This document shows positions 1 through 64,000 of a stretch of 64,000 nt of DNA, piece by piece. Every line of letters begins with the position of its first letter. Position 1 is the first letter of the stretch. Position numbers and translations under genes: made by a program. Source of the stretch: Anthoceros angustus. Taxonomy: Eukaryota; Plantae; Anthocerotophyta. The notes under the pieces are model-generated. The model was not told the DNA's origin and ran no database searches. It was given only the letters and a program-made list of their open reading frames with translations. The stretch lies in assembly GCA_010909165.1 (NCBI GenBank), contig MU008195.1, positions 62,001 to 126,000 on the forward strand, written 5' to 3'.

Positions 1-1504
1 GCTAAGACTGGGTGGAGCACCCATCTCAAGTCTCGCAAGACTCGGCCGCAATTCGCCTGATGAGACTGCAGCAGACAGTTGTTGCTCTGTATAGTTCATC
101 TCCAGAACTGTGTGAGCCTGCTAGACGACAAATCGTGTTAAGCTAAACCCAAGCCTCATTTGGAACTCTGTCATAACCAATACGCTGAAGGACAAACCTG
201 AGCTTCAGTTCTCAGGTCTGTATAAGGTACAACACCTGTTATGAGCTCACTGCCACACCCCGACAGAAGACACCAACCAGATTCTTCAGGGCAACTATCA
301 GCACACAGAGATCTGAAGGTCTCAAACAATCCATGACTTGAACAGCTTCTTCTTTTCTTGAACTCACTTGATGGTAATTCCAAAAGCATAGACATCGGAC
401 TTTTCGCTCTGCATCTCCTTCTTCAGAACTTCAGGGGCCATGTACAGCAGAGTTCCAACCATGTTTTTCTTATGAAAGCCACCGGTTGGCTTGCCAGTTG
501 GCTTCCAGTTAAGAGCAGTGGGCTGTTCTAGATTGTTGACATAAGTTGCGAGACCAAAATCTGATAGATGAGCTCCCCAAGTGCTATCAAGCTGCAAGCA
601 CATGCAAGGGCATTGATTTGCCTAAAATTGCTGCACATACATACAGTTACACTGCCATGCTGCTCGAAAAGGCAGGCGTACCAGAATGTTGGATGGCTTC
701 ACGTCCCTGTGTACCACACCCTTCTTATGCAGGTAGCCTAGAGCACTTGCTGCGAATGCGAGTCCTTCAAGGTCAGTGACTTCAGATTCAGAAATACCAG
801 CTAACAGGGATTCAAGAAACGAGAACAAGCAGGAGCAGGGTGTAGGCAACAAAACCTAGCTGTTTGGCAATCGTTAACACTTGCTGCAAGGAAGGTTGCC
901 ACTCCAGGACATGTAGAGCTCGGGAGAGATTGCCATTTTCAAAAAGGTCGAACAGAAACATGTAATCAGGCGGATGAGCTCGGGCAGCAACAAGCAAGGC
1001 AATATTGGGGTGCTCCAATCCACTGTAGAATAAACAAGCAACAACCAGCTAACAAGTGAGTAGTCGCACCATCTTGAATAACACATACCTCTTGGGGGAA
1101 GAGGGACATTGCCAGAACCACATTGTCTAACTGTGAGACTTACCTCAAAAGCTGTAGTTCCTGGTGAAACCTGTCAATGTCATTAACAGTTGCCAACCTT
1201 GGCTTCTTCGCTGCTACAGGTCTTCCAGACAGACTTGCTGCATAGACCACGCTCTCCGCACCTTCAATTGGAACACATCAGTTCAAAGCATGCTGCAGGT
1301 TTAAGCAAGACCCTAGATGCAGAGACCATTCAGACCCTTACCTCTTGCTATCTCCTGGCCCAGTTGCAGCCCGGGTTTAGAGACACATAAGGAAATATCA
1401 TCGTTCTGGCAGCAGCCACGAACACAAGTGTTGTCAGGTGATCGAGCTGGCTTAGCTGGAGATAATCGTACTTCAGAGCCATCTGCTGCGGAGAGCTCCC
1501 CCAT
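1..1504 (-). CDS. Protein kinase and PP2C-like domain-containing protein (At2g40860-like); kinase half only, gene runs off the left edge
   Basis: Spliced exons read [85 protein letters not shown] and [18 protein letters not shown] (1-120). This matches the family as I recall it. Start ATG at 1504 is tentative. Confidence 0.88.
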
Positions 1505-2205
1505 GCTTGCTGGCAATGTCAAAAAAACTAAAACGGATGTTAAACCGGAACAAGAGAGATCTCTGTCTCCCCACATTCCAGGAGCACAAATAGGCCCAAT
1601 GTGCTCACGTGCACACTCAGATCACACAGTCCACAACCCGGCATACCTGGGATGCTAGTCCCGCGATTTCACGGCCCACGAAGACGAAGCACCAGATCAA
1701 CGAAGGCTCAAAGGGCAGAAAAAGAGTGCTTTCACTGTCACCCACAAAGACAAGGTCTTCCTGTAGCATTCTGAACCATCTGATGCGTCTGCTCATACCT
1801 TGCTTTTTCTCATGGTGCAATCTTTCACGCGCAAGCGACAATGCAGCTGCGTGCAGAACGTGATGCCAGTTCGGAAGAGGTTCGGTTACGAACCAAACCA
1901 TTTACATCCGGTTCGGAAGAACGAAGCCGATGCCCGACACACGCGGGAGAGGAGACCAGTGAACATTCCTGTTATGCACTCCGAGTCCCGTTCCGTTAGA
2001 TAGCGTTCCGTTACGTCTCGTTCCGTTGGTCTATGGTCTTGGAGAGTCGCTCCTTCGAAATACGGTGGATGCTGCTGGAGAAAGCGTTGAGCGTTGGAGA
2101 GCCACACCGCCTCGCATCTGATTCAACAGATCGAAGTCTTCGACAGACAGCCTACTCTGTGAATTAGGTCTAAGCAAGCGGAGGAGCTTCATCTCAGATA
2201 AGAAG

Positions 2206-2559
2206 ATGGTCCGCATATTCACGTTTGTTGCCATGGTGGCGGCCACCGCGGCCGTGCTCAAGTTCCGTGAGGATATTGTCAAGCAGGCGGCAGAACGGCA
2301 GACTCGGCGGGTATGGTTCTCGCATTTCTATTCTGCCGGTGATGCATGCTGTTTATTTCGGCTCACCGATAGCTAGATTGTGTCTTGCTTGTAGGGAGTG
2401 TGAATCTCTGGCAGTTGTAGGTTAAAGTTTGTGTGGAAAAACATGCGTTCAGGTTCTAATACCGTGATGCAGTATGAGGAACACAAGCTCACCCTTGAAG
2501 CTAATCGTCTGAGGCGCCGTCTTCTTCGAGAGCTAGAAGAGAGGGAAGCCAGTGGCTGA
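2206..2559 (+). CDS. Small two-exon protein (63 aa) with N-terminal hydrophobic helix and charged C-terminus; function unknown
   Basis: Exon 2206-2310 (MVRIFTFVAMVAATAAVLKFREDIVKQAAERQTRR), GT-AG intron 2311-2472, exon 2473-2559 (YEEHKLTLEANRLRRRLLRELEEREASG*). Phases match. Not in the ORF track. Confidence 0.5.
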
Positions 2560-2849
2560 TCGGAGCTTCAACAAGAAGGCACTTGTGCAGGGCATGTCCA
2601 CAGTCAGAATCGATGCCGATGTTTCGTGGCTGAAATTCTATTTTGCGATTGTAGACTTGAGACTTGAGTCACGACATTTAGTAACTCCACATTGACTGTT
2701 CCTTGCTTTACTGTCTGCGTGGATAGAATTGTGTGACTCCGAATTTTGCTTTCATCGTCCAGTCTTTTCATGTTTTGATGCCCGTTGGTTACATCAGGAT
2801 GTGTTCTTACTAAATTCCTTCCCCAAGGAGAGGGCGCCTTAGGCCCCCT

Positions 2850-4330
2850 CTAGGTGGGTGCAGGCAACTCTGCCAGAGAAGGTGCAAGGATTTGCGCCAA
2901 GCCTGCTGGGTTATCACTGTGCAGCCAGTGGCCTGCGTTTGCCAAGATGTGGTAGGACAAAAGCCCCGAGTGCTCACTAGCCTGGCTATTCTTGGTAGCA
3001 AGCTTCTCCAACCTTTGGACAATTTCAGGACTCCATCTGTCGCTCCTAATAGCCCGCACTACCCCAATTTTCATTCCTTTCGGAGGGTTTTCCAAGACTG
3101 ACCAGTAATCCTCCTGCCTGCAGACCAGACCATCTTCCCCGTTGTCAATGATCCGTATCCTGGAAGACTTTGAACTTAAGGTAGATAAAACCCACCTGTA
3201 TGACTTGAACATGTCGTAAGCGCCAGGTAAATTAAATATCCATTTCATCTCCTCCTTGGACTTGTCCACCCTCTTCAAATTGCTTCCCATCCAAGCAGAA
3301 AGACCAGGAGAAAATCCAAGCTTACTCATGTGCTCCTGAAGCCATCTGCTCGACACCACAAACAACCAAATTGAGCCATCCATTCTCCAATACACAGAGG
3401 AGGCGGTCACAAACACGAAGAGGGAGAAAAGCACGGCGAACCTGCGTGAAGGGATTGGGTCTGGAAGGGAATTCAGAGTGGCCAAAACACGCTCGACTTC
3501 ACCACCTTCATTATCAATCGGAATCGCACCGGGCACGGAATCTAAAACCCAGAGCTGTTCCGCATCACGGCGTTCACCAAATCAACACACCATTCCCTCA
3601 CCAAAACAGCTCCCTGCCTGGAGCACGTAATGAACAACAGGCGTGAACGAAGGTCCAGTCGAACAAACCAGCCACTAGGTCTTGGAGATTCAAGCTCACA
3701 AACTTCAGATCATCAGACACAATCTGAGCCATGGAAGAAGGGACAGTGAGATCAGAGATGCACCTGCTTTGGAGCAACGGCTTCTCTGCCATAGCTGCCG
3801 GCAACACACTTGTGTGCAAACTCAAGAACAACCTTGCCTCCAAGAGAATGCCCGACTACGACGTCTGGCCAACCCCACGGCTGCGCTTTCACAAATTCAG
3901 ACAAATCCTTGGCCGCAGATGGAATGTCATGGGGAGGATCAAAGCCTGGCAAACTGGCAGATTGCCCGTGGTTCCTCAGGTCCACAAAAACAAGCCTCCA
4001 GCCTGCAAAACACACCCTCAGAAGCTGGTCCCAATCTCACAAATTCGTGCCGGATCGAAATTCAGCGGACTCACCGAGGGAATCCGAGGAGCTCCTCTCA
4101 GCAACAGCTTGAACCAACTGTTTGCCAAACGTCCTCCAGTTCCTTCCAGAGCCCAGGAGTCCGTGCACGAACACGGCTGTCTTGAGCTCCTCATCATCGG
4201 CATCTTCCTTGGTCACCAGGACTTCATCACACGCAAGAGTGGACATTCGTGAGCGGGAGCTGGACGCTGAAGCTGGCCATGGCCCGATCCTCCTGCGACG
4301 TAGCAGACCGCGGAAGCCTAGCCCTTTCAT
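2850..4330 (-). CDS. Alpha/beta-hydrolase, ABHD11-like, probable organellar transit peptide
   Basis: Motifs VHGLLGSG, VDLRNHG, nucleophile GHSLGG, LWVLDSVPG and GHWLHSDNP across several exons; Arg/Ser-rich N-terminus from ATG 4330. Confidence 0.9.
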
Positions 4331-4874
4331 CTCCAAATTTTGGCCTCGCAGAATCAGCGCATCGAGCGGATGAAGCTGCCTCCCCGAGGTGGACACGCGC
4401 CAGGAAGTGATTCACTTGCTTCCCGGGCAGTTCGAACCCGGCTCGCTTTGACTGGTTGGAACAACGCGATATCGGTTGATTCTTAGGTTAGTGTCGAGTA
4501 AGGCACTTGCGAAGGTTGGCAGAAGAGAACAATTCTGTTGCTTCTCCAAGGCGCCATGCATCTCTTGCCACAACAGCTTAATTCGCACGCTCTTCTCGCG
4601 CGTGCTCGGGGCCTTGAGGAGGAGTGTCCTAGTTTGCGGGCTGATCGATTTGGATTTGTTATATAAGTTTCTATATACCTGACCGATGTGAGGTTGTTGT
4701 TTTGGCCACTTCTTTTGGAGATCTGGAGCTGTTGTTGGAGCCTTTGAAGGGCAAAGGAGCCGGAAGGTTCTGGTGGTTTGGTGTAATTTAACTCCCGTCC
4801 GGTCCACGAGGCCTAGGTCCTTGCTCGGCGGAGGAGCGAGCTTGGCAGACGAAGAAAGATCCACGCCTGTAACG

Positions 4875-5549
4875 ATGGCCTTCCTTTTTGGGAAGAAGAA
4901 GACGCCGGCGGAGCTTCTGAGAGAGAACAAGCGGATGCTGGACAAGTCCATTAGGGAGATCGAGAGGGAACGGCAGAGTTTGCAGACGCAGGAGAAGAAG
5001 CTGATTGCGGAGATCAAGAAGACAGCAAAGCAGGGGCAGATGGGAGCAGTCAGAGTAATGGCCAAGGATTTGATAAGGACAAGGCACCAGATTACCAAGT
5101 TCTACGGGCTCAAGTCGCAGCTGCAGGGAATTTCTCTACGGATTCAAACTTTGAAGTCTACGCAAGCCATGGCGGAGGCTATGAAGGGCGTGACAAAGGC
5201 CATGGGGCAGATGAATAGGCAGATGAACTTGCCAGCTTTGCAGAAGATCATGATGGAATTTGAGAGGCAGAATGAGAGGATGGAGATGACTACAGAGGTG
5301 ATGGGAGACGCTATTGACGACGTGTTGGAGGGAGACGAGGAAGAGGAGGAGACGGAGGACCTAGTAAACCAAGTCCTGGATGAGATCGGTGTGGATCTTG
5401 ATTCTCAGCTGGTGCGTGCTCCGGCTAATTCAGTACCTACTCCAGCTCAGGCTGCTCCTGCAAAAGTGGCTCAGCCAACAGGTGCTCCTTCAGATGAAGG
5501 GATTGACAGTGATCTTCAGGCTCGTCTGGATAATTTGCGGAGGATGTGA
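4875..5549 (+). CDS. VPS2.1: ESCRT-III subunit VPS2.1 / CHMP2A, single-exon CDS (224 aa)
   Basis: Begins MAFLFGKKKTPAELLRENKRMLDKSIREIERERQ and ends DSDLQARLDNLRRM (MIM1 motif); one uninterrupted ORF. Confidence 0.96.
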   Translation: MAFLFGKKKTPAELLRENKRMLDKSIREIERERQSLQTQEKKLIAEIKKTAKQGQMGAVRVMAKDLIRTRHQITKFYGLKSQLQGISLRIQTLKSTQAMAEAMKGVTKAMGQMNRQMNLPALQKIMMEFERQNERMEMTTEVMGDAIDDVLEGDEEEEETEDLVNQVLDEIGVDLDSQLVRAPANSVPTPAQAAPAKVAQPTGAPSDEGIDSDLQARLDNLRRM

Positions 5550-6231
5550 TACCTCATGCCATTCTCAAGTGCTGTGCTTTGGCTTCGGGACTTGAGTGAC
5601 TTAGGCCATGTGAGGTTGCTCTCAGCCTACTTAGGGTGAAACATGGTCGCGTGTGGCGGGCATGTAGGAGTCGGCCTTGTTTCCAGCCTTTCTTCCAGGC
5701 TTCTTGACTGTAATTACTGTAACATGTATGCTCTTGGATTATTGGAGTGTTTGTTCCACAAACGCTAAAACTTTGAGGTGCTTTGAAGCTGGCAATAGTT
5801 TCTTAGATGACTAATGCTGAGTGACTATTCAAAGTTCAACCTGAGCAATCGTGAGCAAAGACCTTTTACGATCGACTCACTGGAGCTCGCAAACCGAGTG
5901 TGGAAGAAAAACGCTATTATCTCTAATTTAAAATCCACATCGTCGCTTATCATGTTGGATATGAATGCTGGCCCACGACAATAGCCAGTGGTCAGGAAGC
6001 AGTATAATACAAGTGGAGAGTTGTTGGGCCTGCCTGCGACTGAATCAAAAGCTTATCATGATAATTCTTGTGTGACGGGGCCTGGACAACACTCAGAATC
6101 AGCAGCGCAGATACGCAGACACGGCACGAAGTAACGCTACACAGTTCTACCGGTCCTGCAGCGAAAACACCAGCTGGTAAGCACCTTAAACATCCAGGAT
6201 AGAAGAAGTAGCATAACACAGTAATTGAGTA

Positions 6232-9200
6232 TTACCAGTTCGCAACCCCATGGAAGGCACCCCCGTTCGTGAGGTTGTAAAGAGCTGGATGGTTTGCAGA
6301 TAGAGATGGCGAGAACGAGCTGGTGTCCGTGCAGTAAGAATAATCTGCATTCCAGCCTGCTTTGTTCTCCTCCCATTTCAATATCTCTCTTATGTACATA
6401 AAGGCATTATTTACCTTTGAGCGGTCCCGGGCATTGAGCTCAAAGGTCAAGATCTTCCGGCCAGTAATCCCCCTTGCATTACTTATCGTTGTGTAGATGT
6501 CCTTGAACTTGTGCACAACATAGTGGTATGCTTGTTCAGCCACACTCTGAGGTGAGGGGTTCGATGACTTCACAGGTTGGAACCCAGACAGCCAGTCACA
6601 AGAAGACAGTGGGATACCCTTGCAGATTTTTTCCTCAAACACGTCGCGTTTGTTGAGAAGCAGCACAAATGGAGTGTCCCTGAAGCTTGGATGCTGTAAA
6701 ATACATTCAAAAAGCTCCTTGCTCTGAATCATTTTGTTTCCCAGGGCGCCATTGCTGTCAGTCCACATCTGATCATAGTCACTCAGAGCGACACAAAAAA
6801 TCACTGCACAGACATCTTCAAACATTTCCAACCATTTCCTGCCATCGGTGATCCCCACACCCCCAACCCGAATGAGCTGATACCTGCAAGAGACCAGATG
6901 AACCTTTAATTCCCTTGCATCATCCCAACATCGAGGGCACCAAAAGTACTGGAAAAGGGAAAGAAAAAGACAAACCTGCCCACAGGGGTTGATGAGTCTC
7001 CAGGATCAGTATAAGGCCCCGAGAGAGGCGTTTTATCTTCCATGATGAACTCTATCTCAGCGAGACCTGAACCTTGAGTCAGGCCTTCTGCAGCCAATAT
7101 GTCGTCCTCAGAGGGTTCATACTCGTTACTTGATACCTCAGCAACCTAGACAATATTACACTCCAAAATGAGACTTGCATGAGTGAAGAAAACACTCCCA
7201 GGCAAAAATAAAAACCGAATTCCTCACAGTTTCATCTAAATCCGATAAACCAAAGAGTCCCACCTTCTCCAAAAAATAGCCTGCAACATCTGGTAACATG
7301 TGCAGCTCATCTTTTCTTTTAAAGGTTGCTTGGATTGCTGGATCATGCCACAGAGCCTCCACTACTGGAGCATACTCTCGAGTAGCAGCTGGGAAAAACG
7401 TCTGCAGACAACCAGTTGCCATAATCTCCAGAAACCAATCTGCCCGAGCCTTTAGCCGTAGATCTAGTGCATATGGGCTCTTGGAACCTTCTCCTGCTGA
7501 AAATAAGCGGAGTAAAGGAATTGGTAGCCAATTTACGAGCACAGAGGAATCATTAAAACAAAAATCTCACAAATTTCTATACAAGGTGCAATGAAACATA
7601 GTGCTAGATGACTCACAAGACCCTACAGCTTGATAGTACCTCTCATAGATGAGCCAGTTTCCACTGCGTCCGGCGAAGCATCCTCACTACTGTCAGCATC
7701 TTCAAAACGTTCACGCCCTTCAAGAAGGATACTAATATACTTGTATGCATTACTCTGTATCAAGGACTTATAAGATTGTAGTTCCTCTGGAGAGAAACCA
7801 TCTTTGAAAAGGTACTTGGCCTGTCAAGGAACAAGATACGATGAAAAGAAACAGAAGGTGAGACCATAGGAATTGAATGTCCGCAGGGTGACAATACAAC
7901 AAAGTCTACCAAACAGCAGCTCAATACCAATAGTAGCAAACATACGTGTGCTTTAACAAGTCTGCCCCAGACACTCCAAACCCCAACTCTGAAAATCGGA
8001 CATGACCAGTTCCAGGCTCAATAATCCTAACCTGTTTGAAAACTGTACTTCTACCAGAACCTTCATGCCCCAGTAGCAAAAGCTTTTGTACTCTCTTGGG
8101 CTCCAGATACTCTGTCAAGTATTTGTTTAAAAGATCTTCCGTGTCCATTTTCGTGCTCCTTAACTTTACACGTGGAATTGGTAAAGAAAAGAAGGGGTAC
8201 AATAATTTGGCTGAAGTCTGCAACAGAGAAGTGAGCTATTAACAGCAGATTCCATATAGGGAGCCCTTAAACATTAGCCTCAGAGACTAGGAGAGAGACC
8301 AGAGAGGACTAAAGCACGACACATACCTTTTCCCATATATTGCCCTTACGGATCTTTTGACCAGCCTCCCAGTAGGTCCCGTCATCATCAACCCAAAGAT
8401 GTGTGCCTGCTGAACAGTGCACGCCAGCTAACTGTTGACCACAAAGCTGATCAGATTTCATTTTTCCTGTGGCTGCAACGGAAAACATATGAAATGCTAA
8501 TGAGCATGCACTCACTCTGTATAGCCTTAATTCCATCTTTCCGAGTTCGCGGTCATTCATAGTTACTCCTGTATTACCATTACTGGCATTTGGCTGAAGT
8601 GGTCCCCCCACTTTCAAGCCAGATGTAATGATTTGATGAGGATTCTCTCCTTCCTATGAAGGCATGCCGAGCAAAAGTTTAGTAGGAAAAGACTGGTTGA
8701 GATGCACAAGAACAAAAGTTGTCAACCCTAGGGGAAATAGCTTTCTTGTCACTAACCTTTCCCCACAGCCCAGATTGCTGGTCATACCAAAATTTCCCTG
8801 GTTTAAGCTTCGAAGGGGGCTTATCACACGAAAGAAGGTCAGACATTTCTTCAGCGGACAAGGGTTTGGTATTAACCACAAGCTGTTGCGGCTGTAGTTG
8901 ATTGGATACGCACTCTCTCTCGGCCTTGAGAATTTGCTGGATCTCTAAAGGACTAAGCAACGACTTCAAAAGCCTTGAACATTTTCCAAGGTACTGCCTC
9001 CTGGTCTCATGGATAGGTTTCCCAATGCAATGAGTACATTTACGACCTTCTGGCATGGAGCCCATGGCAACTAGAACACAGTTGCTACAATACTTTGCAC
9101 TGCAAACAAGGCATGCTTCCCTGTCTGACCAGAGATGACGTTTCGAGCATCTGTAGCATACCCCTTTTTTTCTGTGACCTCTGACAATGGAGCAGTCCTC

Positions 9201-10556
9201 TTCACCTGGGATAAAATGAACTTGCTGCGAAAACTCTGAAGCCATCGAATTTGTTTTAGAATGATGAGATGAAGCTGTAACTGATGGCAAAGACACAGAT
9301 CTACCTCTGTAGGATGACTGTCTTGCAGACCCGACACTCAACGCAGCCTCGGATGATATTGCCGGACCATAATGATCTACATTTGTCAATTCTGCAGGGA
9401 GCTTCCATGCAGGAGAAGGATACTCCGATGCCGATACAGATGCTGACACTGAGGCTGAAGCACAAGCGGAGGCTCTCGCTGATGCTGATGCTGAGTCCAA
9501 ACCTTCAGAATCCACAACAGAGGAATTTCGAGAGACAGAGGCAGGTGACTTTGAAGAGAAAACTTCTACTGGAGCAGGGAACACTCTCGGAGAACTGATG
9601 AAAGTCACTGGATGTGCAGTCGTTGTAGTGGCTGCGACAGCTGGCTTTGTTGCAATGTCCGATAGAGATGCCACAAGCTTGACATCTCTTTTCTTGCTCT
9701 CATCTTCTCCTGATAGACTCCGAAAAAGTGCACTGCCCTTGGTTCCGTACGCAGATACACCATTCTCGACAACCTGCCTGCCAGCAGGTATGCTATGATA
9801 AGCTGAGCGGGAGCCAGCCACATCCCTACCTGACACTTTTGCTGACCACATTGGGCCTGCCTCTTCACTGCACACCATAGGCTTCGCTTCTACAGACTGC
9901 TCAGCCAACTCACTCCCGATAAACTTAGGGTCCACGGGAAGCGCCACCGGGATCACCTTCGGCGTACTATCTTTCTCATCCGACCCCGAACGGCGGGAGT
10001 CGATAGGCTCAACCTTAGGCACACCATGCTTGATGGGAGGCCCACAGTATTCCAAGGCGATGGAGTAGTCCAAGTTTTCTCCATTGGATGCAATGCAAGC
10101 AGGTAAAATGGCATTCAGAAACTCGTTGATCGACTGCTCTCCGAAACTATCCAGATCTAATAATCGTTTCTCCAGAACCCGCCGGCCATCAACCGAAGAC
10201 GATGAGACATTGTTTTCAGCAACTGGCCTTTCCTCCTCTGCAAAGGAGGACCCGGTCTCTCTATGTTCCGAGAACGTCGGATCCCTCGTCAAAAGACCAC
10301 GAACTGGTGTCTCATGTAATATCTGTGGAGCCACAGCCACATCGGCTCTCGACCGCCACCTGGGAGGGGAGCTAGGTCGAAGCGGGTCAGGGGAAGGCGG
10401 GTCCGAATCCACCAAAGTAGGAAACAGCAACGGCTGAAGCTTCGACTCACTGTCTTCAAAAGCAGACTCCACCTGCGACTCGCCAAGCCCGAGAGACTTA
10501 TAACTCTCCTCACCTGCCTCCGCAGGTTGAAGAACGAGCGGAGCAGACCCCTTCAT
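6232..10556 (-). CDS. XLG: Extra-large G protein (XLG family), multi-exon
   Basis: Long N-terminal exon with the Cys-rich [27 protein letters not shown] motif and [14 protein letters not shown]-alpha-like part has [26 protein letters not shown] and [12 protein letters not shown]. Confidence 0.93.
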
Positions 10557-12108
10557 TTCAGTTCTGTCAATGAACACAAGCGTCAAGCATCCCTACTCCT
10601 GATCTGCACTCCATAGGTAGCTCCCGCAAGTACCGCCGCTTCTACACAAAAATGCAGACATCTAAACCTCAAAGACCATCCCAATGCTTGCAGACGAGCT
10701 CCCCGCCGGCACAAACTCCCTGGACAAATTTATCCCCTCACACATACATCCTCCACCGCTCGCCGACCGGAGCTGGAAACAAGAAGCTATCAACTCCTCC
10801 CTGCTTCGCATTTCCCACATGACTTCCTCTTCTTTGCGAATTCTCCAGCGACTCACCGGCGAAGTCGGGACTGAGCTTCACATCAAACTCCGGCAGGCAA
10901 TCATCCGGCTTCGACTTCACACCCCCGCGGGATACTAAACCGCACCATAGACAAGGGAAAAGGAAGCCAAGGTCATGGATTCTAAACCCGCACCAAAAAC
11001 AAGAGGAAACGCGCAAAATTTGGCCTGCGTAGAAGGATTGACGCGATAAATTTGGCCTCACCGCGGAAATGCGGGTAAAAGCCGGCCCGCGTCACACACA
11101 CAAACACCGCCATCGCCGCCTCGCAACTGCCATTCCGCAAGAAACCCCAAGCAGCGGGGAAACGGCAAACACGGCCTCTGCAGCCCGTGCACCGGCCAGG
11201 CCCGTGACCAAGCGGAGCATCAAGAGCGCCTACTCTCGCGAGCCAGCAAAATTCCCTCAGCAGCTCCAAGGCAGCGGCGCAGTGCAGCGCAGCTCAGCAG
11301 GACCCGTACTACAAGCACGAGATATGTTACACCGACACAAATCCAGAACGCCTCTACAAACCTGCTCCAGCAGCTGGCCTGATGAGGCGCGTGATGATCC
11401 GATGGCTCCAGGCTGCTGCACGGCCTTATGCCGCAGACAAGAGCTGGCGGCCCCGTGTGGACTGAGCTGAGCTGCTGGCCTGGGCCTGCCCGCACCAAAA
11501 ATACACTCGGAGTCATCCAGGTGAATTTCGGTTTGCTTTATTTGTTGTAGCAGTTCAGTTCAAATGTGCGCACTACCCTTTCTATTCCCGATACAATCGC
11601 TGAGCCTACTAATATCCTAGGATTTTGGGACATGCATTTTCTGCGTGCTCCAGCCTCGGTCGCGCTTAGTTATGGTCAAGTCCTGCTTTCTAGGTCGTGG
11701 TGATGTAACTCTTGTTGAATCCTAACGTCCCGCCGCTTACCACGATTCTTAGATTCGCCAAACCAGGACTTCTATAAGCTTATCTATCTTCGTAACTAAA
11801 TCGATGAATAAAATAATGTTATATAATATATAATACGGCTAACGTTTTAGATAATTTATGGCATGAAATGCACAAACTCCAGAAAAAATTTGGTGTACAA
11901 CAAGATCTAGATATCTAGATGTAGAATATTATCAAGCAAGTTTAATTAAGCTCCTTAAGATAAGCTGTGATTATAATTCGATAACGATTCAATTGCAACC
12001 TCAGTTACTATTTGTCTAGATTTGATTTCAATTTGTTTCACTAGTTTCACCTGTCTCACTAGTACTTTTAACTTTCTCCCTCACTAGGATGAAGTTTAGT
12101 ATGCTTAG

Positions 12109-12176
12109 TGATACCTTCCAAATCCTATGTTTAATGATACCTTCCAAATGCAATGTTTAATGATACCTTCCAAATC
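12109..12176. repeat. Short tandem repeat, about 26-bp unit x about 3
   Basis: TGATACCTTCCAAAT recurs three times at about 26-bp spacing. Confidence 0.8.
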
Positions 12177-12285
12177 CCAAAAGACCGGAAAGAAGGATCC
12201 TTCAGGATACATATATGAGTAGCACCTTAAAAACCTTTGAATCCAAAATCAACTTGAGACATATGATTTAAATATTTTGAATCTT

Positions 12286-13105
12286 GCTCTGATACCATGT
12301 TAGAATATCGAGGTAAGTACGACATGAGCTTTATAATACAAGCAATAAACAATATAGAAGATTAAGTTGGAATTTGATGCTTCGTTCAAACTTCATCTAT
12401 GTGTAGCACAAGATGCAGCCAGTTTTACTGGCATCATAACATCTTTATTCTACACTATATCATAACTTTGTATATGTTAGTTGTTGCACAAGGTAAGCAC
12501 TTGAATTCATATAAGCACTTCCTCGACCAACAACCAAGCAAACAAATCTAATACGCATCTACATATATAGGTGCAACCAATAACAACAGGAGGGAGTAGC
12601 TCGCACGTCATGGCACAAACACACTCTCCCCACGAGAACAACACGTAAATTCCTCACACATCGCCTCGAGTCATAGCTTTGGCCTCCTCACAACGCTCTT
12701 GCATTGCATATCTAGAGGACAAGCTATGATCTGAGCTTGTCCTCAATGGAAGGGTCTATATATACTAGCCCTTGGCATCGACATATTCTTAAGATATTCT
12801 ATTGGCATCAGCATATGCCGGAAATATCCTAAGAATACACTGTAATATGCAAGGAATATGCACAAGCATATTACTTGAGCTTATCCCCTTAGCTATTGTA
12901 TCCTAAGAATACACTATAATATACAAGGAATATGCCAAAGCATATTACTTTATCCACTTAGCTATTGCTAACCATGTTTAATTAACAGTAATCAACGCTT
13001 AACATAAGCACCTTAGATTTATTAACACTAATTACTTACTTAAAGATAAGTAATTAGATTAATTAATGCTAATCAAACACTAAACCCAAGTGTAGAGATT
13101 AGTAT
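12286..13105 (-). mobile_element. LTR-retrotransposon relic: LTR end plus tRNA-iMet primer-binding site
   Basis: Minus strand reads ...CTAACA then TGGTATCAGAGC (PBS at 12286-12297). 12490-13105 recurs inverted at about 36275-36830. A similar about 70-bp terminus occurs near 13900-13970. The far LTR boundary is not determined. Confidence 0.65.
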
Positions 13106-13478
13106 CACACGGCATGATATCACCGTCTATCAAATTATCCAGTGGAAGTGGTTTGCCGTGATGCACCTCTTCGGCTTACCATAGCCTCCCCTTTTTGAGG
13201 TACAGTTTTATTTAACACTCCATAACCCAATATTTTCAATAAAGGCATGATTGGACGAGGTCAGACTGGAACCGTAGCCCGAGGGTAGGGTACCTCCCTC
13301 ATCTGGCTATCATTGTGTTGTTCATATTGGACACTATATTTTCACATACCTAAGAGAGTTAAAAGGTATGAAATGCTGAAGGCCTGCTTTGTACTGTCCA
13401 TTTTGTGGAATTCTGTTCAACAAAAAAAAAAAACTGTTTTTCACTAGTTAGAATAAGAAAAATAATTACGAAGAAACA

Positions 13479-13559
13479 AAAATCCCTACTACAAAACCAT
13501 ATGAGCCGAAACTACTAAAAAATCCCTACTACAAAACCATATGAGCCGAAACTACTAAA
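13479..13559. repeat. About 41-bp tandem duplication
   Basis: AAAATCCCTACTACAAAACCATATGAGCCGAAACTACTAA x2. Confidence 0.85.
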
Positions 13560-16500
13560 GACCCTTCACCCGGTGTAAGCTTTTAGATAATCTGCAATGC
13601 GACGTGGCATACCTGTAAACGGCTTCTCCTTATCTATCAAAGGTTAATGGATGAGGGTGTAATCGATCATAACTTCTTAACTTCCACTTGGTTGGAGAGC
13701 ATACCATGGTGCGCACCGAAGCATCTGAACGGCTTGAAATGGTAGTCGGTTGATTACAAGCAGTGCAAAGAAGCATAGATCTTAGGTCTATTGAATACAA
13801 AAAACATCAAGCCCTTTTTTAGCCCCGTGCCTTACGAATTAAAGGGTTTATCCTGTCTCCCGTTCCATCCAAGGTCTTACGGGGGGTTCTAAGACAGATT
13901 ATAGCATTGATCTTTATAACACAAGGAACAAACAATATAGAAAATCAACCTGGAATTTTAAGCCAATGCGGCAACTTCAAGAACTGGTAGATTTTGATAT
14001 CCCGTGTTTCTTCCAATTTACGATTCAGGAGTATAAAAATAACCAGCGGAACAATATGTGTAGTAGATAGCTAGGGTAAGGGTGGCCCATCAGCAGCAAG
14101 TTGTGGTTGAAGTGTCTTTGAGCCTCATTGCAATATTAGTGACAACAAACAATAACAAAAAGTAGGAGGAATTGCATATGGCAGTGATGGTAGGATGTGA
14201 ACCGGGTGAGAACACAAGGATGCAAAAATCATCTCTTGTATTTTAAAGAAAGATCACAAAGATGAGATAAGAAGTCCAGGAAAAGTGGCAAATATTATAG
14301 AAGTGATAATAGATAAAATACACTTATAAAATATATGTTACCGTACAAGAAGAATTACTACAAGGCAATCACCCCATTATAGTAAAAAATAACCAAACGG
14401 TGCTGTTTCGTGGTGTGGTATGGATTGCGAGAAGGTGATGTGGTATATAGATTGCGATAAGAAATTGTGGTTAAGCGCGCCAGTTCCGGACGAGGCGTCG
14501 GATGAGATGTCTACTTGCATCCCAGAACCCGGCAACTCCCGTGGCACATTTCTATTCCATCTCTACAGGGTGACATTATACGGAAGTGCTATCGTCTACG
14601 AGAGATGATGCGTGATGTATAGCTTAGCACTGGCGGGTGAGGGCTGATTGGCTTGTTTTTGTTGCTAGGCTTGTGTTTGTGCATGAAGACTAGACGCATT
14701 TGACGGGAATGGCTGATTCCTTGACAAGGATTTGCAAGTTGGCAGTGCAAGCCAGGTGCGCAGTGACTGTTGCTTGTCGGCTGTGTTGGAAGGGCGGGGC
14801 TTATTCTGGTGGAGTCGTTTGTTTGCCACCTTGTCAGTAGCAAAAAATGAATTTGGTTTGAGTGGGCCGGAACTTGTGGCAATCCCTGCAAAGCAACTTC
14901 AGCAAGAAGCCAGATGGGATGTCAAAGCGGAAGTTGCTGTCGTCTTTGAGAGAGTAGTGATCGTTGAACCAGATTAGAAGCTTTGCTGGCGGCTCGGGGT
15001 TTTTGCCAGGGTGAGACTTTTAGTTTGGGTCTCATGCCTGCTGCGTTGCTCGTAATGTCCCAGGCTCTCGAGGAGGAGCTGCTGCAGAGCTTGCAGAGTG
15101 GTACTCTGATGTTTATAACTGTTCTAGAACTTTGCAGTTAACAGTGACAGTACTTGCTACAGGAGGTGGGAGCAGGAAATGCAGAAGAGAGCAGGAATAT
15201 GAGGAGGTTGGTGTTGGTTTTCATATGTCGTACATAAGTCTTGGTAAAGACTCTGGTGTTTTATGTTCAGTACCAAGCCTGGAGAAATTGGAAGAGTTTT
15301 CTCAGATATTACTTGGCTCCAAGAGGTAGAGCCACAAGTTGAATACTAGAAAGGTTATGAAGTGGACTAGGAAGATGACCCCGAGGAGACTTGGCTTTGC
15401 TGATGCTGAGCTTGTCTCTGCTGATAAAGAGCTTCTTTCTGATGATGAGTGGTTGCCATGGGGGACTTACCTGCTTAAGTAGCATGCATGTTTTGGAGTC
15501 ATGGCGTCCCAGATCTTCCTGCATGTGTGGAATTCTTCTTCACATGTTGAGTCATCAGTTGAGGAGGCAGCATATGAATCAGCAAGGATTCCGTGTCTGC
15601 ACCCATGGCCTAGGCACAGAGGACTTCACCTCCACATGAATCTGGGGCCACGAGGAAGAAAGGCGAGTCCATGTGGAGGTACAATTAACTGTCTACCCTT
15701 TCCATGGATTACTTAGCTTTGTCGTTGCAGCAGGCCTCTTTGTTGAAACATTTTAGATTTAGTATGCGCACGAGGTGTCAACTCAATCCACCTTGTTCTG
15801 ATGGTCGAAGTTATCCTCATACTCAGTCCTCCCGACATCCTCAACTCATGCCCTCACGCTTCTACACCACCTGAAACAATGGTCCTGGTGTAAAGCACCA
15901 ACAGAGGAAGCTGAGGGAAACATTCGTATGATACTAGGCTGTGCTGGATCCAGCAGATCCACCTACGCCTCTGGGCTCCATGCACGAGCAGATTCTCCAT
16001 GCATAAGTTCAGCACCAAGCCGGGTGACGCCTTGACTGCAGTCAACTCTTGTGACCCAGAAAGGCAAAAAGTGTAGTAACAATCGGCGCTTGCTTCCACG
16101 ACGTGTAGCCGTCGATTACAGGTGAAGCCTCCACCCCCTCGATTCCCAGGCAAAAAAGTCGGTCTGTGTCAGGTTCCATATGTACCCAGTAGGGCCTGGA
16201 GGCAGCACACTTGGGCAGACGCAGCGGCAGGCAAGGACCTCAAAATCTTTTTGTTAACGGGATGGAGGCATGTTCATTTATGATGCTGTAACGTGCCTCA
16301 AGTCTGCAGCCACGGCCCCAGCTTTTGACACGCCTGGCCTTCCAGTGGGCAGCTGGAAAGATGGAAAGAAGGCTCCGTGCGTTTGGTGCAGGGATTGCAG
16401 GAGTCTGTAGGGCTAGTGGATAGTACTGTTGAGGAACGACCTCTGCCGCTTGTAACTTGTGATGAGGAGTAAACCTGTGGTTGGAACTAGTCCAAGACTG

Positions 16501-17281
16501 GGCTGCGAGTGTTTATTCTGCATGCATGTGTATCGTACTGCACATATTCAGATCACCCATAGAGGAGAGATTTCCAAACCTACTCGACGACGAGTTGTCA
16601 GATATGGTGACGATGTCTCTGCTGCTTGCACTGTGGGGTTTGACTGGCCCGGCCAACGGCTCTCTCACTGTGACAACGTCAGTGGTAACGTTGAATATGC
16701 AGCTGTTAACAGTCACTGATGAGAGAAGCTGCTAGGCGGCCCGCAAAACCAGCTGCACAGGTCTCGTGTCCAACTCCCAGCACGCTTTTCCTTGCCAACT
16801 CTAGCCGGCGTCCGGAGATTGAGCAGCATCGCCTCCTAGCCTTTCATCAGCCTGCTTTATTTGAATTGGCGGCTTTCGTGCTCTACGAATGCTCTTCCCC
16901 GCCGGCCCAATTCAAGCTCGAAGGGTTGGCTTTGAGCTGCGAGGTGGGAAGGGGGGCGTGATTGTATCTGTTTGTGGGCCGTGAATTGTACGCGTTATCG
17001 GGCTTGAGGGATTTGGGTGTGGCGCATTCTGGAATGGTGGGTTGCTGAGGTCGGGAGCCGGTGCTGGCTGGAGGTGTGAAGTGTGTGTGACCTGGATGGC
17101 CTGGCGCTGCTGCTGCGGAGCTGTGGGAATATTGGGCAGGGCCCATGTGGGCGCGAGGCAGGCGAGTTGGGGAGGTAGCTGGTGCGCAGAGGGATCAGGA
17201 CGGAGTTTAGGCTGCGGTAGCAATGTGCCTCCGGGACAGGTGAGAGGGAGCTGAAATTTTTTTGTGGGTGGTGGGTTTGTG

Positions 17282-20200
17282 ATGCCGTGGCTTTTCTTCT
17301 CGCAATTCTTCGGGCCCAAGTCGGAGATGGTGGGCCATGAAGGTGGGGCTTTGGACGGGAAGAAGAGCTCTTTTGAGGAAGGGAGGTCCGGAGTGATGGA
17401 CCTGGTGCACAGATTTGGGCAGTCGCCTGCTGGGAATGGGGTGGGTGAGCAGGGTACTACTAGGGGCAGAGAGGGGGAAGATGGTGGGGAGGGTGAGGGG
17501 GATGGTAATGGGATCGGAGGCGAGAGCCCGCAGTCGCCGGGTGTGTCCGTTGGCAAGGTTTCGGATAAGAGCAAGGGGAAAAGAGTAGAGGAGGGCTACG
17601 AGTTTGATGATGCTGGTTCTGGGGGGCAGGTGAATGATCTGGTGCATGTTCACTTCAGTGGGAGTAATAGCAATAACTTCCCGAGCAGAAAGAGCGAACT
17701 GGAGAAAGGGAAGAAAGTTGTGGAGATAGAGGAGGATGAAAGAGGGTCTCCAGGAAGCAAGGCATTGAAGTCTGTCGTTGCGAGCAAGAGTGATCTGTCA
17801 GTGGCCTCCGGTTCTATGTTGAGCCAGTTCTTAGAGAAGTTGTCCCCAAGAACCTCCAGAAGCCATTCTCTGCGTTTCGCTACGCATGCTGCGCAGCGAC
17901 AGAATGAGAAGTTCACCAACCCTGAGAAGATTCCACCCGCGGATATTTGCATGAAGGAGTTTCAAGAAATCTATCCTAAGTACTCGGAAACTACTGACAT
18001 TGACAAGCTTAGGAAAGAACACTATGCGCATTTGCAAGAATCTGGTCACGTTTGTCTCGACTACTGCGGGTACGGGTTGTTTTCGCATTTCCAGCAAGTG
18101 CAAAACAAATCCCTGTCTTCCTTCGGGCTGGCCTACATCTCAGCAAACTTGGCGACCCATGCTCTGTATGGGGCTGCTGATGGCCAAAGTGCGGAGGGAT
18201 GTATCAGAAAGCGAATCATGCAGTATCTGAATATTTCCGAGACAGAGTACAGCATGGTGTTCACGGCAAGCAGGGGATCGGCCTTCAAATTGTTGGCAGA
18301 GTCCTACCCCTTTCATGTTAGCGGCAGGCTGTTGACAGTTTATGATCATGACAGCGAAAGTGTCAAGTGGATGGTAGAGAGCGCTAGGCAGAGGGGAGCC
18401 AAAGTCATGAGCGCTCTGTTCAAGTGGCCATCCTTGCGTGTATGTGCTGTCACCCTCAAGAAGCAGATTAAGGTAATCAGAGGGCTTGCCACAAAGCATG
18501 GGTGAAGTTGGATCCGAAGGACAGGACACTGCTCTGTGCTTTGTCTGATGTGGATTTAATATGACTCATATCTTGTATTGTTTTATCTCCAGGGTAGGTG
18601 GCGAAATGTTCCACACAAAAGAAGGGGCCCGGAGAGGTGGAACAAGTTGTTTCTTTCCTTATTCAGAAGATTGACTGGCGTCAGGAAGGCCAAAGAGGCC
18701 CAACCTCAGGTATGTGGTGGCTACTGTTTGCTGTAATGGTCATTGTGTATTCATCTTTCTATTGCTTGCTGATCAGATCATGTCTTGCAGGAGCATCGCA
18801 GAAAGAAGGATGTCTCTAAAGGTCTCTTCGTCTTTCCAATGCAATCACGCATAACCGGTTCCAAACTTGCTTATCAATGGATGTCATATGCTCAGCAGAA
18901 CAAGTGGCATGTGCTACTTGATGCTTCCGCTCTTGGTCCAAAGGACATGTGCTCTCTTGGACTGTCTCTCTTCCGGCCAGATTTCATTGTAGCATCATTC
19001 TTCAAGGTGTTTGGGGCAGATCCCACTGGGTTCGGCTGTCTCTTCATAAAAAATTCTGCTATGCCTTACTTACAAAGCTCCTATCGGGCAAGAGGGGTTG
19101 GCATGGTACGGATTGTCCCGTATGGAAGCTATGCCTCACCTGATGTGTCTCCCAGCAAAGCCCAACAACAGGAACGTGCACGCTCTGGTGAGCTGAAAGG
19201 AGGCAAGGAGGTGCATGGGGCTAATGGTCAGGGCACCAATTACTTGGCACCAGGCTCGGTGCATACAGGAGTGAGTTCTTTCTCTGGACCTGTGCGAGCT
19301 GAATACATGAAACGACCGTCCGATAGACCTAGTGGTCTCCTCTCTGAGAATCTGTATGTAGGCTATGCAAAAGCTGCTTACATTGATGAAAAGAGCGGAA
19401 ACTCTGAGACCACGTGTGCATCAGGAAGTCTTTATGCTTCTGGAAGCCTCCCCCCCTCAAGCAGCCTGTATGCCTCTGGCAGCTTCTACCCGTCTAGCAG
19501 TGCTTTCCCATCTGGCAGCATTTATCCATCTGGTGCCCTCCATACACCTCCATCCGGTAGTCTGTATTCTAGTGCAAGTGACTCAGATAAGTTTCGGAAG
19601 AATTCATCTCTGGACCAGTGGCTGGATGTTGGATTTTCAGGTCCGATGTCACCTCATCTGAAGAAAGAAAAATTGGGGCCAAGCTTGCTGCGGGAAAACC
19701 GTTTTGCTAGCAGTTCAGATGACAAAGAGGATAGAAGCACCCATCAAGTTCGTGGAGACAACAGCATACCCAGCTGCAGCTCTAATGATAAACTGCAGAA
19801 TTCTGTAGGAGAAGTGAGCAGAGGAAGAGGCCAGAGTGCTCTTGGTATGGCAATTAATTCGTCCAGCAGGGATGAAGGGGAGATTTCGAACAGTTCTGGC
19901 AGTTCTCTTCACGAGCATGAGATCTTGGAGTGGACCAGCAGGCATCACTTGGTTGCAAAAGGAAGCAGCTCTGTGAGACCTTCTCATAAGGAAAAAGGAA
20001 GTTCTGATGGTGCAGGTCATGGTATTGGCACAGATAACTTGCATGAAGGGTCCAGTAAAACTCAGATAAATGAAGGGCTTCAACGGGAGAATAGCTTTGC
20101 AAGTTCAGCTCACGACGTCGAGGGAAGTTCTGGGCGCGATAGTTTTACAACTCCCCCGGGGGAGCTACTGGACTTGCACAAGGATTTTGGTCGGGCAGGC

Positions 20201-21445
20201 ATTGATGTCGACGGTGGTCATACAGTAGATGAGAAAGCAAGTGAGCAAAGTCATGGAAGCAGTGTCAGGGTTTTCGAAGATCATGAGAGAGACCCCAAGT
20301 CCTGTGGCTTCACCACTGAGGGTGCAGCTTCTTCTTGTGATTCACAAGCGCGGAGCACGGTGCGAGCTGAAGAGGGTGGGTTTGCGTCAGGTGTTGTGAG
20401 CAGTGCCCATGTTGGGACAATGGGTTCTGCACAACCAGGGTTTGCAGCAATGCTGAACAACCTGTCTTCAAGAGCTGAGAATAATTCCAGTCTTGGGAGT
20501 GGAGACAAAGGGGATATAAATCGTGAAGAGTTCAAGAGACACACAATCCCAGGTGTGAGACGTGACGCAGTGCCCAGTTTCAAAGAGAACGCTGTCAGTA
20601 GAGAATCTGAGAAGGCGTATGAGATGCTAGGCTGCAGAGATCGTGAAGCACAAAGAAGACTGCTGGTCATCAACAGAGAGATCGCTGACATGGATGGAGA
20701 GGGCACAGATACTTTTGACTTGAGCAGCAGGGAGTCCTCCTTGAGGCTTGGGAGCCGGGGGGAGTCATTGTATAATATTCAAGAAGTTTCCTCCGGAGCA
20801 ACACAGTCTGAGGAAAGTGATTACACTGAGGGTGTAGAAGAAGAAGCAGAGGTTGCAGATAGTGCTGGCATACCCCAGCCAGCTGTGTTTTGTCAAAGCC
20901 TAGACCATGCTGATTTTATGGGTCTGAATAGAACAAATATGAGGCAAAGACATCTAAGTTCCTGGCTCATTCACTCTCTCATGAAACTGGAGCACCCGGG
21001 TGGCCGTCACTTAGTGCATGTCTATGGCCCCAATGCTAGAGCTGACAGAGGGCAATCCGTTGCCTTCAACGTGTTTGACTGGAATGGAAACCTGCTGCTG
21101 CCAGGACTTGTGCAGCGACTTGCAGATCGCAGCAACATTGCACTTGGACTGGGTTCACTCTGCAACATAGACCTCCCAGAGGATGTGAATCTGGTGCCAG
21201 GGCTTGTCATTAAGAAAACAGGCTTCAAGCAGGGGGAAACAAGCAGACCTCGAATTAGGGTAGTGACAGCATCTTTGGGCTTTGTTTCGAACTTTGAGGA
21301 TGTGTACAGATTGTGGCATTTTGTAGCGAAGTTCCTGGACGTTGACTTCCTCTTCAGAGAGGTTTGGCGGTACCACAGCTTGAATCAGGAGACTGTTGTT
21401 GTGGGTGACGGGAGTGTGGTCCAGGACAGTTCTCAAACAGGATAA
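17282..21445 (+). CDS. Molybdenum-cofactor-sulfurase-like PLP-dependent transferase (plant At2g23520/At5g66950-type), two exons, about 1281 aa
   Basis: Exon 17282-18472, intron 18473-18790, exon 18791-21445. Motifs VCLDYCGYGLFS, MVFTASRGSAFKLLAESYPF, WHVLLDASALGPKDM, RPDFIVASFFKVFGADPTGFGCL and LDHADFMGLN. Confidence 0.92.
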
Positions 21446-22679
21446 ACTCAAGGTTTTTCTAAACGTTTCTTCAGGGTCCAAACAGCAGGTTGCTTTTGCT
21501 TTGTGGACAATTGGAGGTTATGAATGACCACGTTAAGCCGGTAATCGTGGTGTTTCAAGCACAGTGTTATTGTTGGTGACGATGCCCTCCATCGCCTGTG
21601 CATCTGTATTATGGCAGGGGTTATATCTGAAAGGTAGCAAGGATTGTAGCTGCTTTTTCATGCTTGTTGTTGACCAACCCATGCATGGTTTGCTGAGCGC
21701 TTTTTTGCCTGTTTCCAGATGTCTGTACCCGCTGGAGGTGTGAACAATTGTCAGCCATCTGGGGAAGAGGGTGCACTGCTTCCTTATCATGCGACCTTCC
21801 GAGATGAAGATGCCATTGCAATCTTGTCTTCATAGTAATTCCGGGCCATCTCACCTTATGGTGGGTTGTTGTATTTTATTCAGTCGGGTCTACTGTCTGT
21901 GATTGTTTAGCCACAACTCAGTAAGTGGCTGAGATCCTTTGTCATTGAAACAGAAAATTGGCTTCTGTTGACAAACTTCAAAATGGGCTTTAGTTGATAA
22001 ACTTTGAAGGAACTTTTGGTTGGCAAACTTTGAACTTCCTGCAAACTCTGTAGGGAAGTCCATATTGAGCACCAATTTAATGTATGAAACAGGTCTGAAT
22101 ATCCACATACATCCGTTGACGTCTAGTCGGCTGTGTCAACGGTCCGCCCAACGATAGCTGACATAACCGCAACCCTCAACTAACTGGTAATGCGCTTAAT
22201 TGAGTGTTTCACTCCGCTTGTGCAGTAGCCTAATCGGTTATGTCAGATGTCGTCACATGAGGTGTTTGAGGTTGATGGGTTGGAGTTTGTAAGCTGTGTT
22301 TGTTGTGGGGCAAAGTGCAAAGCTTCCGGAACTTTCCGCATTTTGCTTCAGCAAGGGAGCAGGGAGCATAGCTTGGTGAGGAATGGTCCTTAGTCATGTA
22401 GATGACTGCAGATAGGCAGCAATGCCGCCCTGCCCAGCTACCAGGGCCTAACATTTTGGAAGGCCTTGCACTGGAATGTCTCTGAAGAACTAGAGATCTT
22501 CTTCCAGTGTAGGACAGTGGGGACACGAAGTCTGTTGCCCACCCCCAATTCCGCTCTCTGCTCGAATCCTAAAGAGAAACGTCAACCTCCGTCTACATGT
22601 CCAGGGAATTATTTTGATTCCTGACAGCAAATTATCAGGTCCGGACACTAGGACTGCTGCTCCTGGTACTGTTGGCAGG

Positions 22680-22775
22680 CTTTGTTTCGGTTGATTCTCG
22701 CCCGAAATCAACAGCAGGCTTTGCAGAGATGAGTTCCAGCAGCACAAAGCTGAAGCTGTGGACATCGCTGGTAAA
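22680..22775 (-). pseudogene. Fragment of a receptor-like kinase C-lobe (subdomain IX)
   Basis: SDVHSFSFVLLELISAKPAVDFGRE. An inverted copy is at about 30055-30130 (+) and a fuller copy at about 37780-37870. Confidence 0.65.
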
Positions 22776-22909
22776 TGTAAAGGTAAAATGTAAAGGACAT
22801 CGCTGGACAAATGTAAAGGTAAAATTCAAACAAGACAAATAATCTTCAAATCAATCAACACTATGAATGAAATTGCGTGAACGAGGGCCAAAACACCAGC
22901 AATTCATCC

Positions 22910-24130
22910 CCACGAAAGAAAACCACTTGACCTGTAGCACGAGGTGCTCTGAAAGCATATAACTTCTCCTTCTTAGTCTTCCATTGCAATGGTGTAAGAA
23001 TCTTCCATCCTGTCAGAAAGCCTGATTCCATCGTTGTATTCTATCGATAAAAAGTCGTCAGCGGACGGTAGGCTACTTGGAACCTAGTGTTGTGTTGCGA
23101 GGTTGAGACCGCTGAGAATCTGTTGTGGAGTGAATGGCGAAGTCCCAGTACTTGTCGCTTCCTTACTGGCGGCGTAGTGAGGGGCGTTACTAATTACGCT
23201 AGCAACGTAGGAAATGAAAACACCCACCCAAATTTCTATTTCATTCGTGCTGGCATCGACGATGGCGGAAGCAACGTTCCTGTGAGACCACATATACGAG
23301 CATCGCATTTTGCAGCTAGGGTTGGGCCAATCGGATCCAGGACAACCTGCGTCTCCACTCCAACCTGTGTCTGATCTGCGTCTCCACTGCAACCTGTGTC
23401 TCACCTGCGTCTCCACTCCAACCTGTCTCCACTGCAACCTGTATCTCACCTGCGTCTCCACTCCAACCTGTCTCCACTCCAACCTGTGTCTTACCTGCGT
23501 CTCCACTCCAACCTGTTTCACCATTTGACCCACGAAAGAAAACCACTTGACCTGTAGCACGAGGTGCTCTAAAAGCAGATAACTTCTCCTTCTTAGTCTT
23601 CCATTGCAATGGTGTAAGAATCTTCCATCCTGTCAGAAAGCCTGATTCCATCCTGTCAAGCCTGATTCCATCCTGTCAGAAAGCCAGAAAACCTATCGTC
23701 AGCGGACGGTAGGCTACTTGGAACCTAGTGTTGTGTTGCGAGGTTGAGACCGCTGAGAATCTGTTGTGGAGTGAATGGCGAAGTCCCAGTACTTGTCGCT
23801 TCCTTACTGGCCGCATAGTGAGGGCGTTACTAATTACGCTAGCAACGTAGGAAATGAAAACACCCACCCAAATTTCTATTTCATTCCTGCTGGCATCGAC
23901 GATGGCGGAAGCAACGTTCCTGTGAGACCATATACGAGCATCGCATTTTGCGGCTAGGGTTGGGCCAATCGGATCCAGGACAACCTGCGTCTCCTCCAAC
24001 CTGTGTCTGATCTGCGTCTCCTGGAACCTGTGTCTCACCTGCGTCTCACTCCAACCTGTCTCACTGCAACCTGTATCTCACCTGCGTCTCACTCCAACCT
24101 GTGTCTCACCTGCGTCTCCACTCCAAGCCT
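22910..24130. repeat. About 620-bp direct tandem duplication containing a CCTGCGTCTCCACTCCAACCTGT-type minisatellite
   Basis: CACGAAAGAAAACCACTTGACCTGTAGCACGAGG starts at about 22911 and again at about 23531. The minisatellite is at about 23345-23520 and 23985-24130, with an inverted copy at 29330-29490. Confidence 0.85.
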
Positions 24131-24350
24131 GTCTCACCATTTGTTTCACTGGGACGATCCCCGGAACGAGATCAGGAATCCGCTAGTAGTTCCTCATGAC
24201 GGAATGTCCACCCGGAAGCTCTGAAGGCTCCACGCAATTTCCGCTTCCCACGAAATTCCGCGCCGAAATTCCTAGTCGCTCCCACCACGCTCAAGCTCCT
24301 GCACGCCTGCCCGCCAGATCGTCACCGCTCCCGAGCGAGCAAGGCAGCCA

Positions 24351-26269
24351 CTAACGAAGCCGATCGCCCAGGGAATTGGATTGCTTGACAAGACTATATG
24401 AGAGGTTGCCAACGCGGGCAACGCTTGTCATGGGAGCATGCTCACCTGTGTTCCCGCCGATCGAATCGGGCTTGCACACTGATCTGACCTCAGACAAGCG
24501 TGCTTTCGCACTCGGGGACGTCACGGTAGAAGGTGACCCTCGTCCTTCACAGGCCACAGCGTAGGGAGCGTAGTCAAGAGCGATTCGTGGAGCAAGAGTT
24601 GGTTTACGTTGCTAACATAAACATTGTCCCAACTGCTCCACTCTCCCAGCCGGTACAGTTCCGTCGACACAAGTGACATTATTTTCTCACGTCTGTATCT
24701 CCATGCCTCCGTCTCACACCTCCACCAGAGCCCTCACAAAAGCACTTTCATGAAGACAGACCTCGGCCTTGGGGATCGTGAAAGAAATAATGGACTCATC
24801 TAACATATCACGGAAGTCTGGTAACCAATTGATTACCTCGTCATCTAGCACACTTGGAAGGACTGAGCATTGCGGGTCATCAGGCTTCTCCTGTCCAGGT
24901 GCTTGACAAGCCTCCGACAGCCGGCCAAGATGAAGACCTTAGGTTTGCATGAGAGAAGCGGACTTAAGAGGAGATGCCGCACTATATTTTCATATACATA
25001 CACGGAGTCTCCATGTTCATCCAAGATAAATACTCTACCATCAATGCCCACATCTGCTATCACGAAACACACGAAAGAGTCACATTCTGCCAGAGCTTCT
25101 CCGTAAGAGGATGTGCCCAAATTCCGCATTATGCTCATCAGCTCAGCGGCTTCTATGTTCTGTAACACCTTCACTTCAAACCCGATACTATGTGCTAGAA
25201 GTTCCAGCATCGCCCGGTCTACAGATACCCAGGGTCTCCCTTTCTCCATGCTTATCAGAACAGCCAAGCCCGTCCTTCGAGCTCTCGTGGTTACCTCAGG
25301 TTCCTATTGTCATCAGAGTAGCCGGTGCTCGGACAGCCCAAGTCGAAGGAGGGCAATGATCTTGGAACCCTGGAGGTTGCAAGTTGCCTACGCAGCTCCT
25401 CGTTCTGCACTATCACTTTGCAAACACCCTGCAACAGCATACTCATCATATCCCGAAGCTCTGTACTGAGATCCAGCACCTGGTTTGTTCTGCAGCAGAT
25501 GTCTGTCGCATCTTTCCCAGTCTGCTTCACCTCAGCCCGGAGCTCCTGAATGATCCTCAGCTCGTGAACAAGCTCCTGGTTCATGTCAGACACCTGTACC
25601 TCGATCCTGTCGAACTCTTCCACAGGCTGCTTCACTGCCTCGTCCATCCCGTCCGCTGCCGTGAGCTTGTTCAGCAACTCCTGGACTTCCTTCAGCAGGA
25701 TCTGGTTATCTTCTGTCCCTTCAATATCTTCTCCACCAGGTAACCTTGAGCTGCAACCGAGTCTTGCACAACCACCTGCTTTGCAAGGCATGCCCATGTG
25801 GCTTCTGTGGATGCCAGCTCCTTGAGACAGCGTGTCAAGGTCAAAATCTGGCGAGACAGCTTGAGCCGTTTCCCGACGTGCTTCAGAGAATTCAACCTCC
25901 CAGCAGGCAAGTCTCGGCACTTGGCTGCAGAAAATCCGCTTCTTCCAGGACCGGCCTGACTTCTTGTAGCCATTCGTTCACCTGAATATCACCATTGCCT
26001 GCTCAGCCATGCGCATCAGAATCTGCAAACCGTGAAACCGGACAGCAGCGAACTGTGAACAGCCCCCTGTCAGATCACATTGCGGGAGGCAGTTTTAGAA
26101 TACAAACCTTGTGCTGCCGATACCAGGGTTTGATCCTCAGAACATACACGTTCAACTGCTCACAATACTTCAGGAGGTTGAGAGTGTCTTTGAGTGCGAG
26201 CGCAACCTTATCCAGCAATTTGTTCACTGCCCAGCCCATTCCAGCAGCAACAAATCCCGGGTCGCCCAT
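24351..26269 (-). pseudogene. RPW8-like / coiled-coil / caspase-like gene, copy 1 (several 1-bp frameshifts, possibly sequencing errors)
   Basis: MGDPGFVAAGMGWAVNKLLDKV..., LEEADFL.AKC, DSFVCFVIADVG and KPKVFILAGCRR, colinear with the intact copy at 39202-41089. Confidence 0.8.
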
Positions 26270-26494
26270 TTTGGTCCTTGGAAGACGAGCGCTCTCCCCC
26301 ACCACGCAATAGAAACAGACGCTACCCTGTGCGACACTCGCCTTCCGCAATCACTGCCCCGCGACTACGGCGGAGGCTCGAGCCGCGGACAGCTCGAATG
26401 CAAAAGCCTTAGATACATGACCCTCACCTGAAGCTTCCAGGAAGTGTTCCTGTTGAACGGAGCCAAATCCGAACCAATGGAGGAAATGTTCCTG

Positions 26495-26965
26495 TGTGTG
26501 AACGGGCCAATCTCGAAGCAATGCAGAACAGCCAATGTGCGAAGCAATGCAGGAAGTGTAGAGCCAATCTCCGAAGCAATGCCCAGAATAAATGCATTGG
26601 CTCCGTTCTGCATTGCTTCGGAGATTGGCTCCGTTCACACTTCCTGCATTGCTTCGGACATTGGCCCAGAATAAATGCATTGGCTCCGTTCTGCATTGCT
26701 TCGGAGATTGGCTCCGTTCACACTTCCTGCATTGCTTCGGAGATTGGCTCCGTTCACACTTCCTGCATTGCTTCGGACATTGGCCCAGAATAAATGCATT
26801 GGCTCCGTTCTGCATTGCTTCGGAGATTGGCTCCGTTCACACTTCCTGCATTGCTTCGGACATTGGCTCCGTTCTGCATTGCTTCGGAGATTGGCTCCGT
26901 TCACACTTCCTGCATTGCTTCGCACATTGGCTCCGTTCTGCATTGCTTCGGAGATTGGCTCCGTT
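26495..26965. repeat. Satellite of alternating about 28- and 36-bp units at the palindrome centre
   Basis: CATTGCTTCGGA(G/C)ATTGGCTCCGTT followed by CTG or CACACTTCCTG, with CCCAGAATAAATG interspersed three times. Strand orientation switches at about 26581. Confidence 0.9.
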
Positions 26966-29900
26966 CACACACAGGAACATTTCCTCCATTGGTTCGGATT
27001 TGGCTCCGTTCAACAGGAACACTTCCTGGAAGCTTCAGGTGAGGGTCATGTATCTAAGGCTTTTGCATTCGAGCTGTCCGCGGCTCGAGCCTCCGCCGTA
27101 GTCGCGGGGCAGTGATTGCGGAAGGCGAGTGTCGCACAGGGTAGCGTCTGTTTCTAGTGCGTGGTGGGGGAGAGCGCTCGTCTTCCAAGGACCAAAATGG
27201 GCGACCAGGATTTGTTGCTGCTGGAATGGGCTGGGCAGTGAACAAATTGCTGGATAAGGTTGCGCTCGCACTCAAAGACACTCTCAACCTCCCAGTATTG
27301 TGAGCAGTTGAACGTGTATGTTCTGAGGATCAAACCCTGGTATCGGCAGCACAAGGTTTGTATTCTAAAACTGCCCTCCCGCAATGTGATCTGACAGGGG
27401 CCGTTCACAGTTCGCTGCTGTCCGGTTTCACGGTTTGCAGATTCTGATGCGCATGGCTGAGCAGGCAATGGTGATATTCAGGTGAACGAATGGCTACAAG
27501 AAGTCAGGCCGGTCCTGGAAGAAGCGGATTTTCTGGTAGCCAAGTGCCGAGACTTGCCTGCTGGGAGGTTGAATTCTCTGAAGCACGTCGGGAAACAGCT
27601 CAAGCTGTCTCGCCAGATTTTGACCTTGACACGCCGTCTCAAGGAGCTGGCATCCACAGAAGCCACATGGGCATGCCTTGCAAAGCAGGTGGTTGTGCAA
27701 GACTCGGTTGCAGCTCAAGGTTACCTGGTGGAGAAGATATTGAAGGGGACAGAAGATAACCAGATCCTGCTGAAGGAAGTCCAGGAGTTGCTGAACAAGC
27801 TCACGGCAGCGGACAGGATGGACGAGGCAGTGAAGCAGCCTGTGGAAGAGTTCGACAGGATCGAGGTACAGGTGTCTGACATGAACCAGGAGCTTGTTCA
27901 CGAGCTGAGGATCATTCAGGAGCTCCGGGCTGAGGTGAAGCAGACTGGGAAGATGCGACAGACATCTGCTGCAGAACAAACCAGGTGCTGGATCTCAGTA
28001 CAGAGCTTCGGGATATGATGAGTATGCTGTTGCAGGGTGTTTGCAAAGTGATAGTGCAGAACGAGGAGCTGCGTAGGCAACTTGCAACCTCAGGGTTCCA
28101 AGATCATTGCCCTCCTTCGACTTGGCTGTCCGAGCACCGGCTACTCTGATGACAATAGGAACCTGGTGTAACCACGAGAGCTCGAAGGACAGGCTTGGCT
28201 GTTCTGATAAGCATGGAGAAAGGAGACCCTGGGTATCTGTGACCGGGCGATGCTGGAACTTCTAGCACATAGTATCGGGTTTGAAGTGAAGGTGTTACAG
28301 AACATAGAAGCCGCTGAGCTGATGAGCATAATGCGGAATTTGGGCACATCCTCTTACGGAGAAGCTCTGGCAGAATGTGACTCTTTCGTGTGTTTCGTGA
28401 TAGCAGATGTGGGCATTGATGGTAGAGTATTTATCTTGGATGAACATGGAGACTCCGTGTATGTATATGAAAATATAGTGCGGCATCTCCTCTTAAGTCC
28501 GCTTCTCTCATGCAAACCTAAGGTCTTCATCTTGGCCGGCTGTCGGAGGCTTGTCAAGCACCCGGGACAGGAGAAGCCTGATGACCCGCAATGCTCAGTC
28601 CTTCCAAGTGTGCTAGATGACGAGGTAATCAATTGGTTACCAGACTTCCGTGATATGTTAGATGAGTCCATTATTTCTTTCACGATCCCCAAGGCCGAGG
28701 TCTGTCTTCATGAAAGTGCTTTTGTGAGGGCTCTGGTGGAGGTGTGGAGACGGAGGCATGGAGATACAGACGTGGAGAAAATAATGTCACTTGTGTCGAC
28801 GGAACTGTACCGGCTGGGAGAGTGGAGCAGTTGGGACAATGTTTATGTTAGCAACGTAAAACCAACTCTTGCTCCACGAATCGCTCTTGACTACGCTCCT
28901 ACGCTGTGGCCTGTGAAGGACGAGGGTCACCTTCACCGTGACGTCCCCGAGTGCGAAAGCACGCTTGTCTGAGGTCAGATCAGTGTGCAAGCCCGATTCG
29001 ATCGGCGGGAACACAGGTGAGCATGCTCCCATGACAAGCGTTGCCCGCGTTGGCAACCTCTCATATAGTCTTGTCAAGCAATCCAATTCCCTGGGCGATC
29101 GGCTTCAAGTTAGTGGCTGCCTTGCTCGCTCGGGAGCGGTGACGATTCGGCGGGCAGGCGTGCAGGAGCTTGAGCGTGGGTGGGAGCGACTAGGAATTTC
29201 GGGCGCGGAAATTTCGTGGGAAGCGGAAATTGCGTGGGAGCCTTCAGAGCTTCCGGGTGGACATTCCGTCATGAGTGAACTACTAGCGGATTCCCGATCT
29301 CGTTCCGGGGATCGTCCCAGTGAAACAAATGGTGAGACAGGTTGGAGTGGAACGCAGGTGAGACACAGGTTGGAGTGGAACGCAGGTGAGATACAGGTTG
29401 CAGTGGAGACAGGTTGGAGTGGAGACGCAGGTGAGACAGGTTCCAGTGGAGACGCAGATCAGACAGGTTGGAGTGGAGACGCAGGTTGTCCTGGATCCGA
29501 TTGGCCCAACCCTAGCCGCAAAATGCGATGCTCGTATATGTGGTCTCACAGGAACGTTGCTTCCGCCATCGTCGATGCCAGCAGGAATGAAATAGAAATT
29601 TGGGTGGGTGTTTTCATTTCCTACGTTGCTAGCGTAATTTAGTAACGCCCCTCACTATGCGGCCAGTAAGGAAGCGACAAGTACTGGGACTTCGCCATTC
29701 ACTCCACAACAGATTCTCAGCGGTCTCAACCTCGCAACACAACACTAGGTTCCAAGTAGCCTACCGTCCGCTGACGATAGGTTTCTGGCTTTCTGACAGG
29801 ATGGAATCAGGCTTTCTGACAGGATGGAAGATTCTTACACCATTGCAATGGAAGACTAAGAAGGAGAAGTTATCTGCTTTTAGAGCACCTCGTGCTACAG

Positions 29901-31270
29901 GTCAAGTGGTTTTCTTTCGTGGGGATGAATTGCTGGTGTTTGGCCCTCGTTCACGCAATTTCATTCATAGTGTTGATTGATTTGAAGATTATTTGTCTTG
30001 TTTGAATTTTACCTTTACATTTGTCCGGCGATGTCCTTTACATTTTACCTTTACATTTACCAGCGATGTCCAGCTTTGTGCTGCTGGAACTCATCTCTGC
30101 AAAGCCTGCTTTTGATTTGGAGAATCAGCGAACAAAGCCTGCCAACAACACCGAGCGGTCCTCCGGTGAGCGAGACTCACAGCGAAAAGTAGAAGTTACT
30201 GAACAAAGAAACCTACATAGCTCTTGAAAGCTTACGATTCCGGACACGATAATTTGCATCGGGAATCAAAATAATTCCACTGGACATGTAGACGGAGGTT
30301 GGCGTTTCTCTTTAGGATTGACGAGAGGAATTGGGGGTGGGCAACAGACTTGTGTCCCCAGCATCCTACACTGGAAGATCTCTAGTTCTTGAGACATTCC
30401 AGTGCAAGGCCTTCAAAATGTTAGGCCACAGTAGGCTGGGCGGCATTGCCATGCGATCATCTACATGACTAGGACCATTCCTCACCAAGCTATGCTCCCC
30501 CTCCCTTCTGAAAGCAAAATGCGGAAAGTTCCGGAAGCTTTGCACTTTGCCCCACAACAAACACACAAACTCCAACCCGTCAACCTCAAACACCTCATGT
30601 GGCGACATCGACATAACCGATTAGGCTCTGCACAAGCGGAGTGAAACACTCAATTAAGCGCATTACCAGTTAGTTGAGGTTGCGGTTATGTCACTATCGT
30701 TCAGCGGACCGTTGACATAGCCGACTAAGCGTCAGCGGATGTATATGGATATTCGGACTGTTTCATACATTAAATTGGTGCTCAATATGGACTTCCCTCT
30801 GAGTTTGCGGGAAGTTCAAAGTTTGCCAACCAAAAGTTCCTTCAAAGTTTATCAACTAAAGCCCATTTTGAAGTTTGTCATGAAGCCAATTTTATTTCAA
30901 TGACAAAGGATCTCGACCACTTCTTGAGTTGTGGCTAAACAATCAGACAGTAGACTTGAATATAAAATGCAACAACCCACCATAAGGTGAGATGGCGGAA
31001 TTACTATGAAGACAAGATTGCAATGGCATCTTCATCTCGGAAGGTCGCATGATAAGGAAGCGGTGCACCCTCTTCCCGGATGGCTGGAAATTGTTCACAC
31101 CTCCAGCGGGTACAGACATCGGAAATAGGCAAAAAAGCGCTCGACAAACCATGCATGGTTGGTCAACAACAAGCATGAAAAAGCAGCTACAATCCTTGCT
31201 ACCTTTCGGATATAACCACATAATCTGAGATGCAGGCGATGGATGGCATCGTCACCAACAATAACCTGTT
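26876..31270. repeat. Right arm of the large inverted duplication
   Basis: Mirror of 21561-26581. The distal 1.2 kb carries many 1-3 bp deletions and CAG/CTG to CG-type differences. Confidence 0.92.
27197..29642 (+). pseudogene. RPW8-like / coiled-coil / caspase-like gene, copy 2 (1-2 bp frameshifts; long open C-terminal tail)
   Basis: ATG 27197. ORF pieces 27482-28018, 28250-28972 and 28938-29642 are colinear with copy 3. The tail has ETGWSGDAG repeats and a hydrophobic IEIWVGVFISYVASVI end. Confidence 0.8.
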
Positions 31271-34200
31271 TGCCCGCCTCAACTAGCTGAGGGCGATCAT
31301 GACAGTGGTGAAGGAAGGCGGAAGGCGTGGTGCCAAAATCACAGTAGAGATGCATATTTGCCATGTATTCTTCTGAAGAGAAAGAGAAGCATGCCCCATT
31401 CCCCACAATGTGGGCAGCAATGCTGAATAGGATGTTGCACCAATCGATAGGACTAACTGAACCTTGCCACTCCACAAAGGTTGGCGTGCAGTATGCTTGT
31501 TCTGCAGTTTGGATTGGGTATTGTGCTAATTTGTGAAATGCTAGTGAGGGAGTCAAGGCTATACAAGGCCAGAAACAGTCTGAACAAATTCCTCAGCCCT
31601 CAAATTCCTCATTCCCCGTCCGCGGCCTTCAGCGGACCGCACCTCCCTCCCGTCCCGCCCCTCCCTCGGGGCCTTCCAGGAAGGCGGATCGCTCTGCCTT
31701 AGTCCTTAGTTTGAAACACCCAGCTCGGTTCATACTCGCGCACGGTTCTAAAATCAAGCATGGTTGGTTTACATCACAACCTCGTTGTGGTGGGTGCATC
31801 TTGAGGTTGTGCCGTCTTTGGGCAAAATCGGCAATGACATCCTATATGGACGGTACATGGTGTTGCGTTTAAAGTATACCATGATGAGAGAGAATCGTGA
31901 TGGGCGAGGCATGGCATGCCACGCCATTTTCCTGCAGCATTGATTGCTTCGGAGATTGAGACGCAGGCGTTGTAAGTAGTCGGCAGTACCGAGGCGAAAA
32001 GTATCAAGGGCTTCATTAAAAACTAATAATGAATTAAATCTTAATTAAAAGTATTTGTTGACAGAAGTCCGTTCCTGAGCTCACGGGCGTTGTTGTCCTC
32101 ATTCTCTGTGTCCGCCTTTCGTGCACGTCGGTTCTCTCTCATCTTGAACTATGATATTTCATATCAACTTCGTGCTCACTATTCTCTATCTTGTGATATG
32201 GTCTGAATGTGTCCTCCTTCTTGCATGAATTGTCTACTATGTAGCAGATGCCATAGTAGGCAAATATGTAGTGTTGTTGGTACGAAATATGAGTAATCAA
32301 TCATCGGTTGAAGAGTAAGTTTGAAAGGATTGGAATTATTGGAGACGTGTGGCCAGGCTCTTTGCACCTTGCTACGGGTCCATTTTTCCTCCTTTCCTCA
32401 TTGGTAGTCATATTGGATATGCTACCATTGACATCCGGACCTGGTTGCTTTTATTTATTTTCACCATCATACAATACCTTCTTCAATCCTTTAAAACATG
32501 ATTTTACAATATGTATAAATATATATTTTTTTCTACCCACTTTCTTTATCTAATTATTTTTAATCTTTTTTCACAACTATATTTATATGAAAATTTATAA
32601 TTATCTTTATATATTTTATTTATTTCATTTCATTCATATTTTTACAATATTTTTTAATTATTTTAATTTTAATAAAAATATATTTATCTAATCTGTATCA
32701 TTAAAACAAAATCTATCTTTCTATTATATCTTTAATCTTTCTATTTTCAATCTCTTTCAATTAGTGTATCATAAGTACGATCAATTATATTTATGTCTTC
32801 TTTTCTATTCCTATTTTGATCGAGATGAAGAAGTAGATGAAAGTAAGACCTTTATTTATCTCTCGATCATCTATATTTATATCATGACTAATTAAAATAT
32901 AAAAATTTTAGAGATAAGAAAATTTTATTTCATCCATTCTTATTTATTTATCTATTTCCAGCCCTTTTCCATTTTACTGCTCCGGTATCACAACATCGGG
33001 GAGGGAGGACAAAACAGGTGCCAACATTGTATAGTTCAAGTTGCCAAAGATACGCGAAGGTGTCACTTAAGCAGCGGCTGTTGAATCCGATGTTCCCAAC
33101 AAAGCCTTTTGTCAAGTGGGGAGTAGATTGCATTGGGCCTATCAGCCAGTGAGCTTGCACGGCAACAAGTGCACCATCACCGAACCGACTATGCCACCAA
33201 GTGGGTGGAAGCTTGGGTGGAAGCATGCCTTATCTCGATACCTCACTGGACAGTTTCTGTTTTCGCAGATTATCACTAGGTTTGGGTGTCCGATGGATTG
33301 ACCAAGGAAGAGAGTTTGCCAATAGAGTGCATGCACGGATGGGTGTACCACTTATAGTAGTAAAGCATGTAACATCGTAAAACTGTCACTTTTTGTCACT
33401 TTGAGGAGGAACCCGTTGTATCTTCTAAACTACAAGTTCAATGAAGAAGATAATTTTTAAGCAAAATCATATACGCGTATCAAATATGCCTACCAAGTTT
33501 TAGCTTCATTGAAGAAGCAAAGAAGAAGAGAGAAAACGAGAAAACTCGTCAAATTGTCATACCATATGGATGCAAAAATGAGTACATTTTATTTGTTTTA
33601 AGGCAATATATTGTGAACAAAAGTTGTAGCATTCATTGAGTGCAATAACATCAGAAACCAAAAAGTGAAAAAGAAACCAAGGAGGTAAGAAATAATGAAG
33701 AAATTATCATTTATAAATATTATGTATCTACTATGAATAAATATAAATAATATTATTTCTAAAGATATAAATGAATATATACAACTATAAGTTAAATGTA
33801 ATGAATGGTATAAAATAAAAAAATAGTTAAAAAAGTTATAGGTTAAAAAAAAATCAAAGTTCATTAGCTTGCTAAATGTGCGAGTTATTTGGTGACTACT
33901 TGCTGAGTCGAGAACGAGTTTACACAAGCTGTTTTTTTCGTGGCTCAAACTTAACCAAGGACCCCGCTTAGAAGTCCTGTTTCAAACTTAAGAGGCAGCC
34001 CACTTGAACACAGATTGATCGAGAAGGCGGTGGGAGCTAGCCTGAGGCGGGAGGGCGTGGCGGGCGGCGCGGCGAGCGGCCGGAGTGGTGGGAGGATGTG
34101 AACAGAGCGGCGGGAGTAGGTGGCCGGAGCGAAAAGAGGAGGTGGCCGGAGCAGTGGGAGGATGTGAACGGGCGGCGGGGCGGTGATCTGACATGAGCTA

Positions 34201-35469
34201 AGCGGTACAATTAATAGCTTCAGCGTGATGCACATTCAATAGATTTTCAACAGATTTTGATGGAAGTTGTAATTTGATGAATTTTCAGCAGATATTCAAC
34301 AGTTTCAACAGATTTTCAGCAAGAGATTCAGTCGTTTAAGTAGATTTTCAGCGACGAATTCAACAACTTCAATCGATTTTAGCGGATTCTCTGATTCCCA
34401 GCCAAATATAGATTTTCAGCAGATTCAATAGTTTTAGTTTATTTAGCGGTAATTCAGAAAATTTTACGTAGCACATTCAATAGATTTTCAACAGATTTCA
34501 CTAGCAAATTTAGCAGTTTCAATGATTGATGGTTTCAAAAGATATTGACAACATTTAGCAGTTCAGATCGATCACAAGCAAGGGTTTGCCCCGTTTGATC
34601 TAGTGTATAGAGCAGGTGCCCGAGTACCCTCATAGATGGAGGCAACCACATCAGGCTTTGGAATCACAAGCAAGATTATCCAAGAAAGCTTCATCCCAGA
34701 AGATAGGGACGTGCTCCAGCTGCATGAGCTGGCGGAAGTGAGAGATGTGGCTTTCGCGAAAATGATTCAGAACAAGCTGGCTAGGAAGGAGATGTTTGAT
34801 AGGGAGAGAGAAGTGCAGTCCCTAAAGGTTGGGTGCTACTCTTGAATATGAGGAGATACTTGAAACGGGAAGCCGGAGCAATATTGAAACCAGCTAGGTG
34901 CATGTGGGAGAGGCCTTTCTTGCTCAAGGAAATCTAAGACTTTTCAAAGGGAGCCGTGAAGATCCAGCTTCCATCGGCACGAGGAGCTGGTGAAGAAACT
35001 GTCAGCCTCGGTCACCTGAAGAAGTATTATGCCTAAGGACATGAAGATGGCTCCCATGCCAAAGATCCAAGGTATCTATCCTTTTGAGGTATGCTGGTGT
35101 GCTGGCATGTGTATGTGTGGATGAAACATGTGAGTGTGTGCACGTGTGGTAGGAGGTCATGACTAAACTTAGTTGTAGCAGGGAGCTGTTGCTGCACGCC
35201 GAGCTATAAATAAATTAGCTGGAAGGATAAGACAAATCCTGTATGTGTGTATGTGTGGATGATAGAGGAAATGGTATCAGCTGATTAGATCATAGACTGG
35301 GTTGCTGTTCAAAGAAAGAAATTTCCTACTGGATATGGACAACAGACTGTGACAACGTGTGGGATGTACTCCAAAGTTACGAATTTCGTTCAAATGCAAA
35401 AGGCTGGTGATAGAGAAGGACCTTGCAAGAGGTGGAGGAGGATTTGGTTTCAAGCGTTCGCTTGAAAGC

Positions 35470-35815
35470 AAAAAACAAGAACAAAGCGCTAAAGCTGCAG
35501 CTGGCGATGATGAACTCTTGATGTGGGAGGAAGTGGAGCTGGTTAAGACATTTGCGAGCATAATTGGGAGATTTCCGCAATGTTGGAGGGCGTACTAGTG
35601 ATTAAGTCCAAAGCCGAGAAATAAACAGCCTTAGCTTGAAACCAACAAACAAGAACAAAGGGCTGAAGTTGCAGCTGGCTGTGATGAACTCTTGATGTGG
35701 GAGGAAGTGGAGTTGGTTTAGACATTTGCGAGCATAATGGGGAGATTTCCGCAATATTGGAGGGCGTACTAGAGATTAAGTCCAAAGCAAAGAAATGAAC
35801 AGCCTTAGCTTTGAC
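35470..35815. repeat. About 175-bp tandem duplication in a degenerate repeat-derived region
   Basis: ACAAGAACAAAG...GATGAACTCTTGATGTGGGAGGAAGTGG...AAGTCCAAAGC...AACAGCCTTAGCTT occurs twice. Confidence 0.8.
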
Positions 35816-36274
35816 AGCCCTGCAACGTAGAGGAGTGTGGATTTTTGCATTGTGTGGACAAGCAGATTCAGGCATGGAACATGGAGTGCTAAGCTGTGTC
35901 ATAATGGGAGAATGCAAGCTTCTTCAACGGACTAAGGGATTGCGAGCCCGGGACTCACAACGCAAGGGTGTGCCAGCTATGAAGGTGAAAATAGATCTTG
36001 CGGTAATATCCAGGCTGTTTGATCAAAAGATAATTCCCATATTTATGTGAGGGCAATGAGTGTGGAGGCTAAATCGCAGAACAGGTTGGGCACGATTGTG
36101 TGGTTAAGGAGTGTTGAGGCTAATCTTAGGAAAGGCTGGGAGTAGCCTGTTTGTGTATAAGAACAAAAGCCTCAGGCTTCTCTAAACAAGGAGAAGGACA
36201 TACCCAAGTCTTGACTTCAACTACTAAGACTTCACCAAACGCCAAGCTAGTTGTCTTGTGTCATGTCGTGTGAC

Positions 36275-36830
36275 ACTAATCTCTACACTTGGGTTTAGTG
36301 TTTGATTAGAATTAATTAGTCTAATTACTTATCTTTAAGCAAGTAATTAGTGTTAATTAATTTAAAGCACTTAATTTAATTAAGTAATAATCAGTGTTAA
36401 TTAAACATGGTTAGCATTAGCTAAGTGGATAAGCACAAGTAATATGCTTAAGCATATTACTTGTATATTATAGTGTATCCTTAGGATATTTCCGGCATAT
36501 GCTAATGCCATTAGGATATCTTAGGAATAGGCTGATGGCAAGAGCTAGTATATATAGACCCTTTCACAGAGGACAAGCTCAGATCATAACTTGTCCTCTA
36601 GATATACAATGCAAGAGTGTTGTGAGGAGGCCAAAGCTATGACTCCGAGAACGATGTGTGAGAAATCTGCGTTTTATTCTCGTGGGGGGAGGGTGTGTTT
36701 GTGCCGCGACGCGCGAGCTACTTCCTCCTATTGTTATTGGTTTGCACCTATACTTGCACATGATATTTGTTTTGCTTGGTTGTTTGTTGAGCAAGTGCTC
36801 ATATGAATGCAAATGCTTACTTCGTGCGAC
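36275..36830 (+). mobile_element. Partial LTR-like dispersed repeat, inverted copy of about 12490-13105
   Basis: CTAATCTCTACACTTGGGTTTAGTGTTTGATTAG and GAGGACAAGCTCAGATCATA are reverse complements of sequence in the 12.5-13.1 kb LTR. Confidence 0.7.
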
Positions 36831-37149
36831 ACTTGCATCTATTCCTTGAACGCGACACTTGCATCTATTCCTTGAACGATTGTTTGTATGTCCAGTTCGA
36901 AGTAGTCTTTAGTCTTTGTTGCAAACAGCCCTGTTTCCATACAAGGGTGTGCATCCCTGAGTACGATCCGTGACCAAGGGCCAGTGCATGTCATCATTTG
37001 CTTGGAGTTTCATGTATTTGTAAGACATGTCCGCAATCCCAAGTGTTTGCAATTAGGGGTAATTGTACATGCTTGTGTGTTCATAGATAATAGGAAGAGT
37101 ATACCATGTTACTTTAGTTGATAGTGGCCCCAAGACGCCGACATTTCAC

Positions 37150-37870
37150 AATACTTTTGGTTGACAAACTTTAAACTTCCTGAAGGTAGTCTATATTGAG
37201 AAGTAATTGCTAATATATGAAATAGGCTCGGATATCCACACGTATGTCAATGGTCCGCCCAACGATAGCTGACATAACCGCAACCCTCAATTAACCGCTG
37301 TTGCGCTTCATTGAGTGTTTCGCTCCGCTCACGCTGTAGTCTAGTCGGTTATGACAGTTGTCGTTCATTTGAGCTGTTCAAGGTTGATGGGTTGGAGTTT
37401 GTAAGCTGTGTTTGTTGTGGGACAAAGTTCAAGGCTTCCGTAACATTCCGCATTTTGCTTTAGAAAGGGAACAGGGAGCATAGCTTGGTAAGGAATGGTC
37501 CATAGTCATGTCTGAAGAACTAGAGATCTTCTTCCAGTGTGGGACAGTGGGGACACGAAGTCTGTTGCTCACCCCGATTATGCTCTCTGCTCGAATTCTG
37601 AAGAGAAACGTCAACCTCCGTCTACTTGTTCAAGGAATTAGTTTGATTTCTGACAGCAAATTATCAGGTCCTGACACTGTAAGCTTTCAAAGGGCGATGT
37701 AGGTTTTCTTTGTTTCTGCAACTTCTACTTTTTGACAGGAGTCTGCCTGTCTGCTGGAGGGCTGCTGCTCCTGGGCTGTTGGCAGGCTTTGTTTTGGTTG
37801 ATTCTCTCCCAAAATCAACTGCAGGGTTTGCAGAGATGAGTTCCAGCAGCACAAAGCTGAAGCTGTGGAC
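37150..37870. repeat. Diverged direct repeat of about 21955-22770
   Basis: Shared blocks GGTCCGCCCAACGATAGCTGACATAACCGCAACCCTCAA, GGGTTGGAGTTTGTAAGCTGTGTTTGTTGTGGG and TCTGAAGAACTAGAGATCTTCTTCCAGTG. Confidence 0.85.
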
Positions 37871-39030
37871 ATCGTTGCTAGGAGTCAGCTCGAAGCTGGT
37901 ACAGTATTCCGGATCGATGTAGCCCATGGTGCCTTGGATTGCGACTGTGGAAACATGAGTGGCTTCCTTGCTAGGAGCCAGCTTGATATAGTATTCCGGA
38001 TCGATGTAGCCCATGGTGCCTTGGATTGCGACTGTGGAAACATTAGTGGCTGCCATTAGGAGCCAGCTTGGAGATGCCGAAGTCTGCCACCTTCGCATTC
38101 AGGTCATGGTCGAGCAGAATATTCGAAGACTCGATATCTGGGTGCAAGATGGGAGGGTCGGCAGCAGAATGAAGATAGGCCAGAGCATCGAAAGTCTGAA
38201 GCACTATGAAAAGGCGTTGTCTCGAAGCGAGGGGAGGGAATCCTTCACTTCTCCCTTGGAGATCTATGTTCGTGGAGTGTGTGTCGTTAGGGACAAACTC
38301 GAAGACGAGGAGAGGAATTTTGTTCTCCATGGAACACCCCAGCAGCTTTACCAAGTGTCTGTGATTCACTCCCGGCAGAATCTTGAAATCGAGAAACTGC
38401 TGCTGGTACTCGGGGGAGCCTTCACGCTTGCAAGAGATTCAAATGCACTGCGCAGGCAAGTAAACTGGCACTGGCAGGAATGCTGCCTTTTGGCTTATTT
38501 CCAGACAGATCCACCCATGGGTATTGCTTCCACTCGGGATCACCAACACCAAAATCCCAAGAAATGGGCTAGACAAGTTGTTATGGGACAAGTCCAGGTG
38601 CGTCACATTCCCCAGTCCGGATGGGATGTGGCCATACAGACGGTTCCATGACAGGTGCAACATCTCAAGACTGGGAAACTTGTGATCGACAATGGTATAC
38701 GGTAATGGTGCCCACAATTGGTTCCGGGAAAGGTTCACCCGCTTCAGAGCGGACATCTGGAAGAAAGAAGGCGTGAGATCTGTGAAACAATTTTGGGCTG
38801 CATGCATGCAGGTTTTGCTGATTGGGGACAGCGGGCACGTCCCCGCTGAGATTGTAACTGTTGGTGAGCGAGAGATGGGCGAGGCGTGCAAGGCCCTCCG
38901 AATTGGGGACGCTCCCTCAGAGGAAGTTACCAGAAAGGTCCAGGCTCACGAGTTTGGTCAGATTGCGCACTCCCTCAGGGATGCCTCCAATCAGTGCACT
39001 GTCGCCAATAGAGAAAGCCACCAACTCCCG
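37700..39030 (-). pseudogene. Decayed LRR receptor-like kinase
   Basis: LRRs GGIPEGVRNLTKLVSLDLSGNFL*GSVP (in-frame TGA), LKRVNLSRNQLWAPLP and LHLSWNRLYGHIPSGLGNVTHLDLSHNNLS. Kinase pieces HRHLVKLLGCSME, LAYLHSAADPPILHPDIESSNILLD, DFGISK, duplicated STVAIQGTMGYIDPEY and DVHSFSFVLLELIS. Frameshifts and large deletions. Confidence 0.82.
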
Positions 39031-39201
39031 CATTTGTGTCCAAATCACTTAGGCCAAATCGACACACATTTATCAGAGCGTATTTGTTAACTCGTGATTG
39101 GCTTTCAACCTGGACGCTGTAATGGTTGCCACCGCTTCCCGGCGAGCAATGCAGCCACCAACTTGAAGCCGATCGCCAGGGAATTGGATTGCTTGACCAA
39201 A

Positions 39202-41089
39202 CTATCTGATAGGTTGCCCACGCTTCTTCATTGAAGCATGCTCACCTGTGTTCCCACCGATCAAATCGGACTTCCACACTGGTCTGACCTCAGACAAGCG
39301 TGCTTTCGCACTTGGGGACGTTATGGTAGGAGGTGACTCTCCTCCTTCACAGGCCATAGCATAGGGAGCATAGTCAAGAGCAATTCGAGGAGCATGAGTA
39401 GGTTTTATGTTGCTCAGATAAACATTGTCCCAACTGCTCCACTCTCCCATCCGGTACAGTTCCCTCGACACAAGTGACATTATTTCCTCCACGTCTGTAT
39501 CTCCATGCCTCTGTCTCCACACCTCCACCAAAGCCCTCACGAAAGGACTCCCATGAAGACAGAACTCGGCCTTGGGGATTGTGAAGGAAATAATGGACTC
39601 ATCTGACACATCACGGAAGTCTGGTAACCAAGTGATTACCTCATCATCTAGCACACTTGGAAGGACGGAGCATTGCTGGCCATCAGGCTTCTCCTGTCCC
39701 AGGTACTTGAATAGCCTCCGACAGCCGGCCAACATGAAGACCTTAGGTTTGCATGAGAGAAGCGGACTTAAGAGGAGATGCCGCACTATATCTTCATATA
39801 CATACACGGAGTCTCCATGTTCATCCAAGATAAATACTCTACCATCAATGCCCACATCTGCTATCACGAAACACACGAAAGAGTCACATTCTGCCAGAGC
39901 TTCTCCGTAAGAGGATGTGCCCAAATTCCGCATTATGCTCATCAGGTCAGCAGCTGCTCTGTTCTGTATCACCTTCACTTCAAACCCGATACTATATGCT
40001 AGAGCTTCCAGCATCGCCCGGTCTACAGATACCCAGGGTCTCCCCTTCTCCATGCTTATGAGAACAGCCAAGCCCGTCCTTCGACCCCTCTTTCGACCTC
40101 CCGTGGTTACACTCAGGTTCCTATTGTCATCAGAATAGCTGGTGCTCGGACAGCCCAAGTCGAAGGAGGGCAATGATATTGGAACCCTAGAGGTTGCAAG
40201 CTGCCTAAGCAGCTCCTTGTTCTGCACTATCACTTGGCTAACACCCTGCAACACCATACGCATCATATCCCGATGCTCTGTACTGAGATCCAGCACCTGG
40301 TTTGTTCTGCAGCATATGTCTGTCACAACTTTCCCAGTCTGTTTCACCTCAGCCCGGAGCTCCTGAATGATCCTCAGCTCGTGAACAAGCTCCTGGTTCA
40401 TGTCAGACACCTGTACCTCGATCCTGTCGAACTCTTCCACAAGCTGTTTCACTGCCTCGTCTATCCCGTCCCCTGCCGTGCGCTTGTCCAGCAACTCCCG
40501 GACTTCCTTCACCAGGATCTGGTTGTCTTCTGTCCCCTTCAATATCTTCTCCACCAGGTAACCTTGAGCTGCAATCGAGTCTTGCACAACCACCTGCTTT
40601 GCAAGGGATGCCCATGTGGCTTCTGTGGATGCCAGCTCCTTGAGACGGCGTGTCAAGGTCAAAATCTGGCGAGACAGCTTGAGCCGTTTCCCGACGTGCT
40701 TCAGAGAATTCAACCTCCCAGCGGGCAAGTCTCGGCACTTGGCCACCAGCAAATCCGCTTCTTCCAGGACCAGCCTGACTTCTTGTAGCCATTCGTTCAC
40801 CTCAATATCACCATTGCCTGCTCAGCCATGCCCATCAGAATCTACAAATTGTGAAACCGGACAGCAGCAAACTGTGAATGGCCCCTGTCAGGTTACCTTG
40901 CGGGAGGGCAGATTTAGAAAAGGAACCATGTGCTGCCGATACAAGGGGTTTGATCCTCAGAACATACACATTCAACTGCCCACAATACTTCGGGAGGTTG
41001 AGAGTGTCTTTGAGTGCGAGCGCAACCTTATCCAGCAATTTGTTCACTACCCAGCCTATTCCAGCAGCACCAAACCCCGGATCGCCCAT
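39202..41089 (-). CDS. RPW8-like / coiled-coil / caspase-like (C14 p20+p10) fusion protein, copy 3, intact (602 aa)
   Basis: Exon 1 41089-40897, GT-AG phase-1 intron 40896-40818, exon 2 40817-39202, with no internal stop. RPW8-like AAGIGWVVNKLLDKV...WLQEVRLVLEEADLLVAKC...KRLKLSRQI. Caspase-like GLAVLIS, GFEVKV, DSFVCFVIADVG, KPKVFMLAGCRR and GSPFVRALVEV. Confidence 0.85.
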
Positions 41090-41460
41090 TTTGCTCCCTG
41101 GAAAGCAAGCGCTCTCCCCCACCACCCAATAGAAACAGACACTACCCTGTAAGCGCCCGGCCCGCCTAGGGGAGAGGAGCAGGATGTCCCAAATCTACAC
41201 AATGCGTTCCATCGTTCTGCCCCCTCCCGCCGCTCCGTTTCCAGCCTCTTCCTACCAGTCCATTCCACGAAGTCAAGATCTTCGTGGCATCAGTTCGAGG
41301 AAAGGAGGAAGCCATATGCACCTAGAATTGATCAAAGACGGGATTGATTTTCATCAGACTAGCAAAGATTGCTTACCTTCAGTACACTTTCCTAACCTTG
41401 GTTGAATTTTTGTTAGGAGCGCTTTACAGTAGTCTCGAACTTCATAAACACACCCTACGT

Positions 41461-41740
41461 AGCCACACCTCTCCCCACTCAGCAACACCTCTGCTCGTAG
41501 TCTCGACGTCTTGAGATTTGCCTATGTAGCAACACCTCTGCTTGTAGTCTCGACAGCTTGAGATTTGCCTATGTAGCAACCCCTCTGCTCGTAGTCTCGA
41601 CAGCTTGAGATTTGCAACACCTCTGCTCGTTGGCTCGTCAGGATGAGATTTTCCTATGTAGCAACACCTCTGCTCGTAGTCTCGACAGCTTTAGATCGCT
41701 TATGTTGCTAGCAACACCTCTGCCCGTAGTCTCGACAGAA
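41461..41740. repeat. Tandem repeat, about 46-bp unit x about 6
   Basis: GCAACACCTCTGCTCGTAGTCTCGACAGCTTGAGATTTGCCTATGTA repeated with variants. Confidence 0.88.
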
Positions 41741-41959
41741 GAAACCAATCTAAGTAAACGCACTAAGGAAGATGTCCTTACTGCAGGATGCGCCATATGC
41801 AGTTGCCAGGGATCCAGACGGCGGCCACCTATCCTGTGAAAGTTACAGATATAACAATCTGTGGGGACAAGGATCCTGAAAAACAGGTTACCTGAACGCT
41901 GCGAATACTGGTGATGCAGCAGCAGAGGTTGATGTAAAAATTGACTGTAACGGTCTACA

Positions 41960-42293
41960 AAACACTGGACCATGCAGATTTTATGGGTCTGAATAGAACA
42001 AATATGAGGCAACGATATCTAAGTTCTTGGCTCATTCACTCTCTCATGAAACTGGAGCACCCGGGTGGCCGTCACTTAGTGCATGTCTATGGCCCCAATG
42101 CTAGAGCTGACAGAGGGCAATCTGTTGCCTTCAACGTGTTTCACTGGAATGGAAACCTGCTGCTGCCAGAACTTGTGCAGCGGCTTGCAGATCGTACCAA
42201 CATTGCACTTGGACTGGGTTCACTCTGCAACATAGAATTCCCAGAGGATGAGAATCTGGTGCCAGGGCTTGTCATTACGAAAACAGGCATCAA
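41960..42293 (+). pseudogene. Duplicated 3' fragment of the neighbouring sulfurase-like gene (copy of about 20900-21230)
   Basis: LDHADFMGLNRTNMRQRYLSSWLIHSLMKLEHPGGRHLVHVYGPNARADRGQSVAFNV...PGLVITKTG, nearly identical at the DNA level. Confidence 0.9.
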
Positions 42294-42294
42294 G

Positions 42295-42665
42295 GTTGAA
42301 GTCGGAAAGGTTGACGTATTAGTAGATTACTGAAACGTGGACGTAAGGGGACAAGATGCCAACTCGCAAAACAGAAAAGAAAGTAGCAACTACGCCAACA
42401 ACGTAGGAAATGAAGTACACCCACCCAAATCTCAATCCTGCTGGCGTCGACGATGATCGAAGCAACGTTCCTACGAGGCCATACACGAACATCGCCTTCG
42501 CCACTACGGTTAGATCCGAGCAATGCAGCCACCAACTTGAGGCCGATCGCCCAGGGAATTGGATTGCTTGACAACACTCTCCGAAAGGTTGCCAAGGCGG
42601 GCAACGCTTTTCATTGGATTATGCACCCTGCGTTCCCGCCGATCAAATCGGGCTGCTACACTGAT
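42295..42665 (-). pseudogene. 3'-end remnant (copy 4) of the RPW8-caspase-like family
   Basis: GCCGATCGCCCAGGGAATTGGATTGCTTGAC matches 24359 and 39168, and CGTAGGAAATGAA..CACCCACCCAAAT matches 23206 and 23846. Translates ...SVARLGNLSESVVKQSNSLGDR... and RNVASIIVDASRIEIWVG. Confidence 0.7.
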
Positions 42666-43083
42666 ATGAGTTTGTCAACCAGTTCAGAGTGGAATGGAAT
42701 GTTTTTACATCCATCCATGCAAACAGACTGGATTTTCTTTACGTTCATTCAATCCGCTTCTGCTAACTTTTCTGTGAGATGAGGCTTCAAAGCCTTGACA
42801 GTTTTGCCAAAACCTGCACCAATCATACGAAGTCTTATCAAATTGCAAGAAAGAAACAACAACTGTGTGATACAGGTAAATTCCAATTCAATGGTCTGTA
42901 CAAGTATGTTTTTGTTGCTGTTGTCCAGATACAGCACAAAAGCTTAGCGCACAACTACCCAGTAAGAACCATGGCGCAAAACATCCAAGTGACCGAAAAA
43001 TGTTCCTTCTGTGTCTCTCACTGGCTACCAGCTGTTTCACAAGTCCTGATTATCAAAGCCACGAGGGAGGGCCTGGCACATAT

Positions 43084-44077
43084 CTAGCTGGAGCTTTTAC
43101 CGACCACTGCTTCCTTCACAGACTGATAGCCTTGGCTCACCTTCTCCCCTACAGAAGCGAAGATTCCTTTGGTTTCCTGCGTTCGGTCCGAGGCCTGGTC
43201 GGACAGGGCCTGAGCACTCTCCTGCGTCTTGTCGCCCACTTCGGTTCCAACCTCTTTTGCCTTGTCCTGAGTCACCGCCGCGCTGTCGCCAGCCTTTTCC
43301 TGCCCTGCTCCGACTGCACTGCTCACAGTATCCTTGGCAGCATTGTAGGTCTCCACAGTCTTATCTTTGGTTGCGGTGTACGCGTTGTCGGCAGTGTCCT
43401 TGGAGCCCGTGTAGGTGTTGCTTGCAGCATCCTTGGCCGCATTCAAACCGTTGTTGACGGCTCCCTTAGCCTGCTCAAACTTCTCCAACACAACTTCCTT
43501 GGCAGTGTTCACAGCATCGTAAGTGCTGTCTCTTGCACCAGCAGCGGTGTTGGTCGTTGCGTCTCTCGCCTGTCCAACCCTACAGGCAACAACAGCAATC
43601 GGTGAGAAACATTTCGAATCGTGAGGCGGCGTGAAACCTACAATCAAATTACGCCATGCAAATCTTGTGTACTCACTTCTCCGTAGTCCCGTCCCAGGTC
43701 CTGGTTGCACTGTCCTGCACGGTGCCTGTCGCCTTGTTGTACTGGTCCTGCGCTCCCAGCTTCAAATCCTCAAGTTTCTGGCGAGCAGCATCGGTGTATG
43801 CCCCGACCTTACCCTGCTATCACAACAAGATCAATCCAATGCCAACCGATCCAAACTTAATTCACGAAGACGAGAAGGCTCTCGTTATTGCATCTCCGCA
43901 GCAGAATACCTGCAAGGTGTTGGCGCTCTCGCTGGTCTTTCCTGCAGCCTCATCCTTAGCTTGCACTGCGGAATCCGCCACCTGCTGCGTGGCGTCAGCG
44001 GCCTTGTCCTTTCCCTCCACTGCGGCTCCTTTCACGTCCTCCACTGCCTGCTCAGGCTTGTCCTGGTACGATGCCAT
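43084..44077 (-). CDS. Late-embryogenesis-abundant (LEA, group-3-like) protein, three exons, 266 aa
   Basis: Exons 44077-43910, 43813-43677 and 43579-43084 join in phase through GT-AG introns. A/K/D/T/Q-rich amphipathic repeats such as AKDKAADATQQ and AKDTVSSAVG. Confidence 0.85.
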
Positions 44078-44264
44078 GGCCTCTCACGAGAATAGCTCAC
44101 AAGGAAACAAGAAGACAAGTAACTCTCTTCACAGGAATCCTTCTTGCAATCCTAAGCCTGCTCGCTCTGCTTGCAAAAGAATCAAAATCGGACTCCGGAA
44201 AACCTCGCAACTTTCAAACACGCTTGGAGACTGAGAAGAGTGCGATGCAAGGTTAGCGGGAAGG

Positions 44265-44460
44265 AGGACCCTTATACTGCCAATTGAGCAGATGAGGGAT
44301 GCATCTGGCCATGGAGAGGTGGCAGATGGTGACTAGCGCATTCCCTCCGACGCGCTTGAATTCTGCCAGCACGGCGCTCTGCGCTCCTCCGCACTGGAGC
44401 TCGAGAAGCTCGCCACCTGGTTGGGCACGCGTCCGTCAGCCGCTACGTCCACCTGTTGAG
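44265..44460 (-). promoter_or_regulatory. Possible LEA promoter: TATA-like and ACGT/CE3-like elements
   Basis: Minus strand TATAAG at about 44273-44278, and GGACGTAG plus GACGCGTG at about 44425-44450, upstream of the LEA ATG. Motif match only. Confidence 0.3.
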
Positions 44461-44916
44461 TCCGATCGAATTAACCTCTCGATTTACCACACAGTTTTAC
44501 CTTTCCGGTCGAAAGTCGGAAAATTTACCAGACCGAAAGGGTGTGCGTGAGAAGCGACCGTCGCGAGCACTCCTCGTGGCATCGCATTCCTGCGGTAGAG
44601 GATTTGGCGCATCGCATGTGTTGCCGCGTTACGGTTAATGTTTGGAAGGACATGATTCTGGCATAACTGGCTCCACTCGCATGACAGCAAATTTGCGCAC
44701 GATTTTGGTGATGCTGGTGGATCGGATTGCTGTTACCCCGGGTCGGTGCCATTTCTTGAAACATGGTGCAAAAATCGGTGTTGGCGGAATCTTGATATTA
44801 GGTTTGCGGGCAGGAGGTGTGTGACGCGGTACAGGCAGTTGATGCTTCTCGCTCTGGTGTGTGTTGATCTGTTACCTGTGGCAGAGATATAGGTTGTTTG
44901 TAGAGATTGTTGAAAA

Positions 44917-46939
44917 ATGGCAGCAGCAAAACCTGCCCCAGCCCCTGCGGCGGCGGCAGCACCTGCACCAGCAGCCAAGCCAGCTGCTCCTGGAGCACCG
45001 CCTGCGGCTGGAGCGCCGCCAGCAGCCCCAGGAGCGCCGCCAGCAGCGCCAGGAGCCCCCGGAGCGCCAGGTTAGATCTCTTGATTTGTTGTGGTTTGCC
45101 TCAGAGCTTGAATGTTTAGGAGAAAGGAGGATATCCTGCAGTTTTGGCATCGTGCATCGCATTCTAGGGGACGGTTTAGTATATATACATGTTGCACATC
45201 CCAGCGGTTTGACGTGTGGGATTTGAGCACTCTGCAAGGTTCTCGTATGGTCTCGGTGCTACTGTTGTTTGTTGCAACAATGCACCACCCAAGATGAGAA
45301 AAGGCCAGTAAGGGGTTTCCTACACATCCAATCCATTGACAAGAACATTTCCTTCAATGTATTGTCCCGAGAACCTGGCCATGTCAAACCGTCGAATGAA
45401 GAGAAAGATGGATTTTTCTTCTTTAGCTGACTGGAGGCTTTGTATGATGTAGCGGCACCTGGTGCGCCTCCTGGAGAGGCTCCACCACCAGTTCCAGTTC
45501 CAACGTTTACCGAATTATGGTTTGACAACCCAGCTGAGGTATTTGCACTGTCTCCGAGAGTGAGAGGGATAATCCGGTCATAGATAGGTCTTGGAATCAT
45601 CCGATCATAGTTCTTTGAAACATCTCCACTAGAACAGACGGAAGATCAGCCGTCCTTTTGCTTTGCTTTAGTGAACACGGATATTGTCTATCATGGACAT
45701 GGTTCCTGCATTCAAGCAAGGATTCTGGTATCCCGACAAGGCTAAGTCAAGACTAAGGATCTGGCTTTGCATCTCTACCAGGGACAAAATGCCCAGAAGA
45801 TGGCTTTGGAACTGCAGCACAGGATTGAGCTCAAGGCTTTACCTGTTCGGCAATATCTGGTATGGGTTTGCAGCAGGTACAGACTTCAGTGGCATGAGAC
45901 TGGACTGTGTCGTTTTCACAAGTTTCGGAAGTTGCTCACAACTTGTTTTTTCTGTGTTATTAGGAAAAGTCTGTTGTGCCGATTTTACTGCAGGGTTTAC
46001 AACACCTCGTCTTGGAAAGGTAAGTCTTTCGATTGCATATTTGTGTTCTGAAGTGCACCTGAAGCAACATTCAGCATGAAGTCACGAATGCCCGTTCTAG
46101 CATGATGGAAACCGAATTAACCGGTTGGTTGAGCATGTTCCTGGTTGTAATCACACAAACAGACCAGACAACCCGCTCGAGTATTTGGCTGCATTTTTGT
46201 TGAAAAATAATCCCCAGAAAGTGGAGAAGCCGGAGGGCAAGGATGCCCAGACTGCCACTGACGCCGAGAAACGGGCGAGTCAGATGAAGGCAGGCGAGGC
46301 CGCCGGCGGTGCTGCCGGTGGTGCAGCAGCGGCCGGCGGCGGCGACAAGAAGCCAGGCGATGCTGCCAAACCAGCAGACGGCGCCGCCAAGGCCGCAGGT
46401 GATGCTCCTAAACCCGCCGCCGCTAATCCTCCTCCTAAACCTGCAGGTGATGCCCTAAGCCAGCCGAGGCACCTAAGCCAGCTGACGCACCCAAGCCAGC
46501 AGCACCCGCCGCACCCGCACCAGCCCCTGCCCCGGCTGCTCCTGCAGCAGCCGCCCCGCCTAAGCCTGCCGATGCACCCAAGCCCCCAGATGCCAAGCCG
46601 GCTGAACCTCCCAAGCCACCTGCACCAGCCCCTGCTCCCGCTGCAGCACCTCCAAAACCTGCTGAGGCTCCAAAGCCTGCTGAGGCTCCAAAGCCTGCTG
46701 AGGCTCCAAAGCCTGCTGAGGCTCCAAAGCCTGCTGAAGCTCCAAAGCCTGCTGAAGCTCCAAAGCCTGCTGAAGCTCCAAAGCCTGCTGAAGCTCCAAA
46801 GCCTGCTGAAGCTCCAAAGCCTGCTGAAGCTCCAAAGCGTGCTGAAGCTCCAAAGCCTGCTGAAGCTCCAAAACCAGCTGAAGCTCCAAAACCTGCTGAA
46901 GCTCCAAAACCCGCTGAAGCTCCAAAGCCTGCAGCATAA
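44917..46939 (+). CDS. DPY-30/Sdc1-domain protein with Ala/Pro-rich extensions, five exons, one probable 1-bp sequencing deletion near 46455
   Basis: Exons 44917-45070, 45453-45538, 45782-45859, 45964-46019 and 46163-46939 join in phase. They give [47 protein letters not shown], the DPY-30 motif. Restoring one C in GATGCCCTAAG gives a PAEAPK tail ending PAA*. Confidence 0.85.
46658..46927 (+). repeat. Coding 18-bp tandem repeat x15 (PAEAPK)
   Basis: CCTGCTGA(G/A)GCTCCAAA(G/A) repeated over 270 bp; one unit is RAEAPK. Confidence 0.92.
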
Positions 46940-48339
46940 ACTGTCTCGGATAAGATCTCCTCATTCGCCCTCCGTTTGAAAAAGCTTGCCCCTGATTCAC
47001 CTTAATCATCCTTGGGCCTTGGGCTTTCCGAACCTCATCACAACCGCTTCCTAGTTTGTCTACCTCCAGGATAGTGAGACAAACGAGCCAAATCAACCCT
47101 TTGCTGGGCCCTAAGAACTCTTGAAAGCAATGCCTTTTGCTTGAGATGAGATAAAATTTAACCTGGAGATATCACGTAAAGTTCCTAGCATATAAATAAA
47201 TTAGACTTGGTTTATCACAAATATCGAAATCATTTTTTCTAGCAAAAATGATTATTAATATTTTAAATTGATCTAGTAATCATTGCTTATTGAGCAGGTT
47301 GAGGGAGATTATCATACTCATTCATGGCATATATGGATTGAATGCATTATCAACCCTTGTAAGAAAATTATGGAGTGATAGAAATCCCATAATACTACAG
47401 CAGCGGAGGGTATTTGTATTTGCACTACATGCTGAGAGAAACGTGCATGTTGAATAAGCATTTACAATTTTGGATTAGATTTTGCTTAAGGTTCTGAGAA
47501 AATACAGATATTATAGAATTTAAATAGGTACCTCATATATTCAAATGTATTATAATAAATTATATTTTGATATACTTTTATAAAAATATTACATATAAAA
47601 ATCATATGAAGATATGTGACTAAAACCATACTTTTGGTGCGTCAGTCGAGGCTGCTTTTACAGCCATTGTTAAAGAATCTCCATTCGCAAATAAATGGAA
47701 TTGGTGAAGAAATACACATCCAAATTTTGAAATGATAAATCTATTGATTTTTACTATTACACGCAAAAGAAGACGAAGGAATGATTCAATGCAAGCTAAT
47801 ATACAAATTGATGTGATTAGGCAAATTAGATGGGTTTGATGTGGTGGTAGTTTAAGTAGGGATATCCTATTGCAAATCTTTCTATTCCTCTGGCAAATTT
47901 TGTTGGATGTACAAGAACATACATCAGTATTAAACCTTGAGTTTATGGGTACAACTATGCAATCTCATAATAATATATAACATGTGCATTAATGTTTTCC
48001 ACTATCTATATCTACATGATTGTGAGTTCTATAGGGGTATGTAATTTTGTTCGTCTAGGTATGCAAACTACACATCATGCGGCTATGTGATCACATTACC
48101 CATCTATTATTGAGTATTATTAATTAGTCAACTTTGGTCACTTTTATTTTATTTTATTAGATTTATATATTATGTTTAAACTATCAATTATTTTATTATA
48201 GCTAGTGCTGTTCCTTGAGGCTAAATATTAATAGCCCAGAAAAGAATTAACTAACCTCACAGAATTAACTAACCTGACATTTCTATTAGCTCTAGCTCAC
48301 AAGCATGACATTATCCATATGCAAATCAACGGATGACAC

Positions 48340-48450
48340 AATTATGACGGGTTGGACTCACATGTGAGACTAAACAGAATTATGACGGTTGGACTCACAT
48401 GTGAGATTAAACAGAATTATGACAGTTTGGACTCTCATGTAAGACTAAAC
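48340..48450. repeat. About 37-bp tandem repeat x3
   Basis: AATTATGACGGTTGGACTCACATGTGAGA(C/T)TAAACAG variants. Confidence 0.8.
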
Positions 48451-48949
48451 CAAAAAGCAGGACACTTATATGCACTCTTTAGGGCCATTAGATGGACATG
48501 GATTAGATAGCAGGCTACCAGAAGGTAGTCCAGAGCTGTGAGCGGCATGATAAGCCCAAAATCAGTATCGTGGGGAATCTTCTTCTCATCTTCTAGTAAA
48601 AATATGTTAACATGATAACAAAGAGTATATGCAATAGTCTTTATTTTATTGAAGAGAAGTTCAATGTCTAACTAATTTTCAATTTCACTGATTGAGATCT
48701 TGTATAGGGTACACTGAACGAGTTTCCAAAAATAAAAACATCACTTTGACTTATTACAATGGTCCAAAAATAATAACATCACTTTGACTAATTACAATGG
48801 TACAATGCTGAGCCGTTCAGAGTTCCTTTGAAGTCAAACTGCCAAGATCTACTTGCCAGTTTCTATCAATGTTGTCGACATCTACCACCCACTCAAGTAC
48901 TGGTACGATCGCTTTCAATTATATTTGCTGAGCCTAGGCTATATCCAAA

Positions 48950-50070
48950 GTTCAATGTCTTCGTTCCAAACCGAGGGGGACAGTTTCTGATGATGGGGCT
49001 CTATGTTGATGACCTCATCATGGTCTCCAACAACGAGAGGTATTTAGTCGAGTGCAAGTCTAATCTTAGGAAAGAATTCAAGATGACAGATAATGGTGAT
49101 ATGACATATTGCATAGGCATTCAGGTTGTACAAGATCTCTCTCATAATAGAATTACTTTACATCATGGCAACTATGTTTCTAATTTGCTGACAAAGTATA
49201 AGATGGCAAGTTGCAAACCAGCTCATACACCCATGCAAATTGGCTCTAGGCTAAGCAGAATAATGTCACCTAAATCCGATGTAGAAATTGCAGAGATGGA
49301 ACAAGTTCCATACGCTGGAGTCGGTGGTAGCATTCAACATTTAGCTCAGTACACTCGTGTTGATGTCGCATGTCCTATTGGACATGCATCTCAGTTCAAC
49401 ATTTAGCTCAGTACACTCGTGTTGATGTCGCATGTCCTAATGGACATGCATCTCAGTTCTTGTCCACTCTCGGCAAGATGCACTGGGTGGCTGCTAAAAG
49501 AATTCTTTTAAGATATCTACAACGGACAAGAACCTGTGGGATTCTGTACAAAGGAGGTCCTAGTGCTCAAACTAAACTTATTGGCTGGATTGACGCAGAC
49601 TGGGCGGGAGATGCTGACACAAGGAAATCCACCAGTGGTTACGTCTTTATGCTTGCAGGTGGCGCAATGAGTTGGAAGTCGAAGAAACAGACGTCGATTG
49701 CTCTGAGTTCAGCTGAATCTGAATATATAGCTGCTGCTTCTGCAGGGAAGGATGGGCTCTGGCTCGTTCAGCTCCTCCAAGACCTTGGGTACCCACACGA
49801 AGGACCATTGGAACTGATGTGTGACAATCAAGCTACTACAGATACATGAGATATCATGAACGTGCTAAGCACATCGAGTTACGTTATCACTTTCTCCGTG
49901 CCAAAGTGAAATCAGGAGAATTATCCTTGACGTATGTGCCAACAGAAGATCAACTGGCAAACATACTAACCAAACCTTTAGGGAAGATCAAGCACTAAAA
50001 ATTCTGCTCATTGATAGGCCTTGTAGATTTGTAACAGTTTCAAATCATTGCGCTTCAAGAGGTGTGTGTG
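48950..50070 (+). mobile_element. Truncated Ty1/copia retrotransposon (RT C-terminus + RNase H), frameshifted
   Basis: LYVDDLIM, FKMTDNG, DADWAGDADTRKSTSGYVFMLAGGAMSWKSKKQ, CDNQ, AKHIELRYHF and QLANILTKPL. Internal about 62-bp duplication at about 49335-49460. Confidence 0.9.
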
Positions 50071-51793
50071 AAAGTGGTTTAGTTATGAAGCTTAATCTGA
50101 ACAGACACTGACACTGACACCGATTCGATGAACACACACACCTCTTCACGAGATAGGCATCCTCGATGGCTTCTCATAATGCTGATATATAAAAAAAAAC
50201 ATTCTGCAATTTTGTGAGAGTCTTCGCATGTGTGCTCCCCATGACGATTATGCACACCGGGTGTTGATTGGCTTAAGAGGCTCGAGTTTGAACCTTTTAG
50301 ACTCTCGGCTTGGCCAACTCCCAACTCCCAGCTTCCCCTCTCTCACCTTCCCTCCAACCACCTCATCCGTAAGAACCCCAAATTGAGATACCTTCATCTC
50401 ACTCGGTCCCCTGTTTCATCCGTCCCTCCCCTCAAGACCAGACTCCGTTTTTACAATGAGGAGTTTCGTATCAATCATGCTTTTGGTTTGCCAACACTCC
50501 TACAATACCTCAGTCCTCCTCTCTCCTTCAAACTCCATACATTCATTGGTTAATTGCGTGTTAGCTCGCATCACCTCCGGATCGAGACGAACCGTTGCCC
50601 GCGCCTCCTCATTTGCAACCTCTGCTCCCTTGACCCATAATGTGAAATGCACTTCCTATTCTATTGTCCCACTTATACTGACATTTGGGCTCGATACGCT
50701 CTTCTTTTTTAGTGTGCTGGTTTTCCCTTCCGTGGGTTTTTCCTCTTTCCATATCCCGTAGCTCTCCGGCCTTTGTCTTTCTGAACTTCTTCATCTTCGA
50801 CATACCTTGTTGGACTACTTATAGCTTATGCCTCTTTCTTCATCTCGTATAACTTTAACCTCTTTTTATCTCAAACAATTATTATATCTCTATTTCGCAC
50901 GGACGCATGTGCACTATGCTTTTTACCTCAACGTGGGTCTCATGATGATCTTCCCACCCTTAGCGAACATAGGAGGTAGTGCAAGGCATTTTGCGATGTC
51001 AAAAATTGTTTCGTTCTGGCAAGATTCCGAAAAACGTTCTCCCCTCCCCGCACAGCGCACACCGCTTGGCAGCGGGCATGGCACGGTCAGCGAAAATATC
51101 GCGCGGTTATCGATACCGACGCGTCCAGAGTGGCGCGCGGCAATTCGCACGTGCGGATTATCGATGTCTTGCTTCCGAGATGGAAGGTCACGAGGGCGTC
51201 TTGGAAAGTTGGAGGGTGAGAGCCAGGGGAGCGAAACGACGCGGAGCTCTACGAGTCTACGAATCTACAGACAGTATGTATGTACATATGTACATACATC
51301 GTGAAACTTGACAGAAGGAAGGAGGAAATGGGGGATGGTTTGTCGTGGAGTGACGCAGGCAGTGCGTGTACATATATGTACCCTAATCAGCATTCTGAGG
51401 GCGTTTACGGCCCAGCCCGCTTTGTGAGTGACCGTGAAGGGTGTGGTTACGGGTAGGATCTCGGTCTGTTGGATTGGTCCATGGTCCAATCGAGGATGGG
51501 GTTACAGCACCGGGTGTGAGTGAGATCGGACGCTTCAGTCAGAGGAGGCGGGCCGCCACTAGATTCGAGTTCAAGGTTTCTGTCGTCGCCCTGTCCGACC
51601 GGGGGGGACAGGTAGTCCGCGCCCTTCCCAACCGCACTGCACTGCACTGCCTGTGGCGGAGATGGGACTCACGGGTGAGGGTGCAGTCGAACCGCCTGTT
51701 CCCTTGTGTTGGATTGTTTTCCCAGTCCCGGCTGCAGATGGGTCAGAGGGACAGATTCTTGTGTGTAGATAGATCGTGAAGCTTTGGGAGGTC

Positions 51794-54700
51794 ATGGCGG
51801 AGGGCAGGTCCCGGAGTGTTTCGGCATCGCCGGGCTCGCAGGATCTGGATGGGGACATGGAGATTGCCTTGAGAAGGCTGCTGGTGGAGCTGGACAGCAA
51901 CACGCTCAGGTCGCTCACCCACAGAGAGCTCAGAGATCGGATGTGGGGGGCGCCGGATCCCAGCAACAGAGTGGCCTCGGGGCTGAGGCTGAGGGTGATG
52001 AGAGGCATAGGTGGAAGTGAGTCGCTCGTCAAGGTCACTCTGCTTCGCCTGGAGATGACTGCAGTCGAGGTTGCAGAGCTGTGTCAGGCACTCAAACCTA
52101 ACAGGGTGATCGAACGCCTGGCTGTGAGCAAGATCCCGGAGTTCGGCTTCCTCCAAGGATGTGAGCAAGTGGCAGAGATGCTGACCGAGAACCGTTCCCT
52201 CAGGGAGTTGGAGCTGAGAGGAACAGGTATGGATTCCCAGGGATTTCAAAGGATCGCCAGCGCTCTGCGGCAGCGGCATGCTTCACTGGATTGGTTGAAT
52301 GTGAGTGACAATGAAGAGCTGGGTGATGGAGGAGCAGGGATCATGGCCGAGGCTCTGCAGGACGTGGCTCTCAAGTCCCTGCACATGTCCAGAACTGGGA
52401 TGACACGGAGTGGAGTGACCGTCCTTGCCGCTGCCTTGTCCAGGAATTCGTGTATGGAAGAGTTGAATCTGTCAAACAACGGCTTGGGTAGTTCAGGAGT
52501 GACGGCCTTGTTAGAAGCTTTCAGGCCTAGGGGGGTCCGACCGAGATCAGCGGATGCAAGCACAGGGGGCAGCAGCACCAAGAGCTGCTGTGTGAAGAAG
52601 CTGCACGTTGCTACGTGGGAGTCTGTGAGAGGATGTGGTCAGGCTGTGGCAGACGTGCTGCAGGGTACAAGCTTGCTCACCGTGCTCAACCTTGCCGGCT
52701 TTGATCTTTCCCGAAGGGAGTGGATCCAAGTCTTCCAGTCGCTCAAGAACAACTCCACTCTTCAGACACTCATCCTGAAAGGGTGCAGCACAGTTGGAGG
52801 TGACAGTGTCTACTACTCTCTCATGGCCCTGCTGGAGAACAACACATGCCTGAGGAAGATCGAGTTGGAAGGCACCGACCTGCATTCCTCTGGCAAGGCT
52901 GAGGCCGTCAGAGAAAAGCTGCGAATGAATGGACAAGCGTATGTGGCCGTGCTGAAAGAGCTGGATCACGAGAAGCCCAAGTCCGCTCGCATTTTCCTCT
53001 GCGGCTACCCTTATGCAGGCAAGCTTCTCTCCCTTCCTTCCTCCAACATGTGCACTGGAACTCCTGAGACTCTTGTTCCTGTGTGTGTTGAAAATTCCTT
53101 TCTGCTGTACCAGGCAAGACAGCCTTGAGAACGTCAATGAAGCGGGCCGAAAGGAGGCTGGCGCTAACAGCTGCTCTGCACAGCAAGTTCCTGGCAGACA
53201 TGTGTGTCACCTTCCAGGAGCTTCTCACCCATCAGCTCCACTCTTGCAGAAGATGGTTCGACGAGAACGAGATAGCACAGCGGACCAGGGGCATAGAGAT
53301 AGAGGTCCTGAAGGACGACGCGGATGACCTGCGGGTAACTGTGTGGGATCTTGCTGGACAGGAGGAGTTCCACTCGTTGCAGGACTGCATGTTCCCGGAT
53401 GTCCACAGCGCCTGCGTATTCATCTTCGTCTTCAGCGCGGTGCATCGCAAGACGGGGCAGGTGAAGGAGAGCACGGCGCTGAGGAAGGAGAGCACGGCGC
53501 TGAGGCAGGAGCTGCAATACTGGCTCAAGTTCATCGCCTCCACCTCCAGAAGATCGTCTGCAAAGGAAACTCCCAAGGTCATCGTAGTGATCACCCACCG
53601 GGACAAGGCTCCCGAACTGCCTCTGGGGAACTGCATGACCGTCATCAAGCAGCTGGGGAATGACTTCAAGGGCTTCGTCGATGTGGATACCCTCATCCAC
53701 AGCGTGGACGCCACGGCGTACCAGGACGCCGAACCCGTCCTGAAGCGTGCCTTCCTGAAACTCCGGGAGCTGGTCACGGACAAGCAGGTTCCCAAGGCCT
53801 GCGACCAGTTGCGGCTCCTGGTGCAAGACTGGATCTCGGAGCACCCGAACCGGCCTACCATGTCCTCGAACGACTTCTTCTCCCTGTGCAAGCAGATCAA
53901 GAGCCTGAAGGACATGCCGGATCTGCCTCCGGACACCATGGTCACCCGCCGCAAAGCCGTTGCATCCTACCTCCACAACGCCGGCGAGATCATTTACTTC
54001 GAGGAGCTGGACTTCGTGGTCGTGAACCCGCACTGGTTCTGCCACGGCATCCTCGGGCAGCTCATCAAGATCGGCACCTCCAGCCGCCCCGCCAACCCCT
54101 CCGACGCCGGCTTTATGACCAGAGAGCAGCTGCACCGGCTTCTGGTGCAGAGCTTCCCCAGCTCCACCCGCAGGCCCTCCTCGTACTGCTTCCAGGGCTG
54201 CCAGCCCGCAAATCCGCTGGTGGAAGTCCAGGACCTCATCAAGCTCATGCTCAAGATCGAACTATGCTACGAAATCGAGCCGGGAAACCCCGACGCCGGC
54301 TTCTTCATCCCCGCCATCCTCGACGACGCCGACAACGCACCCGCTGCCGCCAGAGGCGAAAGACAGCTCCACTGGCCTGACGCTGGCGCCGCCTCCTCCT
54401 CCTCCTCCTTCCTCGGCCGCCGGCTCGAATGCGACGAACGCCACCGCACCTTCCTCACTCCAGGCTTCTTCCCCAGGCTCCAGGTCTGCGCCGCTTCGGT
54501 TTCCGCCATCTCCTCCCTTCCTTCTCCTCGTTCTTGGATGCATTTCTTCTTGCACGAGGTGCCTGGACTCACCGTGCTCCTCCTTCTCCAGGTGATTCTT
54601 CGAAAGCAATACCTAAGCAGGAAATGGAGCGGGGCCTACTCCATCCAGCGCAACCTCATCACGGTCTCCCACGCCGGGATCGACATCCTGGTGGAGCACA

Positions 54701-55893
54701 GCGGCAGCATCGGCTACTTCGTGGACGTCCTGGTGCGCTCGAAGCCGCCCGTCTCGCAGGAGGAGACGCTGCGATTCGTGCAGGAGAATGTGGTGAACGT
54801 GATACGCGAATTCTGCGCCTCGCACATGGGGTGCCAGGGAGTGAACCTGGTGGAAGCGGCGATCCGGTCCGAGTGCGTGAGCGGGCTGACTGTGTGCCGC
54901 CATCGCCAGGCCGCGCGAGTGGAGACGCTCAAGGAGCGGCTGCAGCGGTCGCAGCAGACGGGGTTCCAGCACAGCTGGTCGGTGGACGTGGCGGGCCACC
55001 TCAGCGCCAACATGGAGCCGGTGGTGGACCTGCTGGGGCCGGTGGACGCCAAGGACGCGCTGCTGCACCGGCCGCTGCGGGCCCTGCAGAGCGTGGCGGC
55101 CGCGCTGGCGCCCGCCGCGGCGGATGATTCGCCGGAGCCGGCGATTCTGTTGCGCCGGGTCCTGACCAAGCTCGACTCCATCGGGCGAAAGGTGGAAACC
55201 CTGGACTCCTTCATGGCCGCGCTGCAGGCCATGCAGTCCGACATGCTGCGCGAGCTGGTGCCGCGGCTGGACGATATCCTGGGTTTCGCCGTGGAGGCGA
55301 AACAGCGCGACTTTCCCCGCCTCCTCTTCCTCACCGAGCCCACCGAGAGCTTCCGGCGGAAGCTTATCGCCAAGCTGGTGCCCGGGCGGCACCAGCGGGT
55401 GACGCTCAACTTCATGTGCGAGCACCGGGAATGCCCTCACGTGGTGCCCGGGGCACCGGGCGTGTCGGTCACGGTCCGCGACCAGCTGGCGCGTGACGTG
55501 GAGCGGTTTTTGCGGCCTACCTTGAAGCTGCTGTCGCTCTTGGTGCGCGTGGCAGCCCACGTCGGGGCGGGGATCGGGAACGCAATACCGGACTTCTCCA
55601 ATCTGCCGGAGGCGTTGGGGCTGACGCTGGGTGGGTTGGTGGTGGAGGAGGTGGTCCCCGACGTGGGGGGTGACGACGGCACGGACCCCACGTCGACTCT
55701 GGCCGAGAGTAACACATTGCTGACATTGCTCAAGGGCCAGGACATAGCAGAGAAGTTCATGCTGCACCAGGTGCGGTATAAGAGGAGCGAGAACAGGGAG
55801 GCACACATTGCATGGATCTGCAGCCAGCATAGGGACGAGGGGCAGAAAGACCAGACCCTGGATTATCTTGCTCCCACCTTCCTCACTATGTAA
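51794..55893 (+). CDS. TORNADO1-like LRR-Roc-COR (ROCO) protein, about 1300 aa
   Basis: RNI-type LRRs, spliced P-loop GYPYAG|KT, RTRGIEI, VWDLAGQEEFHSLQDCMFP, YWLKFIAS, PHWFC and PGFFPRLQ|V. Introns 53019-53113 (GC-AG) and probably 54484-54591. Start codon and orthology to TRN1 are uncertain. Confidence 0.85.
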
Positions 55894-55967
55894 TCCGCAA
55901 CTTGCACAATGTCAGGAACGACAGGACGTACGTCTCTTGGGGCTGTGTCTGGCCAAAGGCCGGCCTG

Positions 55968-58358
55968 TCACAAATTGGGGTACATTTTCTGGGGAAGCTC
56001 GAAATCCTCCGGGTCGTACCGTGCTCGGCTTTGTCCAATCTGAGTGAAGCCCCGGACAACATTGTGGTTAGAGAAGAATACTGGAAAAGGGAGCGGTGTT
56101 GCTGCCCAGAAGGTGACATCGGGTGAAATGGCATTACCTTGCTTAAGTAAGCGTGGTCGCAAGAGATTTGCTCATCCACGGATGTCAGCTTCTTGGCTAA
56201 GCGAATAACCCTGCCAAAACATTTCCTTTCGAGTAACAACAATTGCCGGAAGTGGGCAGAGACAAAAAGAAAGTACGGGGGAGAGCTCACTGGTGAATCT
56301 CTACGTCGAGTCGTTCTGTCATGCCCTGCGTGTTGTATTGTTCGGGGTCTTCCAGGAAGCTGACCATTCCGTCTTTTTGATTGATGGTGGCAAAGATGTC
56401 TCCGTCTTGTATCTGCCATGGATGAGGAAGACTTTTACATTATCAAGTACATGAAATGCTTGAGACACCATGTCAGTTTGGGTTTGAGGTTAAGAATGAC
56501 CATTCTCAGAACATGTAGCTCAGCTTCCCTTGGGCCTTCCAGCTGCACAGTGTCCGCAATGTCTTGGAGTGACAAGGTCAAGTACGTCTGCGTCAGGCGG
56601 TGGATGTTCCGCTTGTAGATGGATGATACTACTTGCTTTGCCAGACCCAAGTTGTTGTCCTGAAAGAATATTGAGGTCAGCAAAAGGTTGACGCACAGAA
56701 TTTTATCACGGGAAATAGCTGTGAGCCTTGCAAGAAAGTTTAGGAATGAGATGAACCTTTTTGAAAGCATCCTCGTGGTTGGAGACAGAGCGTGTGATAT
56801 CTGCAATGTTCCGGCTGGTGTAAAGGTTCGCCAAGTCGACGTACTCCTGCAACCAGCAAGAATGGATGTGGTTATAGCTGAGTCCAGTACGAGTTGCAGC
56901 TTCCCATTAAGAAGATGCCTTACCTGAGCATAAGATCTTAGGCTCCTCTGGACAACTGATGGTGTGTATTTAGGAAAGGGCGGGAGCTGCAAACCAATTC
57001 GGAAGGTTATTCATGAAAAGCGGACCTGTTGCTTCCAGCACACAAGAAACTCCAACAGCAGATGTTTAGAATGCTGTACCTGCCCATTTTGGATGAGGCA
57101 AACGAGCACAAACTTCTTGAAAGCTGCAATTGTGATTGCGTTCAGGCTTACTGCAGGAGCTGTTATTGCCTGAGTGGCAGTCAAGGAAAAGGAACAGGTC
57201 AGAGAACTACGCTAGAACTGAAATAGCGTTCGCCTTGAAAGACCCCATGTGATGACACTTTAAGCCCACTCTAGAAGGATAGGGTAGTACATGCTGTAAG
57301 AATTCCAATGCCTTCCCAAACCGCTTCAAGCCAATGTAGATCATTCCACTGCAGCAACAAAAACTTGGTCAGAAACGCTAGCAGGAAAATGGCCAACTCG
57401 AGCAGACATGCGTTTGGCCAAAACAAACCTCCCAAGACAGACAAGAGGTCAGTATAGCTAGTTCACCAGAGCAACGTACCCATAGTAGCAGTACAAAAGA
57501 AAATCACGGAGCAAAAGCCCCGTCTTTTTCTGGTCAATTTCAAAGATGTCATCCTCCAAAAGAGCAAGGCCCGCCTTGTAGCATTTCGAACTTATACAGA
57601 CAAGCAGAAACTCGGCATGAAGAGGAGTCAAGAACTCAGACGACGGCTGCAACTTGTGGACGGCTGTTCTCAAAGGCAGGATTGCTCGAGCCGGCTCATG
57701 GAACTGCAGGGCAAGGTCCTTCAATTTCCTGCACAAGCTGTTGACTGCACAGCAGAGAGTCAAGGCTCCAGAACAACCTGCACAAGGCCCCTGACAGCAA
57801 TCCCAAAACGTCAACCACAAGAAGCAGAGAGATGTGCCATTACACTTGTCAGGAGCCAACCGTATCTGCTCTGCACTGCACACGTTAATAAACCCCTCAG
57901 TGCTGTTCAAAAATGCTTCTGCTTGCTCCCTCGACAGACTCGACGCTGGCTGTGCTTCTCTGACCCACGCAACAAATGCCCAAATCAGGTCAGGGGCACC
58001 ATACTACCCAACACCCGAACATTTCGAGCTTGCTGTCACCTCCCTTCAAACAACAACACCGAGCTTTCCACTTCCATCCCTACCGTCTCAGGTGGGAAAA
58101 ATGCATTCAGCTACGAGCTAGCACAGGAGTTAAACACTGAACCAAAGTTTTGAGCTGCCTTGCAGATCCGTACAGGATGTAGAGGTATCCGAGGGAGTGC
58201 TTGGCCGGGTCCAACTGGTGCACGGCGCCGGCGAGGCGAGCAGCATGCAGTCGCAGTACCTCCTCGCTCTGCTTCAGCAAGCCTTGCAGATGCGTGATGT
58301 CATCGCCGCTTCCAGACAGCCCCTGCACATGCGCAACCAGGGTCTCCAGAGAATCCAT
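55968..58358 (-). CDS. CSN3: COP9 signalosome subunit 3, multi-exon
   Basis: [16 protein letters not shown]...[57 protein letters not shown] (PCI domain) and the ARYDPEDF C-terminus. Confidence 0.94.
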
Positions 58359-58735
58359 CCTCCCCCGCCTCGCACCACCTACATCCAGCTCTACGCGTTT
58401 CAACACATGATGCGATCAACCACGAATTTCTCAAGTATTGCTCCAGGATTATGTCTGTACGAACATGTCGCATGCTTTAGGTCTTGGCGCTTGGAGTGGT
58501 GAGCCTGAAGCCGAGAGTCACGGCGACCTATAATTATACGTCCCAAAATTACGCGATGCCGGGCCAGAGGTTGATTTTCTCCTTGACGGCCCGCGTGCCA
58601 TCTGCCGTAGCCTGATGCATCGGGAGACCTTGGCTTGGCTTGCAAGCGCGTTTTGATCTCCCCTTTCTGCGTCGATTGTCTTGCGTGTTTGCGGGGGCAA
58701 GGTTTGGAGCAGGGCCAGGAAAAGGAGGCGGCAGC

Positions 58736-59507
58736 ATGGCCAACACGGGATTGGAGTACCTTGTTGATCGTGTGTTCCTGCTCTCAACTTTCAGGCCTTG
58801 TGGCCAGTTATGAGCTGAAAATTTTGTTTCGGTTGCATTGATGAGGTGTTGTTGTGGGCATTCCGAAGAGCGGGACTGACCTTTGTGTCTCTGCGCATGC
58901 AGAAACGATATCCGTTATCACTAACGACGGTCGCAACATCGTGGTCTGTGTCTTCCTCTCACCGAAGCTGGATGTCGTGATGTGAGCGTTTCCTGTGCGG
59001 TGGCTGTGGAATTACAGCGGGTTTGTCGTGGTGGCAGGGAGTCTTGAGAGGATTTGATCAAGCTACAAATCTCATTCTGGACGAGTCTCATGAACGGGTA
59101 TACTCCACCAAGGTACAAGTTTCTGGTTCTGCTTTTGAACCTGATTTTGAGCTGTGCTTCTAGGGATTGTCCCGCATTAAGAGCAAGGTAGTTTTTGAAT
59201 TTAACTCTCAAGTTGTTGTGATGAATTTTTGCAATCTTTTCTTGCCAATGTAATTTGCATGGTCCAACGCAGGATGGGGTACAGCAGTTGGTGCTAGGTC
59301 TCTACATCATCCGTGGAGATAATATGTGAGCTGTTGTTCCCGTTTGTTGATACCGTCCTCACTTGTCTCCAAACTTTTAGAAAGTGATCCAATCCAATAC
59401 GTTTTGTGAAATACAGAGGAGTCATAGGGGAGCTGGACGAAGAGCTGGACTCAAATTTAGACCTGAGTTCGCTGCGAGCTCATCCTTTGAAACCGGTGCA
59501 ACACTAG
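58736..59507 (+). CDS. LSM8: Sm-like protein LSM8, five exons, 97 aa
   Basis: Exons 58736-58769, 58903-58943, 59038-59112, 59273-59325 and 59417-59507 give MANTGLEYLVDQTISVITNDGRNIVGVLRGFDQATNLILDESHERVYSTKDGVQQLVLGLYIIRGDNIGVIGELDEELD...HPLKPVQH*. Not in the ORF track. Confidence 0.95.
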
Positions 59508-60434
59508 CATGTCCTTCCTTGAGTGAATTCTTGAAAGACGAAAGGCTTTCATCCCTTTTAGGAATGCCTGAAATAGAACTGTTCTCCGGTGCAAACGTTT
59601 TGGAGCGCCTGGATCCGGCTTCCAGATTCCCCGAAGACACGTTATTGGAACCACTCGCACATTTCACAAAGGGTTTGCAATGGGGATATAGTTTTTTAGT
59701 CTTGGTACCTGTAATGGCCCCTAAATACTCGTTCGTCAGTGCATTGATGAACATGTCGGATGGGACGCTTCACGGGATTCTGATGAGTACCTACGACGGG
59801 TCCTTAACAGTGGGTAGCCGTGATCACGTAACGCGGGAATTCCGGTCGATGAAAAATACACCCAGCCTAATGAATATTGCAAAGCACGTTAGGCACTGAA
59901 GCATTCAAGTAAGAAACTAGAGGGCAGACAGCAGCAGCTCACTCAGAGGGGCGCCATATTTTGTAAACAGGACCATGCACCACACAAACACGCGTCCAAG
60001 ATCTCGGGTAGGTACTATCGCGGGGCTCGGTCCTTCATGAAGGACCGGACCCTGATGCCGTGCCTGAGGTGCTATCGTTTCATCAAGGGCCCCGATGCGG
60101 ACTCTGTTTTTCAGCCCTCCAGGGATCTGCAATTCCAATCTCCAAACAACCTCCACTCAGGTCCCCTATTTGGAGGACGTGCTTCATTCCACAACCCCTC
60201 TACCCTACCAGGAGTTGAGTATGTACGCTCCTGCAAGAGGTTGACACCCTGACTGACCAGGCCACCACATGTGTCACCCTGCTCATGGGGCAAACCCATG
60301 GGTATGGAGATATCGTTCCCACATGGAATCTGAACTCATCATGGCCTAACAACACTTCTTCGAGATGTTCTTCTCAAATCCACCAACGGGTTAGATAAAA
60401 AAAACCTGAGTGATACCAAAGACGTGTTCACCCC

Positions 60435-61760
60435 TCAAAGGAGAACCAGCCCTAATTCAGTCGGCTTCACTTGACCCCTGACACGGTAGTTGTACAGATA
60501 GTAGTGAAGGTGACCATCCCCAGGCCCAAACTTCAACTCCTTCAAGAACGTCTCATTGTGCATGATGTCAAGGGCATTGAAAACGTCATAGTCGAGTCGT
60601 TTGGCCATGATCAGAGCATCATTCATGAGTTGTAGAAGCGGAGTAACTGTGGCAACATTGTAATAGGAGTAAGCTGCCTTTAATGCCGAATAGTTCTCGT
60701 TGCCTATGATCGTAGAGGGCAACGTGTAGAAACTGCAAAAGTCTGTGAGCTCATGGGTCTGAGGGTTCTCCACAACATAGCTGTTCACAACATTTTCCAC
60801 CGGAAGAAGCCAGTATTCGACATCATCCTTGGAAAAGGAAGGTGCAACTACAAACCGGCCCAGGTAATCCTGCAAAAGCTTCGTAACCCCTGCAACATCT
60901 TTCCTCTCCATAGCCCGGAACCCTGGGGTGGCCGTGGCCTCTGGCAGGCGATACAACTTGATGGTTCTACTCATCGTCATCCTCGGAGCCAGCCTCGAAA
61001 ACCCGACATCAATCAGCTTCTTGGGATTCAAAGACCTATGCCAGTACTGGCAGGTGGCAATCGGGGTGGGCAGCACAACTCCAGCCGTGTAGGCAGCCTG
61101 CCACATATTCTCTAAATGCACTCTTCTGGTCACCTCCTTGATCAGCACAGGAGCCAGCCTTTTCGATCTCAGCTTCTTGTGCACACACAAAAAGTTGATC
61201 TCCGCCATCAACACCACTACGTCCCGAATCCGGATATGAGCCGGAATGCCTGTGATGAACGCAACCAGCTTCTTAGACCCCTTGGCCCTAACCCCTATGT
61301 GCCAGTTGGTGAAGTAACCAGGAGGTCTCAGCGCCCAGCGCAGAAAATCCACGGAATAATCAAATCTGAACATGTTGTCATCATCCTCCACATAGTTATT
61401 CGTCAGCAGAGTGTAGATCTCCTTCACAGTGCCATCATCCGAAATGTCGCATGTGCACCACTCGTACTTGCTGGGAAGATTGTAGGGCTCCTGCCGCACC
61501 TCCGACACCTCCTGCGGGGGCTCAATTGGCCCCTCTGACAGTTCCGTCTTCGCTATGTCCTTGTACTGCCCAACAGGCTGAGTCTCCCAAAACATATGCC
61601 TCTTCTCCAACGTCAACGCCTTCTGCGCCTTCTTGCTCAACATCTCCACAGCTCCCCTCCCGACGTGCCCTGCATCCCCGTTCCCCGACACCGACTCCTC
61701 CTCCCCGTTCCCTGCCCCGGGGCTCGAAGACAATGCCTGCGTAGGCTTCTTTCCTGCCAT
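60435..61760 (-). CDS. NMT1: Glycylpeptide N-tetradecanoyltransferase (N-myristoyltransferase), single-exon CDS
   Basis: HMFWETQPV, NYVEDDDNMFRFDYS, EINFLCVHKKLRSKRLAPVLIKEVTRR and KFGPGDGHLHYYLYN. Confidence 0.96.
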   Translation of the reverse strand: MAGKKPTQALSSSPGAGNGEEESVSGNGDAGHVGRGAVEMLSKKAQKALTLEKRHMFWETQPVGQYKDIAKTELSEGPIEPPQEVSEVRQEPYNLPSKYEWCTCDISDDGTVKEIYTLLTNNYVEDDDNMFRFDYSVDFLRWALRPPGYFTNWHIGVRAKGSKKLVAFITGIPAHIRIRDVVVLMAEINFLCVHKKLRSKRLAPVLIKEVTRRVHLENMWQAAYTAGVVLPTPIATCQYWHRSLNPKKLIDVGFSRLAPRMTMSRTIKLYRLPEATATPGFRAMERKDVAGVTKLLQDYLGRFVVAPSFSKDDVEYWLLPVENVVNSYVVENPQTHELTDFCSFYTLPSTIIGNENYSALKAAYSYYNVATVTPLLQLMNDALIMAKRLDYDVFNALDIMHNETFLKELKFGPGDGHLHYYLYNYRVRGQVKPTELGLVLL

Positions 61761-62580
61761 CGCTACCAAATCTCTGCCTCACTCTCCCCCCCGTTCCTCC
61801 TCCTGCGCCGTCCTGATCACAAATCCATCCACACCCTTTCTCAGAAACAAAACCTACAACACAGCAGCCAACAGGCACGAATTATTTACTCATTGGCAAT
61901 TCCATCTCCAAACCAGCCAAAACCTCACCACACAAACAGACAAACGACAAAACCACTTCCAAGCACACAGTCAGTCCCGATCCAGAGGGGCAGGAGTTCT
62001 ACGAGAAAAACCTTAGCCCCGAGCGTGAAAACCAAGAAGCGACGCTGATCTCTCCCTACGGACGCGCATTCGCAGAACAAAGCAAAGCAAGAACTTGCTA
62101 GCGCAACCTCGAGCTTGCCATGAGATCTACCACGCGCCGCGCTAAAGGGCAGAGGGCAGCGGGGCAGAAAAATAAATTTCCCTCTTTCCCTTGCTGCCAG
62201 GTGAAATTTTCCTTGGCGATCTGGAGCAGCGGGGGCAGAATCACGGACATGCCGGGTCGTGGTCTCGAATTGGGCTGAGGTCCCGATGCCACGCCCGCGA
62301 TCTACGAATAGGCCGGCAGGAACGCGCTCGCCCCCTCTCGCCGCTTGACCTAACGGGGCCCACGTAACAGCTGCTGCCGTGACAAGCTGTTAAGGCATCT
62401 CCCCCCTAGCACATCGCGAGTACCATCCGACCATTCTTCTCTCCAGCGGGTCACTCCCAGGCACAGTGCGGTTTATATCGGGGTTTACGTGTGTAATCAG
62501 ATCACGACATTGCTGGTCTCTGCTGGTGTAGGTGTATGACACTGTGGGCTTTCGCTCCCTGCAGTCTTGCAATTCCCACA

Positions 62581-64000
62581 TCACACCTGGAACCGGATTT
62601 CAGAGTCTTGGGTGTTCCAACCTTGGATCCCAAGCACAAGCTCTGGACCCACGTCCTTTGGCAAGGCAAAAGAGATATGCACGGCACGTGACTCCCCGGG
62701 AACTAACGAGAAGTAATTGTCGGTGTAGAAGGTGGGGAGGATACGCCGGTCGTGGTCTCCTTGAGACTTTTCTCCTGACAGTACTGACAGACGCAGCCAG
62801 AAAGCAACTCCAGAGTTGGGCTCCTCAGCATCGCCAGAGGTAACATTGCAGGCCGCCATCTCTTCGGGCTCTGTATTTTGTGCCTGGACGGCTCCATTGA
62901 TGACGTGCTTGGGCTTACTCCTCCTGGTGGCATTCGTGAGATGCACTGCAAGGTTGCAGACTCCGTGCTTCAGAGTTGCCACAGCTGAAGTTGCCACAGG
63001 GATTTTCTTGGATCTGAAAGCGCCTTCGAGCAGCCAGTAGTTTCCTCGAGGTAGATGGAGCCAGTAGAAATTTCTCGAGACTTCTTCGTTGGCATGGTTG
63101 AGAAGCTTCAGAAGCATGAAATAGACGGGTTTGGCATTTGGGAGCTTGTGGTAGGATATCTCATGCAGGTCGGTCGTCGTCCATGGCTGAGCACACACCT
63201 TCTCAAAGATGTACAGGTAGGCAAACTCCCCATTCAAGTCCCATATTTCACAGTGTACCGAACAGTCTGCCAGTGGTTCACGCGAAGTGTTCACAACCTG
63301 CATCAAGCAGGACAACCATGTCACGTATGTATTTGCAGCTTACAGATAGTACTCCACATTCCCAGCCACAACTTCAATTTGCTTATTTCCATCTCATACG
63401 GCTATTTAAAAAAGAAACTCAAAAAAGTTACCGAACCTGAACCAAGTGCGTAAGAAGATTTAGCTGAACATGAATAGCCTCCGCCGCAGACTGAACACCA
63501 AAGAAACCACCATTTTGATCTAGCAGATGATCATAAAGCTGCCCTCTTAGGCCTGGTCACCAAAACCAAATGCAGCGAGTCAGAAGTGGCCAACACGACT
63601 ATAACAAGAGCTCCGAAAAGCATGACAAAGTCTAACCTGGCCAGGGGTTTTGGCTTTTCCAGATAAGCACGCCAGTGTAGTTTGTCCACATGCGGGCATT
63701 CCAGCTTTCTATGAGTGCCCGGTACTGGACGTAGTTCGCTAGCTGTGCCTGTTGAAGGAAAATTAACCACTCGATCACCACAAAAGGCATGCAAAGTCCA
63801 ACAACTTCTTAGCTTATAAGAAACACACCTTGTCACAAAATCCTTCCATGGTCCTGGCATCTCCATATAGAGCAATCTGATCCTCCACTTTTTGGTCTGG
63901 GTCTGCATATGGAATAAACTTATGATAATCCCAGGTGAGATTTGGGACCTCCAGAATGTATCCATCTGCTCGTTTTTCTAGCCTGGGAGGGTCTAATGCC
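62581..64000 (-). CDS. Mannosylglycoprotein endo-beta-mannosidase (GH2), 3' part; gene runs off the right edge
   Basis: Exons [15 protein letters not shown]...[82 protein letters not shown] and GWN. Confidence 0.9.

Follow-up and report, generated by a model that had tools for sequence, protein, structure and literature searches.

A transcribed hornwort gene joins a predicted NLR-type CC domain to a caspase-like domain lacking the catalytic histidine

Results

A spliced, transcribed gene in Anthoceros angustus

We analysed a 64,000-nucleotide stretch of DNA from the hornwort Anthoceros angustus (the window), which carries on its minus strand, at 39202..41089, a gene with a 602-aa product. Spliced reconstruction gave an uninterrupted two-exon ORF from ATG to stop, as the initial annotation had proposed, and all of the peptide strings quoted in that annotation are present in the reconstructed product. 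Exon 1 (40897..41089, minus strand) opens with M-G-D-P-G-F-G-A-A-G-I-G-W and encodes aa 1-64 plus 1 nt, covering helices 1-2 of a predicted N-terminal bundle; exon 2 (39202..40817, minus strand) encodes aa 65-602 and the stop. Between them lies a GT..AG intron of 79 nt (40818..40896, minus strand). The corresponding exon joint, 40816->40896, skips 79 nt and reads CT..AC on the plus strand; it occurs in contigs of RNA-type runs both from A. angustus (X1) and from a relative about 93% identical (X7 and X9), and was not found in the DNA run X2, in which the intron is retained. RNA-run depth spans the gene; upstream of about 41225 it is zero and only DNA-run depth goes on. The gene is thus supported as real and transcribed. 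The fusion of domains described below is independent of the splice, because N-terminal helices 3-4, the helical linker and the caspase-like domain share one exon.

The predicted product begins with a CC-type helical domain (aa 1-130; 40621..41089, intron included, minus strand), recognised from helices predicted at low confidence and from features in Atlas, a resource of protein-language-model features. This is followed by a long helical or coiled-coil linker (aa 131-290; 40141..40620, minus strand), with a 56-residue helix and further helices in a single-sequence model, for which coiled-coil Pfam matches were all sub-threshold and homologues were absent among 1.84 billion representatives. Next comes an unstructured linker rich in Asp and Arg (aa 291-312; 40075..40140, minus strand; S-Y-S-D-D-N ... 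G-R-K-R-G-R-R), which bridges the helical part and the start of the Pfam domain; a function in cleavage would be speculative. The caspase-like (Peptidase_C14) domain (aa 313-519; 39454..40074, minus strand) contains a disordered, inter-subunit-like loop (aa 433-472; 39595..39714, minus strand) with several Asp sites (V-L-D-D, F-R-D and V-S-D), and model residues 134-170, in the region of this loop, have pLDDT below 50. The C-terminal tail (aa 520-602; 39205..39453, minus strand) is without a recognisable domain, with no Pfam match beyond the C14 domain. A Pfam scan of the two exon pieces found in the 602-aa product neither NB-ARC nor LRR, the two domains that mark NLRs of the CNL and RNL types; their absence had been noted at the outset.

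Two paralogous copies, each with 91.7% nucleotide identity to the gene, lie one in each arm of a 9.7-kb palindrome in the window (21.5-31.3 kb), at 24323..26330 on the minus strand and 27136..29141 on the plus strand. The frame of the former is broken by many 1-nt deletions, and that of the latter is broken at mostly different positions. A further fragment of 155 nt, at 42517..42669 on the plus strand, shows 81% identity to the region around the gene's 3' end. The dN/dS of the gene against its local paralogues is 0.64. Each copy has its own frameshifts, which are deletions of 1 nt within short homopolymers, so part of them may be assembly error. The window also holds an LRR-Roc-COR gene about 11 kb off, as well as LRR debris and a retroelement fragment near the gene; no caspase exon was found behind the neighbouring Roc-COR gene.

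The C-terminal domain resembles animal caspases

The caspase-like domain was identified by Pfam, by a bryophyte profile, and by AF2 modelling with Foldseek. Residues 313-519 match Pfam PF00656 at 34.9 bits (E 1.7e-8; profile positions 2-212 of 233), above the gathering score of 21.4, and a bryophyte-only profile (A3) matched whole caspase-6/-8/-7/-3 chains in the PDB with E of about 1e-32. An AF2 model built from the bryophyte-only alignment has a caspase fold (pLDDT 74, pTM 0.74), which Foldseek matched with probability 1.00 and TM of about 0.6-0.7 to caspase-3/-7/-8/-6. Animal caspases make up all 60 listed PDB profile matches, the best 50 Foldseek matches in the PDB and the best 30 in Swiss-Prot; no metacaspase is among these listed matches, which upholds the earlier assignment of the domain to the caspase rather than the metacaspase type. 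By profile and by model, the resemblance to caspases is far above chance.

In common with animal caspases (MEROPS C14A; caspase-3/-6/-7/-8), this bryophyte protein has a contiguous p20-linker-p10 domain and shares the motifs R-x-G-x-x-x-D, F-V-C-x-hydrophobic, K-P-K-hydrophobic-F and G-S/T-x-F-hydrophobic-x-A-L. Unlike them, the hornwort copy is without the catalytic His and the S-x-R loop, has A-G-C-R-R where they have Q-A-C-R-G, occurs in a plant host, and carries as its prodomain a predicted plant CC-type helical region instead of a CARD, DED or PYD.

Relatives of the caspase-like domain include bryophyte proteins. An exhaustive HMMER search of 1.84 billion representatives with exon 2 as query yielded 18 matches, every one in the caspase domain, for which Marchantia and a hornwort have relatives; the N-terminal part has no relatives there, and the CC and coiled-coil N-terminus is absent from all caspase-domain relatives found by this search. 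In the tree the focal domain groups with bryophyte caspase-domain proteins and not with animal sequences (support 94/91). A word-indexed search with the family alignment returned at least two animal caspase-8 matches, the same kind of search with exon 2 returned nothing useful, and a metagenome scan with the caspase alignment yielded no confirmed relatives.

Members of the same caspase-like family include the hydrolase-caspase of Marchantia polymorpha (PTQ31690.1 / Mp6g00900-type), M. paleacea KAG6554914.1 and transcripts of Nothoceros aenigmaticus. These bryophyte proteins differ from the focal protein in lacking the CC N-terminus, in mostly keeping the His-Cys dyad, and in carrying the caspase domain behind a hydrolase or COR segment: in the Marchantia relatives it stands behind alpha/beta-hydrolase domains, and in P0005, P0008 and the hornwort P0034 behind a COR-like segment that matches the Roc-COR gene of the window. 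In three independent contig sets, caspase ORFs lie directly upstream of NB-ARC-LRR ORFs on the same strand, and a consensus donor joins the caspase ORF of the relatives in frame with the NB-ARC-LRR ORF.

Reviews and recent primary papers confine caspases proper to animals and leave plants with metacaspases only (PMC5756287, PMC10896300). The initial annotation took the same view, which agrees with this literature and sits poorly with the databases, in which proteins of M. polymorpha, M. paleacea and a hornwort bear the automatic name 'Caspase family p20 domain-containing protein'. We found no literature on these bryophyte entries.

The active site is degenerate

At the position of the catalytic A/S-H-G motif, HMMER and MAFFT alignments place A-D-V-G (39850..39861, minus strand), in which the His is missing; the focal residue at the His position is Asp or Val in every alignment. 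The Q/N-A-C-R-G motif aligns with A-G-C-R-R (39715..39729, minus strand), in which the catalytic Cys (codon 39721-39723), nearly invariant across the family, is kept. The S1 pocket retains its first Arg, in the invariant column of R-x-G-x-x-x-D, and the S-x-R segment with the second Arg is deleted. The focal domain scores 35 bits against the Pfam C14 profile versus 73-153 bits for relatives, and its branch in the caspase-domain tree is 2.23 long versus a median of 0.95. Both paralogous copies have the same degenerate motifs, including A-D-V-G. Given the loss of the His and the S-x-R loop and the fast evolution, the domain is most likely inactive, a pseudo-protease. We considered an ancient loss of His common to the focal protein and P0001/P0006 and rejected it; they fall apart in the tree, and these losses therefore look independent.

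The N-terminal domain is probably of a CC type

The N-terminal domain had been annotated as RPW8-like, an identity that profile searches with its separate pieces did not support. Against clusters of Rx_N (PF18052), exon 1 scores 0.94 in Atlas with 181 shared features, a score that the Atlas calibration rates as likely same-family and above its stated chance level, and 53 of the 100 matches in its list come from the Rx_N family set. When aa 66-300 were compared as a separate piece, the nearest neighbours were plant clusters of MLKL_N, RPW8 and MCAfunc, at 0.75, a value within the range attained by shuffled sequences. RPW8 clusters stand at ranks 2-3 for this piece (0.72-0.73) and at rank 57 for exon 1. 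Pfam gave no match to RPW8 (PF05659) at E up to 10 with exon 1 and several exon-2 pieces, the domain being split by the intron, and none to Rx_N on the separate exon pieces; with other profiles, at the same E limit, the N-terminal pieces showed nothing beyond coiled-coil noise below threshold. Searches of the PDB by phmmer with exon 1 and with aa 66-160 found nothing relevant. A single-sequence AlphaFold model of exon 2 has pLDDT 34 and is not fit for fold search; the order and lengths of the helices in single-sequence modelling, at low confidence, are compatible with a four-helix bundle. From these predicted features, the most fitting label for the N-terminus is NLR-type CC four-helix bundle, without a specific assignment to RPW8.

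RPW8 and CC-R domains (PF05659; RPW8 proteins and the ADR1/NRG1 helper NLRs) share its predicted, broad helical-bundle class, but lack a profile match on the exon pieces and fit exon 1 clearly less well than Rx_N does. Among known systems, the CC domains of CC-NLRs (Rx_N; MADA or MAEPL-type) provide overwhelmingly the best feature matches to exon 1; the focal protein differs from CC-NLRs in having neither NB-ARC nor LRR and in the missing Rx_N Pfam match on its exon pieces. The protein starts with a Gly-rich hydrophobic helix from residue 2, and CC executors have an essential motif at their N-terminal start (PMC11218826). The focal M-G-D-P recalls the letters after which the bryophyte MAEPL motif is named (PMC11218826), a likeness that we treat as a lead only.

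Homologues of the N-terminal and coiled-coil part were not found in the exon-2 HMMER search of 1.84 billion representatives, in two word-indexed searches (including one with the N-terminal 235 aa), or beside the caspase ORFs of relatives, and none was confirmed in metagenome contigs. Compared with transcripts of the close relative, aa 1-150 show 16 synonymous and 17 mostly conservative non-synonymous differences (dN/dS roughly 0.3), which suggests purifying selection on this part.

Discussion

A predicted CC-type domain with a caspase-fold domain, in the absence of NB-ARC and LRR, is a new fusion; the literature and databases searched contained no paper or entry describing this architecture, which the initial annotation had likewise thought undescribed. 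From the sequences found, the full architecture is known only from A. angustus and its close relative. We suggest that the gene expresses a three-part protein, comprising a CC-type bundle, long helices, and a pseudo-caspase that regulates the CC domain in immune cell death, a reading that draws on sequence, modelling and analogy and that we consider evenly poised between right and wrong. The N-terminal bundle of about 130 aa would be of the cell-death-inducing CC type of plant NLRs (Rx_N-like, and akin to RPW8 and MLKL_N); about 160 aa of long helices would connect it to the C-terminal caspase fold, itself of a bryophyte family resembling animal caspases across the whole p20-p10 unit. The pseudo-caspase would act as a regulated docking or dimerisation module, comparable to c-FLIP with caspase-8 or to the MLKL pseudokinase with its four-helix bundle. 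It would keep the CC domain inactive and would link it to catalytically intact receptors of the family, for which the candidates are the COR-caspase and hydrolase-caspase proteins and the caspase ORFs that immediately precede NB-ARC-LRR ORFs in relatives. Either recruitment or cleavage of the Asp-rich linkers would lead to oligomerisation of the CC domains at a membrane and so to immune cell death.

This arrangement is reminiscent of MLKL, in which a pseudokinase controls a four-helix bundle. Animal and plant MLKLs run in the same order from a helical domain of executor type, through long helices, to a dead enzyme fold at the C-terminus, and focal aa 66-300 have their nearest feature neighbours in MLKL_N clusters at the score given above; the lost catalytic His fits the analogy. 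Unlike MLKL, the focal protein has no kinase fold, its C-terminus being Peptidase_C14, and its pieces gave no Pfam match to MLKL_N, so that the apparent likeness is one of design and not of family membership. The MLKL-like design in the initial annotation therefore survives in its helical executor-type N-terminus and its probably non-catalytic enzyme fold, and is not supported in naming RPW8 as the executor. That the caspase-fold module gates a membrane executor as in MLKL is something we infer purely by analogy. A further parallel is with c-FLIP, a caspase-fold regulator that works with caspase-8, and with other pseudo-caspases such as the C. elegans 'putative inactive caspase B' (Q9TZP5), which ranks 11 among the Swiss-Prot structural matches. 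These share with the focal domain a caspase fold whose active site is degenerate, and by analogy with them regulation via a dimer interface is plausible. The focal protein differs from c-FLIP in its N-terminal domains and in keeping the Cys and losing the His, c-FLIP being without the Cys.

The same features can be read differently. Because the catalytic Cys (Cys430) and the first S1 arginine are kept within an intact overall fold, and because Asp-rich loops lie where caspases auto-process, the protein could be an active, initiator-type protease with a substitute general base, recruited to CC-NLRs or other oligomeric platforms by a CC/coiled-coil prodomain in the manner of CARD and DED; the intact His-Cys dyad of most relatives also fits such an enzyme. 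The Asp or Val at the His position in every alignment, the deletion of the loop with the second S1 arginine, and the low Pfam score and very long branch of the focal domain weigh against activity, which we consider improbable. The pseudo-caspase features of the active site would equally suit a non-lytic regulator or decoy, which forms heterodimers with active members of the family, inhibiting or tuning them like c-FLIP, while its N-terminal helices serve for oligomerisation or as a scaffold coiled coil instead of as a membrane executor. The long coiled-coil-like region of the single-sequence model and the lack of profile-level matches between the N-terminal pieces and executor families favour such a scaffold; the specificity of the exon 1 match for Rx_N clusters, above the chance calibration, and the Gly-rich hydrophobic helix at the site of the essential motif of CC executors (PMC11218826) speak against it, and on balance we rate it as rather unlikely.

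A different kind of explanation is that the gene is a young, lineage-specific chimera, without a selected function, that drifts towards a pseudogene in a duplication-rich accessory block. It adjoins the 9.7-kb palindrome with its two frame-broken copies, the LRR debris and the retroelement fragment, and its N-terminal half has no homologues in the searches made; a decaying lineage-specific family fits both its dN/dS against the copies and their broken appearance. Drift is harder to reconcile with the intact 602-aa ORF and its correctly spliced intron, the homologous spliced transcripts in a second organism and the excess of conservative and synonymous changes in aa 1-150, and some of the frameshifts in the copies may not be real; we give this explanation little credence. 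Regulation of a CC executor by a pseudo-caspase is the reading we prefer.

On a wider scale, this protein might belong to a bryophyte immune death pathway built on caspase domains and parallel to the animal inflammasome or apoptosome. Caspase-like proteases linked to receptors (through NB-ARC-LRR, Roc-COR, hydrolase or LysM domains) would activate the CC-pseudocaspase executor by heterodimerisation or by cleavage of its Asp-rich linkers, and the CC domain, freed in this way, would permeabilise membranes. We regard such a pathway as a long shot worth stating; if it exists, it would correspond, in plants, to caspase->gasdermin or RIPK3->MLKL signalling.

A land-plant domain family that matches animal caspases across p20-p10 challenges the textbook view of caspases as animal-only, and the bryophyte family is tied into architectures of immune-receptor type. 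This raises the questions of whether a plant CC executor is under the control of a caspase-fold module, and whether caspase-type signalling is older than animals or was recruited separately in other lineages. Were it no more than a lineage-specific pseudo-caspase adaptor, the protein would still add an extra domain class to the plant immune repertoire.

Gene structure and transcription

The focal gene, on the reverse strand, was reconstructed from its open reading frame as exon 1 (from the ATG at 41089 to 40897), a GT..AG intron of 79 nt (40896-40818), and exon 2 (40817 to the stop codon at 39202-39204). Joined, the exons form an unbroken frame with a 602-aa product, which contains every peptide string quoted in the initial annotation. 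Contigs of three RNA-type runs carry the exact exon junction: X1, from this organism, and X7 and X9, from a relative ~93% identical. The organism's DNA run, X2, lacks it, and X1 depth ends ~100 nt upstream of the ATG, where DNA depth goes on. We conclude that the gene is transcribed and spliced as proposed, bearing out the intron predicted from sequence. Exon 2 encodes the caspase-like domain together with the helical linker and the latter half of the N-terminal domain, so the helical/caspase fusion is not a splicing assumption. An X1-organism RNA-run contig carries a second joint (40819-40929), which skips 109 nt with non-canonical ends and may come from a paralogue's transcript or from alternative or aberrant splicing. 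Further odd joints in the relative's runs (40689 to 40757 and 40689 to 41025) suggest several paralogues in the relative.

A caspase-type domain with a degenerate active site

Residues 313-519 match the Pfam profile Peptidase_C14 (PF00656) at 34.9 bits (E 1.7e-8; curated threshold 21.4 bits) and, using phmmer, the large subunit of an ancestral caspase-6. When 1.84 billion cluster representatives were scanned exhaustively with HMMER, only 18 matched, all in the caspase-like domain; named relatives are Marchantia polymorpha and M. paleacea proteins with the automatic name "Caspase family p20 domain-containing protein", hornwort transcripts (Nothoceros aenigmatus), and a few animal caspases. A profile built from the focal domain and plant-type relatives only matched complete caspase-6, -8, -7 and -3 chains in the PDB (E ~1e-32), and an AlphaFold model using the same alignment was confident (pLDDT 74, pTM 0.74). 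The best 50 PDB and best 30 Swiss-Prot Foldseek matches of this model were all animal caspases (probability 1.00, TM 0.6-0.7), with no metacaspase among them. The C-terminal domain belongs to clan CD and, within it, to the caspase family, being of caspase and not of metacaspase type, in line with the animal-caspase-like domain of the initial annotation.

The focal domain has A-D-V-G where both the HMMER and the MAFFT alignment place S/A-H-G, and the S-x-R segment, with the second S1 arginine, is deleted; the first S1 arginine and the cysteine, in an A-G-C-R-R motif, are retained. The domain scores 35 bits against Pfam C14, versus 73-153 bits for its relatives, and in a maximum-likelihood tree it falls within the plant-type group (support 94/91) on a terminal branch of 2.23, versus a median of 0.95. 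Two related proteins, P0001 and P0006, have also lost the histidine, with tyrosine in its place, yet do not cluster with the focal sequence; the histidine was therefore lost more than once. Both local paralogous copies carry identical degenerate motifs. Taken together, these features make the focal domain probably not a protease.

The N-terminal half

Neither exon 1 nor several pieces of exon 2, scanned separately, matched any Pfam family, RPW8 included, at E up to 10; N-terminal pieces matched no PDB chain; and residues 66-300 had no homologue in the exhaustive search, two word-indexed searches, or metagenome contigs. A single-sequence model was helical throughout, with one helix of 56 residues, and unusable (pLDDT 34). 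In its language-model features, the 64-aa piece from exon 1 alone best matches clusters of Rx_N, the N-terminal domain of CC-NLRs (0.94), sharing 178-183 features with them; they make up 53 of its best 100 matches, in a score range that, by the tool's calibration, rarely arises by chance and usually means the same family. Residues 66-300, which do not overlap exon 1, have plant MLKL_N/RPW8/MCAfunc clusters as nearest neighbors (0.72-0.75), a likeness we treat as a lead and no more. Because of these two sets of features, we consider it likely that the N-terminus is an NLR-type CC four-helix bundle. We read it as a member of the wider CC/RPW8/MLKL_N class and not as RPW8 in particular; the RPW8-like N-terminus initially proposed would hold as to class, and drew no RPW8 profile match. 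Its M-G-D-P start, with a glycine-rich hydrophobic helix after it, is reminiscent of the MAEPL motif of bryophyte CC domains, which is essential for their death activity (PMC11218826).

The caspase-domain family in relatives

The window contains an LRR-Roc-COR (Roco) gene (51776-55893, forward strand), whose stretch beyond COR-A (54586-54978) shows homology to regions before the caspase domain in the related proteins P0005, P0008 and, from a hornwort, P0034, which are therefore COR-caspase fusions. No caspase exon or domain was detected behind the window's own Roco gene, whose last ~320 aa have no Pfam match. Three independent contig sets, all from other organisms, each show a caspase ORF with an NB-ARC-LRR(-ARM) ORF downstream in the same orientation (L004:1855-5564 and 7538-12643; L002:591-6739; L007:744-5841), and a hydrolase-like ORF of 236-260 aa separates most of the pairs. 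The caspase domain in L004 is directly followed, at 2636, by a consensus donor, CAG|GTAAGT, which with an acceptor at 2958 gives an in-frame join to the NB-ARC ORF. Such pairs probably represent caspase-(hydrolase)-NLR fusions, of which we found no published description. Marchantia proteins have the order hydrolase-hydrolase-caspase. Together, these arrangements embed the caspase family in immune-receptor-type architectures. P0016 (389 aa), in which a ubiquitin-like domain comes after a strongly scoring caspase domain (Pfam E 1e-44), clusters with animal sequences outside the plant-type group.

Reviews and a 2023 paper describe caspases as restricted to animals (PMC5756287, PMC10896300). In the literature outside subscription journals, we found no paper on bryophyte caspase-type domains, nor on plant proteins of the CC/RPW8-caspase or NB-ARC-Peptidase_C14 kind. 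Related Marchantia proteins are deposited under automatic names, which makes the family itself "silently known"; the CC-coiled-coil-pseudocaspase architecture, as first suspected, appears undescribed.

Possible mechanism and alternatives

The domain composition, transcript, degenerate active site and family context of the focal protein are shown; it would follow the MLKL-type design of a four-helix-bundle executor and a dead enzyme. By analogy with c-FLIP/caspase-8 and the MLKL pseudokinase, the pseudo-caspase would be a docking/dimerization and autoinhibitory module, coupling the CC executor to receptors with active caspase domains; it might be activated via induced proximity, or through cuts in Asp-rich linkers at S-Y-S-D-D, V-L-D-D, F-R-D and V-S-D. 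An active protease whose prodomain is the CC part would fit the retained cysteine and first S1 arginine, and has the lost histidine and deleted S-x-R segment against it. A non-lytic, c-FLIP-like regulator would share the probably inactive caspase domain with the executor reading, and has the likeness of exon 1 to Rx_N clusters against it.

The gene may instead be a decaying lineage-specific chimera, a reading that the state of its local copies might favor. A 9.7-kb palindrome (21561-31270) carries in its arms copies A (24323-26330) and B (27136-29141), with 91.7% nucleotide identity to the focal gene and both frame-broken; the window also holds a short fragment of the gene's 3' end. Over 578 codons the copies show only 6 substitutions between them, against 17 private 1-nt deletions that fall mostly within short homopolymers, a pattern suggesting that the frameshifts are unpolished long-read or fold-back assembly error, not true decay. 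Perhaps not all are, as a DNA-run contig reproduces three copy A indels (near 40881, 40906 and 40945). Against decay stand the unbroken, transcribed focal frame and residues 1-150, which differ from the relative's transcripts by 16 synonymous and 17 non-synonymous, mostly conservative, changes (dN/dS roughly 0.3, pooled over paralogues).

Neighboring genes

Directly downstream of the focal gene lie plant-specific LRR fragments (LRR_1/LRR_8; 38439-39050, reverse strand), probably the remains of a receptor kinase or receptor protein, or else a separate gene. Also in the window, as housekeeping and other neighbors, are a single-exon N-myristoyltransferase ORF (60435-61769), a PCI-domain fragment (56435-56992) and a beta-mannosidase-like Ig-domain fragment (62581-63324), all on the reverse strand, and a copia-type reverse-transcriptase fragment on the forward strand (48828-49406).
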